Source of the DNA: Escherichia coli
GTDB lineage: Bacteria; Pseudomonadota; Gammaproteobacteria; Enterobacterales; Enterobacteriaceae
DNA length: 64,000 nucleotides
NCBI RefSeq assembly: GCF_050920415.1
Contig: NZ_CP169309.1
Strand: one strand, 5' to 3'
Positions 1 through 64,000 of this stretch are shown piece after piece (within the stretch, counting starts at the first letter, position 1; each line of letters starts with the position of its first letter). The notes beneath the pieces were generated by a model. It was not told the origin of the DNA. It did not search any database and saw only the letters and a program-made list of their open reading frames with translations. The translations under genes were made by a program, and so were the position numbers.

Positions 1-1
1 C

Positions 2-367
2 GACACGTTCAAACGGCGTATCCGGCTCATCACCAGACGCGTTGGAGGCCAGGGCATAACCCAGATTGCCGAACAGATGCGGATATACCTTCGAGGCTGG
101 AAGTCCTACTTCCGGCTGGCACAAACCCCGAAGATATTCAAAGATCTGGATTCGTGGATACGTCACCGACTCCGGGCTATCCAGCTGAAGCACTGGCGCA
201 CGGGAACGACTGTCTATAATCGCCTCCGCAGTCTCGGGGCTACCCATGAGCAGGCCGCACTTATGGCAGGAGGCGCGGGGCACTGGTGGAGACACAGCGA
301 AGCTGGGCTGAACCGTATACTTACAGTCGACTACTTTGATGCTTTAGGTTTACCTCGACTCGCATAA
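2..367 (+). CDS. Group II intron reverse transcriptase/maturase, C-terminal fragment (5' part lies outside the window)
   Basis: Frame is open from the window edge; translation ...IRGWKSYFRLAQ...LDSWIRHRLRAIQLKHW... resembles the maturase domain of group II intron-encoded proteins; GC-rich structured tail follows (368..450). Confidence 0.55.
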   Translation, partial: DTFKRRIRLITRRVGGQGITQIAEQMRIYLRGWKSYFRLAQTPKIFKDLDSWIRHRLRAIQLKHWRTGTTVYNRLRSLGATHEQAALMAGGAGHWWRHSEAGLNRILTVDYFDALGLPRLA

Positions 368-451
368 CCTCAACTTCTCGAACCGCCCGGTGCGGACCCG
401 CATGCCGGGTGGTGTGGCAGGGGCGCCGCCTTGTGCTGCCCCCTATGCCGA

Positions 452-1123
452 TCAATAAACAGGTTGAATTAACTCCGCTCCCTGGTTTTTGACATTACCT
501 ACCGCGCGCGACACAGGGTGCCAGGTGAACTGGTTTGCTGGCACACAGCCACTGGTAGCGATTTCTGAGGCTTCTTTACCGCTAATCTCTTGCCGCATCC
601 ATTCCCGCGCAGTTTCTGGCGACAGTACCAGCGGGCGGCGGTCATGAATATCTACCAGGCCCTGGTCTGCTGCTGCAGTGACAATTAAAAATCCTTCGGC
701 CTCGTCACCGCGCTCAAACGGTGTGCTACCTATCGCGGCCATAAAAACAGGTTGTCCATCAGCGCGATAGATAAAATAAGGCTGTTTTTTGTCGCCTTCT
801 TTTTTCCACTCAAACCAGCCATCGGCAAAACAGATTGCCCGACCATGTTGCCAGAGCGGTTTAAACATACGACTGGTTGCCGCAGTTTCTACGCGGGCGT
901 TAATCAGCGGCGGTTTATCCCACCATCCGGGAGCATATCCCCAGAAAACCGGATCCAGATGAAGGTGTTCATCACGTTCACTGAGCAGAAGAACTTTGGT
1001 TCCCGGCGCGACGTTGTATCTGCCAATGGGTTCGGGATCGTAGGGAATATCGCGTTCAATATCTTCCGCGAGAAGCGCAAGGTAATCTTCACGCGTTTGG
1101 GATTGGGCAAAGCGTCCACACAT
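452..1123 (-). CDS. yedK: SOS response-associated peptidase YedK (abasic-site processing)
   Basis: 223 aa ORF starting MCGRFAQ (N-terminal Cys nucleophile); recognised sequence and synteny. Confidence 0.9.
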   Translation of the reverse strand: MCGRFAQSQTREDYLALLAEDIERDIPYDPEPIGRYNVAPGTKVLLLSERDEHLHLDPVFWGYAPGWWDKPPLINARVETAATSRMFKPLWQHGRAICFADGWFEWKKEGDKKQPYFIYRADGQPVFMAAIGSTPFERGDEAEGFLIVTAAADQGLVDIHDRRPLVLSPETAREWMRQEISGKEASEIATSGCVPANQFTWHPVSRAVGNVKNQGAELIQPVY

Positions 1124-1231
1124 AGCAACCTCCTGAGATCACCCTGAAAAGAATAGGAGAGGGGGCGGGTAAAATCTATATGATACAGAGACAACGATGT
1201 TCCCGCTGTGGGACACAGCGGGAAGGAGGGA

Positions 1232-1465
1232 TTATTTCTGAATTAAATAACGAATGGTCGGCCCGTCTTGCTGAATATCCAGCACCGTATAGCCGTGATT
1301 ACGCGCATCCAGTGGAATATTATTGATCGACTGCGGACAGTCGCTCACCACTTCCAGGATCTCACCTTTTTTTAATTGCGGCATCGCCTCAAGGGTTGCA
1401 ACTGCCGGATAAGGGCAGGGTTCACCCACCATATCAAGGCGGTAATCAGGAACGATATTTTTCAT
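1232..1465 (-). CDS. yedF: TusA-like sulfurtransferase-family protein YedF
   Basis: 77 aa ORF with CPYP motif; overlaps yedE start as in E. coli. Confidence 0.85.
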   Translation of the reverse strand: MKNIVPDYRLDMVGEPCPYPAVATLEAMPQLKKGEILEVVSDCPQSINNIPLDARNHGYTVLDIQQDGPTIRYLIQK

Positions 1466-2667
1466 GCGATCTCCTTAGCTGTCTGCGGTGCCGCATGGCG
1501 GAAGAAGCGTTTTTCCCAGCCGATAATCAACATCAGCGCAGCAAACAGCAGCAAATATGTCACCAGCAGGCCACCCATCGGGCCAAAGGTTTTCAGGAGG
1601 TTGATTTTGTCCCAGTCGGTGGCCAGCGCCGGAGCGAAATCATCCCAGTAATACGCCAGAATCGTTGAGCCGATCACATTGCCCAGACCGACCCACCAGT
1701 AGTGCACCTGGCCTTCTACCGCGCGGTACATCCAGCCGGTTTCGCAGCCGCCTGCCAGCACGATGCCAAATCCAAACAGCAAACCACCAATTACCGCGTT
1801 TGGTCCTGCCCACATGATTTTGGGTTCAACGCCTAACTGTACGTAACTTAAGATCCCGATGGCACTTACCGCCATACCGATAATGATTGCTTTCGCCATG
1901 TGGGTACGTCCGGTGATCCACATATCGCGGAACGCCGAAGTAAAGCAGATTTGCGCACGTTCAATCAGTAAACCAAAGCCGACGCCAAACAGCATTGCCA
2001 GCCCCAGTTTTGGTTGGTTCATCGCCGTCAGCAGCGCCCAGCCCAGCATGCCGAAAAAGACCAGCATCCCGAGACGAAAACGACGCCGCGCCTGATCCGG
2101 TTTTTGCGTCAGCGGTGAGGCGGCAGAAACTTTCTGCATTTTCACGGGAATACGGAAGATGGGCAGCAGGGTAAAGCGCGCGCCAAACCATGAACCAATG
2201 GCAGTGGCGATGGCAAAGAACCAGGCATGCAGCGAGAACTGAGGAATGCCGGTAAAGAACGCCGCCAGGTTACAGCCCATTGCCAGACGCGCGCCAAAAC
2301 CGGCGATAATGCCGCCAATGATGGCCTGCATAATGCGGATACGGCTGCGCGGCATGCGCAGTTTGACATTGTTGGCCCACAGCGCTGCAGCAAAGCAGCC
2401 GCCAAACATACCGAGGATCATCATTCCGTCGATGCGGGTTAATGGCGATCCTTCCAGATGAATAATTTTAAAATAACCCCACTCTTCAGCATGGACGCCA
2501 AACAGCTGCAAAAGCTGACCGCCCCAACGGGTAAATTCACCCGTGACTGCCCAAAAGGTGCCAGTGATGCCAAAATAGTAAGTGGAGAGAATACCCGCCG
2601 CGATGACCGCGGGGATGGGCGCCCAGAATTTAATCAACCAGGCGTGTTTGAATTGCTGCCATGACAT
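1462..2667 (-). CDS. yedE: Inner-membrane selenium/thiosulfate transporter-family protein YedE
   Basis: 401 aa highly hydrophobic ORF; synteny with yedF. Confidence 0.9.
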   Translation of the reverse strand: MSWQQFKHAWLIKFWAPIPAVIAAGILSTYYFGITGTFWAVTGEFTRWGGQLLQLFGVHAEEWGYFKIIHLEGSPLTRIDGMMILGMFGGCFAAALWANNVKLRMPRSRIRIMQAIIGGIIAGFGARLAMGCNLAAFFTGIPQFSLHAWFFAIATAIGSWFGARFTLLPIFRIPVKMQKVSAASPLTQKPDQARRRFRLGMLVFFGMLGWALLTAMNQPKLGLAMLFGVGFGLLIERAQICFTSAFRDMWITGRTHMAKAIIIGMAVSAIGILSYVQLGVEPKIMWAGPNAVIGGLLFGFGIVLAGGCETGWMYRAVEGQVHYWWVGLGNVIGSTILAYYWDDFAPALATDWDKINLLKTFGPMGGLLVTYLLLFAALMLIIGWEKRFFRHAAPQTAKEIA

Positions 2668-2850
2668 GAATGTAGCCTCTGAACTCAGAAGGTTTGAAAC
2701 AAGAGTCGCGAATCATACATCAAACAAATTTATTTTCGGGGTAATAATTCACAAAAATAATAGTTAGATCAAATTTCTCTCTGAACCTGGAAAGGCTGGC
2801 GACATCAGGGCTTTAATGCCACAATCCTCTTTTCTTCTCATGCAGGACGA

Positions 2851-3267
2851 ATGATGAAAAAACTCGCAATTGCAGGCGCGCTCATGTTGCTGGCGGGCTG
2901 TGCCGAAGTCGAAAACTATAACAATGTCGTTAAAACCCCCGCGCCGGACTGGCTGGCGGGCTACTGGCAGACCAAAGGGCCGCAAAGTGCGCTGGTCAGT
3001 CCGGAAGCGATAGGCAGCCTGATTGTCACTAAAGAGGGCGATACCCTCGATTGCCGTCAGTGGCAGCGGGTGATTGCTGTGCCGGGTAAGTTGACATTGA
3101 TGTCTGATGATCTCACTAACGTTACCGTAAAACGTGAGCTGTACGAGGTTGAGCGTGAAGGTAACACCATTGAGTACGATGGAATGACGATGGAGCGTGT
3201 GGATCGTCCGACGGCAGAGTGTGCCGCTGCGCTGGATAAAGCGCCGTTACCGACGCCATTGCCGTAA
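2851..3267 (+). CDS. yedD: Lipoprotein YedD
   Basis: 138 aa ORF with lipoprotein signal (LLAGC). Confidence 0.8.
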   Translation: MMKKLAIAGALMLLAGCAEVENYNNVVKTPAPDWLAGYWQTKGPQSALVSPEAIGSLIVTKEGDTLDCRQWQRVIAVPGKLTLMSDDLTNVTVKRELYEVEREGNTIEYDGMTMERVDRPTAECAAALDKAPLPTPLP

Positions 3268-3300
3268 TGAAATCTCCCCGGCTTGCCGCCGGGGATGAAT

Positions 3301-4788
3301 TTAAATCACCTCTTCGATAACCCACACGCTGACGCTGCCGCCGTTGCAAAAGAAGGTCGCTTCGCCGTTTTCGTCGGTTACTACACTTTCTTGCCGGTTC
3401 CCCAGAAAATCACGCCAGGTTTTATTGCCGTAATTCTCTCCTAAATGAATGGTTTTTTCGCCATCATCTCCGTTCGACATGACCACCACGCAGCCGGGAT
3501 ATTCGTCGGTGCCACTGCGGCTAAAGGCAATGCAGTTCGGATGGTCGAAAAATAACGTCTGTACACCGTGGGCGAAACGCTGACGGGCGAGAATTAATTC
3601 ATCAAGTTGTTCGATTATTGGCATATCTATCGGATAGGTTTGCCCGTCACCACCGACATCTTCGTAATGTGCACCGTAGAGATCCGGATAGAACACCGAA
3701 GGAACGCCATTTTCCCGCAACAAAATTAGGGCGTACGCCAGCGGTTTAAACCACGGTTCGACCGGCGCTTCGAGGGCTTGCAACGGTTGGGTGTCGTGGT
3801 TGGCAACGAGGGTTACGGCGTGAAAAGGATCGGCTTCCACAAGCGTCCCAGTGAAAATCTGCGTCATGTCGTAGTCGCGTCCCATGCGCGATGCTTCATG
3901 GAATTTCATCTGCAGCGGCGCATCGAACAGCATGGTTTTGCCTTCCACCTGATCAATATACGTTTGCAGCTTATCAACTTCATGCGACCAGTATTCCGCC
4001 ACAATAAACAGCGGCTTTGGCGCAACTTCCTGTACGTGTTCGATCCACTCTTTATAAAACCACGCCGGAATATGTTTGACCGCATCAAGACGAAAACCGT
4101 CGCATTGCGTTTGTTCCATCACCCAGCGCGCCCAGTATTTAATCTCTTCCGTCACGGCATGATTGCGAAAATCGATATTCTCGCCCATCAGGTAATCGAA
4201 ATTACCGAGTTCATCATCAACCTGATCGTTCCAGCCTTCGCCGGTGTAGTCGTTAACAATTTTAAAAATGCCATCTTCATCAGGATTTTCGATATGGTCG
4301 ATACCGCTAAAACATTTGAAATCCCAGATAAACTGTGAGTATTGCCCGGCACGGGCGGGGAAGGTGTAACGCGTCCAGCCTTCGCATTCAATGATTTCTT
4401 CATCAATTTGCGTACGGTCGTCAGCATTAACGCGCTGCACGCGAATAGCTTCTTTTTCATCCGCGCCCATTTTGTGATTGACTACCACGTCCAGCAGCAC
4501 CGCAATGTCATTACGTTTCAGGGCGTCAATGGCGGCCAGCAGTTGTGCTTTATCGCCATATTTAGTAGGGATGCTGCCTTTCTGATCAAACTCGCCTAAA
4601 TCAAATAAATCATAGGAGTCGTAGCCGACCGAATACCCGCCCGATGCGCCTTTATAGGCGGGCGGCAACCAGACCATATTGATACCAATATCATTAAAAC
4701 CGTCGGCGCGCTCGGCCAGTTCAGGCCAGAGCTTACCGCCTTCCGGGTAATACCAGTGAAAACATTGTAACAGCGTGGGATTACGCAT
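3301..4788 (-). CDS. amyA: Cytoplasmic alpha-amylase
   Basis: 495 aa ORF with glycoside hydrolase family 13 motifs; no signal peptide. Confidence 0.9.
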
Positions 4789-4865
4789 TCTTCGACTCCA
4801 TTCAAGGGGAACATTAGAAGCGTAGCCGTAATCGGATTATTCGCGAGCCATCGGCTCGTTAAGAT

Positions 4866-5231
4866 TCAAAAGAGGTTATCCTGCGGAGCCAGCACAAAGC
4901 CGCCCTGATCGCCATAGGCACTTAACACCGATTTTTGCACTGATGACTGACCGACCAGTTTCGCCAGTTCATCCATCCGAATCTGCAATAACTGCTTTAC
5001 CCTGCTTTCGTTGTCGAGAATCAGGCGCAGCATCGGGCGGAGTTGCTCCTGCATCGTGGTGGACGGATCAATCTCTTCAGTCAGATGTGCAATCTCCTGC
5101 ACCGCATTCACATACGCCATTTCGCTGGCGATGAGTTCGTCCCATTGTTCTTCCGTTGCCAGGCGTAACATGAGCTGGCTTTTTTCGACGAGTTGTTGCC
5201 AGGCGAAATACAAATGCGGTGCATGGTTCAT
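4866..5231 (-). CDS. fliT: Flagellar export chaperone / FlhDC antagonist FliT
   Basis: 121 aa ORF, last gene of fliDST. Confidence 0.85.
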
Positions 5232-5641
5232 CAGACTGGGTCCTGAATCAAAGAAGGGGAGAGTAAAGACTCTTTCCAGGCATCGGCAATATTGCGCATT
5301 AATGCTTCCACTTCTTCGACTGCGGAGACATCGTTGCGTAAATTGGCTTGCAGCAAGCGCCTGACCATATAGCTATAAAGAGCAATCAAGTTTTGGGTTA
5401 GTTCGTCTTTGCTCTCTTCATCAAGACTCACCTGCAGCCCGTTCTCAATGATGTTGATCGCTTTTGACAAAGAGACGCCTTTGCCTTGCTGATTGTTGTC
5501 CTGCATAAACAGGCGCGCTCTAACCAGTGCGCTCAGCACTCCATCAAATAGCATGGTGACCAGCTGCTGCTGGCTGGCGCTCATTACGGCGCTTTCGACG
5601 CCAATTTGTGCATAGGCCTGGGTGCCTTTTGCCGCGTACAT
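5231..5641 (-). CDS. fliS: Flagellin-specific chaperone FliS
   Basis: 136 aa ORF; synteny. Confidence 0.9.
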
Positions 5642-5656
5642 AGTTTCTCCTGAAGA

Positions 5657-7072
5657 TTATTTCGAGTTGCTATTTGAGGTGTCGAACTGCTGTGTCAGAT
5701 AGCTACTGGTGGAGTTAAGCGAGTTCATTAACACATCTAATTGGGTGAACTGGGCTTTATAGCGCGTCATTAAGGTATCGATACGCTCACTGGCTGCGTT
5801 GTACTGGTCGGTCAAATTATTCAGCGTTTTGCTGACGCCATCTTTTGCGGCCTGGATTATCCCGGTGGAAGAGAGCCAACTGGTTAGGTTGCTACTAATG
5901 CCGGTGGTTACCCCTGTACTTTTACCGTCACCTATAAACATTTCACCGATGCCAGTGGCATCTTTTTTTAGCGCCGTTTGCAGTTTGTCGGTCGCGATTT
6001 CCAGCTTGCCGGTACTGGCATCGCTGGTAATGCCAATCTGTGCCAGCGTTTTATAGTTTGAACTGCTGTGAGTATTGGCGAGCAAGGTTTTAAGCTGAGT
6101 CTGGATGGTACGCAGTGTGGAGTCACCGAGTAATGCGCCATTGCTGGAGTCCTGACTCTCTGCTCCGGCATCGACAGCGGTGTATTTGGTTAAGCTGCTG
6201 AACGTATCCTGCAATGAGTTATAGGCATCCACCCACGCTTTAACCGCATTTTCAGCTTTGGATGTGTCTTTACTGATGGTCAGTGTCTGATTACCGGTGG
6301 TGACGTCATTCAGGTTGAGGGTGATATCTTCCAGCGCGTCGCTGATAGTGTTACTACTGTTTTCAATCTCAACGTTATTGACTGTCAGTTTGGCGTTTTG
6401 CGCAGTGACGCTTTCAATCATGCCATTGCTGCTATCACCCGACGTTCCGTTGTAACCCATAAAACTTTCCAGGGCGCTGTCGCCGCTGACGCTAAGATTC
6501 ATAGCGTTATCGCTGCCCGTATCGTTAGCGGTGATGGACAGACGATATTCGCCGTTTCCCACATTGATGATACTGGCGCTGACACCAGCTTTGGCGTTGT
6601 TAATGGCATCGCGAATGCCGGAAAGTGACGAGTTACCCGCGCTGATATCAATCGTGACCGGATCTTTACCGCCGCCTTGTTGGATGGTCAGTACGCTATC
6701 GCTGGTGGCGATGGCGGCTTTACTGTCTTTTTGACTATTTTTTGTTGTCAGCGTCTGTGCCTGCGCCAGTTGGCTAACGCTAATGGTGTATTTCCCGGCA
6801 ATCGCGCTGCCCGTGGTGGTGGCGCTGAAAGCCGATGAACTGCTGGTGGTTGAGGTGGCGGTAAATAAATCGGCTTTATTCAGTGCTGTGTTGGCTGTCT
6901 GGAAACTCTCTAGTGCACTTTTCAGCGTCCCGTAGGCGCTCAGTTTCGCGGTGTAAGAGCTTTGCTGTTTTGATATCGGCGTCAGGGTAGATTTTTCTGC
7001 CGCCTCCAGACTGTCAAGGATGCTGCTTAAGTCCAGCCCCGACCCAACCCCAAGCGTTGAAATACTAGCCAT
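5657..7072 (-). CDS. fliD: Flagellar filament cap protein FliD
   Basis: 471 aa ORF with conserved FliD termini. Confidence 0.9.
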   Translation of the reverse strand: MASISTLGVGSGLDLSSILDSLEAAEKSTLTPISKQQSSYTAKLSAYGTLKSALESFQTANTALNKADLFTATSTTSSSSAFSATTTGSAIAGKYTISVSQLAQAQTLTTKNSQKDSKAAIATSDSVLTIQQGGGKDPVTIDISAGNSSLSGIRDAINNAKAGVSASIINVGNGEYRLSITANDTGSDNAMNLSVSGDSALESFMGYNGTSGDSSNGMIESVTAQNAKLTVNNVEIENSSNTISDALEDITLNLNDVTTGNQTLTISKDTSKAENAVKAWVDAYNSLQDTFSSLTKYTAVDAGAESQDSSNGALLGDSTLRTIQTQLKTLLANTHSSSNYKTLAQIGITSDASTGKLEIATDKLQTALKKDATGIGEMFIGDGKSTGVTTGISSNLTSWLSSTGIIQAAKDGVSKTLNNLTDQYNAASERIDTLMTRYKAQFTQLDVLMNSLNSTSSYLTQQFDTSNSNSK

Positions 7073-7114
7073 ATAAATTCCTTAATCATGCGACGTATAG
7101 AACGAATACCGGGG

Positions 7115-7141
7115 TTATCGGCGTAAGCGGGGCAAAGTTTA
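7115..7141 (-). promoter_or_regulatory. Sigma-28 (FliA) promoter for fliDST
   Basis: Minus strand reads TAAACTTT-N11-GCCGATAA, matching consensus TAAAGTTT-N11-GCCGATAA. Confidence 0.6.
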
Positions 7142-7214
7142 CGATTTATTTTTTGGCTTAATGACACGAACAGCAACGAGGAAGGGGAGTATTTCGACCG
7201 CTAGAAAAAAATTC

Positions 7215-7241
7215 TAAAGGTTGTGAGTGACCAGACGATAA
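7215..7241 (+). promoter_or_regulatory. Sigma-28 (FliA) promoter for fliC
   Basis: TAAAGGTT-N11-GACGATAA about 75 bp upstream of fliC start. Confidence 0.6.
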
Positions 7242-7317
7242 CAGGGTTGACGGCGACGAAGCCGAAGGGTGGAAGCCCAATACTTAAACCGTAGACTTGA
7301 AAACAGGAAAATGAATC

Positions 7318-8649
7318 ATGGCACAAGTCATTAATACCAACAGCCTCTCGCTGATCACTCAGAACAACATCAACAAAAACCAGTCTGCGCTGTCGACTTC
7401 TATCGAGCGCCTCTCTTCTGGTCTGCGCATTAACAGCGCTAAAGATGACGCTGCGGGCCAGGCGATTGCTAACCGCTTCACTTCTAACATCAAAGGTCTG
7501 ACTCAGGCCGCACGTAACGCCAACGACGGTATCTCTCTGGCGCAGACCACTGAAGGCGCACTGTCTGAAATCAACAACAACTTGCAGCGTGTTCGTGAAC
7601 TGACCGTTCAGGCCACTACCGGTACTAACTCTGATTCTGACCTATCTTCAATCCAGGACGAAATCAAATCCCGTCTCGATGAAATTGACCGCGTATCCGG
7701 TCAGACTCAGTTCAACGGCGTTAATGTTCTTTCCAAAGATGGTTCAATGAAAATTCAGGTTGGTGCGAATGATGGTCAAACTATCTCCATCGATCTGAAG
7801 AAAATTGATTCTTCAACTTTGGGGCTGAATGGCTTCTCAGTTTCTAAAAACTCTCTTAATGTCAGCAATGCTATCACATCTATCCCGCAAGACGCTGGCG
7901 ATAAACCTGTTGATGTTAACTTTGGTACTACTACTGAGTCTGCAGCAATTGCAGCTAAATTGGGTGTATCCGATACGTCAAGCCTGTCGCTGCACAACAT
8001 TCTTGATAAAGATGGTAAGGCAACAGCTGATTATGTTGTTCAGTCAGGTAAAGACTTCTATGCTGCTTCTGTTGATGCCGCTTCAGGTAAAGTAACCTTA
8101 AACACCATTAATGTTACTTATGATGATTATGCGAACGGTGTTGACGATGCCAAGCAAACAGGTCAGCTGATCAAAGTTTCAGCAGATAAAGACGGCGCAG
8201 CTCAAGGTTTCGTCACACTTCAAGGCAAAAACTATTCTGCTGGTGATGCGGCAGTCATTCTTAAGAATGGAGCAACAAGTCTTGAGTTAACTGATCTGAA
8301 TTTAAGTGATGTTACTGATACTAATGGTAAGGTAACCACAACTGCGACTGAGCAATTTGAAGGTGCTTCAACTGAGGATCCGCTGGCGCTTCTGGATAAA
8401 GCTATTGCATCAGTCGACAAATTCCGGTCTTCTCTAGGTGCCGTGCAGAACCGTCTCGATTCCGCTATCACCAACCTGAACAACACCACCACCAACCTGT
8501 CTGAAGCGCAGTCCCGTATTCAGGACGCCGACTATGCGACCGAAGTGTCCAACATGTCGAAAGCGCAGATTATTCAGCAGGCAGGCAACTCCGTGCTGTC
8601 TAAAGCGAACCAGGTACCGCAGCAAGTTCTGTCACTGTTACAAGGCTAA
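7318..8649 (+). CDS. fliC: Flagellin (short 443 aa H-antigen variant)
   Basis: Conserved flagellin N- and C-terminal domains with a divergent central region; shorter than K-12 FliC. Confidence 0.95.
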   Translation: MAQVINTNSLSLITQNNINKNQSALSTSIERLSSGLRINSAKDDAAGQAIANRFTSNIKGLTQAARNANDGISLAQTTEGALSEINNNLQRVRELTVQATTGTNSDSDLSSIQDEIKSRLDEIDRVSGQTQFNGVNVLSKDGSMKIQVGANDGQTISIDLKKIDSSTLGLNGFSVSKNSLNVSNAITSIPQDAGDKPVDVNFGTTTESAAIAAKLGVSDTSSLSLHNILDKDGKATADYVVQSGKDFYAASVDAASGKVTLNTINVTYDDYANGVDDAKQTGQLIKVSADKDGAAQGFVTLQGKNYSAGDAAVILKNGATSLELTDLNLSDVTDTNGKVTTTATEQFEGASTEDPLALLDKAIASVDKFRSSLGAVQNRLDSAITNLNNTTTNLSEAQSRIQDADYATEVSNMSKAQIIQQAGNSVLSKANQVPQQVLSLLQG

Positions 8650-8666
8650 TGGCCTTAACCTGCCTG

Positions 8667-8690
8667 ACCCCGCCACCGGCGGGGTTTTTT
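8667..8690 (+). terminator. Rho-independent terminator after fliC
   Basis: GC hairpin CCCCGCC..GGCGGGG followed by a T-run. Confidence 0.6.
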
Positions 8691-8812
8691 CTGTCCGCAA
8701 TTTACTGGTAACCCCCAAATAACCCCTCATTTCACCCACTAATCGTCCGATTAAAAACCCTGCAGAAACGGATAATCATGCCGATAACTCATATAACGCA
8801 GGGCTGTTTATC

Positions 8813-9532
8813 GTGAATTCACTCTATACCGCTGAAGGTGTAATGGATAAACACTCGCTGTGGCAGCGTTATGTCCCGCTGGTGCGTCACGAAGCATTGC
8901 GCCTGCAGGTTCGACTGCCCGCGAGCGTGGAACTTGACGATCTGCTACAGGCGGGCGGCATTGGGTTACTTAATGCCGTCGAACGCTATGACGCCCTACA
9001 AGGAACGGCATTTACAACTTACGCAGTGCAGCGTATCCGTGGCGCTATGCTGGATGAACTTCGCAGCCGTGACTGGGTGCCGCGCAGCGTGCGACGCAAC
9101 GCGCGTGAAGTGGCACAGGCAATAGGGCAACTGGAGCAGGAACTTGGCCGCAACGCCACGGAAACTGAGGTAGCGGAACGTTTAGGGATCGATATTGCCG
9201 ACTATCGCCAAATGTTGCTCGACACCAATAACAGCCAGCTCTTCTCCTACGATGAGTGGCGCGAAGAGCACGGCGATAGTATCGAACTGGTTACTGATGA
9301 TCATCAGCGAGAAAACCCGCTACAACAACTGCTGGACAGTAATCTGCGCCAGCGGGTGATGGAAGCTATCGAAACGTTGCCGGAGCGCGAAAAACTGGTA
9401 TTAACCCTCTATTACCAGGAAGAGCTGAATCTCAAAGAGATTGGTGCGGTGCTGGAGGTCGGGGAATCGCGGGTCAGTCAGTTACATAGTCAGGCCATTA
9501 AACGGTTACGCACTAAACTGGGTAAGTTATAA
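8813..9532 (+). CDS. fliA: Flagellar sigma factor sigma-28
   Basis: 239 aa ORF with sigma-70 family regions 2 and 4. Confidence 0.95.
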   Translation: MNSLYTAEGVMDKHSLWQRYVPLVRHEALRLQVRLPASVELDDLLQAGGIGLLNAVERYDALQGTAFTTYAVQRIRGAMLDELRSRDWVPRSVRRNAREVAQAIGQLEQELGRNATETEVAERLGIDIADYRQMLLDTNNSQLFSYDEWREEHGDSIELVTDDHQRENPLQQLLDSNLRQRVMEAIETLPEREKLVLTLYYQEELNLKEIGAVLEVGESRVSQLHSQAIKRLRTKLGKL

Positions 9533-9577
9533 CGTCAGTAAATGCCGCACTTTAATTTTGACTACCGGGAGTTCTTA

Positions 9578-10129
9578 ATGATGGTGCAGCACCTGAAAAG
9601 ACGGCCATTAAGCCGCTATCTTAAAGACTTTAAACACAGCCAGACCCATTGCGCGCATTGCCGTAAATTACTCGATCGCATTACCCTCGTTCGCGACGGC
9701 AAAATAGTGAATAAAATCGAGATTTCCCGCCTGGACACGCTGCTTGATGAAAATGGCTGGCAAGTGGAACAAAAATCATGGGCGGCATTGTGCCGATTCT
9801 GCGGTGATTTACATTGCAAAACACAGAGTGATTTTTTCGATATTATCGGCTTTAAGCAATTTCTTTTTGAGCAAACTGAAATGAGCCCAGGTACGGTGCG
9901 TGAATATGTCGTTCGTCTGCGCCGTTTGGGTAATCATCTTCACGAGCAAAATATTTCCCTCGATCAGCTGCAGGACGGTTTCCTTGATGAAATCCTCGCC
10001 CCGTGGCTGCCCACTACCAGCACCAACAATTACCGCATTGCGTTACGGAAGTATCAACACTATCAGCGTCAAACGTGTACCGGACTTGTGCAGAAATCCA
10101 CCAGCCTGCCTGCTTCTGATATATATTAA
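9578..10129 (+). CDS. fliZ: Regulator FliZ
   Basis: Start trimmed to MMVQHLKRR to give the 183 aa length I recall for FliZ; follows fliA. Confidence 0.8.
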   Translation: MMVQHLKRRPLSRYLKDFKHSQTHCAHCRKLLDRITLVRDGKIVNKIEISRLDTLLDENGWQVEQKSWAALCRFCGDLHCKTQSDFFDIIGFKQFLFEQTEMSPGTVREYVVRLRRLGNHLHEQNISLDQLQDGFLDEILAPWLPTTSTNNYRIALRKYQHYQRQTCTGLVQKSTSLPASDIY

Positions 10130-10216
10130 ATAAGAATAAGATGTAGCGGAGTTGTTTTTGTGTTTACAAACAATGGCTCTACACTGCAAACAGACATAAC
10201 AACATTCGGGGTGAAT

Positions 10217-12108
<1,892 letters not shown>

Positions 12109-12122
12109 CTCCGGAAACGCTC

Positions 12123-12791
12123 ATGCAAGAAAGTATACAACTGGTTATTGATTCCTTGCCGTTCCTGCTGAAAGGGGCTGGGTATACGCTGCAACTCAGT
12201 ATCGGCGGCATGTTTTTTGGCTTACTGCTAGGGTTTATTCTCGCGCTGATGCGCCTGTCGCCAATCTGGCCCGTGCGCTGGCTGGCGCGTTTTTATATCT
12301 CTATTTTTCGTGGTACGCCACTCATCGCACAATTGTTTATGATCTATTACGGCTTGCCGCAGTTTGGCATCGAACTAGATCCCATTCCGTCAGCAATGAT
12401 TGGTCTGTCGCTAAACACTGCCGCCTATGCTGCCGAAACGCTGCGCGCCGCCATTTCTTCTATTGATAAAGGTCAGTGGGAAGCTGCTGCCAGTATTGGT
12501 ATGACGCCGTGGCAGACCATGCGTCGCGCGATTTTGCCACAGGCGGCGCGGGTGGCGTTGCCGCCGCTGTCGAACAGCTTTATCAGCCTGGTAAAAGATA
12601 CATCGCTGGCCGCGACAATCCAGGTGCCGGAGCTGTTCCGTCAGGCGCAGTTGATTACCTCGCGTACGCTGGAGGTGTTCACCATGTATCTGGCGGCTTC
12701 GCTCATCTACTGGATCATGGCGACAGTGTTATCGACGTTGCAGAACCATTTTGAGAATCAACTTAATCGCCAGGAGAGAGAACCAAAATGA
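12123..12791 (+). CDS. tcyL: Cystine ABC transporter permease TcyL (YecS)
   Basis: 222 aa hydrophobic ORF with ABC permease motif. Confidence 0.9.
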   Translation: MQESIQLVIDSLPFLLKGAGYTLQLSIGGMFFGLLLGFILALMRLSPIWPVRWLARFYISIFRGTPLIAQLFMIYYGLPQFGIELDPIPSAMIGLSLNTAAYAAETLRAAISSIDKGQWEAAASIGMTPWQTMRRAILPQAARVALPPLSNSFISLVKDTSLAATIQVPELFRQAQLITSRTLEVFTMYLAASLIYWIMATVLSTLQNHFENQLNRQEREPK

Positions 12792-13540
12792 GTGCCATTG
12801 AAGTTAAGAACCTGGTGAAAAAATTCCACGGTCAGACGGTGCTGCACGGTATCGACCTTGAGGTGAAGCCTGGCGAAGTAGTGGCAATTATCGGTCCGAG
12901 TGGTTCCGGCAAAACCACGTTGCTACGCAGCATAAATCTGCTGGAACAACCGGAAGTGGGAACCATCACCGTTGGCGATATCACCATTGATACTGCACGT
13001 TCATTAAGTCAGCAAAAATCGCTGATTCGCCAGTTGCGTCAGCACGTCGGGTTTGTCTTCCAGAACTTTAATTTGTTTCCGCATCGTACGGTGCTGGAAA
13101 ACATTATTGAAGGGCCGGTGATCGTCAAAGGCGAACCGAAAGAAGAGGCCACGGCGCGTGCTCGCGAGCTGTTGGCGAAAGTTGGGCTGGCAGGTAAAGA
13201 AACCAGCTATCCACGTCGTTTGTCTGGCGGTCAACAGCAGCGTGTCGCGATTGCGCGAGCGCTGGCTATGCGTCCTGAGGTGATTTTGTTTGACGAGCCA
13301 ACGTCGGCGCTGGATCCAGAGCTGGTGGGCGAAGTCCTGAACACCATCCGTCAGCTGGCGCAGGAAAAGCGCACGATGGTGATTGTGACGCACGAAATGA
13401 GCTTTGCCCGGGATGTTGCGGACCGGGCGATCTTTATGGACCAGGGGCGGATAGTCGAGCAGGGGGCCGCAAAAGCGTTATTTGCCGATCCTCAGCAGCC
13501 TCGCACTCGCCAGTTTCTCGAGAAGTTTCTGCTGCAATAA
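12788..13540 (+). CDS. tcyN: Cystine ABC transporter ATP-binding protein TcyN (YecC)
   Basis: 250 aa ORF with Walker A GPSGSGKTT and ABC signature LSGGQQQR. Confidence 0.9.
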   Translation: MSAIEVKNLVKKFHGQTVLHGIDLEVKPGEVVAIIGPSGSGKTTLLRSINLLEQPEVGTITVGDITIDTARSLSQQKSLIRQLRQHVGFVFQNFNLFPHRTVLENIIEGPVIVKGEPKEEATARARELLAKVGLAGKETSYPRRLSGGQQQRVAIARALAMRPEVILFDEPTSALDPELVGEVLNTIRQLAQEKRTMVIVTHEMSFARDVADRAIFMDQGRIVEQGAAKALFADPQQPRTRQFLEKFLLQ

Positions 13541-13769
13541 TAAGAAAAAATCAGCCCAGACGGCGCTCTTGTCGGGGCTGAACGCCATTTCAAGTGTGAT
13601 AAAAGTGCTTAATGAATCAGCCTAACTCATTAATAACATAAGAGAATGTGATGTCTTGCAAAAGTACTTTATTACCTGAATAATATAATTTATATATAAA
13701 TCTTATTTATGTGATAGTTTGAATTATCATTATAAATGATACTCACTCTCAGGGGCGTTGCGGTTTACT

Positions 13770-14492
13770 ATGCAGGATACGGATTTTTTCAGCTGGCGTC
13801 GCACGATGCTGTTGCGTTTTCAGAGGATGGAGGCCGCAGAAGAGGTCTACCATGAAATCGAGCTTCAGGCTCAGCAGCTGGAGTACGATTACTATTCGTT
13901 ATGTGTTCGCCACCCGGTACCATTCACGCGACCTAAAGTAGCTTTCTACACCAATTACCCTGAGTCGTGGGTGAGTTATTATCAGGCAAAAAACTTTCTC
14001 GCCATTGATCCTGTGCTGAACCCTGAAAACTTTAGTCAGGGCCATTTAATGTGGAATGATGACTTATTCAGCGAAGCACAGCCGTTATGGGAAGCCGCGC
14101 GCGCACACGGTTTACGCCGTGGTGTCACCCAGTATTTAATGCTGCCAAACCGGGCGCTGGGCTTTTTGTCCTTTTCCCGTTGCAGCGCGCGCGAAATACC
14201 CATTCTTAGTGATGAACTGCAATTAAAAATGCAGTTACTGGTGCGCGAAAGTCTGATGGCTCTGATGCGTTTAAATGATGAAATAGTGATGACGCCAGAG
14301 ATGAATTTCAGCAAGCGCGAAAAAGAAATTCTGAAATGGACGGCGGAAGGGAAGACATCAGCAGAGATAGCGATGATTTTGTCAATCTCTGAGAATACGG
14401 TCAATTTCCATCAGAAAAACATGCAGAAAAAAATCAATGCACCGAATAAGACCCAGGTTGCCTGTTACGCGGCCGCTACTGGCTTAATTTGA
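13770..14492 (+). CDS. sdiA: LuxR-family quorum-sensing regulator SdiA
   Basis: Start trimmed to MQDTDFFSW (240 aa); C-terminal LuxR-type HTH. Confidence 0.9.
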   Translation: MQDTDFFSWRRTMLLRFQRMEAAEEVYHEIELQAQQLEYDYYSLCVRHPVPFTRPKVAFYTNYPESWVSYYQAKNFLAIDPVLNPENFSQGHLMWNDDLFSEAQPLWEAARAHGLRRGVTQYLMLPNRALGFLSFSRCSAREIPILSDELQLKMQLLVRESLMALMRLNDEIVMTPEMNFSKREKEILKWTAEGKTSAEIAMILSISENTVNFHQKNMQKKINAPNKTQVACYAAATGLI

Positions 14493-14520
14493 TCGCTTTT
14501 CTTTCTGCGTGCCAGATGCA

Positions 14521-14555
14521 AAAACCGGCTGAAAGGCACGCTCTCAGCCGGTTTT
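14521..14555. terminator. Bidirectional terminator between sdiA and yecF
   Basis: Hairpin AACCGGCTGA..TCAGCCGGTT flanked by A-run and T-run. Confidence 0.6.
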
Positions 14556-14558
14556 ATA

Positions 14559-14783
14559 TTACTGACGGTAGGCTTGTTTAATTTGCTTAACCGTTTTGGA
14601 AAATACAGCAGCCTGGGTTTCGTCTTCGATCAGCGCAAGCTGTTTTTCCATCTTTAACATCACGCGGCCCGCGTCAGCTTGTCCCATCGCCTGCAGCATC
14701 AGCGTCAGCATCGCTTTCAGGCAGGAGACTTCATTTGCCAGTTCTTGATTATTCTCGGCAGTAGAAAAATCAGGCGTACTCAT
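14559..14783 (-). CDS. yecF: Small protein YecF
   Basis: 74 aa ORF; synteny. Confidence 0.8.
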
Positions 14784-15241
14784 TTATTTTCCTCGTCATG
14801 TTGCAATGAAAATTTGCGGTGAAAAATGTTAAGGCGGCGGAGTATACCATAAGCTTTGCTAAAAATAGCAGTGGTTGTTTTTTGAGCGTGCCGTCAACGG
14901 TGCTATTAAATGCGTTAATATAATGACCAATAAATATTTTTATCATGAATGTTTTTTGCCCGTATTGTTCGGGTTAATTAATGTTACATATTCAGCGGGC
15001 TGATTTTCATTTTTGCTGAATAAAGGTAATTTTTGTCACATTTCGTCGCAGGGCTTACTGTGAAACGATCCGGTAAGCCGTTGGTGACGGGCGTGACCAT
15101 AACTGTGGACAATCGAATTGACAAAAACGAGAGAAAAATCGAATACCCACCATTTTTAACGTTTCAAAGTTGCAATAAAAACCGCTAATATACGAATGAC
15201 TAACTATCAGTAGCGTTATCCCTATTTCTGGAGATATTCCT

Positions 15242-15898
15242 TTGATCAACGTTCTACTTGTTGATGACCACGAACTGGTGCGCGCAGGGATACGACGCAT
15301 TCTGGAAGATATAAAGGGTATAAAAGTCGTTGGTGAGGCATCGTGCGGTGAAGACGCCGTTAAGTGGTGCCGGGCAAATGCCGTTGACGTGGTGCTAATG
15401 GACATGAGTATGCCGGGCATTGGCGGTCTTGAGGCGACGCGTAAAATCGCGCGTTCCACAGCTGATGTAAAAATCATCATGCTTACGGTCCATACAGAAA
15501 ACCCTTTACCAGCGAAAGTCATGCAGGCCGGTGCTGCTGGCTACCTCAGCAAAGGCGCGGCTCCGCAGGAAGTCGTGAGTGCGATTCGTTCTGTTTATTC
15601 TGGACAGCGTTACATTGCTTCTGACATCGCTCAACAAATGGCGTTAAGCCAGATCGAACCAGAAAAAACAGAAAGCCCATTTGCCAGTTTGTCTGAACGT
15701 GAATTGCAGATTATGCTGATGATCACCAAGGGCCAGAAGGTCAATGAGATCTCAGAACAGCTCAATCTCAGTCCGAAAACGGTGAACAGCTACCGCTATC
15801 GTATGTTCAGTAAACTAAACATTCATGGCGATGTTGAGCTGACTCACCTGGCAATTCGCCATGGTCTGTGTAATGCGGAGACATTATCAAGTCAGTGA
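15242..15898 (+). CDS. uvrY: Response regulator UvrY
   Basis: 218 aa ORF with receiver domain and LuxR-type HTH. Confidence 0.95.
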
Positions 15899-17727
15899 GT
15901 GATCAGTTTGACGCAAAAGCGTTTTTAAAAACCGTAACCAGCCAGCCAGGCGTTTATCGCATGTACGATGCTGGTGGTACGGTTATCTATGTCGGCAAAG
16001 CGAAAGACCTGAAAAAACGGCTTTCCAGCTATTTCCGTAGCAACCTCGCTTCGCGCAAAACCGAAGCGCTGGTCGCCCAGATCCAGCAAATTGATGTAAC
16101 GGTTACTCATACAGAAACCGAAGCGCTGTTGCTGGAACACAACTACATCAAACTCTATCAGCCGCGTTATAACGTTTTGCTACGCGATGATAAATCTTAT
16201 CCTTTTATCTTCCTGAGTGGCGATACCCACCCGCGTCTGGCGATGCATCGTGGTGCGAAGCATGCCAAAGGTGAATATTTCGGCCCGTTCCCGAATGGCT
16301 ATGCCGTACGTGAAACACTGGCGTTACTGCAAAAGATATTCCCCATTCGCCAGTGCGAAAATAGTGTTTATCGCAATCGCTCGCGTCCGTGTCTGCAATA
16401 TCAGATAGGGCGCTGTCTGGGACCGTGCGTTGAAGGACTGGTGAGTGAAGAAGAATACGCTCAGCAGGTCGAGTATGTGCGCCTGTTTTTGTCTGGCAAA
16501 GATGATCAGGTGCTTACGCAACTCATTAGCCGTATGGAAACTGCCAGCCAGAATCTGGAGTTTGAAGAAGCGGCACGTATTCGCGACCAAATTCAGGCGG
16601 TGCGACGCGTCACCGAAAAACAGTTTGTGTCCAATACCGGCGACGACCTTGACGTTATTGGTGTGGCGTTCGATGCGGGCATGGCTTGTGTCCACGTATT
16701 GTTCATTCGTCAGGGTAAAGTGCTCGGCAGCCGCAGCTATTTCCCGAAAGTGCCGGGCGGTACGGAACTGAGCGAGGTGGTGGAAACCTTCGTAGGTCAG
16801 TTCTATTTACAAGGCAGCCAGATGCGCACCTTACCGGGTGAGATCCTGCTCGATTTTAATCTTAGCGATAAAACGCTGCTCGCCGATTCCCTTTCAGAAC
16901 TGGCGGGACGCAAGATTAATGTTCAAACCAAACCTCGCGGCGATCGGGCGCGTTATCTGAAACTCGCGCGCACCAATGCGGCGACGGCCTTAACCAGCAA
17001 ACTTTCGCAGCAATCTACCGTTCACCAGCGACTGACCGCGCTTGCCAGCGTGTTGAAATTGCCGGAAGTGAAGCGGATGGAGTGCTTTGACATCAGCCAT
17101 ACCATGGGTGAACAAACCGTCGCCTCCTGTGTGGTATTTGATGCTAACGGCCCGCTGCGTGCGGAGTATCGGCGCTATAACATTACTGGCATTACGCCGG
17201 GCGATGATTATGCGGCGATGAATCAGGTGCTGCGTCGGCGTTATGGTAAAGCCATCGACGACAGTAAGATCCCGGATGTGATCCTTATCGACGGCGGCAA
17301 AGGCCAGCTTGCACAGGCGAAAAATGTCTTCGCCGAACTGGATGTCTCATGGGATAAAAATCATCCGCTGCTACTTGGCGTTGCCAAAGGAGCAGATAGG
17401 AAGGCTGGGTTGGAAACGCTGTTCTTTGAGCCGGAAGGTGAGGGATTCAGTTTGCCGCCAGATTCTCCCGCGCTGCATGTTATCCAACATATTCGCGACG
17501 AATCACACGATCACGCGATTGGCGGGCACCGCAAAAAACGGGCGAAGGTCAAAAATACCAGTTCCCTGGAAGCCATTGAAGGCGTCGGGCCAAAACGTCG
17601 GCAAATGTTGTTGAAATATATGGGCGGTTTGCAAGGTTTACGTAACGCCAGCGTCGAGGAAATTGCAAAAGTGCCGGGTATTTCGCAAGGTCTGGCAGAA
17701 AAGATCTTCTGGTCGTTGAAACATTGA
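15895..17727 (+). CDS. uvrC: Excinuclease ABC subunit C
   Basis: 610 aa ORF with GIY-YIG N-terminus ([13 protein letters not shown]). Confidence 0.95.
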
Positions 17728-17783
17728 TGTCTCTGTAGCAACATAGGGGTAATCTTACTGACAACAGATAGTTACCCGTCATT

Positions 17784-18332
17784 ATGCAATTTAATATCCC
17801 TACGTTGCTTACACTGTTCCGTGTCATCCTTATCCCATTCTTTGTATTGGTCTTTTATCTGCCTGTCACCTGGTCGCCGTTTGCCGCCGCGCTCATTTTC
17901 TGCGTCGCGGCGGTGACTGACTGGTTCGATGGTTTTCTGGCACGCCGCTGGAACCAGAGTACCCGGTTTGGTGCTTTCCTTGACCCTGTAGCAGATAAAG
18001 TTCTCGTGGCTATCGCCATGGTGCTGGTAACCGAGCATTATCACAGCTGGTGGGTGACATTACCGGCGGCAACGATGATCGCCCGTGAAATTATTATTTC
18101 TGCGCTACGCGAATGGATGGCAGAGTTGGGTAAACGCAGTAGCGTGGCTGTCTCCTGGATTGGGAAAGTGAAAACCACTGCCCAGATGGTAGCGCTGGCC
18201 TGGCTGCTGTGGCGTCCGAACATTTGGGTTGAGTACGCCGGTATTGCACTTTTCTTTGTGGCTGCGGTACTGACTCTGTGGTCAATGTTGCAATATTTGA
18301 GCGCTGCGCGTGCAGATTTGCTTGATCAGTGA
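17784..18332 (+). CDS. pgsA: CDP-diacylglycerol--glycerol-3-phosphate 3-phosphatidyltransferase
   Basis: 182 aa membrane ORF with CDP-alcohol phosphatidyltransferase motif. Confidence 0.95.
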
Positions 18333-18483
18333 TCGTTTCGGCGCAATTTTCAGCAAACGATCAAAAGTGGTGAAAAATATCGTTGACTCATCGCGCCAGG
18401 TAAGTAGAATGCAACGCATCGAACGGCGGCACTGATTGCCAGACGATAATAAAATCAAGTGATTAACTGATTGCTTGATGAAT

Positions 18484-18559
<76 letters not shown>

Positions 18560-18612
18560 GTTTAAAAGACATCGGCTTCAGCGGATGTCCGGCTGAAAGG
18601 CCTGAAGAATTT

Positions 18613-18686
18613 GGCGCGTTAACAAAGCGGTTATGTAGCGGATTGCAAATCCGTCTAGTCCGGTTCGACTCCGGAACGCGCCTCCA
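18613..18686 (+). tRNA. cysT: tRNA-Cys (GCA)
   Basis: 74 nt GGCGCGTTAACAAAG...CGCCTCCA, anticodon GCA. Confidence 0.95.
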
Positions 18687-18698
18687 CTTTCTTCCCGA

Positions 18699-18785
18699 GC
18701 CCGGATGGTGGAATCGGTAGACACAAGGGATTTAAAATCCCTCGGCGTTCGCGCTGTGCGGGTTCAAGTCCCGCTCCGGGTACCA
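18699..18785 (+). tRNA. leuZ: tRNA-Leu (TAA)
   Basis: 87 nt GCCCGGATGGTGGAATCGG...GGGTACCA, anticodon TAA; 3' two thirds lie in the prophage att repeat. Confidence 0.95.
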
Positions 18786-18855
18786 TGGGAAAGATAAGAA
18801 TAAAATCAAAGCAATAAGCAGTGTCGTGAAACCACCTTCGGGTGGTTTTTTTGTA
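18731..18855. repeat. attL: 125-bp direct repeat (3' 55 nt of tRNA-Leu plus the tRNA-operon terminator)
   Basis: Identical to 53671..53795. Confidence 0.9.
18829..18853 (+). terminator. glyW-cysT-leuZ operon terminator
   Basis: Hairpin ACCACC-TTCG-GGTGGT followed by TTTTTTT; duplicated at 53769..53793 inside attR. Confidence 0.7.
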
Positions 18856-18868
18856 TTTGTATTTTGTT

Positions 18869-18900
18869 AAATGGCGGTAAAGTGGCGATGGTGTGGCGAT
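18869..18900 (+). repeat. Candidate arm-type integrase-binding repeats (attL arm)
   Basis: Three tandem AAAGTGGCGAT-like copies; the same motif recurs next to int at 53564..53608. Confidence 0.4.
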
Positions 18901-18990
18901 ATGCAGAAATAATGATAGTACACGTCTGTTTAAACTCTAAGGGTGAAGCAAAACTCTCCTGCAACTCATCTGCATTTCGCATATTGAACT

Positions 18991-19092
18991 AGGGCCTTGG
19001 TTAAACCAAAGTTTTTTCTGGGATCTTCCCACTCAACTTCATTTTTCCTCCTACCATCCACCAAAAGGTGTCTGCGCTACTCTATCTTTTTT
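18991..19092 (+). repeat. Diverged ~105-bp direct repeat, copy A
   Basis: About 70% identical to 19994..20105 in the same orientation (TAGGGCCTYGGTTAAAC...CCACC...AAAGG...TCTATC...TTTTTT). Confidence 0.6.
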
Positions 19093-19325
19093 AATCTGAC
19101 AACATCCTGAGAAAAAGACAAATTCGTTAGATTTACTGTCTTTCTGCTGCCTCGAATGCTGATGTCTGCAGCACTGATAATAACTCTATCTCTTTGATAT
19201 AGATCTTTTTTTTGATGAATTGCACGGCATATTATCGTGATGGCACCTTCTTGTTAAAGGTGTTGTACTCCTCATCTCGATTTTATGATGTGGGCTATGA
19301 TTGGTTAGTAATAGAGTGTATCGGT

Positions 19326-19607
19326 ATGCGATGTGGTTTATTAATGGCAATCTGCCTTTGTTTGGTATCTTTTAGTGGGTATGCAGCAACAGGAAAGTCA
19401 GATGCTCAGATCAAGAAAGAAATAATTAAAGAGTCCATTGAATCTTATCCAGGCAATTGTGCGTGTCCGTATAATCATGCAAGGAATGGTAGTAGATGTG
19501 GTGGACGCAGTGCATATAGCCGTACTGGAGGGTATGACGTGGTATGTTATGAAAGTGATGTTACCGATGAAATGATCCGGCAATGGAAGCAGGAGAATGC
19601 TGAGTAA
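19326..19607 (+). CDS. Small Cys-rich secreted protein (prophage moron, function unknown)
   Basis: Signal-peptide-like N-terminus MRCGLLMAICLCLVSFSGYAA, then a Cys-rich mature region; low-GC islet; start uncertain (ORF track begins 19212). Confidence 0.5.
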   Translation: MRCGLLMAICLCLVSFSGYAATGKSDAQIKKEIIKESIESYPGNCACPYNHARNGSRCGGRSAYSRTGGYDVVCYESDVTDEMIRQWKQENAE

Positions 19608-19680
19608 TCTCTTTTAACTGATTTGTTGTGCGAGCATAATGTGCAGTTAACGGCTCACTAGCTAGTGAGAGTTCCAAAAA

Positions 19681-19717
19681 GAAACCCCGCAGTTTTTACG
19701 CTGCGGGGTTGTTATTC
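19681..19717 (+). terminator. Hairpin terminator after the moron gene
   Basis: AACCCCGCAG-TTTTTACG-CTGCGGGGTT followed by a T-rich stretch. Confidence 0.45.
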
Positions 19718-19993
19718 ATGCCTATGAGATAGGGTGCCTTATCGGCCTTACCCTGGCAACCGATTGACGGGGAGTTGCCTCCCCGTCGCGGTTTCCTTAC
19801 TGCTTACACTGTAAGAACGCCGCAAACTCCGCTCCCCAGAAGCTCATCCGTATTTCACACAGCGAACCGTGCAGCATCCAGATGATGAGGATTACCGTCA
19901 CGCAGAACGTGATGGCCGTAAGCGATTTTTGCGACATAGCGCTTGCTCCTTTGTTGGAGAGGCGCTAACCTATCACTTGCTAGGTTGACGGGT

Positions 19994-20105
19994 TAGGGCC
20001 TCGGTTAAACAGAAATGTTTTCCGGGGCCTTTCCACATCCGGCCTTCGGGTATTCCCTCCGACCATCAGCCGAAAGGCACCCGCACGTAATCTATCGCTT
20101 TTTTG
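19994..20105 (+). repeat. Diverged ~105-bp direct repeat, copy B
   Basis: Homologous to 18991..19092; lies immediately 3' of ogr. Confidence 0.6.
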
Positions 20106-20126
20106 TTACTCCGGCAATTCTGCCTG

Positions 20127-20387
20127 TTAATTCTGAGGTAAAGGCAAACTCATCTGATTGTTTCCCCTGTGTGAAGCTGGCAGCTCATGCCACGGGATAC
20201 CTTCTGAAGAGTGAACGCCGGAGGCGTGTTTTGATGTGAATTTATGGAAAGCTTCCAGTGTTGAGAAGCATACGCCGCATTCCAGATTGTTACACTGGTA
20301 ATACTTTTGCCGCACGGTGTTTGAATCATTTTCCGGACGACTGGTGCGGATACGGGCAGATGCGCCACAAAGCGGACAACGGAACAT
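20127..20387 (-). CDS. ogr: Ogr/Delta-type zinc-finger late-gene transcriptional activator
   Basis: MFRCPLCG...YYQCNNLECGVCF four-Cys arrangement typical of P2 Ogr; start may be downstream of the ORF-track start. Confidence 0.8.
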   Translation of the reverse strand: MFRCPLCGASARIRTSRPENDSNTVRQKYYQCNNLECGVCFSTLEAFHKFTSKHASGVHSSEGIPWHELPASHRGNNQMSLPLPQN

Positions 20388-20429
20388 AGCGACCTCCCTT
20401 AACGTGGTGCTGCCGCTATTCTAAGTTGC

Positions 20430-21539
20430 TCACTCTGTTTCCGCTATCCATTCCGGGATTTTTGCTTCAAGCTCAAGCTGCGTGGTAAAGCCGCTGTTAT
20501 CAATGGTGTGCTCGGCTTTTGCAATAATCCAGTCCTGATTGTCGATGTCACTTTTGAAGCCTGTCACCGTGCCATGCATTTCGGGATAGAGTTCTGCACG
20601 TCCACGCGCCAGCGTGATGGAGAATGATGCGGCTCCGCGTTGTAGTTGCTGCCACTTTGCCGCCGCTGCGCGTCTTGCTGCCTGCTCGTTCTGATAAGTC
20701 TTGCGTAACACAAACACATTGCCTTCCGCGCCTTCCATATAATCACCTTCACGGCTGCTGCTTTTCTCCTTTTTGGGTTTTGGCGGTTTACGGCGTTTTA
20801 CGCTGACTTTTTTCTTTTTCCCGTAATTAAGATCAAGCCAGTAGGCGCGTACCCCCGTATACGCCTCGCGGTCAGCAATACGGAACTGATGGCGATCGCC
20901 GCTGCTGCGTGTAATGGCGAACGAGGGCAACGGCTGGCCCTGTGCGTTCACGCCACCACCTGGCATGATGAATAACAGATTGCCGCTTTTTACCGTGGTG
21001 ATTGCGCCCAGCATTTCCGCCATGCGCGTAAGGAAGGACATGTCGCTTTCTTCGGTCTGGTCGGCGTGGTCGATTTCAATATCCATCAGCATTTCGCTGA
21101 TTTGCGGTTTCAGGCCGTATCGGTGAGCAATTGCAGACACCACGCGTTCAACGGTCACATCATGCCAGGATACTTCGCGCTTGACGTTAAATTCATCCCG
21201 AAAATCTGCGCTTCTGGCTGAAATGGTCAGTCTGTCGGGCGGTCCTTCATGAGCAATTTCATCAACAATGTAAGTGCCTTTTTCTGTCAGCGGTTCTCCT
21301 TTCCAGCCAATGAGAACCGTCAGGCGCGCGCCCCGTGGCGGTAGCTGCAACTGACCATCTGCATCATCCAGCGTGATGGTGAGCTGGTCCGCCTCAAATC
21401 CCCGGTTGTCGGTCAGTGACAGGCTCATCAGGCGCTCTGCCACGCCTGACAGCGTTTTACCCTCCGCGAGAATATCAAAATCCGGCATTTTCACGGGGTC
21501 TGTGCCCTGACTGAGCAATTGCATGGTGGTGTCGGTCAT
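20430..21539 (-). CDS. Tail protein gpD (late control gene D family)
   Basis: About 369 aa from MTDTTMQLLS; recalled gpD family features; ORF-track N-terminal extension to 21671 judged spurious. Confidence 0.8.
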   Translation of the reverse strand: MTDTTMQLLSQGTDPVKMPDFDILAEGKTLSGVAERLMSLSLTDNRGFEADQLTITLDDADGQLQLPPRGARLTVLIGWKGEPLTEKGTYIVDEIAHEGPPDRLTISARSADFRDEFNVKREVSWHDVTVERVVSAIAHRYGLKPQISEMLMDIEIDHADQTEESDMSFLTRMAEMLGAITTVKSGNLLFIMPGGGVNAQGQPLPSFAITRSSGDRHQFRIADREAYTGVRAYWLDLNYGKKKKVSVKRRKPPKPKKEKSSSREGDYMEGAEGNVFVLRKTYQNEQAARRAAAAKWQQLQRGAASFSITLARGRAELYPEMHGTVTGFKSDIDNQDWIIAKAEHTIDNSGFTTQLELEAKIPEWIAETE

Positions 21540-21696
21540 CTGTTCCCTCCCTGTGCGGCATGGTCGCATGTGCGTGCGGAGGGGGTTACTGCTTTTTGTT
21601 GTCGCCGTGGCGGGAGAACGGCGCAGGGGTGAGATTACGCGCGTGGTGGGTGATGATTGTTGCCGAATCATTTAACGGATACAAGGGGCTGAAGCT

Positions 21697-22881
21697 ATGA
21701 GTGAAACTCGTTTTCATGGTGCCCGTGTTACGGAAAATACCGACCTGGTAACAGCGATTAACGATGTTGATTCCAGCGTTATCGGTATCGTGGCAACGGC
21801 GGATGATGCGGACGCGGAGCTGTTCCCGCTGAACAAGCCCACATTGCTGACCCGCGTCAATGACGTGCTGGGAAAATGCGGAACAACGGGGACGCTTTAT
21901 CGTGCGCTTAAGGCCATCGCAGACCAGGTGAGCACAAAGGTGATCGTCGTTCGCGTGGCTGAACACAAAGAAGAAGACGGAAAAACGCAGGATCAACTGG
22001 TTATCGGTGGTTCTGAATCTGACGGCAGCTATACGGGGATGTATGCGCTGCTTGTTGCAGAGCAGGATGAAAGCATCGGATACCGTCCGCGTATTCTGGC
22101 CGCGCCGGAGCTGGACACGGAGGCGGTGACAAAATCCTTGTGCGTGATTGCGGGTAAACTGCGCGCGTTTGTGTATGCCACATGTCATGGTTGTAACACG
22201 ATGGCTGAGGCGATTACCTACCGCCAGAAATTCAACGAACGTGAGGTGATGCTCTTATGGCCTGACTTCATCGCCTACAACCCGAAAAGTGGCAAAAACG
22301 AAACGTTCCCCGCGCCTGCTTATGCGTGCGGCCTTCGTGCGTACATTGACCATGAGCAGGGCTGGCACAAATCGCTGTCCAACGTTCCGGTTAAAAATGT
22401 GCTGGGAATGTCCAGGCATGTGTTCTGGTCGTTGCAGGCCGAAGACAGTGATGCCAACAGCCTCAACAACAAAGAAATCACGACCATTATTCGTCGCAAC
22501 GGGTTCCGCTTCTGGGGCAACCGCACACCGGAAACGAACGCCTACATCTTTGAGGTGTATACCCGAACCGCACAGGTACTGGCTGATTCAATTGCGGAAG
22601 CGCAGTTTGAAACCATCGACAGTCCACTGACGCCTGCGAACGTGAAGGATGTTATCAGTGCCATCAGGGCAAAACTGGATTCACTGGTTACTGCCGGGAA
22701 ACTGATTGGCGCGTCGTGCTGGTATGACGTGGTGGATAACAGCACCACGGATTTACGTCAGGGGCGTGTGCGTATTCGCTACAAATATACGCCTGTTCCT
22801 CCGCTGGAAGATATGGAGCTTTACCAGACGTTTACTGATGAATACTTTGATCCCGCATTTGCGGTGTTGGGAGGTGTCTGA
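21697..22881 (+). CDS. Contractile tail sheath protein (P2 FI-like)
   Basis: 394 aa with recalled FI motifs (DADAELFPLNKP, KLRAF, QGWHKSLSNV, RRNGFRFWGNRT, YTRTAQV, YKYTPVPPLE). Confidence 0.9.
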   Translation: MSETRFHGARVTENTDLVTAINDVDSSVIGIVATADDADAELFPLNKPTLLTRVNDVLGKCGTTGTLYRALKAIADQVSTKVIVVRVAEHKEEDGKTQDQLVIGGSESDGSYTGMYALLVAEQDESIGYRPRILAAPELDTEAVTKSLCVIAGKLRAFVYATCHGCNTMAEAITYRQKFNEREVMLLWPDFIAYNPKSGKNETFPAPAYACGLRAYIDHEQGWHKSLSNVPVKNVLGMSRHVFWSLQAEDSDANSLNNKEITTIIRRNGFRFWGNRTPETNAYIFEVYTRTAQVLADSIAEAQFETIDSPLTPANVKDVISAIRAKLDSLVTAGKLIGASCWYDVVDNSTTDLRQGRVRIRYKYTPVPPLEDMELYQTFTDEYFDPAFAVLGGV

Positions 22882-23393
22882 TGGCTGTACCAAAACATCT
22901 TCGCTTTTTTACGCTGTTTGTGAATGGTGAAAACGAAGTGGGTAAGGTGACGTCCGTCACTCCACCTAAACTGACGCGCAAAACTGAAAGCTATCGTGGC
23001 GGTGGCATGATGGGGGCGGTGAGTATCGACCTCGGTCTTGATGATTCTGCGCTTGATGCGAGTTTTGTCATGGGGGGCGCAGTTCGTGAGCTGTTCCTTA
23101 AATATGGCGGCACGATTGACAGCACGTTGCTGCGTTTTGCGGGTGAATACTACACCGATGCAGAAAGTGATCTGTATGAAATCGAGATGCGCGGGCGTGT
23201 GACGGAAATTGATATGGGGGAAGCCAAACAGGGCGAAGCCACATCACACACTTACGCTGTCAAAAACACCTACTACAAGCTGAGCGTTAACGATCGTCCG
23301 CTGTGGGAAATCGACCTGCTGAACCACATCTACCGGAAGGACGGCAAGGACATCGTGCCTGATCGCATCCGTTCCGCGCTTGGGCTTGGCTGA
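22881..23393 (+). CDS. Tail tube protein (P2 FII-like)
   Basis: 170 aa ORF immediately after the sheath gene with overlapping stop/start. Confidence 0.85.
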   Translation: MAVPKHLRFFTLFVNGENEVGKVTSVTPPKLTRKTESYRGGGMMGAVSIDLGLDDSALDASFVMGGAVRELFLKYGGTIDSTLLRFAGEYYTDAESDLYEIEMRGRVTEIDMGEAKQGEATSHTYAVKNTYYKLSVNDRPLWEIDLLNHIYRKDGKDIVPDRIRSALGLG

Positions 23394-23449
23394 TAAGTAA
23401 TATGCAGGCGGCGCAGTGCGTCGCCTCTGACTGAAAAAGGAGACAACTG

Positions 23450-23824
23450 ATGCAAAACATCAATACTGAAACCCGGAATAACGCCGTGGCGGATGATGTG
23501 ACGGCAGGTGAGGATATGGCTGTCGAACGTGGCGTAAAACTGGCCCGACCAATTGAGCGCGGTGGCGAAAAAATCACGTATGTGGAAATTACCGGGGCTA
23601 TTGAGCAGGCTGGATCTCTGCGTGGTCTGTCGCTGTCTGATGTGCTGAATCTGAAAGCGGATACCATGTTCACGCTGTTGCCTCGCGTGACCTCGCCACG
23701 ACTGGATGAAGTGATGATTAAAAAAATGTCGTCACGCGATTTTATTCAGTTGTGCGCTGTGGCTGTAAATTTTATGAGCGAGCCAGACTCTGGCGCGAAG
23801 AGCGTGCAGGAGACGGCAGCGTAA
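23450..23824 (+). CDS. Tail assembly chaperone gpE-like
   Basis: Position between tube and tape measure; carries a slippery heptamer near its 3' end. Confidence 0.6.
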   Translation: MQNINTETRNNAVADDVTAGEDMAVERGVKLARPIERGGEKITYVEITGAIEQAGSLRGLSLSDVLNLKADTMFTLLPRVTSPRLDEVMIKKMSSRDFIQLCAVAVNFMSEPDSGAKSVQETAA

Positions 23825-23988
23825 TCACCCTGGTGTGCTTTGAGCACATCGAAGATCTGGTGGCGGATATTGCCGCCATTTTTAACTGGTCGCCCGCCGA
23901 AATCTTCATGATGACGCCCGGCGAAGTGGTTAGCTGGCGTGAGCGGGCGGCACTTCGCAGCGGGAATGCAGACAATGAAGACTCTTGA
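23752..23988 (+). CDS. E' extension frame of the gpE+E' frameshift fusion chaperone
   Basis: -1 frame ORF overlapping the gpE 3' end and the tape-measure 5' end; analogous to P2 E/E' and lambda G/GT. Confidence 0.55.
   Translation: MRCGCKFYERARLWREERAGDGSVITLVCFEHIEDLVADIAAIFNWSPAEIFMMTPGEVVSWRERAALRSGNADNEDS
23767..23773 (+). other. Programmed -1 ribosomal frameshift site (A_AAT_TTT)
   Basis: X_XXY_YYZ heptamer in the gpE zero frame; the -1 frame stays open to 23988 (E' extension). Confidence 0.6.
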
Positions 23989-26776
23989 TATCCGGGTCGC
24001 TTTCAGCGCCGTTGACAGACTGACCCGGCCTGCCGAAAACGCCCGCCGCCTGATGGGGCAGTTTGGTGACTCCATCCAGCGAACGCAGGGGGCGATCAAA
24101 AATCTCGAGCGTCAGGCGCGTTCATTTGAGCGCGCCCGTGACGCTGTCAGTAAAGCGGATGCGAGCATCGTGAAAGCACGACGCCAGCTTAACGCCCTTA
24201 ATCAGTTACAACGCACGGGTACAGTGCTCAGCGAAAAACAACAAAAGCTGATGCAGCAGTTAAGCACCCGGCTTGAACGCCTGAATGAATCGCGCACACG
24301 GGAAATTCAGAAAATGCGGGAGCTTGGCGGAGAGCTGAAACGCCACGGCATTTCCCTGACAGGCAGCGATAACACCATCCAGCAGGCCATCAGACGCACC
24401 GAACAGTACAACAACCAGCTTGAACGCGAACGGCAGACGCTTGCGCGTGTAACGCGGGCGCGTGAGCGGTATTCGCGCGCGCAGGAAACTGCTGGAAAAC
24501 TGAAAACAGGTGGTGCGCTGGCAATTGGTGCGGCAGCGGCTGGCGGCTATGCTGCCGGGCGTTTTTTGCAGCCTGCGATCGGGTTCGGGAAAGAGATGTC
24601 CCGCGTTCAGGCACTGACGCGAATCGACCAGAACAGCCCACAGTTTAAGGCGCTGCGTGAGCAGGCGTTAAAACTTGGCTCTGAAACGCAGTTCACCGCA
24701 GGCGATGCCGCCAGTGGACAGGCATTTCTTGCAATGGCTGGCTTCACACCGCAGGCCATTCAGGCTGCGCTTCCGGGCGTGCTGAGCATGGCAACGGCTG
24801 GCGGCATGGATCTCGGCGAGACGGCGGATATTGGCTCAAATATCCTGACGCAGTTCGGCCTTTCTGCTGACCAGATGGACCGGGTTGGTGACACACTCAC
24901 CGCAGCGTTTACCCGTACCAACACTGACCTTCGCGCACTGGGCGAAACCATGAAATATGCAGGTCCGGTGGCGGGTAAGCTGGGAATATCGCTGGAGCAG
25001 GCCGCAGCGATGGCGGGCGTGCTGGCGAATATGGGTATCAGAGGGAGTGATGCCGGGACGGCAATGCGTGCCAGCCTGGCTCGTCTGGCATCACCGCCAA
25101 AGGCAGCAGCAGAGGCGCTGAAAGAGCTTGGTGTGGCAGTTTCTGACGCGAACGGCAAAATGCGCCCGATGGAGGATGTGCTGGCCGACCTTTATAAAGC
25201 CACCCGCAAATACGGGGAAGTTGACCGGGTATCCTTCTTTAAGGACATCGCCGGGGAAGAGGCTTTCACATCATTTATGGCCCTCGTTGATGCAGCGGGT
25301 GACGGGTCCTTACCCAAACTGAGAAAAGAACTTGAAGGCGCGCGCGGTGAGGCTGAACGCACAGCAAAGGTTATGGCCAACAACCTTGACGGCGATCTGA
25401 AATCACTCGGCAGTGCATGGGAAGGGTTGCGCATCCGCATTGCAGATCTGATTGACGGTCCGCTGCGTTCTGTCACGCAGTGGCTCACGCGTGTGGTATC
25501 AAAGGTGACGGCGCTGGCGCAGGCCCATCCCGCACTGACGCGCCAGCTACTGATAGCAGGCGGTGCGTTGCTGGCAATGACTGCAACGGTTGGCTCGTTG
25601 TCGCTGGCTATTGGTGTGCTTGCTGGTCCGCTGGCAAAACTGCGTCTTGGTTTTTCCCTCCTGACCGGATCAATGAATGCTGTCAGGGTCCTGCCAGCAC
25701 TATGGGGAATGGTGACGGGTTCCGTTTCTTTGCTGGGAGGTGCTATCGGGGCGCTGTTCAGTCCGGTTGGTCTTATCGTGGCTGCGCTTGCCGGAGCTGC
25801 CATTCTTATCTGGAAATATTGGGATCCCATCAGGGCATTTTTTGCCGGGGTGTTCGGCGGGATTATGGAAAGGCTGACCCCGTTGCGCGAAACCTTTGAA
25901 CGGTTTGGCCCTGTTTTTGACGTAATCGGAAGCGGGATCAGCCAGGTGTTTAACTGGTTTAAATCGCTGCTGTCACCGATGGAGTCCAGCAAGGAAACGC
26001 TGGATAAATGTACCAGTGCTGGCGAGATATTCGGTAACGTTCTTGGCGGTGCGTTACAACTTGTTCTGACACCTGCAAAAATGTTGCTGGATACGCTGGC
26101 GTGGATACTTGAAAAGCTCGGTGTGCTTCCGGATGAAGCGGAAAGGGCGCGCAAGAAAATCGAAGACGCACAGCGTGCGGCCATTCTTCAGGACAAGGTT
26201 GCCTTGCTTCAGGGGGACCTGGCGAAAATCAATCCGCCGAAGCCTGTGGAAAATGGCACCGGAGGTGATAAACCCAAAGACAACAAACCGCTCACAGACA
26301 GCAATACCGGTACGCTACGCAGACTCAGCAAGATTGCTGATAACACAGGTAAGCTGGTTGATGAGACGAAAAAACGCATTGGCCCTGGCGATATTGTCTT
26401 TAAGAACCTGCCCCGCGCACTTGCTGTTCGTGGGGAGTGGCAGGAGCGGAAGATTGCGCAGGTCAGTAAGCCTGCTTCCGCAATCAACATCACACCTGTG
26501 GTCCCGACTCCTCTGCCTCCGGCGCTGGTCCCTGTTGTTGCGGCCAGCTCCCGCCCGGTGGCGGAGGCCATACGATCGCCAGTGGCATCAGTTCCTGCAA
26601 CTTCCCGTAACCGGGAGCCTGTTGTCTCCGGATTTGGCGGTGAAATTCATGTTCATCTGCATAACGTTGTTACGCAGAATCCCCGCGAACTGGCGAAACT
26701 GGTCGGTGAAATGGTCAGGGCAGAATTGGAACGACGCGACCGTGCCGGACGTGGCAGTTTTTACGATAAAGATTGA
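23939..26776 (+). CDS. Tail tape measure protein (gpT-like)
   Basis: 945 aa with coiled-coil-rich N-terminal part and Gly/Ala-rich hydrophobic segments; position. Confidence 0.9.
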   Translation: MSGRHFAAGMQTMKTLDIRVAFSAVDRLTRPAENARRLMGQFGDSIQRTQGAIKNLERQARSFERARDAVSKADASIVKARRQLNALNQLQRTGTVLSEKQQKLMQQLSTRLERLNESRTREIQKMRELGGELKRHGISLTGSDNTIQQAIRRTEQYNNQLERERQTLARVTRARERYSRAQETAGKLKTGGALAIGAAAAGGYAAGRFLQPAIGFGKEMSRVQALTRIDQNSPQFKALREQALKLGSETQFTAGDAASGQAFLAMAGFTPQAIQAALPGVLSMATAGGMDLGETADIGSNILTQFGLSADQMDRVGDTLTAAFTRTNTDLRALGETMKYAGPVAGKLGISLEQAAAMAGVLANMGIRGSDAGTAMRASLARLASPPKAAAEALKELGVAVSDANGKMRPMEDVLADLYKATRKYGEVDRVSFFKDIAGEEAFTSFMALVDAAGDGSLPKLRKELEGARGEAERTAKVMANNLDGDLKSLGSAWEGLRIRIADLIDGPLRSVTQWLTRVVSKVTALAQAHPALTRQLLIAGGALLAMTATVGSLSLAIGVLAGPLAKLRLGFSLLTGSMNAVRVLPALWGMVTGSVSLLGGAIGALFSPVGLIVAALAGAAILIWKYWDPIRAFFAGVFGGIMERLTPLRETFERFGPVFDVIGSGISQVFNWFKSLLSPMESSKETLDKCTSAGEIFGNVLGGALQLVLTPAKMLLDTLAWILEKLGVLPDEAERARKKIEDAQRAAILQDKVALLQGDLAKINPPKPVENGTGGDKPKDNKPLTDSNTGTLRRLSKIADNTGKLVDETKKRIGPGDIVFKNLPRALAVRGEWQERKIAQVSKPASAINITPVVPTPLPPALVPVVAASSRPVAEAIRSPVASVPATSRNREPVVSGFGGEIHVHLHNVVTQNPRELAKLVGEMVRAELERRDRAGRGSFYDKD

Positions 26777-26782
26777 GGAGTC

Positions 26783-27277
26783 ATGGCCATGATGATGATC
26801 TACGGCATGTTTGTTTTTGAGCTGCGCACATTGCCGCATCAGCAGTTACAGCAAAACAAAAGCTGGCGGCATGTGAAAAATGAACGCGTTAACCGTTCAG
26901 CAAGCTGGCAGTATATCGGGGCAGGCGATGATCGCATCGTTCTTTCTGGTGTGCTTTATCCTGAAATTACAGGTGGCGAAGTATCGCTTTCGTTGCTGAC
27001 CACGCAGGCATATACAGGACGCCCCTGGCCTCTGATTGATGGTGTCGGGCAGATTTACGGCATGTATGTCCTGACCGGAACGAATACGACCCGCTCCGAG
27101 TTTGATCGCTACGGTAAGGCGAAAAAGATAGAATTTTCACTGACCCTTGAACGCTGTGATGAGGATTTGCGGGAGCGCCTGCAATCCTCATCGTTCAGCG
27201 ATATGCTGTCCGGCTTCAAAGATAAGGTCACATCATCCCTTAACAGCGCGGCCAGCTCCGTTAAAGGGCTGTTTTGA
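26783..27277 (+). CDS. Tail protein gpU-like
   Basis: 164 aa ORF directly after the tape measure. Confidence 0.75.
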   Translation: MAMMMIYGMFVFELRTLPHQQLQQNKSWRHVKNERVNRSASWQYIGAGDDRIVLSGVLYPEITGGEVSLSLLTTQAYTGRPWPLIDGVGQIYGMYVLTGTNTTRSEFDRYGKAKKIEFSLTLERCDEDLRERLQSSSFSDMLSGFKDKVTSSLNSAASSVKGLF

Positions 27278-27284
27278 TTAACGC

Positions 27285-27314
27285 AAAACCGCTAATGGTC
27301 AGATTAGCGGTTTT
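27285..27314. terminator. Bidirectional hairpin terminator between gpU and the invertase
   Basis: Perfect 11-bp stem AAACCGCTAAT/ATTAGCGGTTT with 6-nt loop, between convergent genes. Confidence 0.6.
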
Positions 27315-27903
27315 CATTTTCCTGAGTCTGCCTGGTTGTTTCTTCAGCCTGTATATCGCCTACAGGGTGATAACGATAAATCGTCGATATGCCGATGTCG
27401 TAAATGATCGCCAGTTGTTTCCTGTCATGACCGTTTTTAATCAGCCTCGCTATTTGCTCGTGTTGTTCTTTTGTCAACTTCGGGCGACGTCCGCCAATGC
27501 GCCCCCGTGCGCGCGCTGCCGCCAGCCCGGCCAGTGTACGCTCTACAATTAATTCACGTTCCATTTCGGCTAAAGCCCCCATGACGTGAAAAAAGAAACG
27601 CCCCATGGGTGTTGATGTGTCAATGCTGTCCGTCAGACTACGGAAATTAACACCTTTTTCCCGCAATTCCTCAATAAGCGTGATCAGGTGTTTCATACTT
27701 CTGCCCAGTCTGTCCAGCTTCCAGACAACCAGCGTATCTCCTTCTGATAGCGTTCTGATCAGTTTTTTCAATCCCGGTCTGGCTGATTTCGTTCCGCTGA
27801 TTTTATCTTCAAAAATCAGTTCACATCCTGCGCACTCCAGCGCGTTACGCTGCAATTCTGTATTCTGGTCATTTGTTGATACGCGGACATAGCCAATAAG
27901 CAT
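27304..27903 (-). CDS. Serine-recombinase DNA invertase (Pin/Gin/Cin/Hin family)
   Basis: 199 aa starting MLIGYVRVSTNDQNTELQ; catalytic Ser in the VRVS motif; C-terminal HTH; closely resembles e14 Pin as recalled. Confidence 0.95.
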   Translation of the reverse strand: MLIGYVRVSTNDQNTELQRNALECAGCELIFEDKISGTKSARPGLKKLIRTLSEGDTLVVWKLDRLGRSMKHLITLIEELREKGVNFRSLTDSIDTSTPMGRFFFHVMGALAEMERELIVERTLAGLAAARARGRIGGRRPKLTKEQHEQIARLIKNGHDRKQLAIIYDIGISTIYRYHPVGDIQAEETTRQTQENENR

Positions 27904-27958
27904 GATGGATCCCCTGAATAAAAACCGGGGATGATGCCAGTTAGCCGTAATCTCTGCA

Positions 27959-27984
27959 TTTTCTTAAACGTTGGTTTGGGAGAA
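27959..27984. repeat. Invertase crossover site (gix/hix-like), right-hand copy
   Basis: TTTTCTTAAACG-TT-GGTTTGGGAGAA; the 14-mer 27971..27984 is the inverted repeat of 29777..29790; encodes VGLGE. Confidence 0.6.
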
Positions 27985-28440
27985 GGTGCTCCAGCTATTG
28001 GCGTTCCGTTCTTCTGGCCGTCCGCCGCAATGCCAGATACCGTAATCGAAAGCTGGTCCGGCATGGTGTTTTTGAAGTTCAACGGCGCGAAATTCTCTGC
28101 CACTGATTACCCTGTGCTGGCGAAAGTGTTTCCTTCGCTGGTATTACCTGAAGCCCGCGGTGATTTCATTCGTATCTGGGATGATGGCCGTGGTGTTGAT
28201 AGTGGCCGTGCGTTACTTTCCGCGCAATCAGACGATTTCAAAACGCACGAGCATAAAATTTTAGGGCTAAATGGAAGTGGCAGTAATGTAGTGTTTGGCA
28301 CCGTTTCGAATGCTTCTCCATTATATACCAGCGGCGTTAGTCAGCCGGGTGGAAGTGCTTTGCCCGCTTTTCAAAACCCAGGCGGTACTGAAACGCGTCC
28401 CCGTAACATCGCATTCAACTTTTTAGTAAGGGCTAAATAA
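27985..28440 (+). CDS. Silent alternative tail-fiber C-terminal cassette (Sv'-like)
   Basis: Open frame continuing from the crossover site with no credible own start; would fuse to the fiber constant region after inversion. Confidence 0.55.
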   Translation, partial: GAPAIGVPFFWPSAAMPDTVIESWSGMVFLKFNGAKFSATDYPVLAKVFPSLVLPEARGDFIRIWDDGRGVDSGRALLSAQSDDFKTHEHKILGLNGSGSNVVFGTVSNASPLYTSGVSQPGGSALPAFQNPGGTETRPRNIAFNFLVRAK

Positions 28441-29033
28441 TGAAACCTGTTTTTGATGAAAATGGACTGGCTACAGTGCCGGGTGATATGCGTTGTTTTT
28501 ATTATGATGCAGTAACGTATGAATATACGGGCTGGTCTGATGAATATATTAATACTGGTATAAGTATGCCCGCCTGTTCCACTGGTATTGACCCTGGCGA
28601 AAACATTCCGGGAAAAGTGGCTGTATTTACAGGTAAGGGATGGAGCCATGAAGAGGACCATCGCAATGAGACTGTTTACTCAATCGAAAATGGCGCAGCT
28701 GTTACAGTGGATTATATCGGTGCCATCAAAAACGGTTATGTCACGCTTTCACCGTTAACGCCATATGATAAATGGGATGGTGAGAAATGGGTGACAGATA
28801 CTGAGGCACAACACGGTGCCGCAGTAGAAGCGGCAGAAGCACAGCGTCAGCCACTGATTGATGCTGCAATGGCTTCCATCAGTCTGATTCAGCTGAAATT
28901 ACAGGCCGGGCGGAAGCTGACGCAGGCAGAAACCACCCGGCTTAACGCCGTGCTTGATTACATTGACGCGGTGACGGCAACAGATACGAGCACCGCTCCG
29001 GATGTCATCTGGCCTGAACTGCCGGAGGCGTAG
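28440..29033 (+). CDS. Tail fiber assembly protein, alternative copy (U'/tfa')
   Basis: 197 aa with C-terminal motif TSTAPDVIWPELP shared with the convergent tfa gene. Confidence 0.8.
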   Translation: MKPVFDENGLATVPGDMRCFYYDAVTYEYTGWSDEYINTGISMPACSTGIDPGENIPGKVAVFTGKGWSHEEDHRNETVYSIENGAAVTVDYIGAIKNGYVTLSPLTPYDKWDGEKWVTDTEAQHGAAVEAAEAQRQPLIDAAMASISLIQLKLQAGRKLTQAETTRLNAVLDYIDAVTATDTSTAPDVIWPELPEA

Positions 29034-29439
29034 GCCATTCAATATCTGGAGCACTGGAGGTATCAACCAGTTCCAGTGCGTCCAGATAATCCAGCCACAA
29101 ATTATATTGCGCCAGTTCCTCACCTTTCAGACGACCAATAGCCGCTTTACCAGGCCATTGCTTGGTATTCATATATTCGTTGGACTGATTAATCAATTGC
29201 TGTTTTTTCAATTCGGCTGCGGCAATCTGTTCCTCATGTGTTGGTGGTGGAATTTCAGACCATGCAGGAAAACCATTTTCCTCAGCGATACGGATTTTTC
29301 CTTTCGGCGGTAATCCGGAAAACTCAATATACACCTGCTCATCAACTTCAACAGCATCATCTGGCCATGAATTTACATTGATGTAGTCATCCTTAAGCGC
29401 AGGATTCACAAAAATATTTAAAGATGGACTAAAAAACAC
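29005..29439 (-). CDS. Tail fiber assembly protein (gpG/Tfa-like)
   Basis: 144 aa directly downstream of the fiber gene; 3' end overlaps the alternative copy convergently. Confidence 0.8.
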   Translation of the reverse strand: MFFSPSLNIFVNPALKDDYINVNSWPDDAVEVDEQVYIEFSGLPPKGKIRIAEENGFPAWSEIPPPTHEEQIAAAELKKQQLINQSNEYMNTKQWPGKAAIGRLKGEELAQYNLWLDYLDALELVDTSSAPDIEWPTPPAVQAR

Positions 29440-29440
29440 A

Positions 29441-30922
29441 TCACCCTCCTATAGCAACATAACAGCCCGATACAGGATTTGCGGCAGTCGCTACGCTGGA
29501 AAAACCACGAAAGCCGCTTTTTGTGATTGCGGAGGCAGATAGTATTCCGGCACCCGAAGGTGTATGCCCCACGTGGCTGGCAACCATCACGTAGCACGCC
29601 GACGGAAAAGCGAAAGGGAAATTGTTTAAATATCCCGCATCATCCCCCAGACTTCCCCCAAACTGCCCCACTCCCCACTGGATAATAAGTGGTCTCCGAA
29701 CGCCAGAAATAATTAATGGAATTGCTACATACCCATTCACCAACATAGCGCCGGTTGTTGCGCCAGCCAGAGCCAATTCCCCCAAACCAAGGTAATCAAG
29801 AACTCCCTGAGTGCTGGTTTTACCAAGAATGGCACGTCCAACACTTGTCAACGCGGTTAACGCGGCACGATCTGCCCCTGTAAAATATGGGAGTTTATCT
29901 GCTGATGTAGCAAGCTCCGCCAGCGCCGTCAGGGTGGCATCCTTCGGTTGCTTACCCGCAAGCGCGTTAGTCATGGTGGTCGCAAAATTCGGGTCATTGC
30001 CCAGCGCCGCAGCCAGTTCGTTCAGCGTGTTCAGTGCATCAGGTGACGAATCTACAAGTGCGGCAATCGCGGCCATAACGAAAGCCGTGCTTGCGATCTG
30101 GGTACTATTAGTCCCCTGTGGCGCTGTTGGTGTTGTTGGCGTTCCGGTCAGTGCCGGGCTGTTTAATGGTGCTTTCTTGCTCGTTTCATCCATTACCGCC
30201 TTAACAGCTTTTGGTGTCGCTGCCAGCGTTTCAGACGTGCTGTTCGTGGCGCTACTGAGCTGAACAATCCCTTTTTGTGTAGTGGTGGCGTTCTGGGCGG
30301 TATATTTCCCGTTAGCCAGGTCATATGCAGCCTTAACCGCTTTCGGTGTTGCGGCCAGTGTTTCTGATTCACTGTTAATTGCACTGCTTAACTGAGTAAA
30401 ACCTTTTACGGTCAGCGAGGCGTCCGGGTGACGTCGTGACTGTTCGTGCTCTGATATTTTATCATCCACATATTTGCGGGTTGCCAGAACCACAGACGGG
30501 TCGATTTTCAGCGTGATGGCTTCGGTGTTCGTGACAACCAGAATCATGCGGATAGTCTGGGTGCGTCCACTGCCTTCCTGCAACTGCGGTTTGTACGTTT
30601 CCGGGCAGTTTGCCACCGCAATGAGTACACCTTCATCATCATAAAGCCCAATCTCACGGATCCAGAATCCTCCCTCGTTTTCAGGGATGATTTGCTCCGC
30701 AATAATCTGGCTCTGATTGTTAGGGTCAACACTCAGAAGATTCAGCGGTGCAATGCGTTTCTGGTTAATCAGTTTTGTTTGTGCAGGGTCTGGTGTTGGT
30801 AACACACCATTTGCATCACCAACGGCCATTTGCGTCAGATTCAGCTTACTGCCGAGCATCGTCGCGTTAGCCAGTCGTGCCGCGCCCTGATTAGTCAGAA
30901 TGGCGTAGTATTTCACTGTCAT
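29441..30922 (-). CDS. Tail fiber protein (gpH-like), currently expressed variant
   Basis: 493 aa with conserved N-terminal region and repeat-rich shaft; C-terminal ~110 aa lie inside the invertible segment. Confidence 0.85.
   Translation of the reverse strand: MTVKYYAILTNQGAARLANATMLGSKLNLTQMAVGDANGVLPTPDPAQTKLINQKRIAPLNLLSVDPNNQSQIIAEQIIPENEGGFWIREIGLYDDEGVLIAVANCPETYKPQLQEGSGRTQTIRMILVVTNTEAITLKIDPSVVLATRKYVDDKISEHEQSRRHPDASLTVKGFTQLSSAINSESETLAATPKAVKAAYDLANGKYTAQNATTTQKGIVQLSSATNSTSETLAATPKAVKAVMDETSKKAPLNSPALTGTPTTPTAPQGTNSTQIASTAFVMAAIAALVDSSPDALNTLNELAAALGNDPNFATTMTNALAGKQPKDATLTALAELATSADKLPYFTGADRAALTALTSVGRAILGKTSTQGVLDYLGLGELALAGATTGAMLVNGYVAIPLIISGVRRPLIIQWGVGQFGGSLGDDAGYLNNFPFAFPSACYVMVASHVGHTPSGAGILSASAITKSGFRGFSSVATAANPVSGCYVAIGG
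29777..29802. repeat. Invertase crossover site (gix/hix-like), left-hand copy
   Basis: TTCCCCCAAACC-AA-GGTAATCAAGAA inside the fiber gene; encodes LGLGE on the minus strand. Confidence 0.6.
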
Positions 30923-31527
30923 GCGTTTACTCTCAGATTATCAATTAAATGAATGGCCGGGGCAGGGAAATAATCCCCTTCGACAATAATGGACTCCGGG
31001 GTGTAGGGATAAACCGTCAGGGCATCGCCGTGATAGCATCCCGTACCAACGAAAATCTTTCCGTTCACACTCAGGCTGATCGCCAGCCCCGTCAGATGGC
31101 GACTTACTGGTTTTGCATCCGCAATAAGGCGCTCAAGTTCCTGATACATTTCATCGGTGATGCCCTGATCAAGTACTCCGACAACAATGCGAAATGTTCC
31201 TGGCTCCTCGTTGAGTTGCCACCACTCCTTTACTTCAATCAGGTAGCCGAGAGGCTCCACGGCTCTTCGCAGTGCGCTGATGGTCCCTTTGTGTCGGTGT
31301 ATCAGCCATGCATCACGAATCACCTGTCGCTTTGTCTCTTCCGGCCAGTTGCGATCCCAGCGGTCAACGGAAAACGCCCAGGCGAGATAAGGCAGCAGAT
31401 GCACCGGGCAGGTGTCCGGCGACCACAGCGTGTTGAGGTCTACCGGAATGTCTGTAATGCGTGTTCCGACGGCTTCGGCACAACGCATGAAATTGCTGGC
31501 TGATGGCGGTAACAGTGAATTACTCAT
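30919..31527 (-). CDS. Baseplate assembly protein gpI-like
   Basis: Start trimmed to MSNSLLPP; position between fiber and gpJ. Confidence 0.75.
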   Translation of the reverse strand: MSNSLLPPSASNFMRCAEAVGTRITDIPVDLNTLWSPDTCPVHLLPYLAWAFSVDRWDRNWPEETKRQVIRDAWLIHRHKGTISALRRAVEPLGYLIEVKEWWQLNEEPGTFRIVVGVLDQGITDEMYQELERLIADAKPVSRHLTGLAISLSVNGKIFVGTGCYHGDALTVYPYTPESIIVEGDYFPAPAIHLIDNLRVNA

Positions 31528-32416
31528 TACGCCCACCTTCGCTGATGGTGAATGACTCACAACGCGCCGCCTGTATGTCGCTGATGGCCATATTCTGTGT
31601 GGGTTCGATTATTTCCACGCGTTGCACACCGTGCACATGCAGTGCGGCAGCAATGGCGGACAACGCCACGTCCTGACCGATAAGCCCCTGTTCAGCCAGC
31701 CACTTCCTGAATGACGATTCCGCCGCGGCCAGAATAGGTTCGGATTCCGGACCGGGGTAAAAGTACAGTTTTGCATTCAGCCGCCATGTCACGATGCTGG
31801 CGCTCTGTACGGTCAGGCGGTCGGCCACCGGGCGGGTATCCTCTGCATTCAGAACGGCGCGAACGGTATTAAGCAACGCCTCCGTTGCTGTGCCGTCGCC
31901 TTCAGTGGACAGGATGGAAACCGTCACATTTGCCGGAGACGGACTGATAGCCCGCGCATCACGCACCAGACCGCTGGCGCTGCGGGCAAAATACTCGTAT
32001 GCACCTGACGGGCCAGCAACACTCAGGCCGTCGTACGCCCGTTGCGCCCGCAGTCTCAGCGAGGTGTCGCTTTCCATCACCGCGTCGGTGGTATCCGTTG
32101 CCGGAGTGATAACCAGGCGCTTTGTGTTCATATTGCCTGCGAGGTTGTCCAGGTCTGTCCCGGCGCTGTGGCTTAACATGCAGGCGCGTGCACCCTCATT
32201 GACCCGCTGGCGTAACAGCATTTCACGAAACGACATGGTTTGAGCGATAACGTTAAGGGGTTCCGATTCCAGCTCCAGCGCGGCGGAGACGGCTTCACGC
32301 TGTTCGGCAGGATAGGACGCAATCATCATGGCCTTTGTGTCAGCCAGAATTGCCTCAAAGTCAGGCTCCGCGATGATGGCGGGTTCCGGTAACTGTGAAA
32401 GGTCAACGGCGGGCAT
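31520..32416 (-). CDS. Baseplate protein gpJ-like
   Basis: 298 aa, position and size. Confidence 0.85.
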   Translation of the reverse strand: MPAVDLSQLPEPAIIAEPDFEAILADTKAMMIASYPAEQREAVSAALELESEPLNVIAQTMSFREMLLRQRVNEGARACMLSHSAGTDLDNLAGNMNTKRLVITPATDTTDAVMESDTSLRLRAQRAYDGLSVAGPSGAYEYFARSASGLVRDARAISPSPANVTVSILSTEGDGTATEALLNTVRAVLNAEDTRPVADRLTVQSASIVTWRLNAKLYFYPGPESEPILAAAESSFRKWLAEQGLIGQDVALSAIAAALHVHGVQRVEIIEPTQNMAISDIQAARCESFTISEGGRNE

Positions 32417-32419
32417 GAT

Positions 32420-32770
32420 TTACTCCCTCAGCGTGATGGTTAATTCAACATTCTGCATGGTCTGCATGACAGTGCCCGACAGCGTCACCCCGGCGCGGCC
32501 TCCCGCTTTCCAGACAACGTCGATGGCATCCAGGGCAATGCGGGGTTCCCATCGTGTCAGCGCAATCACGGCAGCACTCATGCATTGCAGACGCGTGGTG
32601 TTATTCATGGGTTCGTCAATCAAATCAGGCACAAGGCTGCCATATTCCCGTCGCATAACCCGGCTTGCCAGCGGGGTGGTCAGGATGTCCCTGGCTGACT
32701 GTTTCAGGTGCTCCATATCGTTCAGGTTTCCCGTTCCGTCCGGGTTCATTCCTGTGTAGCGGGTTGTCAC
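32420..32770 (-). CDS. Baseplate wedge protein gpW-like
   Basis: 116 aa, position and size. Confidence 0.8.
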   Translation of the reverse strand: MTTRYTGMNPDGTGNLNDMEHLKQSARDILTTPLASRVMRREYGSLVPDLIDEPMNNTTRLQCMSAAVIALTRWEPRIALDAIDVVWKAGGRAGVTLSGTVMQTMQNVELTITLRE

Positions 32771-33348
32771 TGCGGGCCTCCTGTCGAATCGCTGCCACCT
32801 TTCACGCCACCGTGTTTATGCGTATGCACGGTAATGCCGTTTGAGGTGAAATTGCCGCCGCTGTGCGTGATATTGCCGCTCATCTTTCCCCCTTTTGTGA
32901 CGTCAAGCGTCGCCGTTCTCAGAAGGTCTGTGCATTCCACGACGGGCGTGTCCAGTGTCACGCTGACGGATGCCTGTAAAGTGGCCGTTTTCATGCCGCT
33001 GGCGCTCAGTGCGCCTGCGTCCGCGTCGTAGCGGAACACCGCGCCGTCCGGCGCGCTGATCACGATTTCTTTCAGGCTTTTGCCGGGGGCCGGATTGGCA
33101 TCACTCCACAGGCTGCCAATTATCATGGCGGTTTCCGGGTTGCCGCCAATGCAGGCAATTACCACCTGTTCGCCTGGTGATGGCGGCAGCCACACATTGA
33201 AGGCTCCCGCGCGCGTGGTGTTCCAGCGCAGCCAGCCTGTTTCCAGTTCGCCGCTGCGAACGCGCACGCGCCAGGACTTCTCATCAACTTCAGAGATGAT
33301 CCCGGTGCGGATGATATTGCTCAGCAGTCGCATGAGTTCTGCGCTCAC
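32767..33348 (-). CDS. Baseplate spike/assembly protein gpV-like
   Basis: 193 aa, position upstream of gpW. Confidence 0.8.
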   Translation of the reverse strand: MSAELMRLLSNIIRTGIISEVDEKSWRVRVRSGELETGWLRWNTTRAGAFNVWLPPSPGEQVVIACIGGNPETAMIIGSLWSDANPAPGKSLKEIVISAPDGAVFRYDADAGALSASGMKTATLQASVSVTLDTPVVECTDLLRTATLDVTKGGKMSGNITHSGGNFTSNGITVHTHKHGGVKGGSDSTGGPQ

Positions 33349-33989
33349 CGTACAGCCTCCGCAATCCGGCCCAGCACCGTGTTATAAATCAGGCGTTCAT
33401 CTGCCTGACTGATGCCCAACAGCTCACGTACCGGGTAATCGGTGAAAATGCCCGGCGCAACCTGATCGCGCTCACCGAACTGATGAACGCGTGCAATACG
33501 TGCGGCCACGCCGCTGTAACCCACCGTCACACCGGAAGCATCTGCACGGGCTTTCAGGTAGCGGGCGGTGCGCAGTTTTACGAACATGGGGACGCGCTTT
33601 GTGCTGTCCTGGTTGATGCGCCGGGTGCGTATTTCCAGAAAGCGGTCGATGTCATCCCGGTAAAACGTGCGGATGCTGTTTTTATCCTCATCCCACCCGG
33701 TGATGGTTCGCCCGTATTTCCCCGTGTCGTGATGCCAGTTTTTCAGCGTGCGTGCTTCGTTATTCCAGATAAAGCGAATGCGCTCCTGTATCCTGGTTAC
33801 GCGGCGTCTGCGTGGTGTCCATGCAGTCCCGTCCGGCGCTTTCTGTGACCGGATACGTGCCTGCTGGGCGCGACGTAAATCCTGTGCCAGCTTTCTGGCG
33901 ATGTTATTGATGGCCTGCTGATTCAGGCTGTCGCGGATAGCCTCAAAGGTTTCATCCACGCGGGTGAATGCCTTATCCATCGCTTTCAC
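33345..33989 (-). CDS. Virion morphogenesis / tail completion protein (gpS position)
   Basis: 214 aa, position between gpR and gpV; longer than I recall for P2 gpS. Confidence 0.6.
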   Translation of the reverse strand: MKAMDKAFTRVDETFEAIRDSLNQQAINNIARKLAQDLRRAQQARIRSQKAPDGTAWTPRRRRVTRIQERIRFIWNNEARTLKNWHHDTGKYGRTITGWDEDKNSIRTFYRDDIDRFLEIRTRRINQDSTKRVPMFVKLRTARYLKARADASGVTVGYSGVAARIARVHQFGERDQVAPGIFTDYPVRELLGISQADERLIYNTVLGRIAEAVR

Positions 33990-34440
33990 CCCACGTCACA
34001 TCCTGGAATACATGCGACCAGTCGCCTTCGGAAGAGGGCAGACGGGGTTTTGGCTCCGGCAGGTGTTCTGCCTGCGGTGTCCCCTGACTGCTGCGCGTGA
34101 TGCGAACGCGTTCCCGCAGAGGGAGCGTAAACAGGAGATCGGCGCTGTCATCGTCATTGATAACGGCGGAGAATTTGATGTCCTGATTACGCTCCGGATT
34201 GAGCAACAATTGCGGCTGATTTTCGGATAACCACGCCAGTAGCGGCAGCGTGAGGTCGTCCAGCTCCCCGGCGTAATCCATGACAAACATCACCATCTGA
34301 TAGCGGTAAACAAACGAGGGCGTTTCTCCGGTCGTTTCAATGTTGCCGCTCTCCACGAAAATGGTGAATTTTTCCGGGTTGGCCTGACACCATCGGCATG
34401 AACGGGTCATGGCTTCACGCAGGGAATCAGTTTTCAGCAT
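33973..34440 (-). CDS. Tail completion protein gpR-like
   Basis: 155 aa, position after the lysis genes. Confidence 0.7.
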   Translation of the reverse strand: MLKTDSLREAMTRSCRWCQANPEKFTIFVESGNIETTGETPSFVYRYQMVMFVMDYAGELDDLTLPLLAWLSENQPQLLLNPERNQDIKFSAVINDDDSADLLFTLPLRERVRITRSSQGTPQAEHLPEPKPRLPSSEGDWSHVFQDVTWGESDG

Positions 34441-34717
34441 GGTTGTTGTCCTCGTTGTTCAGTCGTTGCAGCCTGCGCTGTTCCAGTAATTCAATGGCCC
34501 GTTTATCCGCGTTACAGGTTTCCAGTGCATCCAGAAGGCGGTCGCCCCATATACCGAGATTTCCCCATGTGGGAGGGTCAGGGAAGGGGGGCGGCGTTAC
34601 CGGAATGGTCAGCGTCTGCGGTATAAGCCGGACTGACGGCGCTGGCAGTGGCGCGTTCTGCGTGCCTGCGCAGCCTGTCAGTAAAACGAGCGTCAGGCAA
34701 AGCGTGGGCGCATTCAT
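34427..34717 (-). CDS. o-spanin (Rz1/LysC-like outer-membrane lipoprotein)
   Basis: Lipobox LLTGC followed by a Pro-rich mature region; starts inside the i-spanin gene in another frame. Confidence 0.6.
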   Translation of the reverse strand: MNAPTLCLTLVLLTGCAGTQNAPLPAPSVRLIPQTLTIPVTPPPFPDPPTWGNLGIWGDRLLDALETCNADKRAIELLEQRRLQRLNNEDNNHAEN

Positions 34718-34985
34718 CTTTTGCAATATCGTTGCGTAGCTGTTCACGTCTTACCTCTCCGTCCTGATTGCGTTGCTGATTTTCCACGCGGAGTTGCGCC
34801 AGCACCTGCTGCATATCCTGTACCCCGGCGCTGATGATATTCAGGGTGTCGGCGGTACTTTTCAGGGTGCTGGCCTGCGCTTCGTTTCTGGCGTTCTCCC
34901 GGCCCAGCGACCACGACAGACGCATGGATGTTCCCCATCCGGCAATCAGAAGGAAAGCGACGCCAAGCGTGGGCCAGAGCTTCAT
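34578..34985 (-). CDS. i-spanin (Rz/LysB-like)
   Basis: N-terminal TM helix (LWPTLGVAFLLIAGW) followed by charged coiled-coil-like region; start trimmed to MKLWPT. Confidence 0.6.
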   Translation of the reverse strand: MKLWPTLGVAFLLIAGWGTSMRLSWSLGRENARNEAQASTLKSTADTLNIISAGVQDMQQVLAQLRVENQQRNQDGEVRREQLRNDIAKDECAHALPDARFTDRLRRHAERATASAVSPAYTADADHSGNAAPLP

Positions 34986-35374
34986 GCCGGATAGGCTCCG
35001 TGTGGTAACTGAAAATGCGGTCCGTCTTTCAGGGTCTTCCAGTCGCCGCCCCATTCCACCGGAATATTCAGCTCCCGGCTGGCCTGTCTGAATGCTGCTG
35101 CGATTTTTTCGTACAGCGGCCATTCCCATGACACCTGGCTGCCGACATAAGCCACAACATCCACGGCATGCCCCGTAAGGTGGCGGCTGTTCATGGTCTG
35201 GCTCTTACCTGTGGCCACAAGTTGCTTCTGGCGGTAACGGCTGCGCAACCCTTCGGTGATACCAAAATCCACTTCCGAGATTTCCAGTGCCCGTCGGGTC
35301 ACTTTCACCAGATCAGGATTTACGCCCTGCAAATTCTTTTCGCTCCGGCTGCTGAATTTAAATGTGTTGCTCAT
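34982..35374 (-). CDS. Endolysin, peptidase M15 family (T5-type L-alanyl-D-glutamate peptidase-like)
   Basis: 130 aa with zinc-peptidase motif SRHLTGHAVDV; resembles recalled T5 endolysin. Confidence 0.8.
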   Translation of the reverse strand: MSNTFKFSSRSEKNLQGVNPDLVKVTRRALEISEVDFGITEGLRSRYRQKQLVATGKSQTMNSRHLTGHAVDVVAYVGSQVSWEWPLYEKIAAAFRQASRELNIPVEWGGDWKTLKDGPHFQLPHGAYPA

Positions 35375-35694
35375 TCGTCCTTCTCCTTCACCCTGCGATT
35401 AAAGGCCGCAATAACCTTGTCGCGTGCTTTCTCTGCGCCCATAAAACCGATTGATGCGCCGATAAACGTCACGGCATCTTCAGGAAACCCGAAGAAGCGC
35501 AACGACCCGGCCACGGCCATGGCAAGAACGCCGCACGCCAGCGATCCCGTTACGGTCTGAACCAGTGTTCGTCCGTCATAAAGACTCATCAGCGCGGAAA
35601 TGCTGACTGCCGCGCCTACTGCATACACCGTTGGCAGGTGGTCAAAGAGCCACGCAATAACCTGCTCTGTGATCCCTGTTTGAATGGTGCTCAC
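35371..35694 (-). CDS. Holin (putative)
   Basis: About 107 aa with hydrophobic segments and charged C-terminus, immediately upstream of the endolysin; start uncertain. Confidence 0.55.
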   Translation of the reverse strand: MSTIQTGITEQVIAWLFDHLPTVYAVGAAVSISALMSLYDGRTLVQTVTGSLACGVLAMAVAGSLRFFGFPEDAVTFIGASIGFMGAEKARDKVIAAFNRRVKEKDE

Positions 35695-35696
35695 TG

Positions 35697-35903
35697 CTAC
35701 TCCCCCCACAACTGAATCATTTCTCGTTTCTTCTTCTCCGGCTCCGGCATCTCCACGTCCTGCCCGGCGTCCAGAAATACCTGCTGACAGAGTCCGGGGT
35801 TGGCATCCAGCACCTTTTCGGTGACGCCCTGCGTCGTGCCGTAGTACCGGAAACAGAGCGAATCCACGGTGTCGCCTTCCAGTGCCTTCACTTTCATCAG
35901 CAC
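35697..35903 (-). CDS. Tail protein gpX-like (LysM-like)
   Basis: 68 aa resembling recalled P2 gpX. Confidence 0.7.
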   Translation of the reverse strand: MLMKVKALEGDTVDSLCFRYYGTTQGVTEKVLDANPGLCQQVFLDAGQDVEMPEPEKKKREMIQLWGE

Positions 35904-36400
35904 AGCTCCGCAAAGATTCGCGGGCGGCGCAGAATGTCAGAGATGGCCCAGCTCACATCGCGCCACAAATCCGATGTCTGTATATCCAGTGCGTCCGCGC
36001 GGCGGTCGCCCTTATCCGTTGTGTCCGCATCGCGGTAACGCTCCAGAATCAGGGCGCGTGTGGCGGTATAAACGGCATTGCGCCAGTGCCAGAGATTGAC
36101 GCTTTCTCCGTTAATTACGGGTGCCGGAACATCGGCCAGCGTCTGATGGCCAGCCGCCTGTTGTTCCTGCTGCCACGCTTCCAGCTCGCGGGTAACGTGT
36201 GCCACGGCCCCGGTGGCGGTATGCAGCAGGCGGGAGGTGGTCACACGGCCCGGCAGTCGTATCGCCAGACGCAGCTCACGCAGCACAATATCCGGCCAGA
36301 ATGCGCCCGCTGAAATACGGGTATCACCATCATCGGTATCGGTGATGTCGTCCTCTGCGGGTCCGGGGTTGGTTCTGGCAACCATACTCATGGGGTTCAC
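35897..36400 (-). CDS. Head completion/stabilization protein gpL-like
   Basis: 167 aa, position after terminase small subunit. Confidence 0.75.
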   Translation of the reverse strand: MNPMSMVARTNPGPAEDDITDTDDGDTRISAGAFWPDIVLRELRLAIRLPGRVTTSRLLHTATGAVAHVTRELEAWQQEQQAAGHQTLADVPAPVINGESVNLWHWRNAVYTATRALILERYRDADTTDKGDRRADALDIQTSDLWRDVSWAISDILRRPRIFAELC

Positions 36401-36492
36401 TCCTGAAAAAATCGGGCGGTGGGTGCGCGGTGTAAACGGTCACGGAGTCAAACCGGAACACCGCGCACGCCGCCCGCTGACGGGGTCAGTCG

Positions 36493-37293
36493 TTAACCGC
36501 GCTTCGCCTTCTGCGTCGCGGTGGTTTTTCGTGTTGCAGGCTTCCGCGTTGTTTTTTTACTTTTGCTGCTTTCGTCCTGCGTCTGCGGTGTGCTGGCATC
36601 TTCTGGTGCGGCTGCGGAATCAGCTTTCTTCAGGGCGCGGGAAAGGGTTGCAATCTCGCGTTTCACACCTGCGTTCGGGTTCAGGTGCATCGCTTCGCGC
36701 AGCAGCTTCAGTGATGAGGCCATGCTGTCCGCATCACTCAGGCCACGGCGGGCAAAGGCGCACGCCTTGCATAATTTGGCGCGCACTTCGTCCGGCATAT
36801 CCTGGTTGGCGACAATTTCCCAAAGTGTGTCCAGTGGTTCGATAAAGGTGGACAAATCCGCGTCGGCATCCGTCCCGGCCTGCGTCAGTACCGGGTTGCA
36901 GATTTCTTCGGTCAGTACCGTGGCAGCAGTACGGCCAAAGTTATCCGGCATGATGAGGTTGTGACGGACCACATACGCACCAATACGCAGCGCAAGCGGA
37001 AGATCGCCGCAGTCAATCGCCCACACCATCAGCGTGGCAATCACTTCGTCCTGCTGCCCGCCGTCAGCCTCCAGCGTTCCCTCAATCCAGCCGGAAAAAT
37101 CCGGCAACAACTCTTTTTTGATGGCGGCTTTCGCGCTTCTTGCCTGTACGCCCTTAAGCCGGGCCTGTGCCAGACGCAGACGATACAGCACCTCTTCATG
37201 CGCGGTACGCGCGGCGTGGTCCACGCCTTCATTCGCCCGGCCTGCGCGCTGTGCCATCACGTTCTGCCAGTGTTGCTGTGCAGGAGTAATCAT
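36493..37293 (-). CDS. Terminase endonuclease (small) subunit gpM-like
   Basis: 266 aa with basic C-terminal tail; position between capsid and gpL. Confidence 0.8.
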   Translation of the reverse strand: MITPAQQHWQNVMAQRAGRANEGVDHAARTAHEEVLYRLRLAQARLKGVQARSAKAAIKKELLPDFSGWIEGTLEADGGQQDEVIATLMVWAIDCGDLPLALRIGAYVVRHNLIMPDNFGRTAATVLTEEICNPVLTQAGTDADADLSTFIEPLDTLWEIVANQDMPDEVRAKLCKACAFARRGLSDADSMASSLKLLREAMHLNPNAGVKREIATLSRALKKADSAAAPEDASTPQTQDESSKSKKTTRKPATRKTTATQKAKRG

Positions 37294-37338
37294 TTTTTCT
37301 CTCCGTTACAGGCGGGCATGATGCCCGCCGTGAGTTGA

Positions 37339-38391
37339 TTAGCTGTCGGCGAACTTCAGGCCAGTGACCATCGCGCACTTGCCATAGTCTTCAACGACAT
37401 AAGCGTCATTGATGGACTGGTAGGTGGCGATGCGGTTGTATTCCGGTTCGTCTTTCATCAGACGACGCATTGAACCTTTCTGCCAGTAAATCGACAGGTT
37501 GTTGAACGAGGTGATCAGCATCGTTGAATCCGGGAAGAACGGCGCAAGGAACACGCCCAGCCCGCCAATGGTGCGCGATGACAGAATGAGCTGCCCGGCG
37601 AGTAATTCCGCATTGGGATTCTGGCCGCTGATGCTGTTCAGCACGGGCAGACGCAGCGAGTTAAACAGGTTGCGCCCCATAATCACCACGAGGTCGTCAG
37701 CTTCCTTGTGCCATTCATCCAGCAGGGATGAGCGCGCGTCCTGTACCAGTGCATCAGCGTTCGCATACTTACCCGCGTGCGCCACGGTGTTGTCCATGTT
37801 ACGGGAGGTCAGCGTCACGTCATTCATAACGCGTTCGCTGGCGTCGGTTCTGATGTGCTCCAGCCAGCCCACGTTAACGTCCTGAAGCAACTTGTTGGTG
37901 CTGAAGTTAGACTCATCCGCGTGAGACGTGCCGTTGAAACCGATCATGATGCGGTCAAGTGCCACCTGTCGGGCAATCTGTGCGCTGATGCGGGACTGAA
38001 AATCAGGGTGTGCCGCCCAGGCATCAAGCTGCGGATATGAAATAAACGTGTCGTAGTTCACCTGTTCGCACTGGTATTTGCGGTTTTTCAGATCAACCAC
38101 GTTATTCGGGTTACGGCGTTTTGTGCCGTCATAACTGGTATTCGTGCGCGCAATCGGCCCGGTGGTATCCGGGAGGATTTTTTCGCCTTTCTGGTCGGTC
38201 ACGCCGATCACGTTAATTCTTTTTGTAAATTCGGTGCTTTCCTTTGAGGCGTTTTCAAAACGCTGCTGTACCGAGGGTTCCACGGTAAATCGCGATACCA
38301 GTGCGGAAACCGGGATATTGTTAAGCGACGCCTGCTGCGCCATATAGCAACCCAGCTTGTTGCGGGTAATATCTGACATCACCAGATTCAT
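37339..38391 (-). CDS. Major capsid protein gpN-like
   Basis: 350 aa, position and size. Confidence 0.9.
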   Translation of the reverse strand: MNLVMSDITRNKLGCYMAQQASLNNIPVSALVSRFTVEPSVQQRFENASKESTEFTKRINVIGVTDQKGEKILPDTTGPIARTNTSYDGTKRRNPNNVVDLKNRKYQCEQVNYDTFISYPQLDAWAAHPDFQSRISAQIARQVALDRIMIGFNGTSHADESNFSTNKLLQDVNVGWLEHIRTDASERVMNDVTLTSRNMDNTVAHAGKYANADALVQDARSSLLDEWHKEADDLVVIMGRNLFNSLRLPVLNSISGQNPNAELLAGQLILSSRTIGGLGVFLAPFFPDSTMLITSFNNLSIYWQKGSMRRLMKDEPEYNRIATYQSINDAYVVEDYGKCAMVTGLKFADS

Positions 38392-38414
38392 AAAAAATTT
38401 GCTCCTTTGTCTTA

Positions 38415-39284
38415 TCAGAAGTCAGCCAGCTGGTCGGAGGCTGCGCCCGTTGCGGTGAACCGGTTCTGCGGATCGCCGTCCTGCGTGCGCAGTTTTTCCT
38501 TCAGTGCTGCCAGCTCTGTGGTCAGTGAAGTGATTTTCTGGCTGTCCTGCTGATGGCGGGTTTCCAGTGCATTAAAACGGTCGATAATGTCGGCCTGTGA
38601 CGTTGCGACGCCTTCCACCGCTTCCTGAATGCGGGAGAAACTGGCGTCATCCGCTTTGCGGCCACGGCCAATAATCCCCATTACGCGGTTAAACCACTGG
38701 GTGCCTTCTTCCTGGCGTTGTTCTGCCATTTCGATGATTTCAGACTCGATGGCTTCGGAGATAAGCGGTGCTTCACCCTGGACACTGTTGAACGTCATCA
38801 CCGCCTGACGTTGCTGTGCCGTGAATTTCAGGCGCTCAGTGCCCAGGCTTGCCGGGGTGTCGGTCATCGCCAGCCCGACCAGATAGGCGCGCCCGTTAAC
38901 GGAGAACTGCGGGTGCAGTTCGATACTGGAATAGATTTTCTTGCCGTCAGCGACAAGCTGCTTCATGCGCTCGGTCGGTTCGATTTCTGCATACAGCGCA
39001 GTACGTCCGGCCAGCGGGCCTTCCGTAATATCTTCCGTACTCAGCGCGGTGACATCGCCCATTGCGGAAAATTCGCTTGACGGGCATGGCGAGAGATAGT
39101 GCTCAACGTTCACGCGGGCAGCGTAAACATCCGGGTTGAAGTTCTCGGCGGCTTCACGCAGATGTACCGGACTGATTTCGCGGCCATCAACAGTTGATCC
39201 GGAGACAGCCACGCGAAACTTTTTGCGGGATGTCTTTTTTTCATTAGCCATAGTTTTTGCCCCTCTGACTGGTTCTTCAGTCAT
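38415..39284 (-). CDS. Capsid scaffolding protein gpO-like
   Basis: 289 aa, position upstream of capsid gene. Confidence 0.85.
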   Translation of the reverse strand: MTEEPVRGAKTMANEKKTSRKKFRVAVSGSTVDGREISPVHLREAAENFNPDVYAARVNVEHYLSPCPSSEFSAMGDVTALSTEDITEGPLAGRTALYAEIEPTERMKQLVADGKKIYSSIELHPQFSVNGRAYLVGLAMTDTPASLGTERLKFTAQQRQAVMTFNSVQGEAPLISEAIESEIIEMAEQRQEEGTQWFNRVMGIIGRGRKADDASFSRIQEAVEGVATSQADIIDRFNALETRHQQDSQKITSLTTELAALKEKLRTQDGDPQNRFTATGAASDQLADF

Positions 39285-39405
39285 GATGGCAAAGCGTAAC
39301 AGGCTGATACAAAGGGCTTTTGTTGTAAGAAAACGGCCAGAACAGGGGGTTAAGGAGAACGGTTTCGCGCGCGGGTAATCTTCCTGTAATTACTCAGGGG
39401 GAGCA

Positions 39406-41157
39406 ATGATTCAGGACGCTTTTGTGCGCCAGCGTGCGCGGCAACTTTACTGGCAGGGTTATCCGCCCGCAGAAATATCACGTCTGATGGGAATAAACCC
39501 GAACACGATTTATGCGTGGAAAAAACGCGACCAGTGGGATGAAACGCCACCCGTGCAGCGTGTCACGCAGTCCATCGATGCGCGCCTCATCCAGCTCACT
39601 GAAAAACAGAATAAAACAGGTGGTGACTTCAAGGAAATAGACCTGCTGACCCGGCAGCTTAAAAAACTGCATGATGGCCAGCCGGATGCGACGGCCACAG
39701 GAAAGAAAGGCCGGGCGAAAAAGCTTAAAAATCATTTCACGCCGGAACAGATTGCCGCACTGCGGGAAAAAATCATCAGCAGGCTGGAGTGGCATCAGCG
39801 GGGCTGGTTTGACTCCCTGACCCTTTGCAGGGAAGCAGGGATACGTAACAGGATGATCCTGAAATCCCGACAGATTGGGGCGACCTGGTATTTTGCACAG
39901 GAAGCGCTGCTGATGGCGCTGCGTGACGATGTGGCGCAACCTTACCAGCGTAACCAGATTTTTTTGTCTGCGTCGCGTCGTCAGGCGTTCCAGTTTAAAA
40001 GCATTATTCAGAAGGCCGCGGCTGAAGTTGATGTGGAGTTGAAAGGGGGCGATAAAATCATCCTCTCCAACGGCGCAGAGCTGCATTTTCTCGGCACTTC
40101 TGCTGCGTCGGCACAGTCCTATACGGGCAATTTTTATTTTGATGAATTTTTCTGGGTCAGTCGCTTTGCTGAACTGCGCAAGGTGGCTGGCGCTATGGCA
40201 ACCCTCAGCGGACTGCGGCGCACCTACTTCTCCACGCCATCCACCGAAACGCACGAGGCATACGCCTACTGGAACGGCGACCGCTGGAACGAGAAAAAGG
40301 CCACGCATAAACGCCAGCGTTTTTCTGTGGACTGGAAAACGCTGCATAACGGGCTTATCTGCCCTGACCGGACGTGGCGGCAAATTGTCACGCTGGAAGA
40401 TGTGGTTAATCACGGCTGGAAACACACCGATATCGACGAAATTCGTGATGAAAACACCGAAGACGAGTTCCTCAATCTCTATATGTGTGAGTTTGTCCGC
40501 GAAGGGGAATCGGCATTTAACCTGAATATCCTGATTGGCTGCGGTGTTGACGGATACGACGACTGGAAAGACTGGAAACCTTTTGCTCCCCGCCCGATGG
40601 GGAATCGTCCGGTATGGATTGGGTATGACGCAAACGGCAGCAGTGGCAACGGCGACAGCGGCGCTGTGTCCGTGGTGGTTCCTCCGTCTGTTCCTGGTGG
40701 CCGTTTTCGAACGGTGGAGACGCGACGCGCTCAGGGGCTGGAGTTTGAAGAACAGGCCAGAGTCATTGAAGAGTTCACGTGTCGCTACAACGTGGAACAC
40801 ATCGGCATTGATGTGACGGGCGGGAACGGGGAGGCTGTTTATCAGATAGTGAAACGGTTTTTCCCTGCCGCTATTCCGTACACCTTCACGCTGTCATCAA
40901 AACGGTCGCTGGTACTGAAAATGCTGCAAATAATGCGTGCCGGGCGGTGGGAATACGATCGCGCCGAACGCGAGCTGGTCGCGGCCTTTAACGCCGTGCG
41001 TAAGGTGAAAACACCGGGCGGCTTTATCACTTACGAAACGGACCGCGCGAGGGGGATCAGCCACGGCGACCTTGCGTGGGCAACCATGCTTGCTGTCATT
41101 AACGAACCAATTGGCGGCGAAGGAGAAAACGAGCGTTTCACGGTTATGGAGTTCTGA
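39406..41157 (+). CDS. Terminase ATPase (large) subunit gpP-like
   Basis: 583 aa, divergent from gpO as in P2. Confidence 0.9.
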   Translation: MIQDAFVRQRARQLYWQGYPPAEISRLMGINPNTIYAWKKRDQWDETPPVQRVTQSIDARLIQLTEKQNKTGGDFKEIDLLTRQLKKLHDGQPDATATGKKGRAKKLKNHFTPEQIAALREKIISRLEWHQRGWFDSLTLCREAGIRNRMILKSRQIGATWYFAQEALLMALRDDVAQPYQRNQIFLSASRRQAFQFKSIIQKAAAEVDVELKGGDKIILSNGAELHFLGTSAASAQSYTGNFYFDEFFWVSRFAELRKVAGAMATLSGLRRTYFSTPSTETHEAYAYWNGDRWNEKKATHKRQRFSVDWKTLHNGLICPDRTWRQIVTLEDVVNHGWKHTDIDEIRDENTEDEFLNLYMCEFVREGESAFNLNILIGCGVDGYDDWKDWKPFAPRPMGNRPVWIGYDANGSSGNGDSGAVSVVVPPSVPGGRFRTVETRRAQGLEFEEQARVIEEFTCRYNVEHIGIDVTGGNGEAVYQIVKRFFPAAIPYTFTLSSKRSLVLKMLQIMRAGRWEYDRAERELVAAFNAVRKVKTPGGFITYETDRARGISHGDLAWATMLAVINEPIGGEGENERFTVMEF

Positions 41158-42203
41158 TGAGCAGAAAAAATAAAAAAGTGCGCATGAGTTCACGCATTGA
41201 TCTCGCTGATGCGCTCAGGAAAGAATCATCGCTCAGTGCATTCACATTTGATGGTCCTTATCGCCTGACCGGGCATGACCTGCTGGACAATATGTACTGT
41301 GCTGATAACGGGCGGTGGTATGAAACCCCGGTGGACTGGTACGGTCTGGCAAGAGCCGCCCGGCAAACGTCCTGGCATCAGTCTGCGCTTTACTTTAAGC
41401 GCAATGTATTGCTCGGTTGCTACATCCCGCACCCGCTGCTTTCCCGGCAGGATTTCTCGGCGCTGGCGCTGGACTGGTTTGTGTTCGGTAACGCATTCCT
41501 TGAGCTTCGAAGCAATATGCTCGGCGAACCGCTTAAATTACGGCACGCCCTGGCGAAATACATGCGACGCGGAAGCGATCTTGAATCATGGTGGTATGTG
41601 CAGGATGGCAAGGATGCGTTTCAGTTTCGCCCAGGCAAAGTGTGCCACCTGATGAATCCGGACATTAACCAGGAAATCTACGGCATGCCGGAATATCTCG
41701 GCGCATTACTCTCGGCCAGCCTGTCTCATTCGGCGGACATGTTCAGAAAACTGTATTACGACAACGGATCCCACGCCGGGTGCATCATCTACATCGGTGC
41801 AGCGCAGGTAAACCGCGAAAGCATGGACTCCCTGAAAGAAACGCTACAGGGTGCGCGTGGTGGTGGTGCGTTTAAAAACGTGCTCATTCATGCGCCCAAC
41901 GGGGGCAAAGAGGGGGTGCAAATTTTGCCGTTCCAGCAGATCACCGCAAAGGATGAGTTCATGAATGTTAAGGCGGCATCCCGTGATGATGTGCTGGCTG
42001 CGCACCGCGTTCCGCCGCAACTGATGGGGGCGATGCCGGGTGAAAAAAGTGCGTTTGGTGATGTGGAGAAGGCCGCGCGGGTTTACGCAATTAACGAGCT
42101 GATGCCCGTCATGGAGGCCATGAAGCATATCAATGACTGGCTTGGCGAAGAGGTGCTCCGCTTTAACCCTTACGCACTGCTGGACACCCAGCCCACATCC
42201 TGA
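41157..42203 (+). CDS. Portal protein gpQ-like
   Basis: 348 aa directly after the terminase gene. Confidence 0.9.
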   Translation: MSRKNKKVRMSSRIDLADALRKESSLSAFTFDGPYRLTGHDLLDNMYCADNGRWYETPVDWYGLARAARQTSWHQSALYFKRNVLLGCYIPHPLLSRQDFSALALDWFVFGNAFLELRSNMLGEPLKLRHALAKYMRRGSDLESWWYVQDGKDAFQFRPGKVCHLMNPDINQEIYGMPEYLGALLSASLSHSADMFRKLYYDNGSHAGCIIYIGAAQVNRESMDSLKETLQGARGGGAFKNVLIHAPNGGKEGVQILPFQQITAKDEFMNVKAASRDDVLAAHRVPPQLMGAMPGEKSAFGDVEKAARVYAINELMPVMEAMKHINDWLGEEVLRFNPYALLDTQPTS

Positions 42204-42656
42204 CGCGCTTCGCTTGTCTGCTGCTTCGCCGGGGCATAAAAAATTTATGCCCCGACTCTCCAGCTCCTGTATCAGTCAGATAATTTCACGACGCCTTCCA
42301 GTTTATCGCCACTATCGACAGTCAGACTCTTACGCAATCCCACTGCGCTGACTGCATGTTCTCGCCGCCTCAGTGCGATTTTGACGGCCTTATCTGCCAC
42401 CCCGTCAAATCAAAAGCCCTCACGTCTTTTTCACGCTCAGCGTGAGAAATACAGCCATTCTGTTGTGTCGCTGCGACATCGTTCAGGGGATGCTATTTAC
42501 CCCCTGAAACGCGGGCTGTTCCCCCGTCACCTGCGCGTAGAAAAAGCGCGTTTTTTTGTGCACGCACGGATCCTTGACGGATCCAGCCGCCACGCGGGCC
42601 GGAAGGGCAAAAAGTCGTTCAAAAAAATTGTGCAAATTTGTGCACTATTGTGCATT

Positions 42657-42686
42657 GAAATAAACGCCCTGGAAGAGGGCGTTTTG
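42657..42686 (-). terminator. Terminator at the end of the cargo operon
   Basis: Hairpin AACGCCCTCTTCCAGGGCGTT followed by a T-rich tail on the minus strand. Confidence 0.5.
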
Positions 42687-42694
42687 GCTCATTT

Positions 42695-42955
42695 CTATAG
42701 CTTTGATGCAGGCTGGGCTAGATGTAAGGGTTGGACATACCAGCCTTTTGATAACCAACTCTCTGCAACATCTTTACTCCTTGTTATTGCTGGTATTCCG
42801 ATGCCGTTATTTACATGCATCCATGCTACTGGCTCTGCTTCCAGCGATGCCAGTGCAATTTCATAAGCACGGCGTTCAATATTGTCTCGAACGTCCAGGC
42901 TGCCGATGCGCTCTTTGATTTCTTTAATCAGTTCTTTGTCGGTGAACGTTGTCAT
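42695..42955 (-). CDS. Hypothetical small protein (cargo operon gene 8)
   Basis: 86 aa ORF, last gene of the minus-strand operon; no recognised family. Confidence 0.45.
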   Translation of the reverse strand: MTTFTDKELIKEIKERIGSLDVRDNIERRAYEIALASLEAEPVAWMHVNNGIGIPAITRSKDVAESWLSKGWYVQPLHLAQPASKL

Positions 42956-42965
42956 GTGTTAGTCC

Positions 42966-43229
42966 TTATCCTGCTGTGCTTTCAACTGATGAGGGGAACA
43001 AAATCTTTTCATCAAATCCGGCATTCATATCATGGACAGCAACACACCAATCCATCGACGAACGATTATCAAGAGCCTCCATGATTTCATCCATGCGGCG
43101 TAGGTCATACAGGTAAATGTTTTTATCGCCAATGGTGTAAAAACCAATTTTTTTCGGTGATGGACAGCGATCAAGAACGTCCTGTAATTCGTTCAACCAT
43201 GCCTGTTCTTTTTTTGTCAACGTTGCCAT
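42966..43229 (-). CDS. Hypothetical small protein (cargo operon gene 7)
   Basis: About 87 aa from MATLTKKEQ; no recognised family. Confidence 0.45.
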   Translation of the reverse strand: MATLTKKEQAWLNELQDVLDRCPSPKKIGFYTIGDKNIYLYDLRRMDEIMEALDNRSSMDWCVAVHDMNAGFDEKILFPSSVESTAG

Positions 43230-43230
43230 A

Positions 43231-43449
43231 TCAGTTTTCCTTATACGGATTAATTTTATTGTGCAATGTGTTGAACGACGCCCATACCACGTCGTTATAC
43301 AATTCAATAACTGGCTCAATTATTTTCCCGATTGCCCAGATAAAAATTAGCGGGGATATCGGTATCATCAACACGATAAACAGAATGAGAAACAGAAATT
43401 CTATTGCTCTACTCTTTCGCGGATAGTTTTTCCTGAATAGTGTAGGCAC
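43231..43449 (-). CDS. Small single-pass membrane protein (cargo operon gene 6)
   Basis: 72 aa with one strongly hydrophobic helix (FLFLILFIVLMIPISPLIFIWAIG). Confidence 0.45.
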   Translation of the reverse strand: MPTLFRKNYPRKSRAIEFLFLILFIVLMIPISPLIFIWAIGKIIEPVIELYNDVVWASFNTLHNKINPYKEN

Positions 43450-43450
43450 C

Positions 43451-43645
43451 TCACTCTCCTTTAATGCGAAAGTGGTTTTTCCAGCGGTTTTGCGCCGCGC
43501 TGGGCTTTTTGCAAAAACCGCAATCCATCATCCCGTAATATTTCATCAACCCCATTCGTCGGTTGCTGAGTCTCACCCACTGCCATACGCCTGGATCGTT
43601 TCTGCGAACTAACAGAATCTTTGCTTTACGGTTGTTGGTTGCCAT
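43451..43645 (-). CDS. Hypothetical small basic protein (cargo operon gene 5)
   Basis: About 64 aa from MATNNRK; Cys/His-containing; start uncertain. Confidence 0.35.
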   Translation of the reverse strand: MATNNRKAKILLVRRNDPGVWQWVRLSNRRMGLMKYYGMMDCGFCKKPSAAQNRWKNHFRIKGE

Positions 43646-43961
43646 ATCCCCCTCCCTTGATACCAATATTTACAACATGGCAAGCCTCTTTGAGCACCCA
43701 GTCAACAGCGTCTTTCCATGCTCCGGTTTCGGCTGGCGGATTCTCACGCTTTACCAGTTCATAGAAACGTACTGCTCTAACCAGTCCATCTGACGGTTTT
43801 GCCTGTAGTGCAGCCTGAGCTATGCGGTATGCCTGGAGTATACGGGCGTCGTTGATATCCATTCCGAACGGAATTTCTGATGATTGTGATTCTGCATCTT
43901 CAAGCCTGGCAATTTCTTTACGTAAGAAGTATTTCAACTCTTGTTTTTGTTTTCTGTTCAT
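43626..43961 (-). CDS. Hypothetical protein (cargo operon gene 4)
   Basis: 111 aa ORF, no recognised family. Confidence 0.45.
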
Positions 43962-44290
43962 GCGTTTTTTCCCTTTTTGTCTGTCACTTCTCTCCTGATA
44001 ATTTCATTGCACAAATCCACGCACTCATTGCAGATGTAAACAGACGGTCCAGCAATCACCTTTGTGACTTCGTACTGGGATTTATTGCAGAAGCTGCAAT
44101 AAATCGTCTCCTCACCTGAAGTCCATGTTTTGCTGGTTTCGCCAGACATCAGTTGTTTGAGGTCTTTTTCACGACGAAGAACTATCTGGCCACATTCAGC
44201 TATTTTTTGGATGTTGACATTTTCTTCTTTCGCCAGCGCTTCCATCCGCTCAATCAGTCGCTGCGCTTTTTCTCTGTCAATGTGTTGCAT
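43958..44290 (-). CDS. Small protein with C-terminal ClpX-type C4 zinc-finger domain
   Basis: C-terminus [38 protein letters not shown] closely matches the recalled N-terminal zinc-binding domain of ClpX. Confidence 0.7.
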
Positions 44291-44353
44291 TGTGTCCCCC
44301 TTGTTTATGCTCCCGGGTTAAAGTCATCAGGGCGGATGCGCCCTGATGTTGTG

Positions 44354-44665
44354 TTATTCGGGAAATAACGCCCGGATATTTCCGGCCATCTGACTGGTTA
44401 TCTGTGCGGCTGATACTGGCTGTGACGCGGGGCGTTCTGTCCTGGGTTGTGTCACTGATAACGCCTCATCATCAGCCCATGCAGCCAGTCGGTAAGCCTC
44501 TGCCGGATTCATTTTCAGTAGTGCCAGCCCGGCCAGAAAAGCCACGCGTTGACCACTTTTGCGGGCTTCTGGTGTAAGGCTGTCCAGCCAGGCGCATGCT
44601 TCGCCTTCGTTCTTGACGGCGGCGGGCTTCAGATAGAAACTTATCCGTCTGGTTGGTGTCGTCAT
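44354..44665 (-). CDS. ParR-like DNA-binding adaptor
   Basis: About 103 aa from MTTPTRRISFYLKP...LDSLTPEARK...AFLAGLAL...ALFPE; resembles recalled plasmid R1 ParR. Confidence 0.65.
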   Translation of the reverse strand: MTTPTRRISFYLKPAAVKNEGEACAWLDSLTPEARKSGQRVAFLAGLALLKMNPAEAYRLAAWADDEALSVTQPRTERPASQPVSAAQITSQMAGNIRALFPE

Positions 44666-44669
44666 TGGC

Positions 44670-45629
44670 TTACTCCTTGTCCATTGCGTACAGCCCATTA
44701 ACCAGAGCAAACTGTGGCACCCCGTCCGCGATGAAAGTCGCATTAACTCCGCAGGCTTCGCGGATAGCGGGTGCCACAATCTCCGCCCCGCCACCGACAA
44801 CCATCACCCGCCCGTAACCCGAAAAACCCGCCAGCGCGCGGATCACGCGTTGTTTCAGTGTTTCTTCCTTTTCACGAATAACCGCCATCAGGCTGGCGTA
44901 ATGCGCGTCATTGTGGATGTGCTGGCGCAGCCAGGCTTCATCATGGCGATGTTCAATAATGGTATTGGCGATGTGGTGACTGGTGCGCATACCGTTAGTG
45001 GCCATCACCGACAGCACGGCATCGGCCATCAGTGAAACACCTACGTGTGGATCGCAAAACACCTGGCTGATACCTGCCAGTTGTCCCTGAACCTTTGCCA
45101 CATCCAGCGTGGTTCCGCCCAAATCCACAATCAGCAGGGATTCAAACGGACTCATGTCAGCCAGTGCCTTAAAGCCTGCCGGAATGGATTCAGGCATAAC
45201 CCGCACGTTACGGATAGTGAATGCCTCACCGTTCTGGTACTCCACCGGGCGCATAACGTTCGCTTTTTTGCGGTTGATGTTGGCCATGTCCGGCTGTGCG
45301 TTTGTGTCGAAATACTCGCTCAGTGGCAGGGTGACAACCACATCCACCTCCTGTGGCGTGATGCCTGATTTGACCAGCGCGTGATGAATGGCAATGACAT
45401 TCACATCGCTGTATTGGTATTGCGTGTCGGTCGTCTGGACAAAGCGATCGCTGACCGGATCAAAACCATAGCGCACGCCATCAAGCATGTAGTTCGCGGG
45501 CTGCGTGCCACCGAACGGCGCAGACCATTCCGACTTGAAGCTGTTCGGGCTGATGGCGTTGCGGCGTTCGCCGTTCTCAGTCCATGCCAGCTTGATGTTG
45601 GTGGAGCCGTCGTCGATACAAATTTTCAT
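44670..45629 (-). CDS. ParM/StbA-like actin-fold ATPase
   Basis: 319 aa; N-terminus MKICIDDGSTNIKLAW...ISPNSFK and ...YSDVNVIAIHHAL... closely resemble recalled plasmid R1 ParM. Confidence 0.85.
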   Translation of the reverse strand: MKICIDDGSTNIKLAWTENGERRNAISPNSFKSEWSAPFGGTQPANYMLDGVRYGFDPVSDRFVQTTDTQYQYSDVNVIAIHHALVKSGITPQEVDVVVTLPLSEYFDTNAQPDMANINRKKANVMRPVEYQNGEAFTIRNVRVMPESIPAGFKALADMSPFESLLIVDLGGTTLDVAKVQGQLAGISQVFCDPHVGVSLMADAVLSVMATNGMRTSHHIANTIIEHRHDEAWLRQHIHNDAHYASLMAVIREKEETLKQRVIRALAGFSGYGRVMVVGGGAEIVAPAIREACGVNATFIADGVPQFALVNGLYAMDKE

Positions 45630-45660
45630 GTCGCTTTTCCTTATGTTGATTAATTAATCG

Positions 45661-45756
45661 TTTACGGGATTCTGAAATCCCGTTTTTGCCTGCTTTGTGC
45701 GCGCTTCATATATCACTGCGCGTTTTTTGCTCATTTACGGGATTCGTGAGTCCCGT
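45661..45756. promoter_or_regulatory. Two 20-bp palindromes upstream of parM (candidate parC-like centromere/operator)
   Basis: ACGGGATTCTGAAATCCCGT (45664..45683) and ACGGGATTCGTGAGTCCCGT (45737..45756), each preceded by TTT; the second overlaps the last codons of gene A. Confidence 0.5.
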
Positions 45757-48528
45757 TTCTGTCTGTTTTTTGTTTCCGCTGGTCAGGCCACCCCGCAGCA
45801 GGTCTGCTTTGCGGCTGGCGCGTTCAGTGGTTTCACTGATTCTCTGTGCGTGCTCTGCGTCGCGGATGGCGCGCAGCATGTCAGAAAGCACAGTAACGGG
45901 TGTTTTCATGGTGTTCTGGTCCTGCTGAAGTGTGGATGCCAGGCGTGCGGCGGCTTCAGGGTCTGATGCCCCCAGCTGTGCCAGATAGCTGGCGACCGGG
46001 TTATGGCGGATCTCCGTGCTGCTTACGCCATGATTACGGCTCAGGCGCTGCCAGAGCTGCGTGATTCGGCTGTCCGGGCGGGTATCCGGTTTGCGTACAA
46101 TTTCAAATCCCTGCGGTGCAATGATGCTGCCGTCAACGTACAGACTGCCGCCCCGTAACAGGTGCTGCATCTGTTGTTCACCGATATGCAGGCCGAGAGA
46201 TTCAGCAGACTCCCGCCATTCTTTAGCGAGTAATTCGTGGTTATCAGGCAAAGGCCGCTGCTGTTTGCGGCTCTGTGTCCAGCTCTGCATTTCATCACTG
46301 CTGTTTTTTGCCTGTTTGTCACGAAGCGAACGCATCAGCGCCCGGCGTTCGTGCCGTTTCAGTGAGCGCATCCATTCGTTCACTTCAACGCCGTCAGGGA
46401 GCTGCGGCCACGGTGCTGGCCGTTCTTCCGGCTGTTCTGTCCCGTTGTTGTCCGTTTCCTGTGCACGGGGACAGTTATTGCCACGAGTCCAAGGGGCGGC
46501 AGGGCCGCCCTGAAGGTCAAAACCATTTTCGTGGGCGTTGTCTCCCGGTTCTGGTTTACGTCTTACCAGCTTCCAGTTATCCGGATGCGTGCACACACGG
46601 GAGGATTCCCCGATGAGTGGTGACCAGATCCCGTAAATCTGTACGCTCTGTTCGCCGTAATCGTTCAGCTCATCTGCGAGGTCGTAGGCGGTGCGAATCA
46701 GGTAGTCCTTGCGTGGAACAAGCACGCCACCCTGTTTTTCAATGTAGGTGGCAAAACACCCGGCATCGGCGGCAGCGAGTACCGCATCCATTGCATCATC
46801 TTTCAGCCGTTGCGGGCCTTCCGGATTGCGTGCCATCTGGCTGGCAAGGCGGCGCAGTTCACGCCACACCTGACGGGAGGGGATGCCAAAGAACTGGAAC
46901 TGACGGACCCGGTGAAGGCGCGCCCAGCCGATGGCGCGCTCCACGCTCTCGGCCATTGATTTTCCGGTTTCGTGGTCAACGCGTGGCTTGCCCGTTTTCG
47001 GGTCGATGCCATCCACGGCGCGGCTGTCCAGGTTCTTTCCGATGTAGGTGGCGATGTAGCTGGTTGGTGTGCCTTTTGAGCCGTCGACATACTCCGCCTT
47101 AAAACGCGGAGTTATGTCATCGCCCAGCTCGTGGCGGTCCTCCTGAATGGCAATATCGCAGACGTGGGACACGATGGTTTCAATCTCGTCCGGATGTGCA
47201 AAGACCATCATATGCCAGTGCACAGTGCCGTCATGGTGAGGCTCCACCGTGCGGATGCCATACCAGCGCAGGCCGTCGCGGTTCAGTTTTTTGCGGACCG
47301 CCGCAAAAAACGTGTTAACCAGGTAATCGCTGGAGTCGCGCATGGTGGCCCCGTTCCATTTGGGGTTCGGATGACCGTTCTCCGTTGTTGCGTGGTATTT
47401 TGACGGGCAGGTGACGGTCAGAAACACCGCTCTGTCGCCACGGGCTTCGGCCAGAAGTTCCAGTCCCTTCATGGTGGCCATCATTTCTGCCTTACGGTGA
47501 ACCGGGTTACTTACTCCCGCGTAATACACCGTCTCGAGATCAATCGTGAACCCGTCTTCATTTTCCAGCATGAAACTTTTCAGGAAATCGCGTGTTTTCT
47601 CGCGCTGTGCGCGAAACTCGCTTAACGCGTCCTGGCTCAGATAGGGGGATGTTTTTCTGGAAACCAGACAGGCGGCGCGGAGTTGTTCTTCCCGCCACTC
47701 ACAACGTAACAGCCACAGTTTGCGTTTCCACCATTCCGCACAGGTCAAGCGAAGGATTGCGCCCGGCAGCAGCTCCGTGTCCGGTTCGTTCCTCCGGTCT
47801 TTGTCTGTTGTCAGTGCGTCATAATGTGGAGGCATGGCGTGCAGGTGTAACGCCATGCGGGCCAGCATCTGATAAGCCTTCAGGGTTACATCCATGGTCA
47901 GCTCGCCATCAGTCGCGCCAAAGCCATCGCAGAGTTTTTCGAAGGTGCTGCTGAACATCGCCGCCGTCATGGTGGCCAGCGTCTGTATCTGGTGTTTGTT
48001 GAGCTGCGGCAGGTAAAGCAAATCGTCCAGGCGTTCGCGTCCGGCAAGGGAGCGATAACCCGGTGTCAGCCAGCGGTGGTCGGTGCGGTCCAGACGTTCG
48101 AATATTTTGCGCAGGGTTCCGCACGCGTAGCGTTCAGCCTGCCAGCTCTTTTTGCCTTTCCGGCGATCGGCTTCCTGTTTTTTGCGCAGGAAGGAGAGGT
48201 GGCGAATAAGCGGATCGCGCAGATAGGACGGCAGCAGGCGCAGCGAGGCCATGGCTTCATCCACCGCGCCACGTGCCTGTTTTCTGGCGTCTCCTGCCAG
48301 TGTGATGGTTTTGTCCTGTTTTTCCTGTGCGTCCAGGCTTTTATTAATCAGGTTGCCCAGCGGCGTGGCGGAGAACGCCGCATCAGCCATTTCCTGGCGG
48401 CGCTCGTTCTCTGCCCGGTAGGCATCCAGCCAGGAGGAAAGCGCGGATTCAGGAGCGGGGATCCCCGTTCCTTCACGCCCCACTGCGTGGCGCGGTTGTT
48501 GCCAGTCCCTGATGTACTCTGCCGTCAT
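45706..48528 (-). CDS. Replication initiation endonuclease (P2 gpA-like, rolling-circle)
   Basis: 940 aa at the canonical position downstream of the early operon; longer than the ~760 aa I recall for P2 A. Confidence 0.8.
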   Translation of the reverse strand: MTAEYIRDWQQPRHAVGREGTGIPAPESALSSWLDAYRAENERRQEMADAAFSATPLGNLINKSLDAQEKQDKTITLAGDARKQARGAVDEAMASLRLLPSYLRDPLIRHLSFLRKKQEADRRKGKKSWQAERYACGTLRKIFERLDRTDHRWLTPGYRSLAGRERLDDLLYLPQLNKHQIQTLATMTAAMFSSTFEKLCDGFGATDGELTMDVTLKAYQMLARMALHLHAMPPHYDALTTDKDRRNEPDTELLPGAILRLTCAEWWKRKLWLLRCEWREEQLRAACLVSRKTSPYLSQDALSEFRAQREKTRDFLKSFMLENEDGFTIDLETVYYAGVSNPVHRKAEMMATMKGLELLAEARGDRAVFLTVTCPSKYHATTENGHPNPKWNGATMRDSSDYLVNTFFAAVRKKLNRDGLRWYGIRTVEPHHDGTVHWHMMVFAHPDEIETIVSHVCDIAIQEDRHELGDDITPRFKAEYVDGSKGTPTSYIATYIGKNLDSRAVDGIDPKTGKPRVDHETGKSMAESVERAIGWARLHRVRQFQFFGIPSRQVWRELRRLASQMARNPEGPQRLKDDAMDAVLAAADAGCFATYIEKQGGVLVPRKDYLIRTAYDLADELNDYGEQSVQIYGIWSPLIGESSRVCTHPDNWKLVRRKPEPGDNAHENGFDLQGGPAAPWTRGNNCPRAQETDNNGTEQPEERPAPWPQLPDGVEVNEWMRSLKRHERRALMRSLRDKQAKNSSDEMQSWTQSRKQQRPLPDNHELLAKEWRESAESLGLHIGEQQMQHLLRGGSLYVDGSIIAPQGFEIVRKPDTRPDSRITQLWQRLSRNHGVSSTEIRHNPVASYLAQLGASDPEAAARLASTLQQDQNTMKTPVTVLSDMLRAIRDAEHAQRISETTERASRKADLLRGGLTSGNKKQTETGLTNPVNEQKTRSDI

Positions 48529-48534
48529 AGTGAT

Positions 48535-48900
48535 TTACTTCGTCATGCCATTCAGGGTGTCGCGGCAGACTGTAGCCAGCCGCTGAATTTCCAGCACGGT
48601 GTCTTCTGTGTCGGCATGGCGATGTGTGATGCGGATGCTGTCGGCAATCACATCGACGATTGCAGAGGATGGGCGCTGGTAAATGCCAATAACGGACGGG
48701 GTGCCACCTTCAATGCGGTAAAGCCTGTAATTTCCCTCGTGGCTGTCAATCATGTAGCGACCATCAATAACAATCTTTCCGTCAGCGAGCTGCGGTACAG
48801 GCAGGGATTTCAGGTACATGTCATAACGATCACGCACGCGAGCGGCAAGATCACGTTCTGTGTTGAGCAGGTATTCAAGAAAGTCGTTGGCGAGAATCAT
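48535..48900 (-). CDS. Hypothetical early protein (gpB position)
   Basis: 121 aa ORF immediately upstream of A. Confidence 0.45.
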   Translation of the reverse strand: MILANDFLEYLLNTERDLAARVRDRYDMYLKSLPVPQLADGKIVIDGRYMIDSHEGNYRLYRIEGGTPSVIGIYQRPSSAIVDVIADSIRITHRHADTEDTVLEIQRLATVCRDTLNGMTK

Positions 48901-49041
48901 TGCGGCAATCCTCTTGTTACAGATGTGCGAAGGCCTCCCGCCGCAAGGTGCAGGAAAGGCCCGGAACAGGAATTAATGGAGTTTGTTTTGCAGCCGGATG
49001 AGCTGCTGAAGCCCGACGTGGTTTCCGGCAGTTGGAGGTGC

Positions 49042-49287
49042 TCATGCTCTGATTTCCCTCAGTAGCTGGTTGAACATCTGGGTTAGTGGGTTGCTACACC
49101 CAAACGGCATCGGGTTTACCTGATAGGAAAAGCGACCGCCTGTTTTGCGCTCTTTTCTTATGACTGAACCGCTGCGCCAGAGACGGCGTAGCTCCGCATT
49201 AATGGTTGTGGTTGGTGTATTCAGTGCTGCGGCGATTTCTCCACCGCTACAACCCGGATTGGCAGCGATGTAGTCCAGAATGGTCAT
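49042..49287 (-). CDS. Small winged-helix-like DNA-binding protein
   Basis: 81 aa; GGEIAAALNTPTTTINAELRRL resembles an HTH. Confidence 0.45.
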   Translation of the reverse strand: MTILDYIAANPGCSGGEIAAALNTPTTTINAELRRLWRSGSVIRKERKTGGRFSYQVNPMPFGCSNPLTQMFNQLLREIRA

Positions 49288-49538
49288 CTGCGTGACTCCT
49301 GTACCTGTCTGATAAGATTCACCTGCACCACGTTGGTGGCGCAGAAGTAAGTGCCGTCAGTGAGATAGATGTGATGTGCATCCTTTTCTGAACGGTGTTT
49401 GTCGATTGTGGTAATCAGGCGTTCGTCAACTTCGTATTCACGTCCTCTGGAGGTGAAACGAACGACAGGAAAATGCTTAATTGCCATTACGCCTCCTTGG
49501 CGTGTGCGAATACCTCCGCGAATGCGGATTGTTTTCAC
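49284..49538 (-). CDS. Hypothetical early protein
   Basis: ORF in early operon; start uncertain. Confidence 0.35.
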   Translation of the reverse strand: MKTIRIRGGIRTRQGGVMAIKHFPVVRFTSRGREYEVDERLITTIDKHRSEKDAHHIYLTDGTYFCATNVVQVNLIRQVQESRR

Positions 49539-49683
49539 ATTTTCTTATTTAACCTGGGGTCTTATTTGCGCGGTTATTCTTCAGTGAAAAAGCGTTCAAT
49601 CTTTTTTACTGAATTAATAATTCGCATAATCCCAATGGCGCAGACCACCGAAATAATCAGAACAAGCCATGAGATAAATATAC

Positions 49684-49929
49684 TCATGCGATATTTCCCA
49701 GCTTATACGGTTCAATATGTTCCCCGCATTCTGCGGCACAGATCAGCTCGGAAAGTTCGTTAAGTGCATCCAGATCATCAGCGTAAAAAGCCACGTCATA
49801 CAGACTTCGGATTGCTCTGGTCAATGAGTCACGGGCCGCACGTTCAGCATGAGTGCCTGATGCACTTAAGCGAAAATAAAAACGCTCAAGTGCTTTGTTA
49901 ATGAGAGTTTTATATTCTTTGCCCATCAC
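49684..49929 (-). CDS. Hypothetical early protein
   Basis: 81 aa ORF in early operon. Confidence 0.4.
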   Translation of the reverse strand: MMGKEYKTLINKALERFYFRLSASGTHAERAARDSLTRAIRSLYDVAFYADDLDALNELSELICAAECGEHIEPYKLGNIA

Positions 49930-49964
49930 AACGCCCTTTAATCTGCTTTCTGTATTTCAGCTTC

Positions 49965-50228
49965 TTAATCCATACAAATAATTTCGATATAGGGTTCATC
50001 GCCATTAACCTGGCGTGCCTTTTCAGCTTCGCTAATGATTTCTCGTACGGTCTGGTACGGAAGTTCCACAAGCAGTCGCGTGCCGTTCAGATAAACGTAA
50101 GTGGCTTCGTCGGCTCCGTTTTTACCCGCCGGAGTCACTCCGTCAATAGCGGATGCACGTAATAACAGTTCACCGCGAAAATCAATAAAACGGATAAATA
50201 CACCTTGTGCATGGTCTTTGGTCATAAA
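49965..50228 (-). CDS. Hypothetical early protein
   Basis: About 87 aa from MTKDHAQG; ORF-track extension overlaps the upstream gene. Confidence 0.4.
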   Translation of the reverse strand, partial: FMTKDHAQGVFIRFIDFRGELLLRASAIDGVTPAGKNGADEATYVYLNGTRLLVELPYQTVREIISEAEKARQVNGDEPYIEIICMD

Positions 50229-50235
50229 GCACCTG

Positions 50236-50586
50236 TTATAAATCAGCCTGTTTAATAAAACTTTGCCTGCGAAGCAGACGATCAACCGTGCGAAGTGCTT
50301 CGTATAATGTGAAATCCTGCCCGAACTGATTGTCGCCACAGCTCAATGCAAAAATGCGGTTTCCGGTAAACGGATTGCGTGGGCATTTGTGGACCACGAT
50401 TCCAGCTTTCTCAATCAGCCAGGCATGCTCGCCGATTTGTTTTACAGCGTGGCCATCCGGTGTTGCGTGCGTCTCGTTCAGGTTATAGCGACTGTTACTA
50501 CGTGATGCACTGGTAGTGACGTGGTGTACATGGCGTTCTACGCCATTACGAAATTTGGAGTATGGATTATTAGCGTTTTTTTTCAT
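50236..50586 (-). CDS. Hypothetical early protein
   Basis: 116 aa ORF in early operon. Confidence 0.4.
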   Translation of the reverse strand: MKKNANNPYSKFRNGVERHVHHVTTSASRSNSRYNLNETHATPDGHAVKQIGEHAWLIEKAGIVVHKCPRNPFTGNRIFALSCGDNQFGQDFTLYEALRTVDRLLRRQSFIKQADL

Positions 50587-50607
50587 GATGGTGCTCTGTT
50601 CATTGTT

Positions 50608-50811
50608 TTAGCTGTTAGCCAAAGCGTCTTTTAACATCGCCACAAGGTTTACTTCAGGCTTTTCCATTTTGGCGCGTTTGGGGCGGATAATAATTCGACC
50701 GTCAGCCAACATCTTTTTGCATGTATTAAGAGGGATACCTGTTATCTCTGCATATTTCTGCAGGGATACATAGGGGGCATTCACATTGATATTGATGGTT
50801 ATACCTGACAT
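50608..50811 (-). CDS. Small HTH DNA-binding protein (excisionase/CII-like candidate)
   Basis: 67 aa; VSLQKYAEITGIPLNTCKKML resembles an HTH; second gene of the early operon. Confidence 0.55.
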   Translation of the reverse strand: MSGITININVNAPYVSLQKYAEITGIPLNTCKKMLADGRIIIRPKRAKMEKPEVNLVAMLKDALANS

Positions 50812-50827
50812 CCCACTAGCCTCCTGA

Positions 50828-51034
50828 TCAGGAAGATTTGTTTTGTTCTTTCTGGGTTAGCTCTAGGCCGCGAAGGAAGATCATGCGCGCCATGTTAGAG
50901 GATGAGCGTTGTTCTTTAGCTGCCATTTCATCAATGACGGCTCGCTCCTCGAGGGACAGCCGAAGTGCCAGTCTTGGACCTGTGGCGGTGTTACGCGGAA
51001 TGCGTGATCTGGTATCGTGAAGAACTTGTTTCAT
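50828..51034 (-). CDS. Cro/Cox-position ribbon-helix-helix repressor
   Basis: 68 aa; LRLSLEERAVIDEMA is RHH-like; first gene of the early operon, divergent from cI. Confidence 0.6.
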   Translation of the reverse strand: MKQVLHDTRSRIPRNTATGPRLALRLSLEERAVIDEMAAKEQRSSSNMARMIFLRGLELTQKEQNKSS

Positions 51035-51094
51035 AGTGGTATATTGTGATCATCTAATAGCTCGTGAAATCATTTTGGTATCAAAAAAGATACC
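51009..51094. promoter_or_regulatory. Genetic-switch region with GGTATC operator half-sites
   Basis: GGTAT at 51011, 51038 and palindrome GGTATC-AAAAAA-GATACC at 51077..51094; AT-rich divergent promoter region. Confidence 0.4.
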
Positions 51095-51109
51095 TGTCAA
51101 GGTTTTTGT

Positions 51110-51514
51110 ATGAAAAATGATATTGGTCAGCGGTTGCGTGAGGAAAGGGAAAGATTGGGACTTAGTCAAGTTGCCATGAGCGACATTGGTGGAGTCAAAA
51201 AGCTAACTCAGCTTAGATATGAGAAAGGAGATAGCTTTCCTGATGCTGCGTATTTGGCAGCGCTGTCTCGTTTTGGCCTTGATGTTCAGTATGTTGTGTT
51301 GGGAATTCACTCACCTGAAACTTATAACGATGATGAGCAGGAGTTGATTACTCGCTTTCGAGCAGCTTCGTTAGATGTGAAAAACGCGGTGATTGGGGCT
51401 TTAAAAGGTGCGATCAGTGAAAAGGAAACTCAGCCATCAGGACGTGAGTTAAATATTTCTGGTGGTAATAACCGTATTGCTGGTCGTGACTATAACGAAA
51501 CTAAGGGTAGGTGA
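51110..51514 (+). CDS. Immunity repressor CI (XRE-family HTH)
   Basis: 134 aa; LREERERLGLSQVAMSDIGGVKKLTQLRYEKGDSFP is a typical XRE HTH; transcribed toward int. Confidence 0.8.
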   Translation: MKNDIGQRLREERERLGLSQVAMSDIGGVKKLTQLRYEKGDSFPDAAYLAALSRFGLDVQYVVLGIHSPETYNDDEQELITRFRAASLDVKNAVIGALKGAISEKETQPSGRELNISGGNNRIAGRDYNETKGR

Positions 51515-51529
51515 TAGTAGGGAGGTGAC

Positions 51530-52180
51530 ATGGCCGTCAACTCAAACGGTTCAAACAATCGCGTTGCTGGGCGTGATTTTCACGAAAAGAATATTCAGAT
51601 AGAGCGATATGATGGTTCTCATACCGTCAATATCGCAATCCCTTCGAATAATGATGATGACGATCGCCCTTTGCTTAAGGCTCAGCGTAAGGAGCTAAAT
51701 AGTTTGGTTGCTGCTATTGCAGAAGCTAGCAATACTGAAGCGTTTATTATTTGGCAAAAAGTACATGCTGAGATTGGTGTAGCTGGTATTGATGATATGA
51801 CAGTAAATCAATATAAAACAGCGGAGAGTTTTCTGCATGCAATGCTTGAGCGATGTAAAGATCATGATGCCTGTAAGGCTCTTGTAAGTTTATTACTACG
51901 TAACAGTGAAGACTGTGGACTTCGACAAAAACTTCTGCGGTATTGCCATATCAATTTCGGTACAGGACGTTTAAACGATCTTACTCGTTCTCAGTTACAG
52001 TCTGCATTGTCGTGGTTAGAGCAACAATCGGCATCAAGCCACACAGAGAGTTCGACCTTACCAGAAGTCCGACTTCGTGCTTCAGAATTAATCCGACTTT
52101 ATCCAAAAGAAATAATATTCTTTATCTGCGTAGGGGGTTTGGTAGGCGGTGTCATTTCTAGGGTGCTTTTTAATTTGTAA
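51530..52180 (+). CDS. Tail-anchored membrane protein of unknown function (immunity-region moron)
   Basis: 216 aa with good RBS (GGAGG) and a single C-terminal TM helix; N-terminus repeats a motif from the CI C-terminus. Confidence 0.55.
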   Translation: MAVNSNGSNNRVAGRDFHEKNIQIERYDGSHTVNIAIPSNNDDDDRPLLKAQRKELNSLVAAIAEASNTEAFIIWQKVHAEIGVAGIDDMTVNQYKTAESFLHAMLERCKDHDACKALVSLLLRNSEDCGLRQKLLRYCHINFGTGRLNDLTRSQLQSALSWLEQQSASSHTESSTLPEVRLRASELIRLYPKEIIFFICVGGLVGGVISRVLFNL

Positions 52181-52209
52181 TCTTACTTGAGCTAAATTGA
52201 GGTAATGAT

Positions 52210-52557
52210 ATGAAAGTAAAAAAGGTTCAACTATTAGTTACTTTTTTATCTATGTTTTCTTTTTCCGCCGTCGCAATGCCTTTTAAAACTATTGAACGTG
52301 AGAGTTTCAATGGGGTATGGCCATTTAATACTGATGAGGTTCAATTACAGTGTCTTGATGGTAATCCTTATGTGATGAATTTTGACGATAATAAGTTATA
52401 TGCACTTACAGGTTTGGCTCGAATAAAAGGTAAAACATTTGGTGCGTTACCGTTAGATAACAATAATCCATTTTGGCTAGATAATGATGCCGCCCCAGGG
52501 TTAAAAAAGAGTCTGGGGGATGTCACTAAGGCTGCATTTGATTTATGTGATAAGTAA
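52210..52557 (+). CDS. Secreted protein of unknown function (immunity-region moron)
   Basis: 115 aa with signal peptide MKVKKVQLLVTFLSMFSFSAVA; low-GC gene. Confidence 0.55.
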   Translation: MKVKKVQLLVTFLSMFSFSAVAMPFKTIERESFNGVWPFNTDEVQLQCLDGNPYVMNFDDNKLYALTGLARIKGKTFGALPLDNNNPFWLDNDAAPGLKKSLGDVTKAAFDLCDK

Positions 52558-52562
52558 CTAAA

Positions 52563-53564
52563 ATGTCGGTTCGTAAGATTCCATCAGGTAAATGGCTTTG
52601 CGAATGTTATCCCTACGGGGCATCGGGAAAACGCATTCGTAAACAGTTTGCGACAAAAAGTGAGGCGCTCTCTTATGAGCGCCGTTTAATGAATAGTAGA
52701 GTTGGAGACGAGTTTCAAGATGGTTCTGGTCCTCGTCTTTCTGAGTTGATTGCTCGTTGGTTTGAGATGTACGGTAAAACCTTGTCCTCTGGTGCAGAGC
52801 GCAAAGTCAAACTTGAGGCGATTTGTTCCAGGCTGGGAGATCCATTTGCTTCTCAGTTTGACAAAAATATGTTTGCTACTTATCGGGAAAGAAGGCTATC
52901 AGGAGAATGGAATCCCAAGGGGAAGAAAAAACTTAGTGAAGCAACCGTTAATCGCGAGCAGTCATATCTACATGCTGTTTTTGCCGAACTGAAGCGCCTT
53001 GGGGAGTGGTCTGGTGAAAACCCCCTGACTGGTATTCGCAAGTTTCGTGAGGAAGAAAAGGAACTGGCGTTTCTGTATGTAGATGAGATTGAACGCCTTC
53101 TGATTGCGTGTGATGAGTCACGGAATAAAGATTTGGGGGTTGTTGTCCGTATTGGGCTTGCGACTGGTGCTCGGTGGAGTGAAGCAGAAGGATTAAAGCA
53201 ATCTCAAGTACTGCCCGGTCGAATCACATTTGTTAAAACTAAAGGAAAGAAGAACCGCACTGTACCGATTTCACCTCAATTGCAGGCTATGCTTCCTAAA
53301 AAACGAGGAGCGCTATTTTCACCATGTTATGAGGCTTTTGACGCTGCAATTAAGAGAGCGAAGATCGAGCTTCCTGATGGGCAATTAACTCATGTGCTAC
53401 GTCACACGTTTGCCAGTCATTTTATGATGCGGGGCGGAAATATTCTTGTGTTGCAAAAAATACTGGGGCATAGCGATATAAAAATGACTATGCGTTATGC
53501 GCATTTTGCTCCAGGTCATTTAGAGGCTGCTGTTGAATTGAACCCTTTTGACAATAGAGGGTAA
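52563..53564 (+). CDS. int: Tyrosine integrase (P2 Int-like)
   Basis: 333 aa with catalytic box HVLRHTFASHFMMRGGNILVLQKILGHSDIKMTMRYAHF; adjacent to attR. Confidence 0.9.
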   Translation: MSVRKIPSGKWLCECYPYGASGKRIRKQFATKSEALSYERRLMNSRVGDEFQDGSGPRLSELIARWFEMYGKTLSSGAERKVKLEAICSRLGDPFASQFDKNMFATYRERRLSGEWNPKGKKKLSEATVNREQSYLHAVFAELKRLGEWSGENPLTGIRKFREEEKELAFLYVDEIERLLIACDESRNKDLGVVVRIGLATGARWSEAEGLKQSQVLPGRITFVKTKGKKNRTVPISPQLQAMLPKKRGALFSPCYEAFDAAIKRAKIELPDGQLTHVLRHTFASHFMMRGGNILVLQKILGHSDIKMTMRYAHFAPGHLEAAVELNPFDNRG

Positions 53565-53608
53565 AAAGTGGCGATAAAAAGTGACAATAGATTCAAATGG
53601 CGTTGTAT
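53564..53608 (+). repeat. Candidate arm-type integrase-binding repeats (attR arm)
   Basis: AAAAGTGGCGATA, AAAAGTGACAATA and CAAATGGCGTTGTA; same motif family as 18869..18900. Confidence 0.4.
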
Positions 53609-53670
53609 AGAGCCATTTTCAAAGTTAATAAAATCATAAGGTTATGATTTATAAATGGTGGTTGATAGTT

Positions 53671-53795
53671 TTTAAAATCCCTCGGCGTTCGCGCTGTGCG
53701 GGTTCAAGTCCCGCTCCGGGTACCATGGGAAAGATAAGAATAAAATCAAAGCAATAAGCAGTGTCGTGAAACCACCTTCGGGTGGTTTTTTTGTA
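53671..53795. repeat. attR: 125-bp direct repeat (partial tRNA-Leu 3' end plus terminator)
   Basis: Identical to 18731..18855. Confidence 0.9.
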
Positions 53796-53920
53796 CCTGC
53801 AACTTGTCGTTACACCCTCCTTAATTTTTAATCACCGGCAAAGCCACTCAAAAAGTATCTCTGATACGGACCGACATGTAAGATAGGTGTTGGCGAGTTG
53901 AGATCCACAAGGAAAAGCGT

Positions 53921-54586
53921 ATGAAAACGGGACCGTTAAACGAAAGTGAGTTGGAATGGCTGGACGATATTCTGACCAAATACAACACTGACCACGCCAT
54001 TCTTGATGTGGCGGAGCTGGACGGTTTATTGACGGCGGTGTTGAGTTCTCCGCAAGAGATTGAACCGGCACAGTGGCTGGTTGCCGTATGGGGTGGGGCT
54101 GACTATGTGCCACGCTGGGCGTCAGAGAAAGAGATGACGCGCTTTATGAACCTGGCTTTTCAGCATATGGCCGATACCGCAGAGCGTCTGAACGAATTCC
54201 CGGAGCAGTTTGAGCCGTTATTCGGCTTGCGAGAAGTCGATGGCAGCGAGCTGACGATTGTTGAGGAGTGGTGCTTTGGCTATATGCGGGGCGTGGCACT
54301 TTCTGACTGGTCAACGTTGCCCGATTCGTTAAAACCGGCGCTGGAGGCGATTGCGCTGCACGGTACTGAGGAAAACTTCGAGCGGGTAGAGAAGATGTCG
54401 CCAGAAGCGTTTGAAGAGAGCGTAGATGCCATTCGACTGGCGGCGCTTGATTTACATGCATACTGGATGGCGCATCCGCAGGAAAAAGCTGTTCAGCAAC
54501 CGATCAAAGCAGAAGAGAAACCGGGTCGTAACGATCCTTGTCCGTGCGGCAGTGGTAAGAAATTTAAGCAGTGCTGCCTGCATTAA
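53921..54586 (+). CDS. yecA: SEC-C motif protein YecA
   Basis: 221 aa; C-terminal [13 protein letters not shown]. Confidence 0.9.
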
Positions 54587-54635
54587 GAGGTCAAATTGGG
54601 TGTCAGCGTTAATTCTGGCACCCAATAAGATCTAA

Positions 54636-55847
54636 TCATCCCACTTCTGGTAACAAGCCTGCCGCAATCAAAAATTGCACGCCAATCACAGCAATACCAC
54701 AGAGAAACACCACCACCAGCGCTGGACGACCACCTTTCACCCGGTAACCCGCCTGAGGATTGTGCTTTCTGCTTTGCCAGGTCAACAGCGAAGGGATAAT
54801 CAATGCCAGTACCGCCAGCGCCACACCGGCGTAACCCAGCGCCATTACAAATCCTCGTGGATAAAACAGTGCAAACGCTAACGGCGGCAGAAAGGTAATT
54901 GCACCAGTTTGCAATCGTCCACCAACGGTATTTGAACGCTGAAACAAATCTGCCAGATAATCAAATAAACCTAACGCAACGCCGAGGAATGACGTGGCGA
55001 GGGCTAAATCAGCAAATAAATGCACCGCCAGCTCAACATGCGGAGAGGCCACCATTTCGCGTAACGCCTGTAACAGCCCGTTTAATCCGGCATGATTAGC
55101 CAGCAATCCCATAAAGGTTGTTGAATCAATGCTGCCAAGCGTCGCCAGCTGCCAGAAAATATATGCCACCAGGGGGATCGCACTACCGGTTATAAACACC
55201 CAGCGTAGCTTACGAATATTGCCATCCATATAACTGACAATGCTCGGCACGCTACCGTGAAAACCAAACGACGTAAAAATCACTGGGATTGCAGACAGTG
55301 CCAGCCCCTGTTGCAACGGCAGGGTTAAAAGATTCACCTTATGAATATGCGGAAGTAGCAGTACCAGCATCACCACCAGAAAAATAATTTTGGCGCTGAA
55401 CAGAAAACGGTTAAATAAATCGACCAGCGAAGTTCCGACACAAACCACGCCACCGGCAACAAAAGTGAACAACAGCACGCCAGCGGTTGCCGACATTGAA
55501 ATACCTGTCCAGTCGCTGATGCTGGAAGCCAACAATTCACCAGCACCACTGATGTATGCCGCAGTCAGAGCATACATTAAGAACATCATACTGAAGCCCG
55601 TCAGCCACTGACCGTAGCGTCCCAGATAGCGTTTTGCCAGCGTGCCCAGACCGGTATCTGCCGGGACATGCTGGTACACCTCCAGTAGTAATAGCGCCGT
55701 GTAGCACATCAACGCCCAAAGCCCAATCAACAAGATTAACGTGACGCTAAAACCAACACCTGCCGCAGCCAGCGGCATTGCCAGCATGCCTGCGCCAATT
55801 GTGGTTCCCGCCACGATAAAAACACTTCCCAGAGTTCTGTTTTTCAC
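54636..55847 (-). CDS. tyrP: Tyrosine-specific transport protein
   Basis: 403 aa polytopic membrane ORF; synteny. Confidence 0.95.
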
Positions 55848-56036
55848 GCTTTCTTCTGTCCTGACGATCTTTATGAGTGATATCTGCGGCGCAGGTTAAG
55901 GCATAACGGCGGATTCGTCAAACCGGCGTTACATATGGTGTAAATATAAATGTACAATAAAATGCGTTCAGTCCTGCGCTGGCGCAAAGTCTTGGTAAGC
56001 GGCAATCGCTACGCTAGCCTTTTTTGAGGAGGAACG

Positions 56037-56276
56037 ATGGACTCTATTCACGGTCATGAAGTGTTAAATATGATGATTGAATCAGGCGAGCAATATACGC
56101 ATGCCAGTCTGGAAGCAGCGATTAAAGCGCGTTTTGGTGAACAGGCACATTTTCACACCTGCTCGGCAGAAGGGATGACAGCGGGAGAGCTGGTAGCGTT
56201 TCTGGCAGCAAAAGGCAAATTTATACCTTCGGAAGACGGTTTTTCAACCGATCAGAGTAAGATTTGCCGTCACTGA
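56037..56276 (+). CDS. yecH: Small protein YecH
   Basis: 79 aa ORF; synteny. Confidence 0.8.
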   Translation: MDSIHGHEVLNMMIESGEQYTHASLEAAIKARFGEQAHFHTCSAEGMTAGELVAFLAAKGKFIPSEDGFSTDQSKICRH

Positions 56277-56313
56277 TTTGAAACGGCGGCAGTAAACCTG
56301 CCGCCGGAGAACA

Positions 56314-56811
56314 TTAGTTTTGTGTGTCGAGGGTGGAGAGTTCTTTGTCGATAAAATACAAACCTTCGCCGCTTTTGCCTGCCAGGCTTAATTTATCAAT
56401 AATCGATTTGAACAGCTTCTCTTCTTCATGCTGCTCAGAAACATACCATTGCAGGAAATTAAATGTTGGGTAGTCCTGATTGGTCATTGCAGCATGAGCC
56501 AGTTCGTTAATTTTCTGCGTGATTAATTGTTCGTGTTTATAGGTTTCCTGGAATAATTCATCAAGTGAAGAATATTCAGCAAACGGAGATTCAACGGTAT
56601 TAATACGCGGTAAGTTGCCGGTATCAGTCAGATAATCAAACAGACGCTGCATATGCGTCATCTCTTCCTGGGCGTGACGGCGCAGGAACGCGGCAGCACC
56701 TTCGAAGGTATGATAGCTGCACCAGGCGCTCATTTGCTGATAAAGCAGTGAAGAGTACAGTTCCAGGTTCATCTGCTCATTAAGTTTTTCAATCATTTCT
56801 GGTTTCAGCAT
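56314..56811 (-). CDS. ftnA: Ferritin FtnA
   Basis: Start trimmed to [13 protein letters not shown] (165 aa); ferritin-like four-helix bundle. Confidence 0.9.
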
Positions 56812-56982
56812 GATAGTGCTCCACAAAGGTTATATTTGTTGCAGTGGCGTCACTATAATTTGTTATTTTATTATTTGCAAAAGGTAAAATATAAACTTCA
56901 TTTATTAAAAATACGAATGGGAATAAAACGCATTACTGATATTTATTTAATCAGCGAAGATCCCCCTCGCTGATTAAAACAT

Positions 56983-57306
56983 TTAGAGAAAGACAGGGAA
57001 GGCGGAATGATGGCACTGATATGACAAAGTGAATTCCGTATTCAAACATAAGGAACCCGCAAAGAGGCTACAGTTGCCTACTGGCTGACCAAAGGGGATA
57101 GCGTGGGTATAGCCTTCCTGCTGGCATGCGCGATCGGCGATCCCGCGACTGATATAACGATCGGTACGGGCATGCTGCAAAAAAGCCTGATCATAAACCA
57201 ACCGAACAATACCTGTTGCCGCGTCAACTTCGCCCACATGAGCCTGGCGAGTAACTGTGCACCCCGCCAGCGTTATTAATGAAAGAGTCAGAATCAGAAG
57301 TCTCAT
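56983..57306 (-). CDS. yecR: Lipoprotein YecR
   Basis: 107 aa with lipobox LTLAGC; synteny. Confidence 0.75.
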   Translation of the reverse strand: MRLLILTLSLITLAGCTVTRQAHVGEVDAATGIVRLVYDQAFLQHARTDRYISRGIADRACQQEGYTHAIPFGQPVGNCSLFAGSLCLNTEFTLSYQCHHSAFPVFL

Positions 57307-57568
57307 GGTCCAGCCAGAAGAGTAAAAGAAAGCAGTATTTTACGCGTTACAGCGCTGCGACAATGGCCGGAAAAGACGCCTGGCAGGCGCTATTTCTCGC
57401 CATCTGTATGTGTCAGAAATGGGGGGGCTGCTTTTTGATTATCATTTTTATAACATTAAAGGGGTATTTATGTGATTTGCATCACATAAAGATTGATTTT
57501 TGTGATGATTGTCATATTATAAGTGCAAAGACAATAACACCTGCATAACAAATAGTCGGAGTGCCGCG

Positions 57569-57655
57569 ATGAAACTGCGCAAGATCCTGAAAAGTATGTT
57601 CAATAACTATTGCAAGACGTTCAAAGACGTACCGCCAGGGAATATGTTCCGATAA
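57569..57655 (+). CDS. azuC: Small protein AzuC (28 aa)
   Basis: ATG...TAA encoding MKLRKILKSMFNNYCKTFKDVPPGNMFR; synteny between yecR and yecJ. Confidence 0.75.
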   Translation: MKLRKILKSMFNNYCKTFKDVPPGNMFR

Positions 57656-57769
57656 CAAAAAACCTGCTCCGGCAGGTTTTTTTGTGTCCTGATGACGGTG
57701 GTTGTGACTATCGCTGAAGAAGTGAAGCCGCTACTATAACGGCTTTCAAAATGCTATCAGGAGTTTACG

Positions 57770-58021
57770 ATGTCCCAGCCGCTGAATGCCGATCAGGAAC
57801 TGGTTTCTGACGTGGTTGCTTGCCAGTTGGTTATCAAACAAATTCTGGATGTTCTCGATGTGATCGCACCCGTTGAAGTTCGCGAAAAAATGTCCAGCCA
57901 GCTGAAGAATATCGACTTTACTCACCATCCCGCCGCCGCAGACCCGGTCACCATGCGGGCAATCCAAAAAGCTATCGCGCTGATTGACCTCAAGTTTACC
58001 CCACAAGGCGAATCCCATTAA
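57770..58021 (+). CDS. yecJ: Small protein YecJ
   Basis: 83 aa ORF; synteny. Confidence 0.8.
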
Positions 58022-58098
58022 AAAACCGCTGCTTCAAAAAGATGAGGCAGCGGTTTCTCAAAAACTTCATCGGCGCAATGCATTAGCGCCGATGATGA

Positions 58099-58602
58099 TC
58101 AATGCAGCTGATGCGACACGACATTCAGAACATGTTGGTCGGTCTGCACAGGGCACATACCAGCAAGTTTCGCACTGCGCACTTCATCAAGAATGGTTTG
58201 CAGCAACAGGCCATCATGCTGCTGCTCTTTTTCCAGATCGCGCAGGAAATTGACGGTTGAATCATCATTCAGTTCTTTAGCTTCATCGGCTAACTGTGCC
58301 AGCGTGCTTGAACGTTGCTCGTATTCTTCCATCGTTTTTTGGAAAAGTTCTTCCAGTGAGTTCAGTTTTTCACCGGGAACATCAATGGCTTTAACGATGG
58401 GAGTAGCGCCGACACTCTTCATAAAGTTAAACATGCGCATCATTTGGGTCACGTTACTCTGTGCCTGGGCGCGAAGGAAAGTGGCGGTGCCGTTCAGACT
58501 CTGTTCAGAACACCAGTTACTCAGGTGAAGGTAGAGATTGGATGCGTAAAACTCGCGGTTCATTTGAGAGTTGAGTTTGAGAAGCATTCCAGCGGTTGCC
58601 AT
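58099..58602 (-). CDS. ftnB: Ferritin-like protein FtnB
   Basis: 167 aa ferritin-like ORF. Confidence 0.85.
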
Positions 58603-59398
58603 ACCTAATATCCTTATATCCAGAAGTGGAGAGGTGCAAGATAAATCAAAACACCATAATTACTGTTTGCAGAATAATTCCTTTCTGCCGGTCCGAAATG
58701 TGATCGTGGAGTCAATTCTGACGATGATCTGAAATAAGAATAACGTCTGAACGGGTATAAGAAAATGCTTAAATCATCAAGTTTATATATTTTTACATTT
58801 CATTGATGAAATCAATGTAACTGCAATGAATTTTAATGATGATGCTTTTTGTATCTTGTTGATATTAATAGGGGGATTTGAATTCATGATGAAGCAATGA
58901 TTTTTTAAAACGTTTTTTCATTTTTGCGATAAGGCTCTCAGTATACGTGTTCTGTTAATTAATGAGCACGGTGATAATTAATGGCGAAATGAATGACGCT
59001 CATTTTCCACATCTTTGAATTGCGGTTATTACACCATTTCAAAAGCTCAACGCCAGGTAATGTGGCCAATTGACTGGTTAAAAAGAAGACGTTCCGTATG
59101 AGTACAAAACACAACAAGGATTTCCAGGCTAATCTTATGGATTAATCTGCTGTGTACTCGATGATTTGTCTGACAAATAAGCCTTTCTCTATGTCTTTTC
59201 CCGCTAAATTTATGCACGTTCTCACTGTAATTCTGCGATGTGATATTGCTCTCCTATGGAGAATTAATTTCTCGCTAAAACTATGTCAACACAGTTACTT
59301 ATCTTTTAGTTAAAAGGTAATGCTTTGTTTTCCGATTAAATTAACGAGAGTTATTCGTTTTTGCCCTACACAAAACGACACTAAAGCTGGAGAGAACC

Positions 59399-60388
59399 AT
59401 GCACAAATTTACTAAAGCCCTGGCAGCCATTGGTCTGGCAGCCGTTATGTCACAATCCGCTATGGCGGAGAACCTGAAGCTCGGTTTCCTGGTGAAGCAA
59501 CCGGAAGAGCCGTGGTTCCAGACCGAATGGAAGTTTGCCGATAAAGCCGGGAAGGATTTAGGGTTTGAAGTTATTAAGATTGCCGTGCCGGATGGCGAAA
59601 AAACATTGAACGCGATCGACAGCCTGGCTGCCAGTGGCGCGAAAGGTTTCGTTATTTGTACTCCGGACCCGAAACTCGGCTCTGCCATCGTGGCGAAAGC
59701 GCGTGGCTACGATATGAAAGTCATTGCCGTGGATGACCAGTTTGTTAACGCCAAAGGCAAGCCAATGGATACCGTTCCGCTGGTGATGATGGCAGCGACC
59801 AAAATTGGCGAACGTCAGGGCCAGGAACTGTATAAAGAGATGCAGAAACGTGGCTGGGATGTCAAAGAAAGCGCGGTGATGGCGATTACCGCCAACGAAC
59901 TGGATACGGCTCGTCGCCGTACTACGGGTTCTATGGATGCGCTGAAAGCTGCAGGATTCCCGGAAAAACAAATTTATCAGGTACCTACCAAATCTAACGA
60001 CATCCCGGGGGCATTTGACGCTGCCAACTCAATGCTGGTTCAACATCCGGAAGTTAAACATTGGCTGATCGTCGGTATGAACGACAGCACCGTGCTGGGC
60101 GGCGTACGCGCGACGGAAGGTCAGGGCTTTAAAGCGGCCGATATTATCGGTATCGGTATTAACGGTGTGGATGCGGTGAGCGAACTGTCTAAGGCACAGG
60201 CAACCGGCTTCTACGGATCACTGCTGCCAAGCCCGGATGTACATGGTTATAAGTCCAGCGAAATGCTTTACAACTGGGTCGCAAAAGGTGTCGAACCGAC
60301 CAAATTCACCGAAGTTACCGACGTGGTGCTGATCACGCGTGACAACTTTAAAGAAGAACTGGAGAAAAAAGGTTTAGGCGGTAAGTAA
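59399..60388 (+). CDS. araF: L-arabinose-binding periplasmic protein
   Basis: 329 aa with signal peptide; synteny with araG and araH. Confidence 0.95.
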   Translation: MHKFTKALAAIGLAAVMSQSAMAENLKLGFLVKQPEEPWFQTEWKFADKAGKDLGFEVIKIAVPDGEKTLNAIDSLAASGAKGFVICTPDPKLGSAIVAKARGYDMKVIAVDDQFVNAKGKPMDTVPLVMMAATKIGERQGQELYKEMQKRGWDVKESAVMAITANELDTARRRTTGSMDALKAAGFPEKQIYQVPTKSNDIPGAFDAANSMLVQHPEVKHWLIVGMNDSTVLGGVRATEGQGFKAADIIGIGINGVDAVSELSKAQATGFYGSLLPSPDVHGYKSSEMLYNWVAKGVEPTKFTEVTDVVLITRDNFKEELEKKGLGGK

Positions 60389-60457
60389 TCTGCCGAAAAA
60401 ATTCCCCTCTGCATGATGCAGAGGGGGTGTGAACGACCAGTGATTCACGGAGACGTT

Positions 60458-61972
60458 ATGCAACAGTCTACCCCGTATCTCTCATTTCGCGGCATCGGTA
60501 AAACGTTTCCCGGCGTTAAGGCGCTGACGGATATTAGTTTTGACTGCTATGCCGGTCAGGTTCATGCGTTGATGGGTGAAAATGGCGCAGGAAAATCAAC
60601 TCTCTTAAAAATCCTCAGCGGCAACTATGCGCCAACCACGGGTTCTGTAGTGATTAATGGGCAGGAAATGTCCTTTTCCGACACAACCGCAGCACTTAAC
60701 GCGGGTGTGGCGATTATTTATCAGGAACTGCATCTCGTGCCGGAAATGACCGTCGCGGAAAACATCTATCTCGGCCAGCTTCCTCATAAAGGCGGCATTG
60801 TGAATCGCTCATTGCTGAATTATGAGGCGGGTTTACAACTTAAGCATCTTGGTATGGATATTGACCCGGACACGCCGCTGAAATATCTCTCCATTGGTCA
60901 GTGGCAGATGGTTGAAATTGCCAAAGCGCTGGCGCGTAACGCCAAAATTATCGCCTTTGATGAGCCAACCAGCTCCCTCTCTGCCCGTGAAATCGACAAT
61001 CTTTTCCGCGTTATTCGTGAACTGCGAAAAGAGGGGCGGGTGATCTTATACGTTTCTCACCGTATGGAAGAAATATTTGCCCTCAGCGATGCCATCACCG
61101 TCTTTAAAGATGGGCGTTATGTCAAAACCTTTACTGATATGCAGCAGGTTGACCACGACGCCCTGGTGCAGGCGATGGTCGGGCGCGACATCGGAGATAT
61201 CTACGGTTGGCAACCGCGTAGTTATGGCGAGGAGCGGCTGCGTCTTGATGCTGTGAAAGCACCAGGCGTGCGTACGCCAATAAGTCTGGCGGTTCGCAGT
61301 GGAGAAATTGTCGGTCTGTTTGGTCTGGTCGGGGCAGGGCGTAGCGAATTAATGAAAGGCATGTTTGGCGGTACGCAAATCACCGCCGGTCAGGTTTATA
61401 TCGACCAACGGCCGATTGATATTCGTAAACCGAGCCACGCTATTGCCGCAGGCATGATGCTCTGCCCGGAAGATCGCAAAGCGGAAGGCATTATTCCTGT
61501 GCACTCCGTTCGCGACAATATCAACATCAGTGCCAGACGCAAACATGTGCTCGGCGGTTGTGTAATCAACAACGGTTGGGAAGAAAACAATGCCGATCAC
61601 CACATTCGTTCGCTCAACATCAAAACGCCGGGCGCAGAGCAACTGATCATGAATCTTTCAGGCGGAAATCAGCAAAAAGCCATTCTGGGCCGCTGGTTAT
61701 CGGAAGAGATGAAGGTCATTTTGCTGGATGAACCTACGCGCGGCATTGATGTTGGTGCTAAGCATGAAATTTACAACGTGATTTATGCGCTGGCAGCGCA
61801 GGGCGTGGCGGTGCTGTTTGCCTCCAGCGACTTACCTGAAGTCCTCGGCGTTGCCGACCGGATTGTGGTGATGCGCGAAGGCGAAATCGCCGGTGAATTG
61901 TTACACGAGCAGGCAGATGAGCGTCAGGCATTAAGCCTTGCAATGCCTAAAGTCAGCCAGGCAGTTGCCTGA
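60458..61972 (+). CDS. araG: L-arabinose ABC transporter ATP-binding protein
   Basis: Start trimmed to [10 protein letters not shown] (504 aa); two ABC domains. Confidence 0.95.
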
Positions 61973-61983
61973 GTAAGGAGAGT

Positions 61984-64000
<2,017 letters not shown>

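What the first reader, a model, noticed from the sequence alone, without database searches (positions are those of the whole stretch)
23450..23988. Conserved programmed -1 frameshift (A_AAT_TTT) producing the gpE+E' tail chaperone fusion
A canonical X_XXY_YYZ heptamer lies in the gpE zero frame at 23767..23773, and the -1 frame is open from there to 23988, overlapping the tape-measure start. This matches the P2 E/E' and lambda G/GT paradigm and supports a functional tail-assembly module despite the module's unusual orientation.
Basis: partly seen in the sequence, partly recalled or inferred. Interest (0 to 1): 0.35.

Follow-up and report, generated by a model that had tools for sequence, protein, structure and literature searches.

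The report
Phage tail-chaperone programmed frameshift site
This is the ordinary ribosomal frameshift signal that P2-type phages use to make a short and a long tail-assembly chaperone from one gene, here in a common E. coli P88-like prophage, where the slippery site sits one codon upstream of the phage P2 site.

Summary
Gene E (23450..23824, +) reads GTA AAT TTT ATG at codons 106-109, so A_AAT_TTT (23767..23773) is in the X_XXY_YYZ phase. The -1 frame is open from 23722 to 23988, carries the Pfam GpE (E') domain and overlaps the tape-measure start at 23975.

One heptamer in this 34-codon overlap is expected by chance about 12% of the time. The comparative evidence decides it:
- The Phe codon aligns with the Phe of the P2 site T_TTT_TTG.
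- All 175 distinct E/E' regions sampled keep a slippery heptamer on that codon: T_TTT_TTN only 91, X_XXT_TTY only 56, both 28.
- The codon-position variability pattern switches from the E frame to the -1 frame at the site.
- The predicted 179-aa fusion aligns end to end with P2 E+E' (E = 2e-28).

The window's lineage lost the P2-type heptamer (TTG to ATG) and keeps only A_AAT_TTT. No conserved stimulatory structure was found, as reported for P2.

The "unusual orientation" is the normal layout of Xuanwuvirus (P88-like) phages. Public records annotate E and E' as separate genes.

Verdict: real, un-annotated, a new member of a well-known kind. Interest is low. No fusion product has been shown experimentally.

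The parts
23437..23442 (+). Shine-Dalgarno AAGGAG, 7 nt before the ATG of gene E
   Evidence: read from the sequence
23450..23824 (+). gene E: tail assembly chaperone, 124 aa, zero frame
   Evidence: ORF. Pfam PF10109 Phage_TAC_7 at 21.3 bits, below the cut-off of 25. PHROG 103 'tail protein', E = 3.5e-33. 33% identity to P2 gpE. Lies between the tube gene (22881..23393) and the tape-measure gene.
23767..23773 (+). slippery heptamer A_AAT_TTT (P site AAT Asn107, A site TTT Phe108)
   Evidence: Phase checked. Invariant in 47 distinct close relatives. The Phe codon is homologous to the Phe of P2 T_TTT_TTG. A heptamer is retained on this codon in 175 of 175 distinct relatives.
23773..23988 (+). 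E' extension read in the -1 frame after the slip (71 codons plus TGA); predicted fusion E+E' = 108 + 71 = 179 aa
   Evidence: Translation. Third-position variability follows this frame. The fusion aligns end to end with P2 E+E', E = 2e-28. PHROG 1756 covers fusion residues 104-177.
23860..23967 (+). Pfam PF06528 Phage_P2_GpE domain within E'
   Evidence: 46.3 bits, residues 47-82 of the translation of 23722..23985
23975..26776 (+). tape-measure gene T; its start overlaps the end of E' by 14 nt
   Evidence: PF10145, E = 1.2e-58; start as annotated in relatives
23788..23812 (+). local hairpin (9 bp, -11.8 kcal/mol); a candidate stimulator, not supported
   Evidence: z = -2.7 when folded alone, but the 62-nt context gives z = -0.2. 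It starts 14 nt after the heptamer. It is absent in P88 and L087. No conserved pairs in 21 relatives.
23719..23726 (+). T_AAA_AAA(A) run at the first codons of the open -1 frame; alternative slip site, rejected
   Evidence: In P88-type relatives the -1 frame is still closed at this position. A slip here would replace the conserved residues 93-108 of gpE.

Best explanation
Gene E of a P88-like (Xuanwuvirus, P2 family) prophage encodes the tail assembly chaperone. Most ribosomes terminate at TAA 23822-23824 and make the 124-aa gpE.

A minority slip back one base when tRNA-Asn sits on AAT (P site) and tRNA-Phe on TTT (A site) of A_AAT_TTT. The two tRNAs re-pair with AAA and TTT. Translation then continues with TAT (23773-23775) in the -1 frame to TGA 23986-23988. 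The product is a 179-aa fusion, E+E' (...AVAVNF-YERARLW...), that carries the GpE/E' domain.

By analogy with P2 E/E+E' and lambda G/GT, both proteins act together on the tape-measure protein (encoded by the next gene) during tail assembly, and the slip rate fixes their ratio.

Shown here: the phase of the heptamer, the open -1 frame, the homology, conservation of a slip site at this codon, and coding constraint on the -1 frame starting at the site.

Inferred: that slipping happens, its rate, the tRNA details, and the protein function.
For: - Phase and frames.
- Domains: PF06528 in the -1 frame; weak PF10109 in frame 0; tube upstream; tape measure and gpU downstream. PHROG 103 and PHROG 1756 both hit the fusion.
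- Fusion homology: the fusion aligns with P2 E+E' over 153 residues, E = 2e-28. N107-F108-M109 aligns with P2 G83-F84-L85, and the P2 record marks the -1 frameshift there.
- Site retention: all 175 distinct E/E' regions from 250 loci keep an in-phase heptamer on the Phe codon. The forms interconvert: A_AAT_TTT 39, C_CCT_TTC 17, T_TTT_TTN 91, both overlapping 28. Two separate groups, E. coli and Klebsiella, rely on X_XXT_TTY alone.
- Close relatives: variable sites fall on frame-0 third positions in E (35/68 against 10/69 and 9/69, p = 5e-8) and on -1-frame third positions in E' (15/47 against 3/47 and 6/47, p = 0.003).
- 102 distinct sequences of the clade sharing this longer E-E' overlap: the peak of positional entropy moves from frame-0 position 3 (1.19) before the site to -1-frame position 3 (0.95) directly after it.
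- Measured shiftiness: A_AAU_UUU belongs to the H_HH.U_UU.Y class, listed among the most efficient motifs in E. coli. It gave 11.4% with the IS3 pseudoknot, and it is strongly avoided in phase in E. coli genes (z = -9.1) (PMC4066793).
Against: - No experiment exists on this phage group.
- Without a stimulator, A_AAU_UUU gave 0.070% in the reporter, at background (0.055%) (PMC4066793 Table S3).
- No conserved stimulator was found: z-scores of -0.2 to -1.45, 0 conserved pairs, and I saw no Shine-Dalgarno-like sequence in the 17 nt upstream.
- One heptamer in the overlap has a chance expectation of about 0.12.
- Two of about 86 close relatives have a truncated E' frame. These may be decaying prophages or assembly errors.
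- The related sequences are not independent samples.
Confidence: 0.85

Rival explanations
1. E' is made as a separate 51-aa protein from GTG 23833, as public records annotate it. This would happen either by independent initiation or by re-initiation after the E stop 9 nt upstream, with no frameshift.
For: RefSeq and GenBank records list a separate 'tail protein' or 'GpE family phage tail protein' CDS at the equivalent position. The E stop codon lies close to this GTG.
Against: - No Shine-Dalgarno sequence precedes GTG 23833 (GTAATCACCCTG).
- The start codon is not conserved: the Klebsiella and Enterobacter relatives have GTT GCG and CTG CGG there, and their records annotate no separate E'.
- The -1 frame shows coding-type constraint from the slip site onward, upstream of that GTG.
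- The linker motif ER.GDG in the -1 frame is conserved.
- PHROG 1756 matches from fusion residue 104.
- P2 E' is reported to lack a ribosome binding site and is expressed as E+E' (PMC3931495).
Confidence: 0.06
2. The shift happens elsewhere. One option is T_AAA_AAA at 23719..23725, by ribosomal slippage or by transcriptional slippage on the A7 run. Another is a slip of tRNA-Phe alone on the T_TTT tetramer.
For: The -1 frame opens exactly at 23722, inside the A7 run. A-rich runs are shifty in E. coli, and AAAAAAA is avoided in all phases. U_UUU tetramers shift measurably with a stimulator (0.8%), and T_TTY on the Phe codon is common to all relatives.
Against: - In P88-type relatives the -1 frame is closed at the A-run position.
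- A shift there would replace the conserved SSRDFIQLCAVAVNF stretch.
- The A7 run is in the phase AAA_AAA_A, not X_XXY_YYZ.
- The tetramer option uses the same site and gives the same product, so it refines the main explanation rather than competing with it. Retention of full heptamers in 175 of 175 argues that the P-site codon matters.
Confidence: 0.05
3. There is no functional recoding. The heptamer is a chance or protein-driven feature (the N-F dipeptide), and E' is a decaying remnant in a defective prophage.
For: Chance expectation of 0.12 for one heptamer. Background-level shiftiness without a stimulator. Two relatives have truncated E'.
Against: - Synonymous codons (AAC, TTC, GTN) would keep the protein but are never used in a way that removes every heptamer.
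- E' shows purifying selection in its own frame.
- The same arrangement is present in isolated phages of the group: P88, Chuche, Shae_phiSM.
- The window's prophage is colinear with them.
Confidence: 0.03

Closest known systems
Phage P2 E / E+E' frameshift in the FETUD tail operon (Christie et al. 2002, J Bacteriol 184:6522; not held in the library, cited through PMC3091744, PMC3931495 and the NC_001895 record)
   Same: Homologous proteins (33% identity, E = 2e-28). Same gene position between tube and tape measure. Same -1 direction. The same Phe codon is involved. E' lacks its own ribosome binding site and overlaps the start of T. No downstream structure is reported for P2, and none is conserved here.
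   Different: - Heptamer: A_AAT_TTT (Asn/Phe in the P/A sites) instead of T_TTT_TTG (Phe/Leu), one codon upstream.
- Overlap between slip site and E stop: 51 nt instead of about 20.
- The fusion linker is 10 aa longer, and gpE has a 22-aa N-terminal extension.
- Operon: gene D is split off onto the other strand.
Phage lambda G / GT frameshift and the conserved tail-chaperone frameshift of long-tailed phages (Levin et al. 1993; Xu, Hendrix, Duda 2004, 2013, 2014; summarised in PMC5009743)
   Same: Two proteins share an N-terminus and are made in a fixed ratio by a -1 slip near the end of the gene that precedes the tape-measure gene. Neither product is in the virion.
   Different: No sequence similarity was tested or expected. 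Lambda uses G_GGA_AAG. P2-type efficiency is reported as 2- to 3-fold higher than lambda's. The efficiency here is unknown.
Phage P88 and other Xuanwuvirus / Gemsvirus genomes (NC_026014, NC_049391, NC_049343, PP925824, OR565851)
   Same: 83-98% DNA identity over this region and the same gene layout.
   Different: P88, 500465-2 and Chuche carry AAATTTTTTG, which holds both overlapping heptamers. The window, P88_4B11 and Shae_phiSM carry AAATTTTATG, which holds the upstream heptamer only. None of these records annotates a frameshift.

Membership tests
P2-type E/E+E' tail assembly chaperone pair | Gene lies between the tail tube gene and the tape-measure gene | tested here: met
   Tube PF04985 at 22881..23393, E at 23450..23824, tape measure PF10145 from 23975
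P2-type E/E+E' tail assembly chaperone pair | Sequence homology of the frame-0 product to gpE | tested here: met
   33% identity to P2 gpE in alignment A3. BLASTP of the fusions gives E = 2e-28. PHROG 103 E = 3.5e-33. Pfam PF10109 reaches only 21.3 bits against a cut-off of 25. No NCBIfam model matched.
P2-type E/E+E' tail assembly chaperone pair | The -1 frame extension carries the GpE (E') domain | tested here: met
   PF06528 at 46.3 bits against a cut-off of 23; PHROG 1756 E = 1.8e-38
P2-type E/E+E' tail assembly chaperone pair | In-phase slippery heptamer near the 3' end of E, within the stretch where both frames are open | tested here: met
   A_AAT_TTT at 23767..23773; a heptamer on the homologous Phe codon in 175 of 175 distinct relatives
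P2-type E/E+E' tail assembly chaperone pair | The specific P2 slippery sequence T_TTT_TTG (T6G) | tested here: not met
   The window has TTT ATG, not TTT TTG. The overlapping A_AAT_TTT takes its place. The same loss occurs in Klebsiella phages, which have C_CCT_TTC.
P2-type E/E+E' tail assembly chaperone pair | E' has no ribosome binding site of its own and ends overlapping the start of T | tested here: met
   No Shine-Dalgarno sequence before GTG 23752 or GTG 23833; E' stop at 23986-23988 against T start at 23975
P2-type E/E+E' tail assembly chaperone pair | The fusion protein is actually produced and is essential for tail assembly | not testable with these tools
   Needs proteomics, a reporter or genetics. 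The only indirect support is purifying selection in the -1 frame beginning at the site.
Stimulated -1 frameshift signals (IS911, IS3, dnaX type) | Downstream hairpin or pseudoknot 5-9 nt after the heptamer, or an upstream Shine-Dalgarno-like sequence | tested here: inconclusive
   - Fold z-scores of -0.2 to -1.45.
- RNAalifold finds 0 conserved pairs.
- The compact hairpin 23788..23812 (z = -2.7) starts 14 nt away and is lineage-specific.
- A weaker extended stem could begin 4 nt after the heptamer.
- I saw no Shine-Dalgarno-like sequence in 23750..23766.

The most novel reading that the evidence does not exclude
The E family may carry a two-register slip site. The ancestral form would be a decamer, X_XXT_TTT_TTG, holding two overlapping heptamers. 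Lineages can lose either one.

The window's lineage (A_AAT_TTT ATG) and Klebsiella Reipivirus (C_CCT_TTC TTG) have moved to the upstream register. That register uses motifs that respond far more strongly to stimulators in E. coli reporters: 11-23% against 0.8% with a pseudoknot.

If these lineages also evolved lineage-specific downstream hairpins (window -18.9 kcal/mol starting 4 nt after the site; Klebsiella a 7-bp stem after 5 nt), then the E: E+E' ratio would be set by a different mechanism than in P2. This would be a natural case of slip-site and stimulator co-evolution.
Probability: 0.2. Interest if true: 0.35.

Novelty: new member of a known kind. Interest (0 to 1): 0.18.

Why it matters
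The matter is mainly annotation. This prophage type sits in about a quarter of complete E. coli genomes (1373 of 5426). Every public record examined splits E and E' into two genes or omits E', and none models the fusion, which is probably essential.

A smaller point concerns the P2 family. It does not depend on T6G. Two groups rely on an X_XXU_UUY heptamer one codon upstream. That gives a natural comparison for how slip-site identity sets the ratio of the two chaperone forms.

Tried and rejected
- **Downstream stimulatory structure.** Single-sequence folds of 62, 97 and 141 nt were not better than shuffles. The consensus fold of 21 diverse relatives gave no pairs. Comparing 50-nt folding energies by slip-site type showed no clean association: the T_TTT_TTG-only group in the same clade is equally stable.
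- **Alternative slip site at the A7 run (23720..23726).** Rejected on phase and on closure of the -1 frame in relatives.
- **Solved structures by sequence.** Nothing below E = 0.3.
- **NCBIfam.** No model matched.
- **Primary P2 paper (Christie 2002).** Not held in the library, so P2 facts are cited through the GenBank record and secondary papers.
- **Literature on a Xuanwuvirus frameshift.** None found.
- **Locus searches.** Searches with mixed gpE alignments that included P2 failed for lack of a conserved stretch. E' alignments worked instead.
- **Not done.** No structure prediction was run; it would not bear on whether slipping occurs.

Full report
**What is in the sequence**

The stretch 23765-23776 reads GTA AAT TTT ATG. 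These are codons V106, N107, F108 and M109 of an ORF that runs from ATG 23450 to TAA 23822-23824. An AAGGAG at 23437-23442 precedes the ATG.

The -1 frame has a TAA at 23719-23721. It is then open for 88 codons, to TGA 23986-23988. It overlaps the tape-measure ORF, whose start relatives annotate at the equivalent of 23975.

**Is it more than chance?**

In long ORFs of this window, in-phase X_XXY_YYZ heptamers occur at 0.36% of codons. One in the 34-codon overlap is therefore expected about 12% of the time. The locus alone does not prove anything; the case rests on comparison.

**What the genes are**

| Feature | Coordinates | Evidence |
|---|---|---|
| Tail sheath | 21697..22881 | Pfam sheath domains (PF04984, PF22671, PF17482) |
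| Tail tube | 22881..23393 | PF04985, E = 8e-46 |
| Gene E | 23450..23824 | PF10109 tail-chaperone family, 21.3 bits, just under the cut-off of 25 |
| -1 frame extension (E') | 23722..23988 open | PF06528 'Phage P2 GpE', 46 bits |
| Tape measure | from 23975 | PF10145, E = 1e-58 |
| gpU | 26783..27277 | PF06995 |

The DNA is 98% identical to phage P88_4B11 and Citrobacter phage Shae_phiSM. It is 83-85% identical to P88, 500465-2 and Chuche.

The window's prophage is colinear with these phages from about 19.7 kb onward.

The region occurs in 1373 of 5426 complete E. coli genomes. There, as in the phage records, E and E' are annotated as separate genes and no frameshift is modelled.

**Relation to the P2 site**

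The P2 record marks the -1 frameshift in GGT TTT TTG, that is T_TTT_TTG. Secondary papers state that P2 shifts at TTTTTTG and has no downstream structure (PMC3091744; PMC3931495).

In a protein alignment, window N107-F108-M109 falls on P2 G83-F84-L85, and the Phe is invariant. The predicted 179-aa fusion is residues 1-108 plus 71 residues from the -1 frame. It aligns end to end with P2 E+E': E = 2e-28, 33% identity, with a 10-residue longer linker. PHROG families 103 and 1756 cover the two halves.

The window does not have the P2 heptamer. The Leu codon TTG is ATG here, so T_TTT_TTG is lost and only the overlapping A_AAT_TTT, one codon upstream, remains. P88 proper has AAATTTTTTG, which contains both.

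**Conservation**

I collected 250 loci. They gave 175 distinct E/E' regions, and every one has an in-phase slippery heptamer on the invariant Phe codon:

| Site type | Distinct regions |
|---|---|
| T_TTT_TTG, T_TTT_TTC or T_TTT_TTA only | 91 |
| A_AAT_TTT only | 39 |
| C_CCT_TTC only (Klebsiella phages) | 17 |
| Two overlapping heptamers | 28 |

- Variants exist in which the upstream heptamer is broken and the downstream one kept, for example GTT AAT TTT TTG and ACG CCT TTT TTG.
- One variant with a P88-type background carries ATG (L087).
- The third-position bases needed for slipperiness change between lineages, but never so that both heptamers are lost.
- Within the window's own clade the seven bases are invariant in 47 distinct sequences, while neighbouring third positions vary.
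- Two of about 86 close relatives have a truncated E' frame.

**Is the -1 frame translated from the site?**

Close relatives:
- Variable sites in E fall on frame-0 third positions: 35/68 against 10/69 and 9/69 (p = 5e-8).
- Variable sites in the E'-only part fall on -1-frame third positions: 15/47 against 3/47 and 6/47 (p = 0.003).

In 102 distinct sequences of the clade with the longer E-E' overlap, mean entropy peaks as follows:

| Region | Peak position | Mean entropy |
|---|---|---|
| Upstream of the site | frame-0 position 3 | 1.19 |
| 42 nt of the overlap after the site | -1-frame position 3 | 0.95 |
| E'-only part | -1-frame position 3 | 0.86 |

The switch of coding signal at the slip site, upstream of the GTG 23833 that public records use as the E' start, argues for the fusion. 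It argues against a separately initiated E'. That GTG also has no Shine-Dalgarno sequence and is not conserved in the Klebsiella and Enterobacter relatives.

These sequences are related, so the counts are not independent events.

**Can A_AAU_UUU slip?**

Sharma et al. 2014 (PMC4066793) measured all 64 heptamers in E. coli:

| Heptamer | No stimulator | IS911 stimulators | IS3 pseudoknot |
|---|---|---|---|
| A_AAU_UUU | 0.070% | 0.36% | 11.4% |
| U_UUU_UUG (the P2 motif) | 0.118% | 0.25% | 0.77% |

Background without a stimulator was 0.055%. The authors list the H_HH.U_UU.Y class, which includes A_AAU_UUU, among the most efficient motifs. A_AAU_UUU is strongly avoided in this phase in E. coli genes (z = -9.1).

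So the motif is competent but depends on a stimulator in reporters. P2-type frameshifting in its native context is reported as 2- to 3-fold more efficient than lambda's (PMC5009743), even though U_UUU_UUG is a weak motif in these reporters. Reporter values therefore need not predict native rates.

**Stimulators**

- Folds of 62-141 nt downstream are not better than shuffles (z = -0.2 to -1.45).
- RNAalifold on 21 diverse relatives finds no conserved pair.
- A compact hairpin at 23788..23812 stands out when folded alone (-11.8 kcal/mol, z = -2.7). It starts 14 nt after the heptamer, and it is absent from P88 and from L087, which also relies on A_AAT_TTT alone.
- I saw no Shine-Dalgarno-like sequence in the 17 nt upstream.

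The efficiency and any stimulator remain open.

**Rivals**

1. *Separate initiation or re-initiation of E'.* This is the public annotation. It is unlikely for the reasons given above.
2. *A slip or transcriptional slippage at the A7 run (23720..23726).* Unlikely: the phase is wrong, the -1 frame is closed there in P88-type relatives, and a slip there would replace a conserved part of gpE.
3. *A chance heptamer in a decaying prophage.* This is contradicted by selection in the E' frame and by the same arrangement in isolated phages.

**Verdict**

- the slip register differs from P2 by one codon;
- the orientation is normal for the genus;
- there is no evidence for a conserved stimulatory structure.

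This is a new, un-annotated member of a well-known recoding class, and interest is low. The only mildly new point is that the family tolerates either of two overlapping heptamers, and that two groups use the upstream one alone.

Noticed in passing
window 23858..23888: A terminator-like element lies inside the E' coding sequence: a 9-bp GC-rich stem (TGGTGGCGG ATA TTGCCGCCA) followed by TTTTT. It encodes the conserved VADIAAIF motif and sits about 100 nt before the tape-measure start. It could attenuate transcription into T, or it could be a by-product of the peptide sequence.
   Followed up: no
window 23406..23426; L090 1875..1926 (P2): A stable hairpin lies in the intergenic gap between the tube gene and gene E (-15.9 kcal/mol for the 56-nt gap, z = -1.7). 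P2 has a different but also stable hairpin in the same gap (-18.8 kcal/mol, z = -2.5). It may be an mRNA processing or stability element, or an attenuator separating the abundant sheath and tube genes from the chaperone genes.
   Followed up: partly
window 20128..21696: Gene D (about 20431..21540 by homology with the annotated relative) and an Ogr-type zinc-finger regulator (20127..20387) are on the minus strand. They face the sheath gene (start 21697) across an intergenic region of about 156 bp, which must hold divergent late promoters. In P2, D is the last gene of the same operon as FI-U. The split is shared by all P88-like phages seen.
   Followed up: partly
window 27304..30922: A serine DNA invertase (27304..27903, minus strand; PF00239 plus HTH_7) lies next to oppositely oriented tail-fibre and fibre-assembly ORFs (27931..28440 +, 28440..29033 +, 29005..29439 -, 29441..30922 -). 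This looks like an invertible host-range cassette of the Mu G / P1 C type. The inverted repeats were not looked for.
   Followed up: no
window about 19676..19940: The left limit of similarity to P88-like phages falls near 19.7 kb. Relatives annotate a hok/gef-type 'MokW-like host killing' gene at the equivalent of about 19797..19937.
   Followed up: no
window 23516: Met23 of gpE (ATG 23516) aligns with Met1 of P2 gpE. The 22-residue N-terminal extension is variable among P88-like phages. An AGGTGAGG lies just upstream, but only 2 nt from that ATG, so the annotated start at 23450 with its AAGGAG remains the better candidate.
   Followed up: partly
L090 1931..2358 (P2, NC_001895 19430..19857): The P2 RefSeq join (19430..19685, 19685..19857) re-reads T19685 and so gives ...GFL-F-AELG. 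A slip on T_TTT_TTG as usually modelled would re-read G19684 and give ...GFL-V-AELG. The junction residue in the record may be a modelling convention rather than a measured one.
   Followed up: partly

Follow-up and report, generated by a model that had tools for sequence, protein, structure and literature searches.

Several prophages of E. coli switch the end of a tail fibre gene by inverting a DNA segment. In the P-region of the e14 element of E. coli K-12 (PinE, stfP/tfaP, tfaE/stfE), two C-terminal cassettes are accompanied by two chaperone genes, and the latter, tfaP and tfaE, converge with an overlap of 29 bp. The invertase gene is located outside the segment, pointing away from it, and the invertase-proximal crossover site has an AA core. 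Each of these traits recurs in the locus described below. Among P2-like phages (Peduoviridae), invertible tail fibre segments are found in pro483 and in the P2-like prophages of EPEC E2348/69. The Xuanwuvirus P88_4B11 has the gene order seen here: fibre, chaperone, second chaperone, second cassette, invertase and then converging tail genes. Inversion in e14 and in the EPEC P2-like prophages has been demonstrated by sequencing and, for e14, also by PCR (PMC4272514).

We have analysed a stretch of 64,000 nucleotides of E. coli DNA (the window), which a first-pass annotation had described as carrying a Pin-family invertase beside an invertible tail fibre segment. We are highly confident that the locus is a site-specific inversion switch of the Pin/Gin/Cin type, which belongs to a complete P2-like prophage and serves its tail fibre. 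Its parts are as follows.

27285..27314, no strand: hairpin with a 12-bp stem and A and T runs at its sides (inverted repeat, 100% complementary, with a terminator-like match)
27304..27903, minus strand: Pin/Gin-type serine DNA invertase of 199 aa, to all appearances intact (open reading frame list, Pfam and identity)
27818..27885, minus strand: enhancer-equivalent region, presumed Fis-dependent, at coding nt 19-86 of the invertase gene (homology to the P7 cin enhancer)
27959..27984, minus strand: left crossover site of 26 bp, the one nearer the invertase gene, TTCTCCCAAACC-AA-CGTTTAAGAAAA, with its core dinucleotide at 27971-27972
27972..29789, no strand: invertible segment, 1818 bp between crossover centres (inverted-repeat pair)
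27985..28440, plus strand: alternative C-terminal cassette in the silent state, 151 aa (weak Pfam Collar match; PHROG 3100/523, C-terminal regions of tail or collar fibres)
28440..29033, plus strand: tail fibre assembly chaperone of the silent cassette, 197 aa (Pfam Caudo_TAP, 3.2e-26; PHROG 105)
29005..29439, minus strand: tail fibre assembly chaperone of the current tip, 144 aa (Pfam Caudo_TAP, 4.8e-35; PHROG 188)
29441..29776, minus strand: currently expressed variable C-terminal tip, fibre aa 383-493, 111 aa (Pfam Gp53-like_C, 3.6e-11)
29777..29802, plus strand: right 26-bp crossover site, within the fibre gene, TTCCCCCAAACC-AA-GGTAATCAAGAA, core dinucleotide at 29789-29790
29777..30922, minus strand: P2 gpH-like tail fibre, constant N-terminal region (aa 1-382), nearly all of it outside the segment

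The invertase consists of a Resolvase domain (Pfam, aa 3-135, 1.6e-51) followed by HTH_7 (aa 138-180, 3.4e-12), and it belongs to PHROG 125, DNA invertase (5e-99). Its match to Mu Gin (PDB 4m6f) is ungapped over residues 1-185 (E = 1.7e-91). It is 87% identical to the invertase of Xuanwuvirus P88_4B11, 81% to PinE of e14, 75% to Cin and 72% to Mu Gin, in keeping with the Pin/Gin-like character first proposed for it. The active-site residues Y5, R7, S9, D64, R65 and R68 are kept, as are the basic residues K46, K47 and R50 of helix B (Hin numbering minus 1). Their Hin counterparts K47, K/R48 and K/R51 contact the enhancer and are reported to be specific to enhancer-dependent invertases (PMC3798978). 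These features support the assignment of the recombinase to the enhancer-dependent serine invertases of the Hin/Gin/Cin/Pin ('Din') family. No inactivating change, which the first-pass annotation would have counted against its reading, was found in the gene. In NCBIfam, neither the invertase nor the fibre, the cassettes or the chaperones had a match that passed a model's cut-off.

The 14-bp repeats noticed at the outset, TTCTCCCAAACCAA at 27971..27984 on the minus strand and TTCCCCCAAACCAA at 29777..29790 on the plus strand, are the only exact matches of the 14-mer in the 64 kb, where none are expected (100 shuffles). They are embedded, as had been claimed, in gix/hix-like 26-bp sites, both of the 12 + 2 + 12 architecture. 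The two sites are mutually inverted and share identical AA cores, which read TT (left) and AA (right) on the plus strand. The left site lies 55 bp from the invertase gene and matches the pin-proximal site of e14 (TTCTCCCAAACCAACGTTTATGAAAA) at 25 of 26 positions; on this comparison the crossover sites are of the e14 type. The inner half-sites differ by one base (TTCTCCC versus TTCCCCC), a difference usual in this invertase family. Both sites had been thought to encode LGLGE. This is true of the right site (fibre aa 378-382), whereas the left one encodes N-V-G-L-G-E, so that only GLGE is common to the two. The V codon of the left site is outside the segment, and 12 bp of the site itself lie in the intergenic flank, beyond any sequence that codes for fibre. 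In a search for a third site, such as a Min- or shufflon-like multiple inversion system would have, the sole match (23209..23222, with 2 mismatches) was at chance level and was rejected.

In its present orientation the whole fibre gene occupies 29441..30922 on the minus strand and encodes 493 aa. The constant part carries the Phage_tail_fib N-terminal domain and two Phage_fiber_2 repeats (Pfam). The segment of about 1.8 kb had been predicted to hold two alternative C-termini and two assembly genes, and the boundaries listed above agree with that prediction, down to the 29-bp convergent overlap of the chaperone genes at 29005..29033. No similarity is detectable between the current tip and the silent cassette, and the two fall into different domain families. 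The two chaperones are 36% identical, a likeness restricted to their C-terminal 72 aa. When the segment is inverted in silico, the silent cassette joins the fibre in frame, giving an uninterrupted protein of 533 aa. The current and flipped fibres share a prefix of 382 aa that ends in LGLGE. The silent cassette has no N-terminus of its own, and the ATG at 27931 merely yields a spurious ORF of 169 aa. The ORF 27931..28440 is best annotated not as an independent gene but as a second, alternative 3' end for the fibre gene, lacking a promoter. RefSeq labels for such a cassette ORF vary between a complete 'phage tail protein' and a pseudogene 'missing N-terminus'.

The first-pass annotation had left the recombinational enhancer unlocated. 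It can now be placed, by homology to P7 cin, at coding nt 19-86 of the invertase gene, the interval in which the P7 record annotates the cin enhancer. Over this interval the identity to P7 is 79% and that to Mu gin 82%, versus 63-65% in the rest of the gene. An alignment of six invertase genes contains two invariant blocks, nt 25-35 (27869..27879) and nt 73-83 (27821..27831), which are 48 bp apart. The distance from the first block to the crossover centre is 96.5 bp here and 95.5 bp in Mu. In Hin, the enhancer is about 100 bp from one site and its two Fis sites are about 47 bp apart (PMC3798978). Conservation at third codon positions across the six genes (6/18 within the enhancer versus 15/94; Fisher p = 0.10) is not significant and is suggestive only. 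A scan of the invertase 5' region with a generic Fis consensus (GNNYRWWWWWYRNNC, up to 2 mismatches) gave several ambiguous matches and could not define Fis sites by itself, so we relied on the homology to the annotated P7 element. By this homology, the 5' coding region of the invertase is expected to contain an enhancer of about 65 bp with two putative Fis sites 47-48 bp apart.

Both orientations are found among orthologous prophages, and the breakpoints coincide with these sites. In the O157:H7 strains BB24-1 and FRIK944, the flanks of the orthologous prophage are 100% identical, while a segment of 1917 bp (99.95% identical) is inverted in one relative to the other. The inversion breakpoints fall within TTGGTTTGGGAGAA. 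The junction predicted for the flipped form of the window is present as one contiguous match of 96-97% in 4 complete E. coli genomes, and 26 such genomes carry the entire segment at about 97% identity. In the O111:H2 strain 12A, the cassette that is fused to the fibre was considered as a copy of the silent one in the window. The junction-proximal 260 nt or so are about 96% identical there; the full-tip protein is 61% identical, and the cassette is therefore a related one, not the same. We infer that the segment inverts in the present strain as well. A practical corollary is that two assemblies of strains with prophages of this kind can disagree over the orientation of the segment without either being wrong.

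Could the switch have been inherited with its anatomy intact and yet have ceased to invert in this strain, for instance for want of invertase expression, leaving the second cassette a silent relic? The window, being a single sequence, displays one orientation. Some related loci do decay; the fibre gene of O157:H7 BB24-1, for instance, is annotated as fragments. Furthermore, no promoter is recognisable upstream of the invertase ATG: a scan of 27200..29900 gave no convincing sigma-70-like candidate, and the counts of promoters and terminators equalled the shuffle expectation. Weak expression from poor promoters is, however, typical of Gin/Cin-type invertases, and no interruption is seen in the invertase, in either site, in the enhancer-equivalent region or in any of the two cassettes and two chaperone genes. 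Near-identical loci are moreover found in both orientations. We consider the loss of inversion quite unlikely. Because the scan counts equal those in shuffled sequence, the weak hairpin at 27923..27942 on the minus strand is not claimed as a terminator and was dropped. The hairpin at 27285..27314, between the converging gpU-like and invertase genes, is probably a bidirectional terminator.

Far less credible still is the proposal that the repeats are a by-product of a conserved GLGE-coding motif in the two cassettes, the recombinase acting elsewhere, as a resolvase or on another prophage. The repeats do lie in codons of a conserved peptide. Many E. coli genomes contain several such modules, so that action of an invertase in trans is conceivable. 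A conserved peptide does not account for the left site, which is a full 26-bp site, 25/26 identical to that of e14, even though it reaches 12 bp into the intergenic flank. Nor does it explain why the breakpoints of natural inversions fall precisely on the repeats. The basic residues of helix B, which are reported to be specific to enhancer-dependent invertases (PMC3798978), likewise argue against this proposal.

The interpretation as an invertible tail fibre segment is thus upheld by the invertase, the sites, the in-frame flip and the two orientations of the orthologues. According to the model that we favour, the Pin/Gin/Cin-type switch, invertase dimers would bind the two inverted 26-bp sites. 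These complexes would come together in a synapse at the enhancer, which lies some 96 bp from the left site in the 5' portion of the invertase gene and to which Fis is presumed, from homology, to bind. Cleavage at the AA core and strand exchange by a 180-degree rotation of subunits would then flip the 1818-bp segment. In the present orientation, the late operon is predicted to yield the 493-aa fibre with the Gp53-like tip and the 144-aa chaperone. In the other, it would yield the 533-aa fibre with a collar-type tip and the 197-aa chaperone. Among the virions released by a population of lysogens, two adsorption specificities would then be represented. By analogy with Mu, P1 and related systems, inversion is expected to change host range.

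The host element is a complete P2-like prophage of 35 kb, integrated in tRNA-Leu, with full sets of structural, lysis, replication and integration genes and att repeats of 125 bp. Its late operon lies on the minus strand (homologues of P2 V-W-J-I-H) and enters the segment from the right. The exact combination of backbone and cassettes occurs in no complete RefSeq E. coli genome, the best coverage being 84% at 97% identity. Modules of this kind are frequent: many E. coli genomes have several, the median number of places in a genome being 2 and the highest 12-13. In E. coli MFDS1022581, which is 100% identical to positions 1-5000 of the window, the best match to the module (93.7%) is elsewhere in the genome. 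The segment is 97% identical in ETEC1730, where it sits on the canonical P2 gene order, in contrast to the P88/Xuanwuvirus-type layout here. The current 111-aa tip has weak matches in 13 Klebsiella phage records only among sequenced phages. Two readings are suggested by these data. Since the Gp53-like tip has almost no relatives among sequenced phage genomes, it may recognise a receptor new to characterised phages. Since nearly the same segment is found on two backbone layouts, the invertase and segment as a whole may move between P2-like backbones. Taken jointly, the two readings are tentative and rather doubtful. Were module mobility true, the module would not be bound to a lineage but would amount to a portable host-range cassette.

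The finding itself is already known, the locus being a commonplace and intact example of a familiar phage device. Its chief value is in correct annotation, with little significance beyond. For work on phage host range, it contributes a further natural example of two receptor-binding tips, each with its matching chaperone. The likeness to e14 is tempered by the nature of the elements, since e14 is a defective lambdoid remnant, whereas the prophage described here is complete and P2-like, with a P2 gpH-like constant part and other cassette sequences. The G segment of Mu resembles the present one in its 26-bp sites and in the position of gin, outside the segment with its 5' end beside a site, and S/U and S'/U' alternate by the same logic. 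In Mu, however, the segment is 3 kb, compared with 1.8 kb here, and the core is TC/GA instead of AA. The Mu chaperone genes do not overlap, unlike those of this locus, and the fibre backbone is unrelated. In the C segment of P1/P7, cin has the opposite orientation: it reads towards its segment, with cixL at the 3' end of the gene. The enhancer is therefore about 0.5 kb from the nearest site there, as against about 96 bp here. The Hin/hix system of Salmonella shares with this locus the recombinase subclass, the 26-bp sites, the AA core and the basic residues of helix B. Hin, however, is encoded inside its own invertible segment and flips a promoter, whereas the invertase described here is encoded outside the segment, and it is the C-termini of the tail fibre that would be swapped.

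The module lies in a P2-like prophage, and the following features are recognized in it:

27304..27903, - strand, invertase ORF (199 aa)
27959..27984, complement strand, left (invertase-proximal) 26-bp crossover site, TTCTCCCAAACC-AA-CGTTTAAGAAAA
27971..27984, - strand, left 14-mer, TTCTCCCAAACCAA, exact match to TTCYCCCAAACCAA
27985 onwards, in the ORF ending at 28440, + strand, silent cassette (alternative fibre C-terminus)
28440..29033, + strand, chaperone of the silent cassette (197 aa)
29005..29439, - strand, chaperone of the current tip (144 aa)
29441..30922, - strand, fibre ORF (493 aa), whose expressed C-terminus is the current tip
29777..29790, + strand, right 14-mer, TTCCCCCAAACCAA, exact match to TTCYCCCAAACCAA
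29777..29802, + strand, right 26-bp crossover site, inside the fibre gene, TTCCCCCAAACC-AA-GGTAATCAAGAA

The coordinates in the first-pass annotation agree with the ORF list, and the 14-bp inverted repeats that it placed within gix-like 26-bp sites are found as described. Both sites have the 12 + 2 + 12 organization of gix sites (Mu gixL and gixR were extracted alongside), with an AA core that lies inverted on the + strand (TT at 27971-27972, AA at 29789-29790). The distance from crossover centre to crossover centre is 1818 bp. The two 14-mers form the top inverted repeat (I1) returned by the repeat finder for the window and are its only exact copies of TTCYCCCAAACCAA, with 0 expected from 100 dinucleotide-preserving shuffles. 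The proposal that both sites encode LGLGE holds for the right one; the left site reads N-V-G-L-G-E, its V codon lying outside the segment, and GLGE alone is common to both. Another sequence, TTCCCCCATATCAA at 23209-23222 (- strand) in the tail tube gene, resembles a crossover half-site with 2 mismatches. It is probably meaningless, being at chance level (1.08 such matches expected).

An in-silico flip of the segment at its core dinucleotides joins fibre residues 1-382 (…DYLGLGE) in frame with GAPAIGVPFFW…RAK. This yields an uninterrupted fibre of 533 aa, with the 197-aa chaperone gene immediately after it. Inversion would leave the current tip and its chaperone as a silent, promoterless pair beside the invertase.

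The fibre begins with a P2 gpH-type collar-fibre domain and two Phage_fiber_2 repeats and ends in a Gp53-like_C domain (aa 412-492). In its PHROG hits (3100 and 523, E about 1e-50), the silent cassette aligns with the C-terminal regions of tail fibres and collar fibres; its Pfam Collar hit is weak, and comparison with the expressed tip shows no significant similarity. RefSeq annotates the cassette inconsistently (window 27931-28440; 3768-4229 in another comparison locus, L001; 2232-2774 in L004, from O157:H7 strain BB24-1): one version is a complete 'phage tail protein' that starts at a fortuitous upstream ATG and reads through the crossover site, the other a pseudogene 'missing N-terminus'. 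Among 50,697 phage records, only 13, all from Klebsiella phages, match the current 111-aa tip (41% identity over 59% of the query), and blastp gave no match between it and the Gp53-like cassettes found in three related prophages of E. coli; the tip itself is present in E. coli prophages, for example ETEC1730. Each of the small genes codes for a tail-fibre assembly protein of the Caudo_TAP family, and the two proteins are alike only in their C-terminal 72 aa (36% identity there). The ORF list also bears out the convergent overlap of 29 bp between the genes (29005..29033), which encodes a W-P-x-x-P C-terminal motif on both strands. Judging from its equal length in strain 1303, O157:H7, O111:H2 12A, pro483, ETEC1730 and e14, this overlap is a conserved oddity.

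As one sequence can show only one of the two states, other genomes were used. Native and in-silico flipped queries gave matches of comparable quality in complete E. coli genomes. The cleanest case of inversion is the O157:H7 pair BB24-1 and FRIK944: flanks of 2286 and 2675 bp are 100% identical, while the intervening 1917-bp segment is inverted and 99.95% identical. The breakpoints fall inside TTGGTTTGGGAGAA / TTCTCCCAAACCAA, and the invertase is 98% identical to that of the window. The flipped junction predicted for the window, taken as a 500-nt query made up of 260 nt from the silent cassette and 240 nt from the constant region of the fibre, is matched contiguously at 96-97% in four complete genomes. 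Inversion of e14 and of two P2-like prophages of EPEC E2348/69 has been demonstrated by whole-genome sequencing, and for e14 also by PCR (PMC4272514). BB24-1, with the segment oriented as in the window, has its fibre gene annotated in three pieces (L004 3812-5317), whereas FRIK944 (L005), with the opposite orientation, has one intact 544-aa gene, suggesting that in the O157:H7 lineage one of the two fibre fusions is disrupted.

The assignment of the adjoining gene to a Pin/Gin-like serine invertase is upheld by its Pfam Resolvase catalytic (1.6e-51) and HTH_7 (3.4e-12) domains and by a gapless alignment with the crystallised Mu Gin sequence (E = 1.7e-91). Its identity is 87% to the invertase of Xuanwuvirus P88_4B11, 81% to e14 PinE, 81-82% to the P2-like invertases of pro483 and ETEC1730, 79% to that of Fels-2, 75% to P7 Cin and 72% to Mu Gin. 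Y5, R7, S9, D64, R65 and R68 are all kept, and no inactivating change is seen in the sequence. K46, K47 and R50 are also present; they correspond to Hin K47, R48 and K51, helix-B basic residues described as specifically conserved among enhancer-dependent invertases (PMC3798978).

A Fis-type enhancer had been expected in the 5' coding region but not located; homology now points to a candidate at nt 19-86. In the P7 record the cin enhancer is annotated at nt 19-86 of cin, equivalent to 27885..27818 in the window's invertase coding sequence. Identity over these nucleotides is 79% to P7 and 82% to Mu gin, against 63-65% for the remaining gene. An alignment of six invertase genes reveals two invariant blocks, TCAACAAATGA (nt 25-35) and GCAGGATGTGA (nt 73-83), 48 bp apart, and block I lies 96.5 bp from the left crossover centre (95.5 bp in Mu). 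Blocks and spacing fit the published enhancer, a 65-bp element whose two terminal Fis sites have their centres 47 bp apart and which lies about 100 bp away from the closest crossover site (PMC3798978). Scanning with a generic Fis motif gave ambiguous hits, and excess conservation at synonymous sites over the enhancer did not reach significance (p = 0.10).

The prophage is bounded as follows:

18731..18855 and 53671..53795, 125-bp perfect direct repeat
52563..53564, integrase gene adjoining the right repeat copy

Within the repeat lie the 3' portion of tRNA-Leu(taa) and the hairpin downstream of it, and the two copies are presumably attL and attR of a ~35-kb P2-like prophage. The full P2-like gene set is carried: portal, large and small terminase, scaffold and capsid; spanin; proteins for tail completion and the baseplate, homologous to P2 V, W, J and I; sheath, tape measure, gpU- and gpD-like tail proteins; and a gpA-like replication nickase. 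Within 20430-27277, the genes for sheath, tube, tape measure and the gpU-like protein are on the + strand and run towards the invertase and towards the baseplate and fibre genes (- strand, 29005-36400); the gpD-like gene (20430..21671) is likewise on the - strand. Pro483 and ETEC1730 have the canonical P2 order, opposite to this layout, whereas Xuanwuvirus P88_4B11 has its fibre, invertase and converging tail genes arranged as in the window. The whole segment is about 97% identical in 26 genomes, including ETEC1730, where it sits on a backbone of canonical P2 order; the exact backbone-plus-cassette combination occurs in no complete RefSeq E. coli genome (best, 84% coverage at 97% identity). 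The chromosome on either side is that of E. coli: window positions 1-5000 (yedK, yedF, yedE, yedD, amyA) are 98.6-100% identical to E. coli genomes. Going by MFDS1022581, the only complete genome matching 1-5000 at 100%, the window starts (positions 1-367) within ltrA, the reverse transcriptase/maturase gene of a group II intron. The other genomes among the matches listed align only from about 452-457, so the intron insertion beside yedK looks rare.

The observation made in the first-pass annotation is thereby confirmed and its interpretation as a fibre-switching segment supported, with Fis dependence, activity in this strain and an effect on host range being putative. Those defining features of the Hin/Gin/Cin/Pin family and of invertible fibre segments that sequence can address are all present. 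The device is widespread and has long been known, this copy of it is well preserved, and thousands of E. coli genomes already have it annotated, albeit clumsily: 3914 of 5426 complete E. coli genomes match some part of a 3751-bp query that spans the module together with its flanks. Among named systems the e14 P-region comes closest, whose invertase-proximal site is identical to the left site at 25/26 positions, with an AA core in both, and which shares the arrangement of cassette and chaperone as well as a convergent chaperone-gene overlap of the same 29 bp.

Follow-up and report, generated by a model that had tools for sequence, protein, structure and literature searches.

The lysis genes described here lie on the minus strand at positions 34427-35694 of the window (the whole 64,000-nucleotide stretch of Escherichia coli DNA that was analysed), at the coordinates given in the original prediction. 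There are four of them, sitting between the tail genes X and R in the order holin, endolysin, i-spanin and o-spanin. The features of this region are listed below.

35697..35903, minus strand: tail protein X, the upstream flank and a conserved P2-family anchor gene (Pfam PF05489 Phage_tail_X, E 1.7e-20)
35371..35694, minus strand: holin of 107 aa, lambda S family, GTG start (PF05106 Phage_holin_3_1; phrog_126)
34982..35374, minus strand: endolysin of 130 aa, a soluble M15C zinc peptidase predicted to be an L-alanyl-D-glutamate endopeptidase (PF13539; phrog_465)
34965..35393: segment whose place is taken, one gene for another, by a GH108 endolysin in a minority of cassettes that are otherwise 97% identical (alignment with Citrobacter phage Shae_phiSM)
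34578..34985, minus strand: i-spanin (Rz/LysB-like) of 135 aa with an N-terminal membrane anchor (phrog_214)
34427..34747 (or from 34717), minus strand: o-spanin (Rz1/LysC-like) lipoprotein (PF23793 LysC; lipobox LLTG|C)
33973..34440, minus strand: tail completion protein R, the downstream flank (Pfam PF06891 P2_Phage_GpR, E 4.6e-40)

Cassette layout and genomic context

The cassette is compact. ATGA overlaps at the holin/endolysin and endolysin/i-spanin junctions couple these genes translationally, and the o-spanin gene extends 14 nt into gene R. GC content (0.55-0.60) matches that of the flanking genes, and the HMM family scores of the cassette proteins are far beyond chance. Scanning for promoters and terminators across window 32000-40500 returned nothing above shuffled expectation: inside the cassette there is no break on the coding strand resembling either element beyond chance, and nothing similar to the attenuator annotated in P2 lysC was seen. 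No Rfam family reached its gathering score over the whole prophage (19000-53000), and PADLOC recognised none of the unmatched prophage ORFs. Plus-strand ORFs over the cassette (e.g. 35168-35560 and 34398-34739) were taken as frame shadows of the minus-strand genes.

The endolysin

A domain search on the 130-aa endolysin returned the family that had been claimed for it: it is a zinc peptidase of the M15 (M15C) family and a homologue of the T5 enzyme. It matches Pfam PF13539 Peptidase_M15_4 at 46 bits, above the gathering score of 25 (E 7.8e-12), phrog_465 (E 4e-77) and three PDB entries, i.e. 23ri (EndoRB49-type; E 1.5e-48), 5opz (Serratia marcescens ChiX; E 1.8e-48) and 2mxz (T5 L-alanyl-D-glutamate peptidase; E 1.2e-22). 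We take 23ri, to which entry 8q2g is related, to be EndoRB49, since the RB49 mutagenesis primers that PMC10487532 quotes match the 23ri sequence. Five residues (H65, D72, W112, D117 and H120) are invariant in alignment A1, where H65/D72/H120 match the zinc ligands H68/D75/H123 of ChiX, D117 matches its catalytic D120 (PMC5778951) and W112 corresponds to T5 W114 and RB49 W109 (PMC10487532). The LAS-type zinc ligands His-Asp-His, the catalytic Asp and the nearby Trp have all been kept.

Over its full length, and without internal gaps, the endolysin is 63% identical to 23ri and 62% to ChiX. Its identity to a T5-like orthologue is ~41%, with an 11-residue gap in the alignment between W112 and D117. 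In T5, that segment is a mobile loop to which regulatory Ca2+ binds (PMC10487532), and the endolysin lacks it. With 11 residues fewer than the T5-like enzyme at this point, but no gap against 23ri and ChiX, the endolysin belongs to the RB49/ChiX subtype and not to the T5 subtype. The earlier description 'T5-type' therefore holds for the M15C family but not for the subtype, which is nearer to EndoRB49-type 23ri and ChiX. ChiX is a biochemically shown L-Ala-D-Glu endopeptidase, and 62-63% identity to characterised enzymes suggests that the endolysin would be specific for the same bond. The P88 endolysin (YP_009113074.1) is already among the listed M15_C orthologues of EndoT5 (PMC10487532); in the literature, we found no experiment on the window endolysin or on P88 lysis.

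The holin

The putative holin that was said to precede the endolysin is borne out by matches to PF05106 Phage_holin_3_1 (E 1.1e-19; 71 bits against a cut-off of 23.8) and to phrog_126 (holin/anti-holin; E 1.7e-35). Its GTG start lies 5 nt after GGGGGAG, and its hydropathy profile is lambda S-like, with two strong and one weaker hydrophobic segment followed by a charged C-terminal tail. The third transmembrane segment is weakly hydrophobic in a simple hydropathy plot. Identity to lambda S is 23% over 60 aa (E 1e-4), and the protein belongs to the lambda S family of class I, large-hole, three-segment holins. A dual-start (antiholin) motif is absent, since the gene has one GTG start and no further Met codon before residue 36, which lies within the first hydrophobic segment. 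A dual start is a feature of lambda and no strict requirement of the lambda S family, and ChiW is without one too. BLASTP detected no similarity between the holin and P2 gpY (PF04550/phrog_175), and the Pfam and PHROG families of the two proteins differ.

These features bear on whether the cassette could be a pinholin/SAR-endolysin system, as is common among Gram-negative phages; there, Sec exports the endolysin, and the holin does no more than depolarise the membrane. Nothing specific points to such a system here. The endolysin has no hydrophobic segment or signal peptide, and hence no N-terminal SAR segment, while the holin is in a family of large-hole, three-segment holins, which together make this possibility extremely improbable.

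The spanins

The endolysin gene is followed, as predicted, by an i-spanin and an overlapping, out-of-frame o-spanin lipoprotein. The i-spanin matches phrog_214 (Rz-like spanin; E 1.5e-41) and, more weakly, phrog_89 (the P2 LysB family; E 6.7e-5); reciprocally, P2 LysB matches phrog_214 (E 2e-4). Its score against Pfam DUF2570 is below threshold (20 bits against a cut-off of 26.6), and a hydrophobic stretch occupies its N-terminus (roughly residues 4-20). The o-spanin, in which the lipobox LLTG|C precedes a proline-rich mature part, matches Pfam PF23793 LysC (E 5e-13), the family to which P2 LysC belongs, as well as phrog_3001 (E 7e-26) and phrog_456 (E 7e-18), the latter being the best family of P2 LysC. 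It is 29% identical to P2 LysC itself (E 1.7e-4). Two starts can be considered for the o-spanin gene, a GTG at 34747 that lies 6 nt after GGAGAGG and an ATG at 34717 without such a ribosome-binding site. The gene begins inside the i-spanin gene in a different frame, and ends 151 nt beyond the i-spanin stop. These proteins are remote, diverged homologues of LysB and LysC, with a two-component, overlapped architecture of the P2 LysB/LysC type.

A lineage standard of P88-like prophages

The prophage was originally predicted to have a P2 backbone, which does not agree with its similarity to P88. Over window 31084-42721 (11.6 kb, cassette included), nucleotide identity to P88 is 97% and protein identity 98-100%, with no break at the cassette edges, and ~28 kb of window 19.7-50.5 kb align to P88 in collinear blocks of 91-98% identity. 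Tail protein X is 98.5% identical to P88 gp29 and 48% to P2 gpX, and tail completion protein R is 100% identical to P88 gp33 and 40% to P2 gpR. Every close phage match is either assigned to Xuanwuvirus or P88-like, and the prophage is a P88-like member of the genus Xuanwuvirus (family Peduoviridae) in the E. coli chromosome. Proteins encoded by the flanking genes are only 25-48% identical to those of P2, and therefore point to a different genus and not to a P2 genome with an insert.

In P88 (Xuanwuvirus P88, NC_026014), the same genes are found in the same order and at the same X-R position (gp30 holin, gp31 Peptidase M15 endolysin and gp32 DUF2570). The two cassettes are 98.7% identical at the nucleotide level, with proteins 98-99% identical and point differences only. 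The P88 record has no o-spanin annotation, although P88 DNA contains the gene, and the P88 paper mentions the lysis module without detail (PMC5285337). Outside the cassette, differences from P88 are found in the tail-fibre region, in a 0.9-kb insert near 42.7-43.65 kb and at the immunity/integrase end.

The same cassette is present, 95-99% identical, in 15 of 16 matching phage records, and it occurs in about 1,007-1,051 of 5,426 complete E. coli genomes (~19%), where RefSeq annotates it as holin/M15 family metallopeptidase/DUF2570/LysC. It is therefore an already known and already annotated lineage standard of P88-like prophages and not a fresh gene swap in a P2 genome. The modular cassette exchange put forward in the original prediction fails on a count that the prediction itself had named, the cassette being standard in its phage lineage.

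Gene-by-gene exchange between X and R

A true swap can nevertheless be found within the lineage. Citrobacter phage Shae_phiSM is 97% identical to the window up to 35394 and again from 34964, with no similarity between, and the replacing gene encodes a PF05838 Glyco_hydro_108 plus PF09374 protein. The M15C/GH108 breakpoints fall within ~20 nt of the endolysin ORF, while the holin and spanins are 97% identical. This GH108 variant is present in 32 of 5,426 complete E. coli genomes, and is thus a rare variant in which exactly the endolysin gene has been exchanged. In SEN4, the holin is 55% identical, the lysozyme is of family GH24 and the spanin is a DUF2514 protein. Across Peduoviridae, the X-R interval is mosaic, with holin, endolysin and spanins exchanged as single genes.

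Could the window cassette itself have arisen in this way, by recent recombination that replaced the Y-K-lysA-lysB-lysC cassette of a P2-type genome with a foreign T5-like one? The mosaicism seen in SEN4 and Shae_phiSM would fit, as would the homology of the endolysin to the T5 enzyme and the comparison with P2, in which holin and endolysin are of other families without detectable similarity to gpY and gpK, and lysA has no counterpart. However, (i) the flanking genes are themselves diverged from P2 to the extent given above, (ii) the cassette is collinear with that of P88 at 97% identity, with unbroken edges, (iii) it has the GC content of its neighbours, (iv) its spanins are LysB/LysC homologues, (v) the T5-like lysis region (a 218-aa holin, no adjacent spanins) matches in enzyme family alone and (vi) nearly a fifth of complete E. 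coli genomes carry it. Such a replacement is therefore very unlikely. The notion that the whole cassette is foreign to P2 is right for holin and endolysin, but not for the spanins, whose layout is the same in both.

Whether the M15C/GH108 polymorphism is maintained by selection is another matter. That it is under selection and not neutral mosaicism, and the related idea that P88-type cassettes are the source of domesticated ChiWXYZ-like secretion systems, is a speculation to which we give little credence. Candidate pressures might be host peptidoglycan chemistry or a host factor directed against one endolysin class.

Proposed lysis sequence

We consider it very probable that these genes are the lysis cassette native to the late operon of a P88-like prophage, and form a canonical holin-endolysin-spanin system. 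In such a system, the three-segment holin of the lambda S family would build up in the inner membrane and open holes at a set time, which would let the soluble, cytoplasmically folded 130-aa M15C peptidase into the periplasm. There, the enzyme would cleave the stem peptide of peptidoglycan at its L-Ala-D-Glu bond, after which the i-spanin of the inner membrane and the lipoprotein o-spanin of the outer membrane would disrupt the latter. Gene structure, family memberships, conservation of the catalytic residues and distribution of the cassette enter this scheme as observed, while bond specificity, holin dependence and order of events are borrowed, as the likely ones, from the homologues EndoRB49, EndoT5, ChiX, lambda S and P2 LysB/LysC.

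The peptidase and holin might instead have a mainly non-lytic role in secretion or peptidoglycan remodelling, as ChiWX have in Serratia marcescens chitinase secretion. The 62% identity between endolysin and ChiX speaks for this, together with the fact that ChiW too has a single start and belongs to the lambda S (holin-3) family, as the window holin does, and that chiWXYZ encodes two spanin-like proteins as well. Yet the window genes stand between head and tail genes, as part of a complete P88-like prophage late operon, whereas no phage genes lie near the chi locus, and P88 is inducible and yields plaque-forming phage (PMC5285337). Spanin-like genes differ too, since ChiY is a lipoprotein and ChiZ a single-TM protein, an order that by gene naming puts the lipoprotein first, in contrast to the i-spanin-first, overlapping layout of the window. 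A secretory role is for these reasons highly improbable, and lysis remains the preferred function of the cassette.

The main value of this analysis is correct annotation (the prophage genus is P88-like, not P2), and it has little significance beyond that. In this lineage the M15 endolysin is the default, and its subtype has been refined to RB49/ChiX-like. The question can be regarded as settled because the endolysin is 62-63% identical to solved structures and has ~1,000 near-identical genomic copies. The enzyme is small, globular, very common and near the characterised EndoRB49, and could be of minor practical interest as an enzybiotic scaffold; EndoRB49 is called thermally resistant in the title of a reference cited in PMC10487532.

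Comparison with known systems

P2 (Y, K, lysA, lysB, lysC) has its lysis genes at the same X-R position in the late operon, and its spanin pair has the same overlapped layout, with both o-spanins in Pfam LysC. The systems differ in holin family (PF05106 in the window, PF04550 in P2), in endolysin class (an M15C peptidase versus the lambda-R-like gpK, as had been claimed) and in their spanins, which are at most 29% identical. There is no LysA-like ORF between endolysin and spanins in the window cassette. P2 gpK is 55% identical to lambda R, a kinship shown by BLASTP because Pfam matched neither protein. When the cassette proteins were compared by BLASTP with those of P2 and lambda, the only matches were weak ones, of the spanins and of the holin to lambda S; neither holin nor endolysin matched anything in P2. 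Relative to P2, the holin and endolysin are thus non-orthologous, lysA is missing and the spanins are diverged homologues.

Lambda S-R-Rz/Rz1 shares with the window cassette its holin family, four-function logic and gene order. The lambda endolysin is a transglycosylase and not an M15C peptidase, Rz1 is fully embedded in Rz whereas the window o-spanin overlaps the 3' end of the i-spanin gene, and lambda S has a dual start that the window holin lacks.

EndoT5 (PDB 2mxz) has the M15C family and fold, zinc ligands, catalytic Asp and nearby Trp in common with the window endolysin, but in the T5-like enzyme 11 additional residues lie between Trp and catalytic Asp, and the T5-like genome context shares only the enzyme family. 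Likeness to chiWXYZ at the level of the cassette rests on the paper's description of ChiW, ChiY and ChiZ. The closest enzymes come from quite different settings: phage RB49 is lytic and T4-like, ChiX is a chromosomal secretion factor and the window endolysin is encoded by a prophage. All three have the same short loop after the conserved Trp, and ChiX and the window endolysin carry identical SRHLTGHAVD and DGPH motifs.

The lysis cassette between genes X and R

All the elements listed by the original prediction are real and lie where it had placed them, that is, four minus-strand lysis genes at window 34427-35694, flanked by the genes for tail protein X (PF05489) and tail completion protein R (PF06891):

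35694-35371, minus strand: holin, 107 aa, PF05106 (Phage_holin_3_1, lambda S family; E 1.1e-19) and phrog_126 (E 1.7e-35)
35374-34982, minus strand: endolysin, 130 aa, PF13539 (Peptidase_M15_4; 46 bits) and phrog_465 'endolysin' (E 4e-77)
34985-34578, minus strand: i-spanin, 135 aa, hydrophobic N-terminus, best family phrog_214 'Rz-like spanin' (E 1.5e-41)
34747 or 34717 to 34427, minus strand: o-spanin, PF23793 'Rz1-like lysis system protein LysC' (E 5e-13)

These matches bear out a putative holin ahead of the endolysin and, after it, an i-spanin and a partly overlapping o-spanin, a lipoprotein encoded in a different frame with a lipobox (LLTG/C) and a proline-rich mature portion. ATGA overlaps join the holin and endolysin genes as well as the endolysin and i-spanin genes, and the o-spanin gene starts within the i-spanin gene and ends 151 nt past its stop, an arrangement known for spanins as 'overlapped'. 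The holin gene has one start only, a GTG located 5 bases downstream of GGGGGAG, no LysA-like protein is encoded in the cassette, nothing resembling a promoter or terminator rises above background within it, and its genes have the same GC content as the adjoining ones (0.55-0.60).

Annotation of the o-spanin start is inconsistent between records, and the gene is left out of the RefSeq record of phage P88 (Xuanwuvirus, Peduoviridae). RefSeq E. coli records use a CTG (window 34696, 89 aa), which leaves only an 8-residue signal peptide; the GTG at 34747 (minus strand), preceded 6 nt upstream by GGAGAGG, yields a 106-aa protein with a normal Lys-containing signal peptide, and the ATG at 34717 (minus strand) is without a ribosome-binding site.

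An M15C endolysin and its likely role

The endolysin had been likened to the L-alanyl-D-glutamate peptidase of phage T5, and its PF13539 match indeed clears the curated cut-off of 25 bits. Searching solved structures (PDB) by sequence returned four strong matches: 23ri ('Peptidase M15C domain-containing protein', E 1.5e-48), 5opz (ChiX of Serratia marcescens, E 1.8e-48), 8q2g ('Peptidoglycan L-alanyl-D-glutamate endopeptidase', E 2e-46) and 2mxz (L-alanyl-D-glutamate peptidase of phage T5, E 1.2e-22). The mutagenesis primers given for RB49 in PMC10487532 agree with the sequence of 23ri, and on that basis we equate 23ri with EndoRB49. In a four-way alignment, the window enzyme shows identities of 63% with 23ri, 62% with ChiX and 41% with a T5-like orthologue. 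Invariant residues are (i) H65, D72 and H120, equivalent to the ChiX zinc ligands H68/D75/H123, (ii) D117, equivalent to ChiX D120, which is catalytic and whose replacement abolishes activity (PMC5778951) and (iii) W112, equivalent to a conserved Trp that has been studied as W114 of EndoT5 and W109 of EndoRB49 (PMC10487532). Unlike the window endolysin, the T5-like enzyme has 11 additional residues between the conserved Trp and the catalytic Asp, a segment that in T5 is a mobile loop binding regulatory Ca2+ and that RB43 and RB49 are without (PMC10487532). Because these residues are absent, the likeness to T5 stands at the level of the M15C family only, and the enzyme is of the RB49/ChiX subtype. 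The M15C endolysin family is present in 1,328 phage records, and the P88 endolysin (YP_009113074.1) has already been aligned in print with other M15_C orthologues of EndoT5 (PMC10487532).

Because the endolysin is without a hydrophobic segment, it is soluble and should depend on the holin for reaching the periplasm; a pinholin/SAR system is rejected, the enzyme having no SAR segment. A ChiWX-like non-lytic secretion device was also considered, as suggested by the 62% identity to ChiX and by ChiW being likewise a single-start holin of the lambda S family, but the cassette belongs to a complete prophage, and the phage type is inducible. For phage lysis, gene structure and families are observed and the remaining steps are drawn from characterised homologues. 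Late transcription along the head/tail operon would lead to production of the holin, which would permeabilise the inner membrane at a defined time, the zinc peptidase, already folded, would pass the holin lesions and then, by analogy, cleave stem-peptide L-Ala-D-Glu bonds, and the i-spanin/o-spanin complex would then remove the outer-membrane barrier.

A P88-like prophage

The cassette was originally thought to have been swapped into a P2 backbone, but the backbone is not P2. From ~19.7 to 50.5 kb, the window aligns with Escherichia phage P88 in collinear blocks at 91-98% nucleotide identity, including an unbroken 11.6-kb block at 97% (31084-42721) that covers the cassette together with adjoining genes; X, holin, endolysin, i-spanin and R are 98-100% identical to the P88 proteins. 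Identity of the flanking proteins to P2 is only 26-48% (gpX 48%, gpR 40%, gpL 38%, gpM 37%, gpV 47%, gpS 26%).

The 1,268-nt cassette region is found at 95-99% identity in 15 phage records (P88, 500465-2, 503458, 520873, P884B11, Chuche, PhiR44_2 and others), those carrying a taxonomy line being Xuanwuvirus, and among complete E. coli genomes (5,426), 1,007 have at least 80% of its length and 1,051 have the M15 gene. The cassette is thus standard in its phage lineage, an outcome that the original prediction had itself listed as refuting it; it was also known before and is annotated, under the RefSeq names 'phage holin family protein', 'M15 family metallopeptidase', 'DUF2570 domain-containing protein' and 'Rz1-like lysis system protein LysC'. 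A recent swap of the cassette into a P2 genome is rejected in view of this distribution and of the collinearity with P88. The observation itself is confirmed and its interpretation partly supported: enzyme family and gene roles were right, and the swap into a P2 backbone was wrong in the sense intended.

In the E. coli chromosome, the prophage lies between the glyW-cysT-leuZ tRNA cluster (tRNA-Gly/Cys/Leu; 18.5-18.8 kb, 18484-18785) and yecA/tyrP/ftnA (53600-57000), with an integrase-side junction common to 488 of 5,426 complete genomes (at least 80% coverage). The tail-fibre region (27304-31083), which is diverged from P88 (81-87% patches only) and adjoins a segment that aligns with the DNA invertase gene of P88 (window ~27315-27902), is suggestive of an invertible or exchangeable host-range module. 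A ~0.9-kb segment (42722-43651) that is not in P88, between the portal and ClpX-zinc-finger genes, occupies a place similar to that of cargo hot spots in P2-like phages; it overlaps two ORFs, 42381-42866 (plus strand) and 42966-43319 (minus strand), for which no Pfam or PADLOC matches were found. The immunity end (51110-52557, plus strand), unmatched in P88 and in the prophage of E. coli strain M19, encodes in order a 134-aa HTH repressor-like protein, a 216-aa ORF without family assignment and a 115-aa DUF2511 protein, directly upstream of the integrase (52563-53564). These genes, which gave no PADLOC matches, may be cargo.

Modular exchange between X and R

A GH108 + PG_binding_3 endolysin (L003 2802-3441) replaces the M15 gene (window 34965-35393), which is the majority form (~30 to 1), in the Xuanwuvirus Citrobacter phage Shae_phiSM and in 32 of 5,426 E. 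coli genomes. The holin and spanins of these cassettes are 96-99% identical to those of the window, and similarity stops at window 35393 and restarts at 34964, at most ~20 nt from each end of the endolysin ORF, so that the two forms differ by a precise single-gene replacement. In Salmonella phage SEN4 (Senquatrovirus; L007, 2501-3892), the X-R interval encodes a holin of the same family (55% identical), a GH24 Phage_lysozyme and a DUF2514-type spanin. Together, these arrangements make the X-R interval a mosaic site in Peduoviridae, exchanged gene by gene across genera. They support the general idea of modularity in the original prediction, without pointing to a swap in the window itself.

Comparison with P2

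The holins belong to different families (PF05106/phrog_126 in the window, PF04550/phrog_175 for P2 gpY) and, as predicted, the endolysin is not of the P2 gpK type, gpK sharing 55% identity with the endolysin R of lambda and showing no similarity to the M15 peptidase. No equivalent of P2 lysA exists in the cassette, since the stop of the endolysin gene overlaps the start of the i-spanin gene. In contrast, the overlapped spanin layout is the same, the o-spanin and P2 LysC share PF23793 and phrog_456 (29% identity, E 1.7e-4), and the i-spanin and P2 LysB show reciprocal PHROG matches (phrog_214, phrog_89; E about 1e-4), which makes the window spanins remote homologues of LysB/LysC. The non-orthologous difference thus extends only to the holin, the endolysin and the missing lysA, and it sits between genera of Peduoviridae, not inside the window prophage.

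Follow-up and report, generated by a model that had tools for sequence, protein, structure and literature searches.

The window (the whole stretch of Escherichia coli DNA that was analyzed, 64 kb) was found to carry an intact actin-type partition gene pair, parM and parR, inside a chromosomally integrated P2-like prophage. The pair is a conserved backbone module of the P2-like lineage, not a moron (accessory gene) or hotspot cargo, and a conserved two-part palindromic site upstream of it is likely its centromere (parC). That parMRC is a working type II partition module for the excised or infecting circular phage genome, used during a transient episomal phase, is a proposal to which we give even chances.

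The presence of parMR in P2-like phages was already known. Both genes are named by PGAP (RefSeq) and by PHROGs, and Rousset et al. 2022 (PMC9122126) reported a putative partition system at gpA-gpQ in about one in four P2-like phages of E. coli. A literature search yielded no paper on parMR function in P2-like phages and no experiment on the module, and partition goes unmentioned in a 2026 preprint on P2/P4 hotspots. Added here are the backbone status of parMR, its dN/dS pattern, its cross-genus synteny and the conserved two-part upstream site. The module is of interest for its reach: roughly one complete E. coli genome in four holds this strongly constrained, intact DNA-segregation machine of the actin type inside a chromosomal prophage.

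The host element is a P88-like, P2-like prophage (Xuanwuvirus, Peduoviridae) integrated at tRNA-Leu. The window was 97% identical to P88 and PhiR44_2 over the matched parts, the prophage gene order is that of the P88 record (P2-type), and the two ParM proteins are 100% identical. P88 is inducible and genetically tractable (PMC5285337). The prophage ends were located as follows:

18731-18855, no strand: att repeat bounding the prophage on one side; it takes in the 3' end of tRNA-Leu(taa) (tRNA at 18699-18785)
53671-53795, no strand: att repeat at the other prophage end, adjoining the integrase gene (52563-53564, plus strand)

These two segments form a 125-bp perfect direct repeat, and the prophage is flanked by pgsA at one side and yecA/tyrP at the other, which bears out the chromosomal integration of a P2-like prophage proposed in the initial annotation. 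The cassette was also correctly placed there between the portal gene Q and gene A. The conserved features of this interval are:

45706-48528, minus strand: gene A, replication endonuclease, 940 aa (annotated in P88), directly upstream of parM on the same strand
45731-45772, no strand: distal 42-nt repeat unit, candidate parC half; spaced 73 bp from the proximal unit, with palindrome 45737-45756 in the final codons of gene A
45658-45699, no strand: proximal 42-nt repeat unit, candidate parC half, starting 52 nt upstream of the parM ATG; palindrome 45664-45683, ACGGGATT-CTGA-AATCCCGT, core GGG-N10-CCC
44670-45629, minus strand: parM, actin-fold partition ATPase, 319 aa (Pfam, PHROGs, alignment to R1 ParM)
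44354-44665, minus strand: parR, putative centromere-binding adaptor, 103 aa (Pfam Plasmid_stab_B, phrog_2515)
44325-44348, no strand: 10-bp GC-rich hairpin just past the parR stop, at the border between conserved parMR and variable cargo
41157-42203, plus strand: portal gene Q, on the other side of the cargo from parMR

The product of parM is a close ParM homolog, as had been claimed. It contains both Pfam ParM domains (StbA_N, 2.5e-82, residues 1-157; the C-terminal domain PF21523, 2e-68, residues 159-316), matches phrog_691 (“partition protein”, 1.8e-90) and aligns end to end with R1 ParM (PDB 1mwk; E 9e-93), with about half of the aligned residues identical. In this alignment the nucleotide-binding motifs are intact, and the segments IDDGSTNIKL, MPESIPAG, DLGGTTLD and GGGAE are conserved. 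The homology was settled by Pfam, PHROGs and the solved-structure search; NCBIfam was uninformative, giving only sub-threshold matches for ParM (PRTRC_D at 22 bits; the ParM model PRK13917 at 19 bits against a cutoff of 417) and no match for ParR. Decay and loss of ATPase motifs, which the initial annotation had named as evidence against a partition pair, were checked for and not found: ParM is 319 aa long at all 84 of the 84 related loci, and the dN/dS of parM is 0.05.

The parR frame runs from an ATG at 44665 to a stop at 44354-44356, and an AAGGAG ribosome-binding site is situated 4 nt past the parM stop. ParR gave a Pfam match to Plasmid_stab_B (6.5e-24) and a full-length match to phrog_2515 (“partition protein”). 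The single sequence matched no solved structure, so a profile was needed; one built from prophage ParRs alone matched pB171 ParR (2JD3; E 2.2e-11, residues 6-86), and the suggested ParR-like adaptor was thereby upheld. The protein comprises an N-terminal domain (residues ca. 1–65), predicted to be of the ribbon-helix-helix type, a hypervariable linker (66–92) and a conserved C-terminal tail (...GNIRALFPE). The respective dN/dS values were 0.18, 0.92 (neutral) and 0.08, a three-part pattern (DNA-binding domain, linker, tail) of the kind expected for a ParR. All prophage ParRs compared have the tail motif K-N-(A/I)-x-x-L-F-P, which aligns with KKNAMKLIN, the tail of an R1-type plasmid ParR.

The cassette had been described as an operon and as cargo in the old/tin slot. 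Its eight genes do not form a single conserved unit, and parMR is no variable cargo of that slot. Only parM and parR are conserved; the other six genes (42695-44290) are outside the partition module. Past the hairpin, the interval contains:

43958-44290, minus strand: cargo gene whose product has a ClpX-type zinc finger (2e-13 to the N-terminal zinc finger of ClpX)
43626-43961, minus strand: cargo gene, small and variable
43451-43645, minus strand: cargo gene, small and variable
43231-43449, minus strand: cargo gene encoding a membrane protein, small and variable
42966-43229, minus strand: cargo gene, small and variable
42695-42955, minus strand: cargo gene, small and variable
42204-42690, no strand: non-coding and conserved (93–97% identical across related loci), separating the cargo from portal gene Q

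Among 80 IMG/VR loci, ParM was present in 80 and ParR in 77, and each of the six cargo genes in only 2–15. Homology in many E. coli genomes stops at window positions 44325-44354, DNA of the cargo genes recurs in the ea region of Stx/lambdoid phages, and the distance from parR to the non-coding stretch varies by 0.5–3.7 kb among related loci. The gpA-gpQ hotspot of P2-like phages contains old/tin (in P2) and other defence systems (Rousset et al. 2022, PMC9122126). The parMR pair occupies the same interval but is not swappable: it is fixed beside gene A throughout the lineage, and swapping starts past the parR stop. From its position, the non-coding stretch 42204-42690 probably contains the cos packaging site; no cos sequence was identified in it.

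The A-parM-parR block was found in about 26% of complete E. coli genomes, O157:H7 and ST131 strains included, and was nearly always chromosomal (1632 chromosomal placements vs. 2 on plasmids in 5426 complete genomes). A search of 72,556 plasmid records returned one stand-alone circle, the remaining matches being prophages inside replicons of 0.2–1.4 Mb. The circle, NZ_CP148288.1, is a 34.5-kb circular “plasmid” record that contains a complete P88-like genome; its attachment site differs from that of the window phage, so it was not compared as a precise excision product. The recommended survey of related prophages showed parMR to be conserved beside gene A in other genera as well: the order gpA, zero to two ORFs, ParM, ParR, cargo, portal is common to prophages of Hafnia, Plesiomonas, Serratia and Enterobacter, with ParMs that are 54–63% identical. 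A neighbor-joining tree placed the prophage ParMs nearest to those of IncI-type plasmids and grouped the E. coli, Hafnia and Plesiomonas proteins in one clade (100/100 bootstrap). The tree did not support a single origin for all P2-like ParMs, as the Serratia and Enterobacter prophage ParMs interleave with IncI-type plasmid ParMs.

Pfam Phage_GPA was detected in gene A of syntenic relatives. Between gene A and parM, a simple scan detected neither a minus-strand terminator nor a sigma-70 consensus, and parMR most likely rides on the gene A transcript. The promoter scan was crude, and there may be a weak or activator-dependent parM promoter and hence expression in the lysogen.

The window contains two copies, and no more, of the 12-mer TTTACGGGATTC, at 45661 and 45734. 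Two palindromes sharing it, one of them over the last codons of gene A, had been noted in the initial annotation and were found as described; their assignment to a promoter region is unproven, because the scan yielded no sigma-70 consensus upstream of parM. The palindrome at 45664-45683 is perfect (8+4+8), that at 45737-45756 pairs at 7/8, and both are within a 42-nt direct repeat whose copies are 79% identical and spaced 73 bp apart. A two-part GGG-N10-CCC site with 72–73 bp spacing is kept upstream of parM in three genera, at -125, -128 and -131 from the ATG in E. coli, Hafnia and Plesiomonas, respectively; in the latter two, the core is at the same position and the inner bases differ. Where an ORF is inserted after gene A in Hafnia, the site remains with parM and not with A. 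The strict two-part motif was present upstream of parM in 58 of the 84 loci and nowhere else within 935 kb of related loci; a further 21 loci had it with one mismatch among the 12 fixed bases. Per-column conservation was also computed for the 160-nt upstream region of 59 E. coli variants, which were too similar to decide the matter. These features make the two-part site a likely candidate for the centromere. Against this assignment are the unproven binding of ParR and the number of sites, two only compared with the 10 iterons of R1 parC; one plasmid locus (L004) likewise has A/C-rich iterons, unlike the two-site arrangement of the prophage.

It is improbable that the palindromes are simply intrinsic terminators or RNA hairpins with no centromere role. 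Both were flagged as terminator-like on the plus strand, with 8-bp stems followed by T-runs, and the predicted hairpin energies in E. coli are -8.7 to -10.7 kcal/mol. However, there is no known plus-strand transcription into the region, no T-run follows the hairpins on the coding (minus) strand, and compensation among E. coli arm variants is inconsistent on both strands. Most of the hairpin potential is lost in Plesiomonas and Hafnia: five of six site-strand folds (sense strand or distal sites) have energies of -3.2 to -4.9 kcal/mol, and the strongest of eight reaches -7.4. Nevertheless, these genera keep the outer GGG/CCC triplets, a spacer length of 10 bp and the 72–73 bp spacing. Because triplets and spacing are conserved across genera and hairpin potential is not, termination or RNA folding was ruled out as the main reading of the palindromes.

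In the proposed mechanism, ParR dimers would bind the two-part centromere through the N-terminal ribbon-helix-helix domain, the two palindromic sites being seven helical turns (72–73 bp) apart over the end of gene A and the parM leader. The C-terminal tail of ParR would capture the ends of ATP-ParM filaments, and filament growth between two ParR/parC complexes would push sister DNA circles apart. The substrate would be the extrachromosomal circular phage genome, present after infection or excision during gpA-driven replication, and not the integrated prophage. Lying at the 3' end of the early replication operon, parMR would most likely be transcribed with gene A only upon derepression. The benefit would be that each daughter cell retains a copy through the transient episomal phase, before integration, re-integration or lysis. 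Two arguments run counter to this proposal. P2-type lytic replication yields many copies, for which active partition seems unnecessary; and with a lone circle that does not replicate there is nothing to “segregate”, which makes a benefit during lysogenization hard to see.

The R1 ParMRC system (StbA/StbB) and the related IncI/IncF par loci have in common with the prophage module the full-length ParM alignment with identical nucleotide-binding motifs (R1 ParM), the Plasmid_stab_B domain and tail motif of ParR, and the order parC, parM, parR (the prophage parC being a candidate). They differ from it in several respects. The R1 system is carried by a low-copy plasmid, whereas the prophage module is on an integrating phage with the overwhelmingly chromosomal placements given above. 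The R1 centromere is an array of 11-bp iterons, whereas the candidate here consists of two palindromes with 73-bp spacing; for the prophage module, unlike R1-type par, the simple scan yielded no dedicated promoter; and the prophage ParR has 103 aa vs. 116–138 aa in plasmid copies. If ParR binds the compact, conserved two-site candidate, it would be a convenient minimal ParR/parC model.

Daughter-cell retention in an episomal phase was proposed on the precedent of SrpMRC, a type II module that is present in every member of the SXT/R391 ICE family, is expressed only with excision and replication functions, and was shown to stabilize the transient excised form, which replicates by rolling circle (PMC4489591). 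Like parMR, it is conserved on normally integrated elements. SrpM is no more than a distant relative of R1 ParM, and no domain is recognizable in SrpR (PMC4489591), whereas both prophage proteins are close, recognizable homologs; the SrpMRC carrier is a conjugative ICE and its function was demonstrated, whereas the carrier here is a tailed phage and the role is inferred. A suitable episomal phase is documented for Sp13, the single P2-like prophage of O157 Sakai, which spontaneously excises, circularizes and replicates, 30-fold more so after mitomycin C, with induction of early genes (PMC2669165). Sp13 would appear to be the parMR-bearing element of O157, because it is the sole P2-like prophage in Sakai and the O157:H7 genomes among the matches listed had one or two matches. 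If a transient episomal form is partitioned, integrating phages would, like ICEs, pass through a plasmid-like phase dependent on active inheritance, which would bear on the persistence and spread of defective prophages.

A role confined to the lytic cycle, modeled on AlpAC of the CGP3 prophage, is possible though distinctly less likely than partition of the episome. ParM filaments would then move or position replicating circles (for example at the membrane or poles) for gpA rolling-circle replication or packaging, with inheritance by daughter cells irrelevant. In Corynebacterium glutamicum, prophage CGP3 encodes the actin-like filament protein AlpC and the DNA-binding adaptor AlpA, which binds sites (alpS) upstream of its own operon; the system is early-induced and acts on excised circular phage DNA (PMC4446434, PMC5539076), and both proteins are needed for efficient replication of this integrated prophage (PMC4446434). 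That parMR follows immediately on gene A in the early operon, no terminator intervening, and that its linkage to gpA is tight across genera, is in keeping with such a role. AlpAC and parMR are alike in that an integrated prophage encodes an actin-like protein and an adaptor. The demonstrated role of AlpAC is in replication efficiency and transport, not segregation, and AlpC, in a Gram-positive host, is by its description a distinct actin-like protein; the prophage ParM, in contrast, is closely related to plasmid-segregating ParMs (roughly 50% identical) and is not a specialized phage actin. If lytic replication is served, parMR would be a Gram-negative counterpart of AlpAC. A broader formulation is put forward tentatively: parMRC may be a viral DNA-handling machine tied to gpA rolling-circle replication that either positions circles for replication or packaging or permits a facultative carrier state, heritable and plasmid-like, after excision and before lysis or re-integration, with a minimal two-site centromere that works unlike plasmid iteron arrays.

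Partition of the transient episome also has to be weighed against stable plasmid maintenance, in which P88-like phages would be phage-plasmids and parMRC would keep the prophage as a low-copy plasmid; we regard this as unlikely. The circular record NZ_CP148288.1 fits it. In a 50,697-record collection, a close ParM homolog was found in just one further phage group, that of D6. We take D6 to be a P1-like phage living as a plasmid prophage, a way of life for which partition genes are to be expected; its StbA-type partition protein is 47.8% identical to the window ParM. The possibility was also raised for partition-bearing P2-like phages by Rousset et al. 2022 (PMC9122126). Unlike D6, P88-like phages integrate. 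A phage-plasmid is autonomous without integration, whereas the window copy is integrated, with an integrase and att repeats in the chromosome; no plasmid-type replicon is evident, and the chromosomal excess and the single circle among the plasmid records argue against plasmid life as well.

The initial annotation had offered segregation of an episomal form or a repurposed filament system, for example an anti-phage one. The former is the better supported, if indirectly, from gene position and the SrpMRC, AlpAC and Sp13 precedents. It is very doubtful that parMRC has been repurposed in the lysogen to exclude superinfecting relatives or ParMRC plasmids, or to be incompatible with them (by ParR titration or mis-segregation), or for another defence role. 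The defence reading is without support because none of the eight cassette proteins matched a PADLOC-DB v2 model at E <= 0.01. The module adjoins the gpA-gpQ defence hotspot (PMC9122126), but it is invariant while the true hotspot cargo turns over, and the scan found no promoter for expression in the lysogen. Diversifying specificity could yield the pattern seen in two strongly diverged ParR alleles (53% identity overall, 67% over residues 1–65, 16% in the linker) beside ParMs that are 99% identical. However, this divergence is mostly in the neutrally evolving linker; the first 18 residues of the two alleles, including the DNA-reading strand, are identical, and the same sites adjoin both.

The initial annotation had read the interval between the replication gene A and the portal gene Q as holding homologs of the partition ATPase ParM and its adaptor ParR. 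The coordinates were all correct, and the homology claim holds. The features are as follows:

18731-18855, no strand assigned: attachment (att) repeat at one prophage end; 125-bp perfect direct repeat with a tRNA-Leu 3' end inside
41157-42203, plus strand: portal gene Q, the other border of the parMR interval
43958-44290, minus strand: ClpX-type zinc-finger cargo gene (110-aa protein), directly after parR
44325-44348, no strand assigned: GC-rich hairpin just past the parR stop; cargo boundary
44665 (ATG) to 44354 (stop), minus strand: parR, a 103-aa ORF starting 4 nt past parM with its own AAGGAG ribosome-binding site
44670-45629, minus strand: parM, a 319-aa ORF between gene A and Q
45664-45683, no strand assigned: proximal palindrome, core of a 42-nt direct-repeat unit
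45737-45756, no strand assigned: distal palindrome, core of the second 42-nt unit, within the last gene A codons
45706-48528, minus strand: gene A (940-aa product), upstream of parM
52563-53564, plus strand: integrase gene, at one prophage end
53671-53795, no strand assigned: att repeat at the other prophage end, second copy of the 125-bp perfect direct repeat

The parM product matched both Pfam ParM domains (StbA_N, 2.5e-82; PF21523, 2e-68) and was aligned end to end with R1 ParM (PDB 1mwk, E 9e-93); the segments IDDGSTNIKL, MPESIPAG, DLGGTTLD and GGGAE are kept in this alignment. It is 100% identical to the ParM of Escherichia phage P88. The parR product matched Pfam Plasmid_stab_B (6.5e-24) and is covered over its full length by phrog_2515 (“partition protein”), and a profile made from prophage ParRs only matched the solved structure of pB171 ParR (2JD3) at E 2.2e-11. 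The observation is real but already known: both genes are named in RefSeq P88, in PGAP (“plasmid segregation protein ParM” and “plasmid partitioning/stability family protein”) and in PHROGs, and Rousset et al. 2022 noted a putative partition system in about a quarter of E. coli P2-like phages (PMC9122126). No functional study of parMR in P2-like phages was found in the literature searched. What is new is the assignment of parMR to the backbone rather than the cargo, the selection pattern along ParR, the conservation of gene order across genera, a conserved two-site candidate centromere, and placement data against a stable plasmid lifestyle.

P88 and its relatives (Xuanwuvirus, Peduoviridae) match the region at 97% identity. 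The prophage is integrated, flanked by pgsA and, at the opposite end, by yecA/tyrP. The att repeat spans the 3' end of tRNA-Leu(taa) and about 70 bp further, which seems long for a P2-type attachment core. A 216-aa ORF (51530-52180, plus strand) is located between the integrase gene and a putative repressor gene (51110-51514). It resembles the flagellar regulator Flk weakly and only in part (8e-16, far under the model cutoff), and could be an accessory gene that the lysogen expresses.

Related loci were surveyed in a set of 80 from IMG/VR, three annotated ones (P88, a free-circle plasmid record and an O157:H7 chromosome) and the window. The initial annotation had treated parMR as cargo; the survey reverses this assignment. 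Among the 80 IMG/VR loci, ParM was carried by 80, ParR by 77 and gene A by 77. Decay of the pair is likewise not seen, as ParM is 319 aa long in every locus of the set and ParR is intact except where a contig ends. The six window genes downstream of parR, on the other hand, each occur in only 2-15 of the 80, and between about 1.0 and 4.2 kb separate the parR stop from Q, about 0.5 kb of it a conserved stretch adjoining Q. The variable hotspot therefore begins past the parR stop, and parMR is a backbone module. In many genomes, homology to the window stops at the hairpin at 44325-44348.

Some of the window's cargo also occurs in the ea region of Stx/lambdoid phages: five small genes (42695-43961, minus strand) have about 94% DNA identity to that region of 933W, VT2-Sakai and others. 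Such likeness suggests that P2-like and lambdoid phages have recently exchanged accessory genes. At its C-terminus, the 110-aa cargo protein matches the ClpX N-terminal C4 zinc finger (2e-13; phrog_6797). Its gene follows parR in the window and in P88, yet was found in only 15 of the 80 related loci; the RefSeq P88 label, “carboxylate--amine ligase”, looks like a misannotation.

ParM relatives were found in P2-type prophages of Hafnia (62% identity), Plesiomonas (63%), Serratia (58%) and Enterobacter (54%), always in the order gpA, zero to two small ORFs, ParM, ParR, variable cargo (e.g. HicAB or a KAP NTPase) and portal. The gpA homologs of these prophages have 785-907 aa, compared to 940 aa in the window. 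A neighbour-joining tree groups the ParMs of E. coli, Hafnia and Plesiomonas prophages in one clade (100/100 bootstrap), and those of Serratia and Enterobacter are interleaved with ParMs of IncI-type plasmids; exchange with plasmids therefore took place, and a single origin of the P2-like prophage ParMs is unsupported. On a Dickeya chromosome, a ParM/ParR pair (ParM 49% identical) sits not in a P2-type prophage but in an integrative conjugative element whose genes include TraG and TraU (locus L091, 8001-9373), a further integrating element carrying a type II partition module.

The mean pairwise dN/dS of parM was 0.05. For ParR, the values were 0.18 in the N-terminal domain, 0.92 in the linker (codons 66-92) and 0.08 in the C-terminal 11 codons. 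The window and O157 ParR alleles are 53% identical overall; comparing the two allele groups gives 67% identity for the first 65 residues and 16% for the linker. The adjoining ParMs are 99% identical. The ParR tail, K-N-(A/I)-x-x-L-F-P, is invariant and aligns with the KKNAMKLIN tail of an R1-type plasmid ParR. In R1, the part of ParR that binds ParM is its C-terminal peptide (PDB 4A62). Such a three-part pattern would be expected of a working adaptor in which a flexible tether links a DNA-binding domain to a motor-binding peptide. Across the window (44354-44665) and loci L003 and L006-L085 of the set, ParR takes the form of several strongly diverged alleles of 103 or 104 aa. In many genomes, the listed O157:H7 strains and one ST131 strain among them, the DNA ceases to match the window within parR, about 18 codons from its start.

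Upstream of parM, both of the palindromes described in the initial annotation are present; the window has exactly two copies of their shared 12-mer, TTTACGGGATTC, and the 42-nt repeats are spaced by 73 bp. The last 14 or so codons of gene A are built from the distal unit, such that coding region and cis site overlap. In E. coli, Hafnia and Plesiomonas, paired GGG-N10-CCC sites 72-73 bp apart begin 125, 128 and 131 nt, respectively, upstream of the parM ATG. The inner 10 bp vary by genus; the three genera agree in outer triplets, spacer length and seven-turn spacing. In Hafnia, an ORF has been inserted past gene A, and the two-part site remains with parM. The strict motif was found in 58 of the 84 loci and a one-mismatch version in 21 more, with no further occurrence of the strict form elsewhere in 935 kb of related loci. 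These three genera share the ParR N-terminal strand TRRISFYLKP; in Serratia and Enterobacter the strand is slightly different, and the repeat set differs as well (a 14-nt inverted repeat). One IMG/VR locus (L083, near position 6001, upstream of parM) lacks exactly one 73-bp repeat unit, leaving a single palindromic site and an altered gene A C-terminus, as if the two repeat copies had recombined.

A scan flags the E. coli palindromes as terminator-like on the plus strand, but that they are terminators is very improbable: the hairpin energy, about -9 to -11 kcal/mol in E. coli, is about -3 to -5 kcal/mol in most folds elsewhere (strongest, -7.4 kcal/mol). Because the triplets, spacer and spacing are kept while hairpin stability largely collapses, a candidate protein-binding centromere or operator is favoured. 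Its two sites differ from the iteron array of R1-type parC.

Between gene A and parM, neither a minus-strand terminator nor a sigma-70 consensus was found by scan, and the best -10-like string read by eye, ATTAAT, is without the key A at position 2. We therefore infer that parMR is co-transcribed with gene A from the early lytic promoter; expression would follow infection or induction and would not occur in the repressed lysogen. In the reading favoured here, a functional ParMRC may well act on the circular, extrachromosomal phage genome while gpA replication runs, partitioning sister circles such that the element would be retained through a transient episomal phase. Two precedents on integrating elements have experimental support. 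In SXT/R391 ICEs, srpMRC is switched on solely together with the excision functions, and it keeps the excised, replicating form stable (PMC4489591). In prophage CGP3, AlpAC is induced early, and efficient replication depends on it (PMC4446434); a comparable role for parMR in the lytic cycle is possible, if rather doubtful. Sp13, the sole P2-like prophage of O157 Sakai, lacks most morphogenesis genes but still undergoes spontaneous excision, circularisation and replication, with a 30-fold rise after mitomycin C (PMC2669165). In the O157:H7 locus inspected, the prophage is degraded and A-parM-parR intact; Sp13 is, we infer, a parMR-bearing element.

That parMR has been repurposed for exclusion or defence is most unlikely. 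A stable plasmid lifestyle is also improbable, and the placement data argue against it. Of 5426 complete E. coli genomes, 1438 carried the A-parM-parR block (1264 of them 80% or more of it), with 1632 chromosomal placements vs. two on plasmids. A search of 72,556 plasmid records gave a single free circle holding a whole P88-like genome (NZ_CP148288.1, 34.5 kb); the remaining good matches are prophages within replicons of 0.2-1.4 Mb. The 34,461-bp record is labelled a circular “plasmid” of an E. coli isolate from a cat; its phage genome is complete, has an integrase and uses an attachment site different from that of the window phage. It may be maintained as an episome, or the assembly may have caught an excised form.
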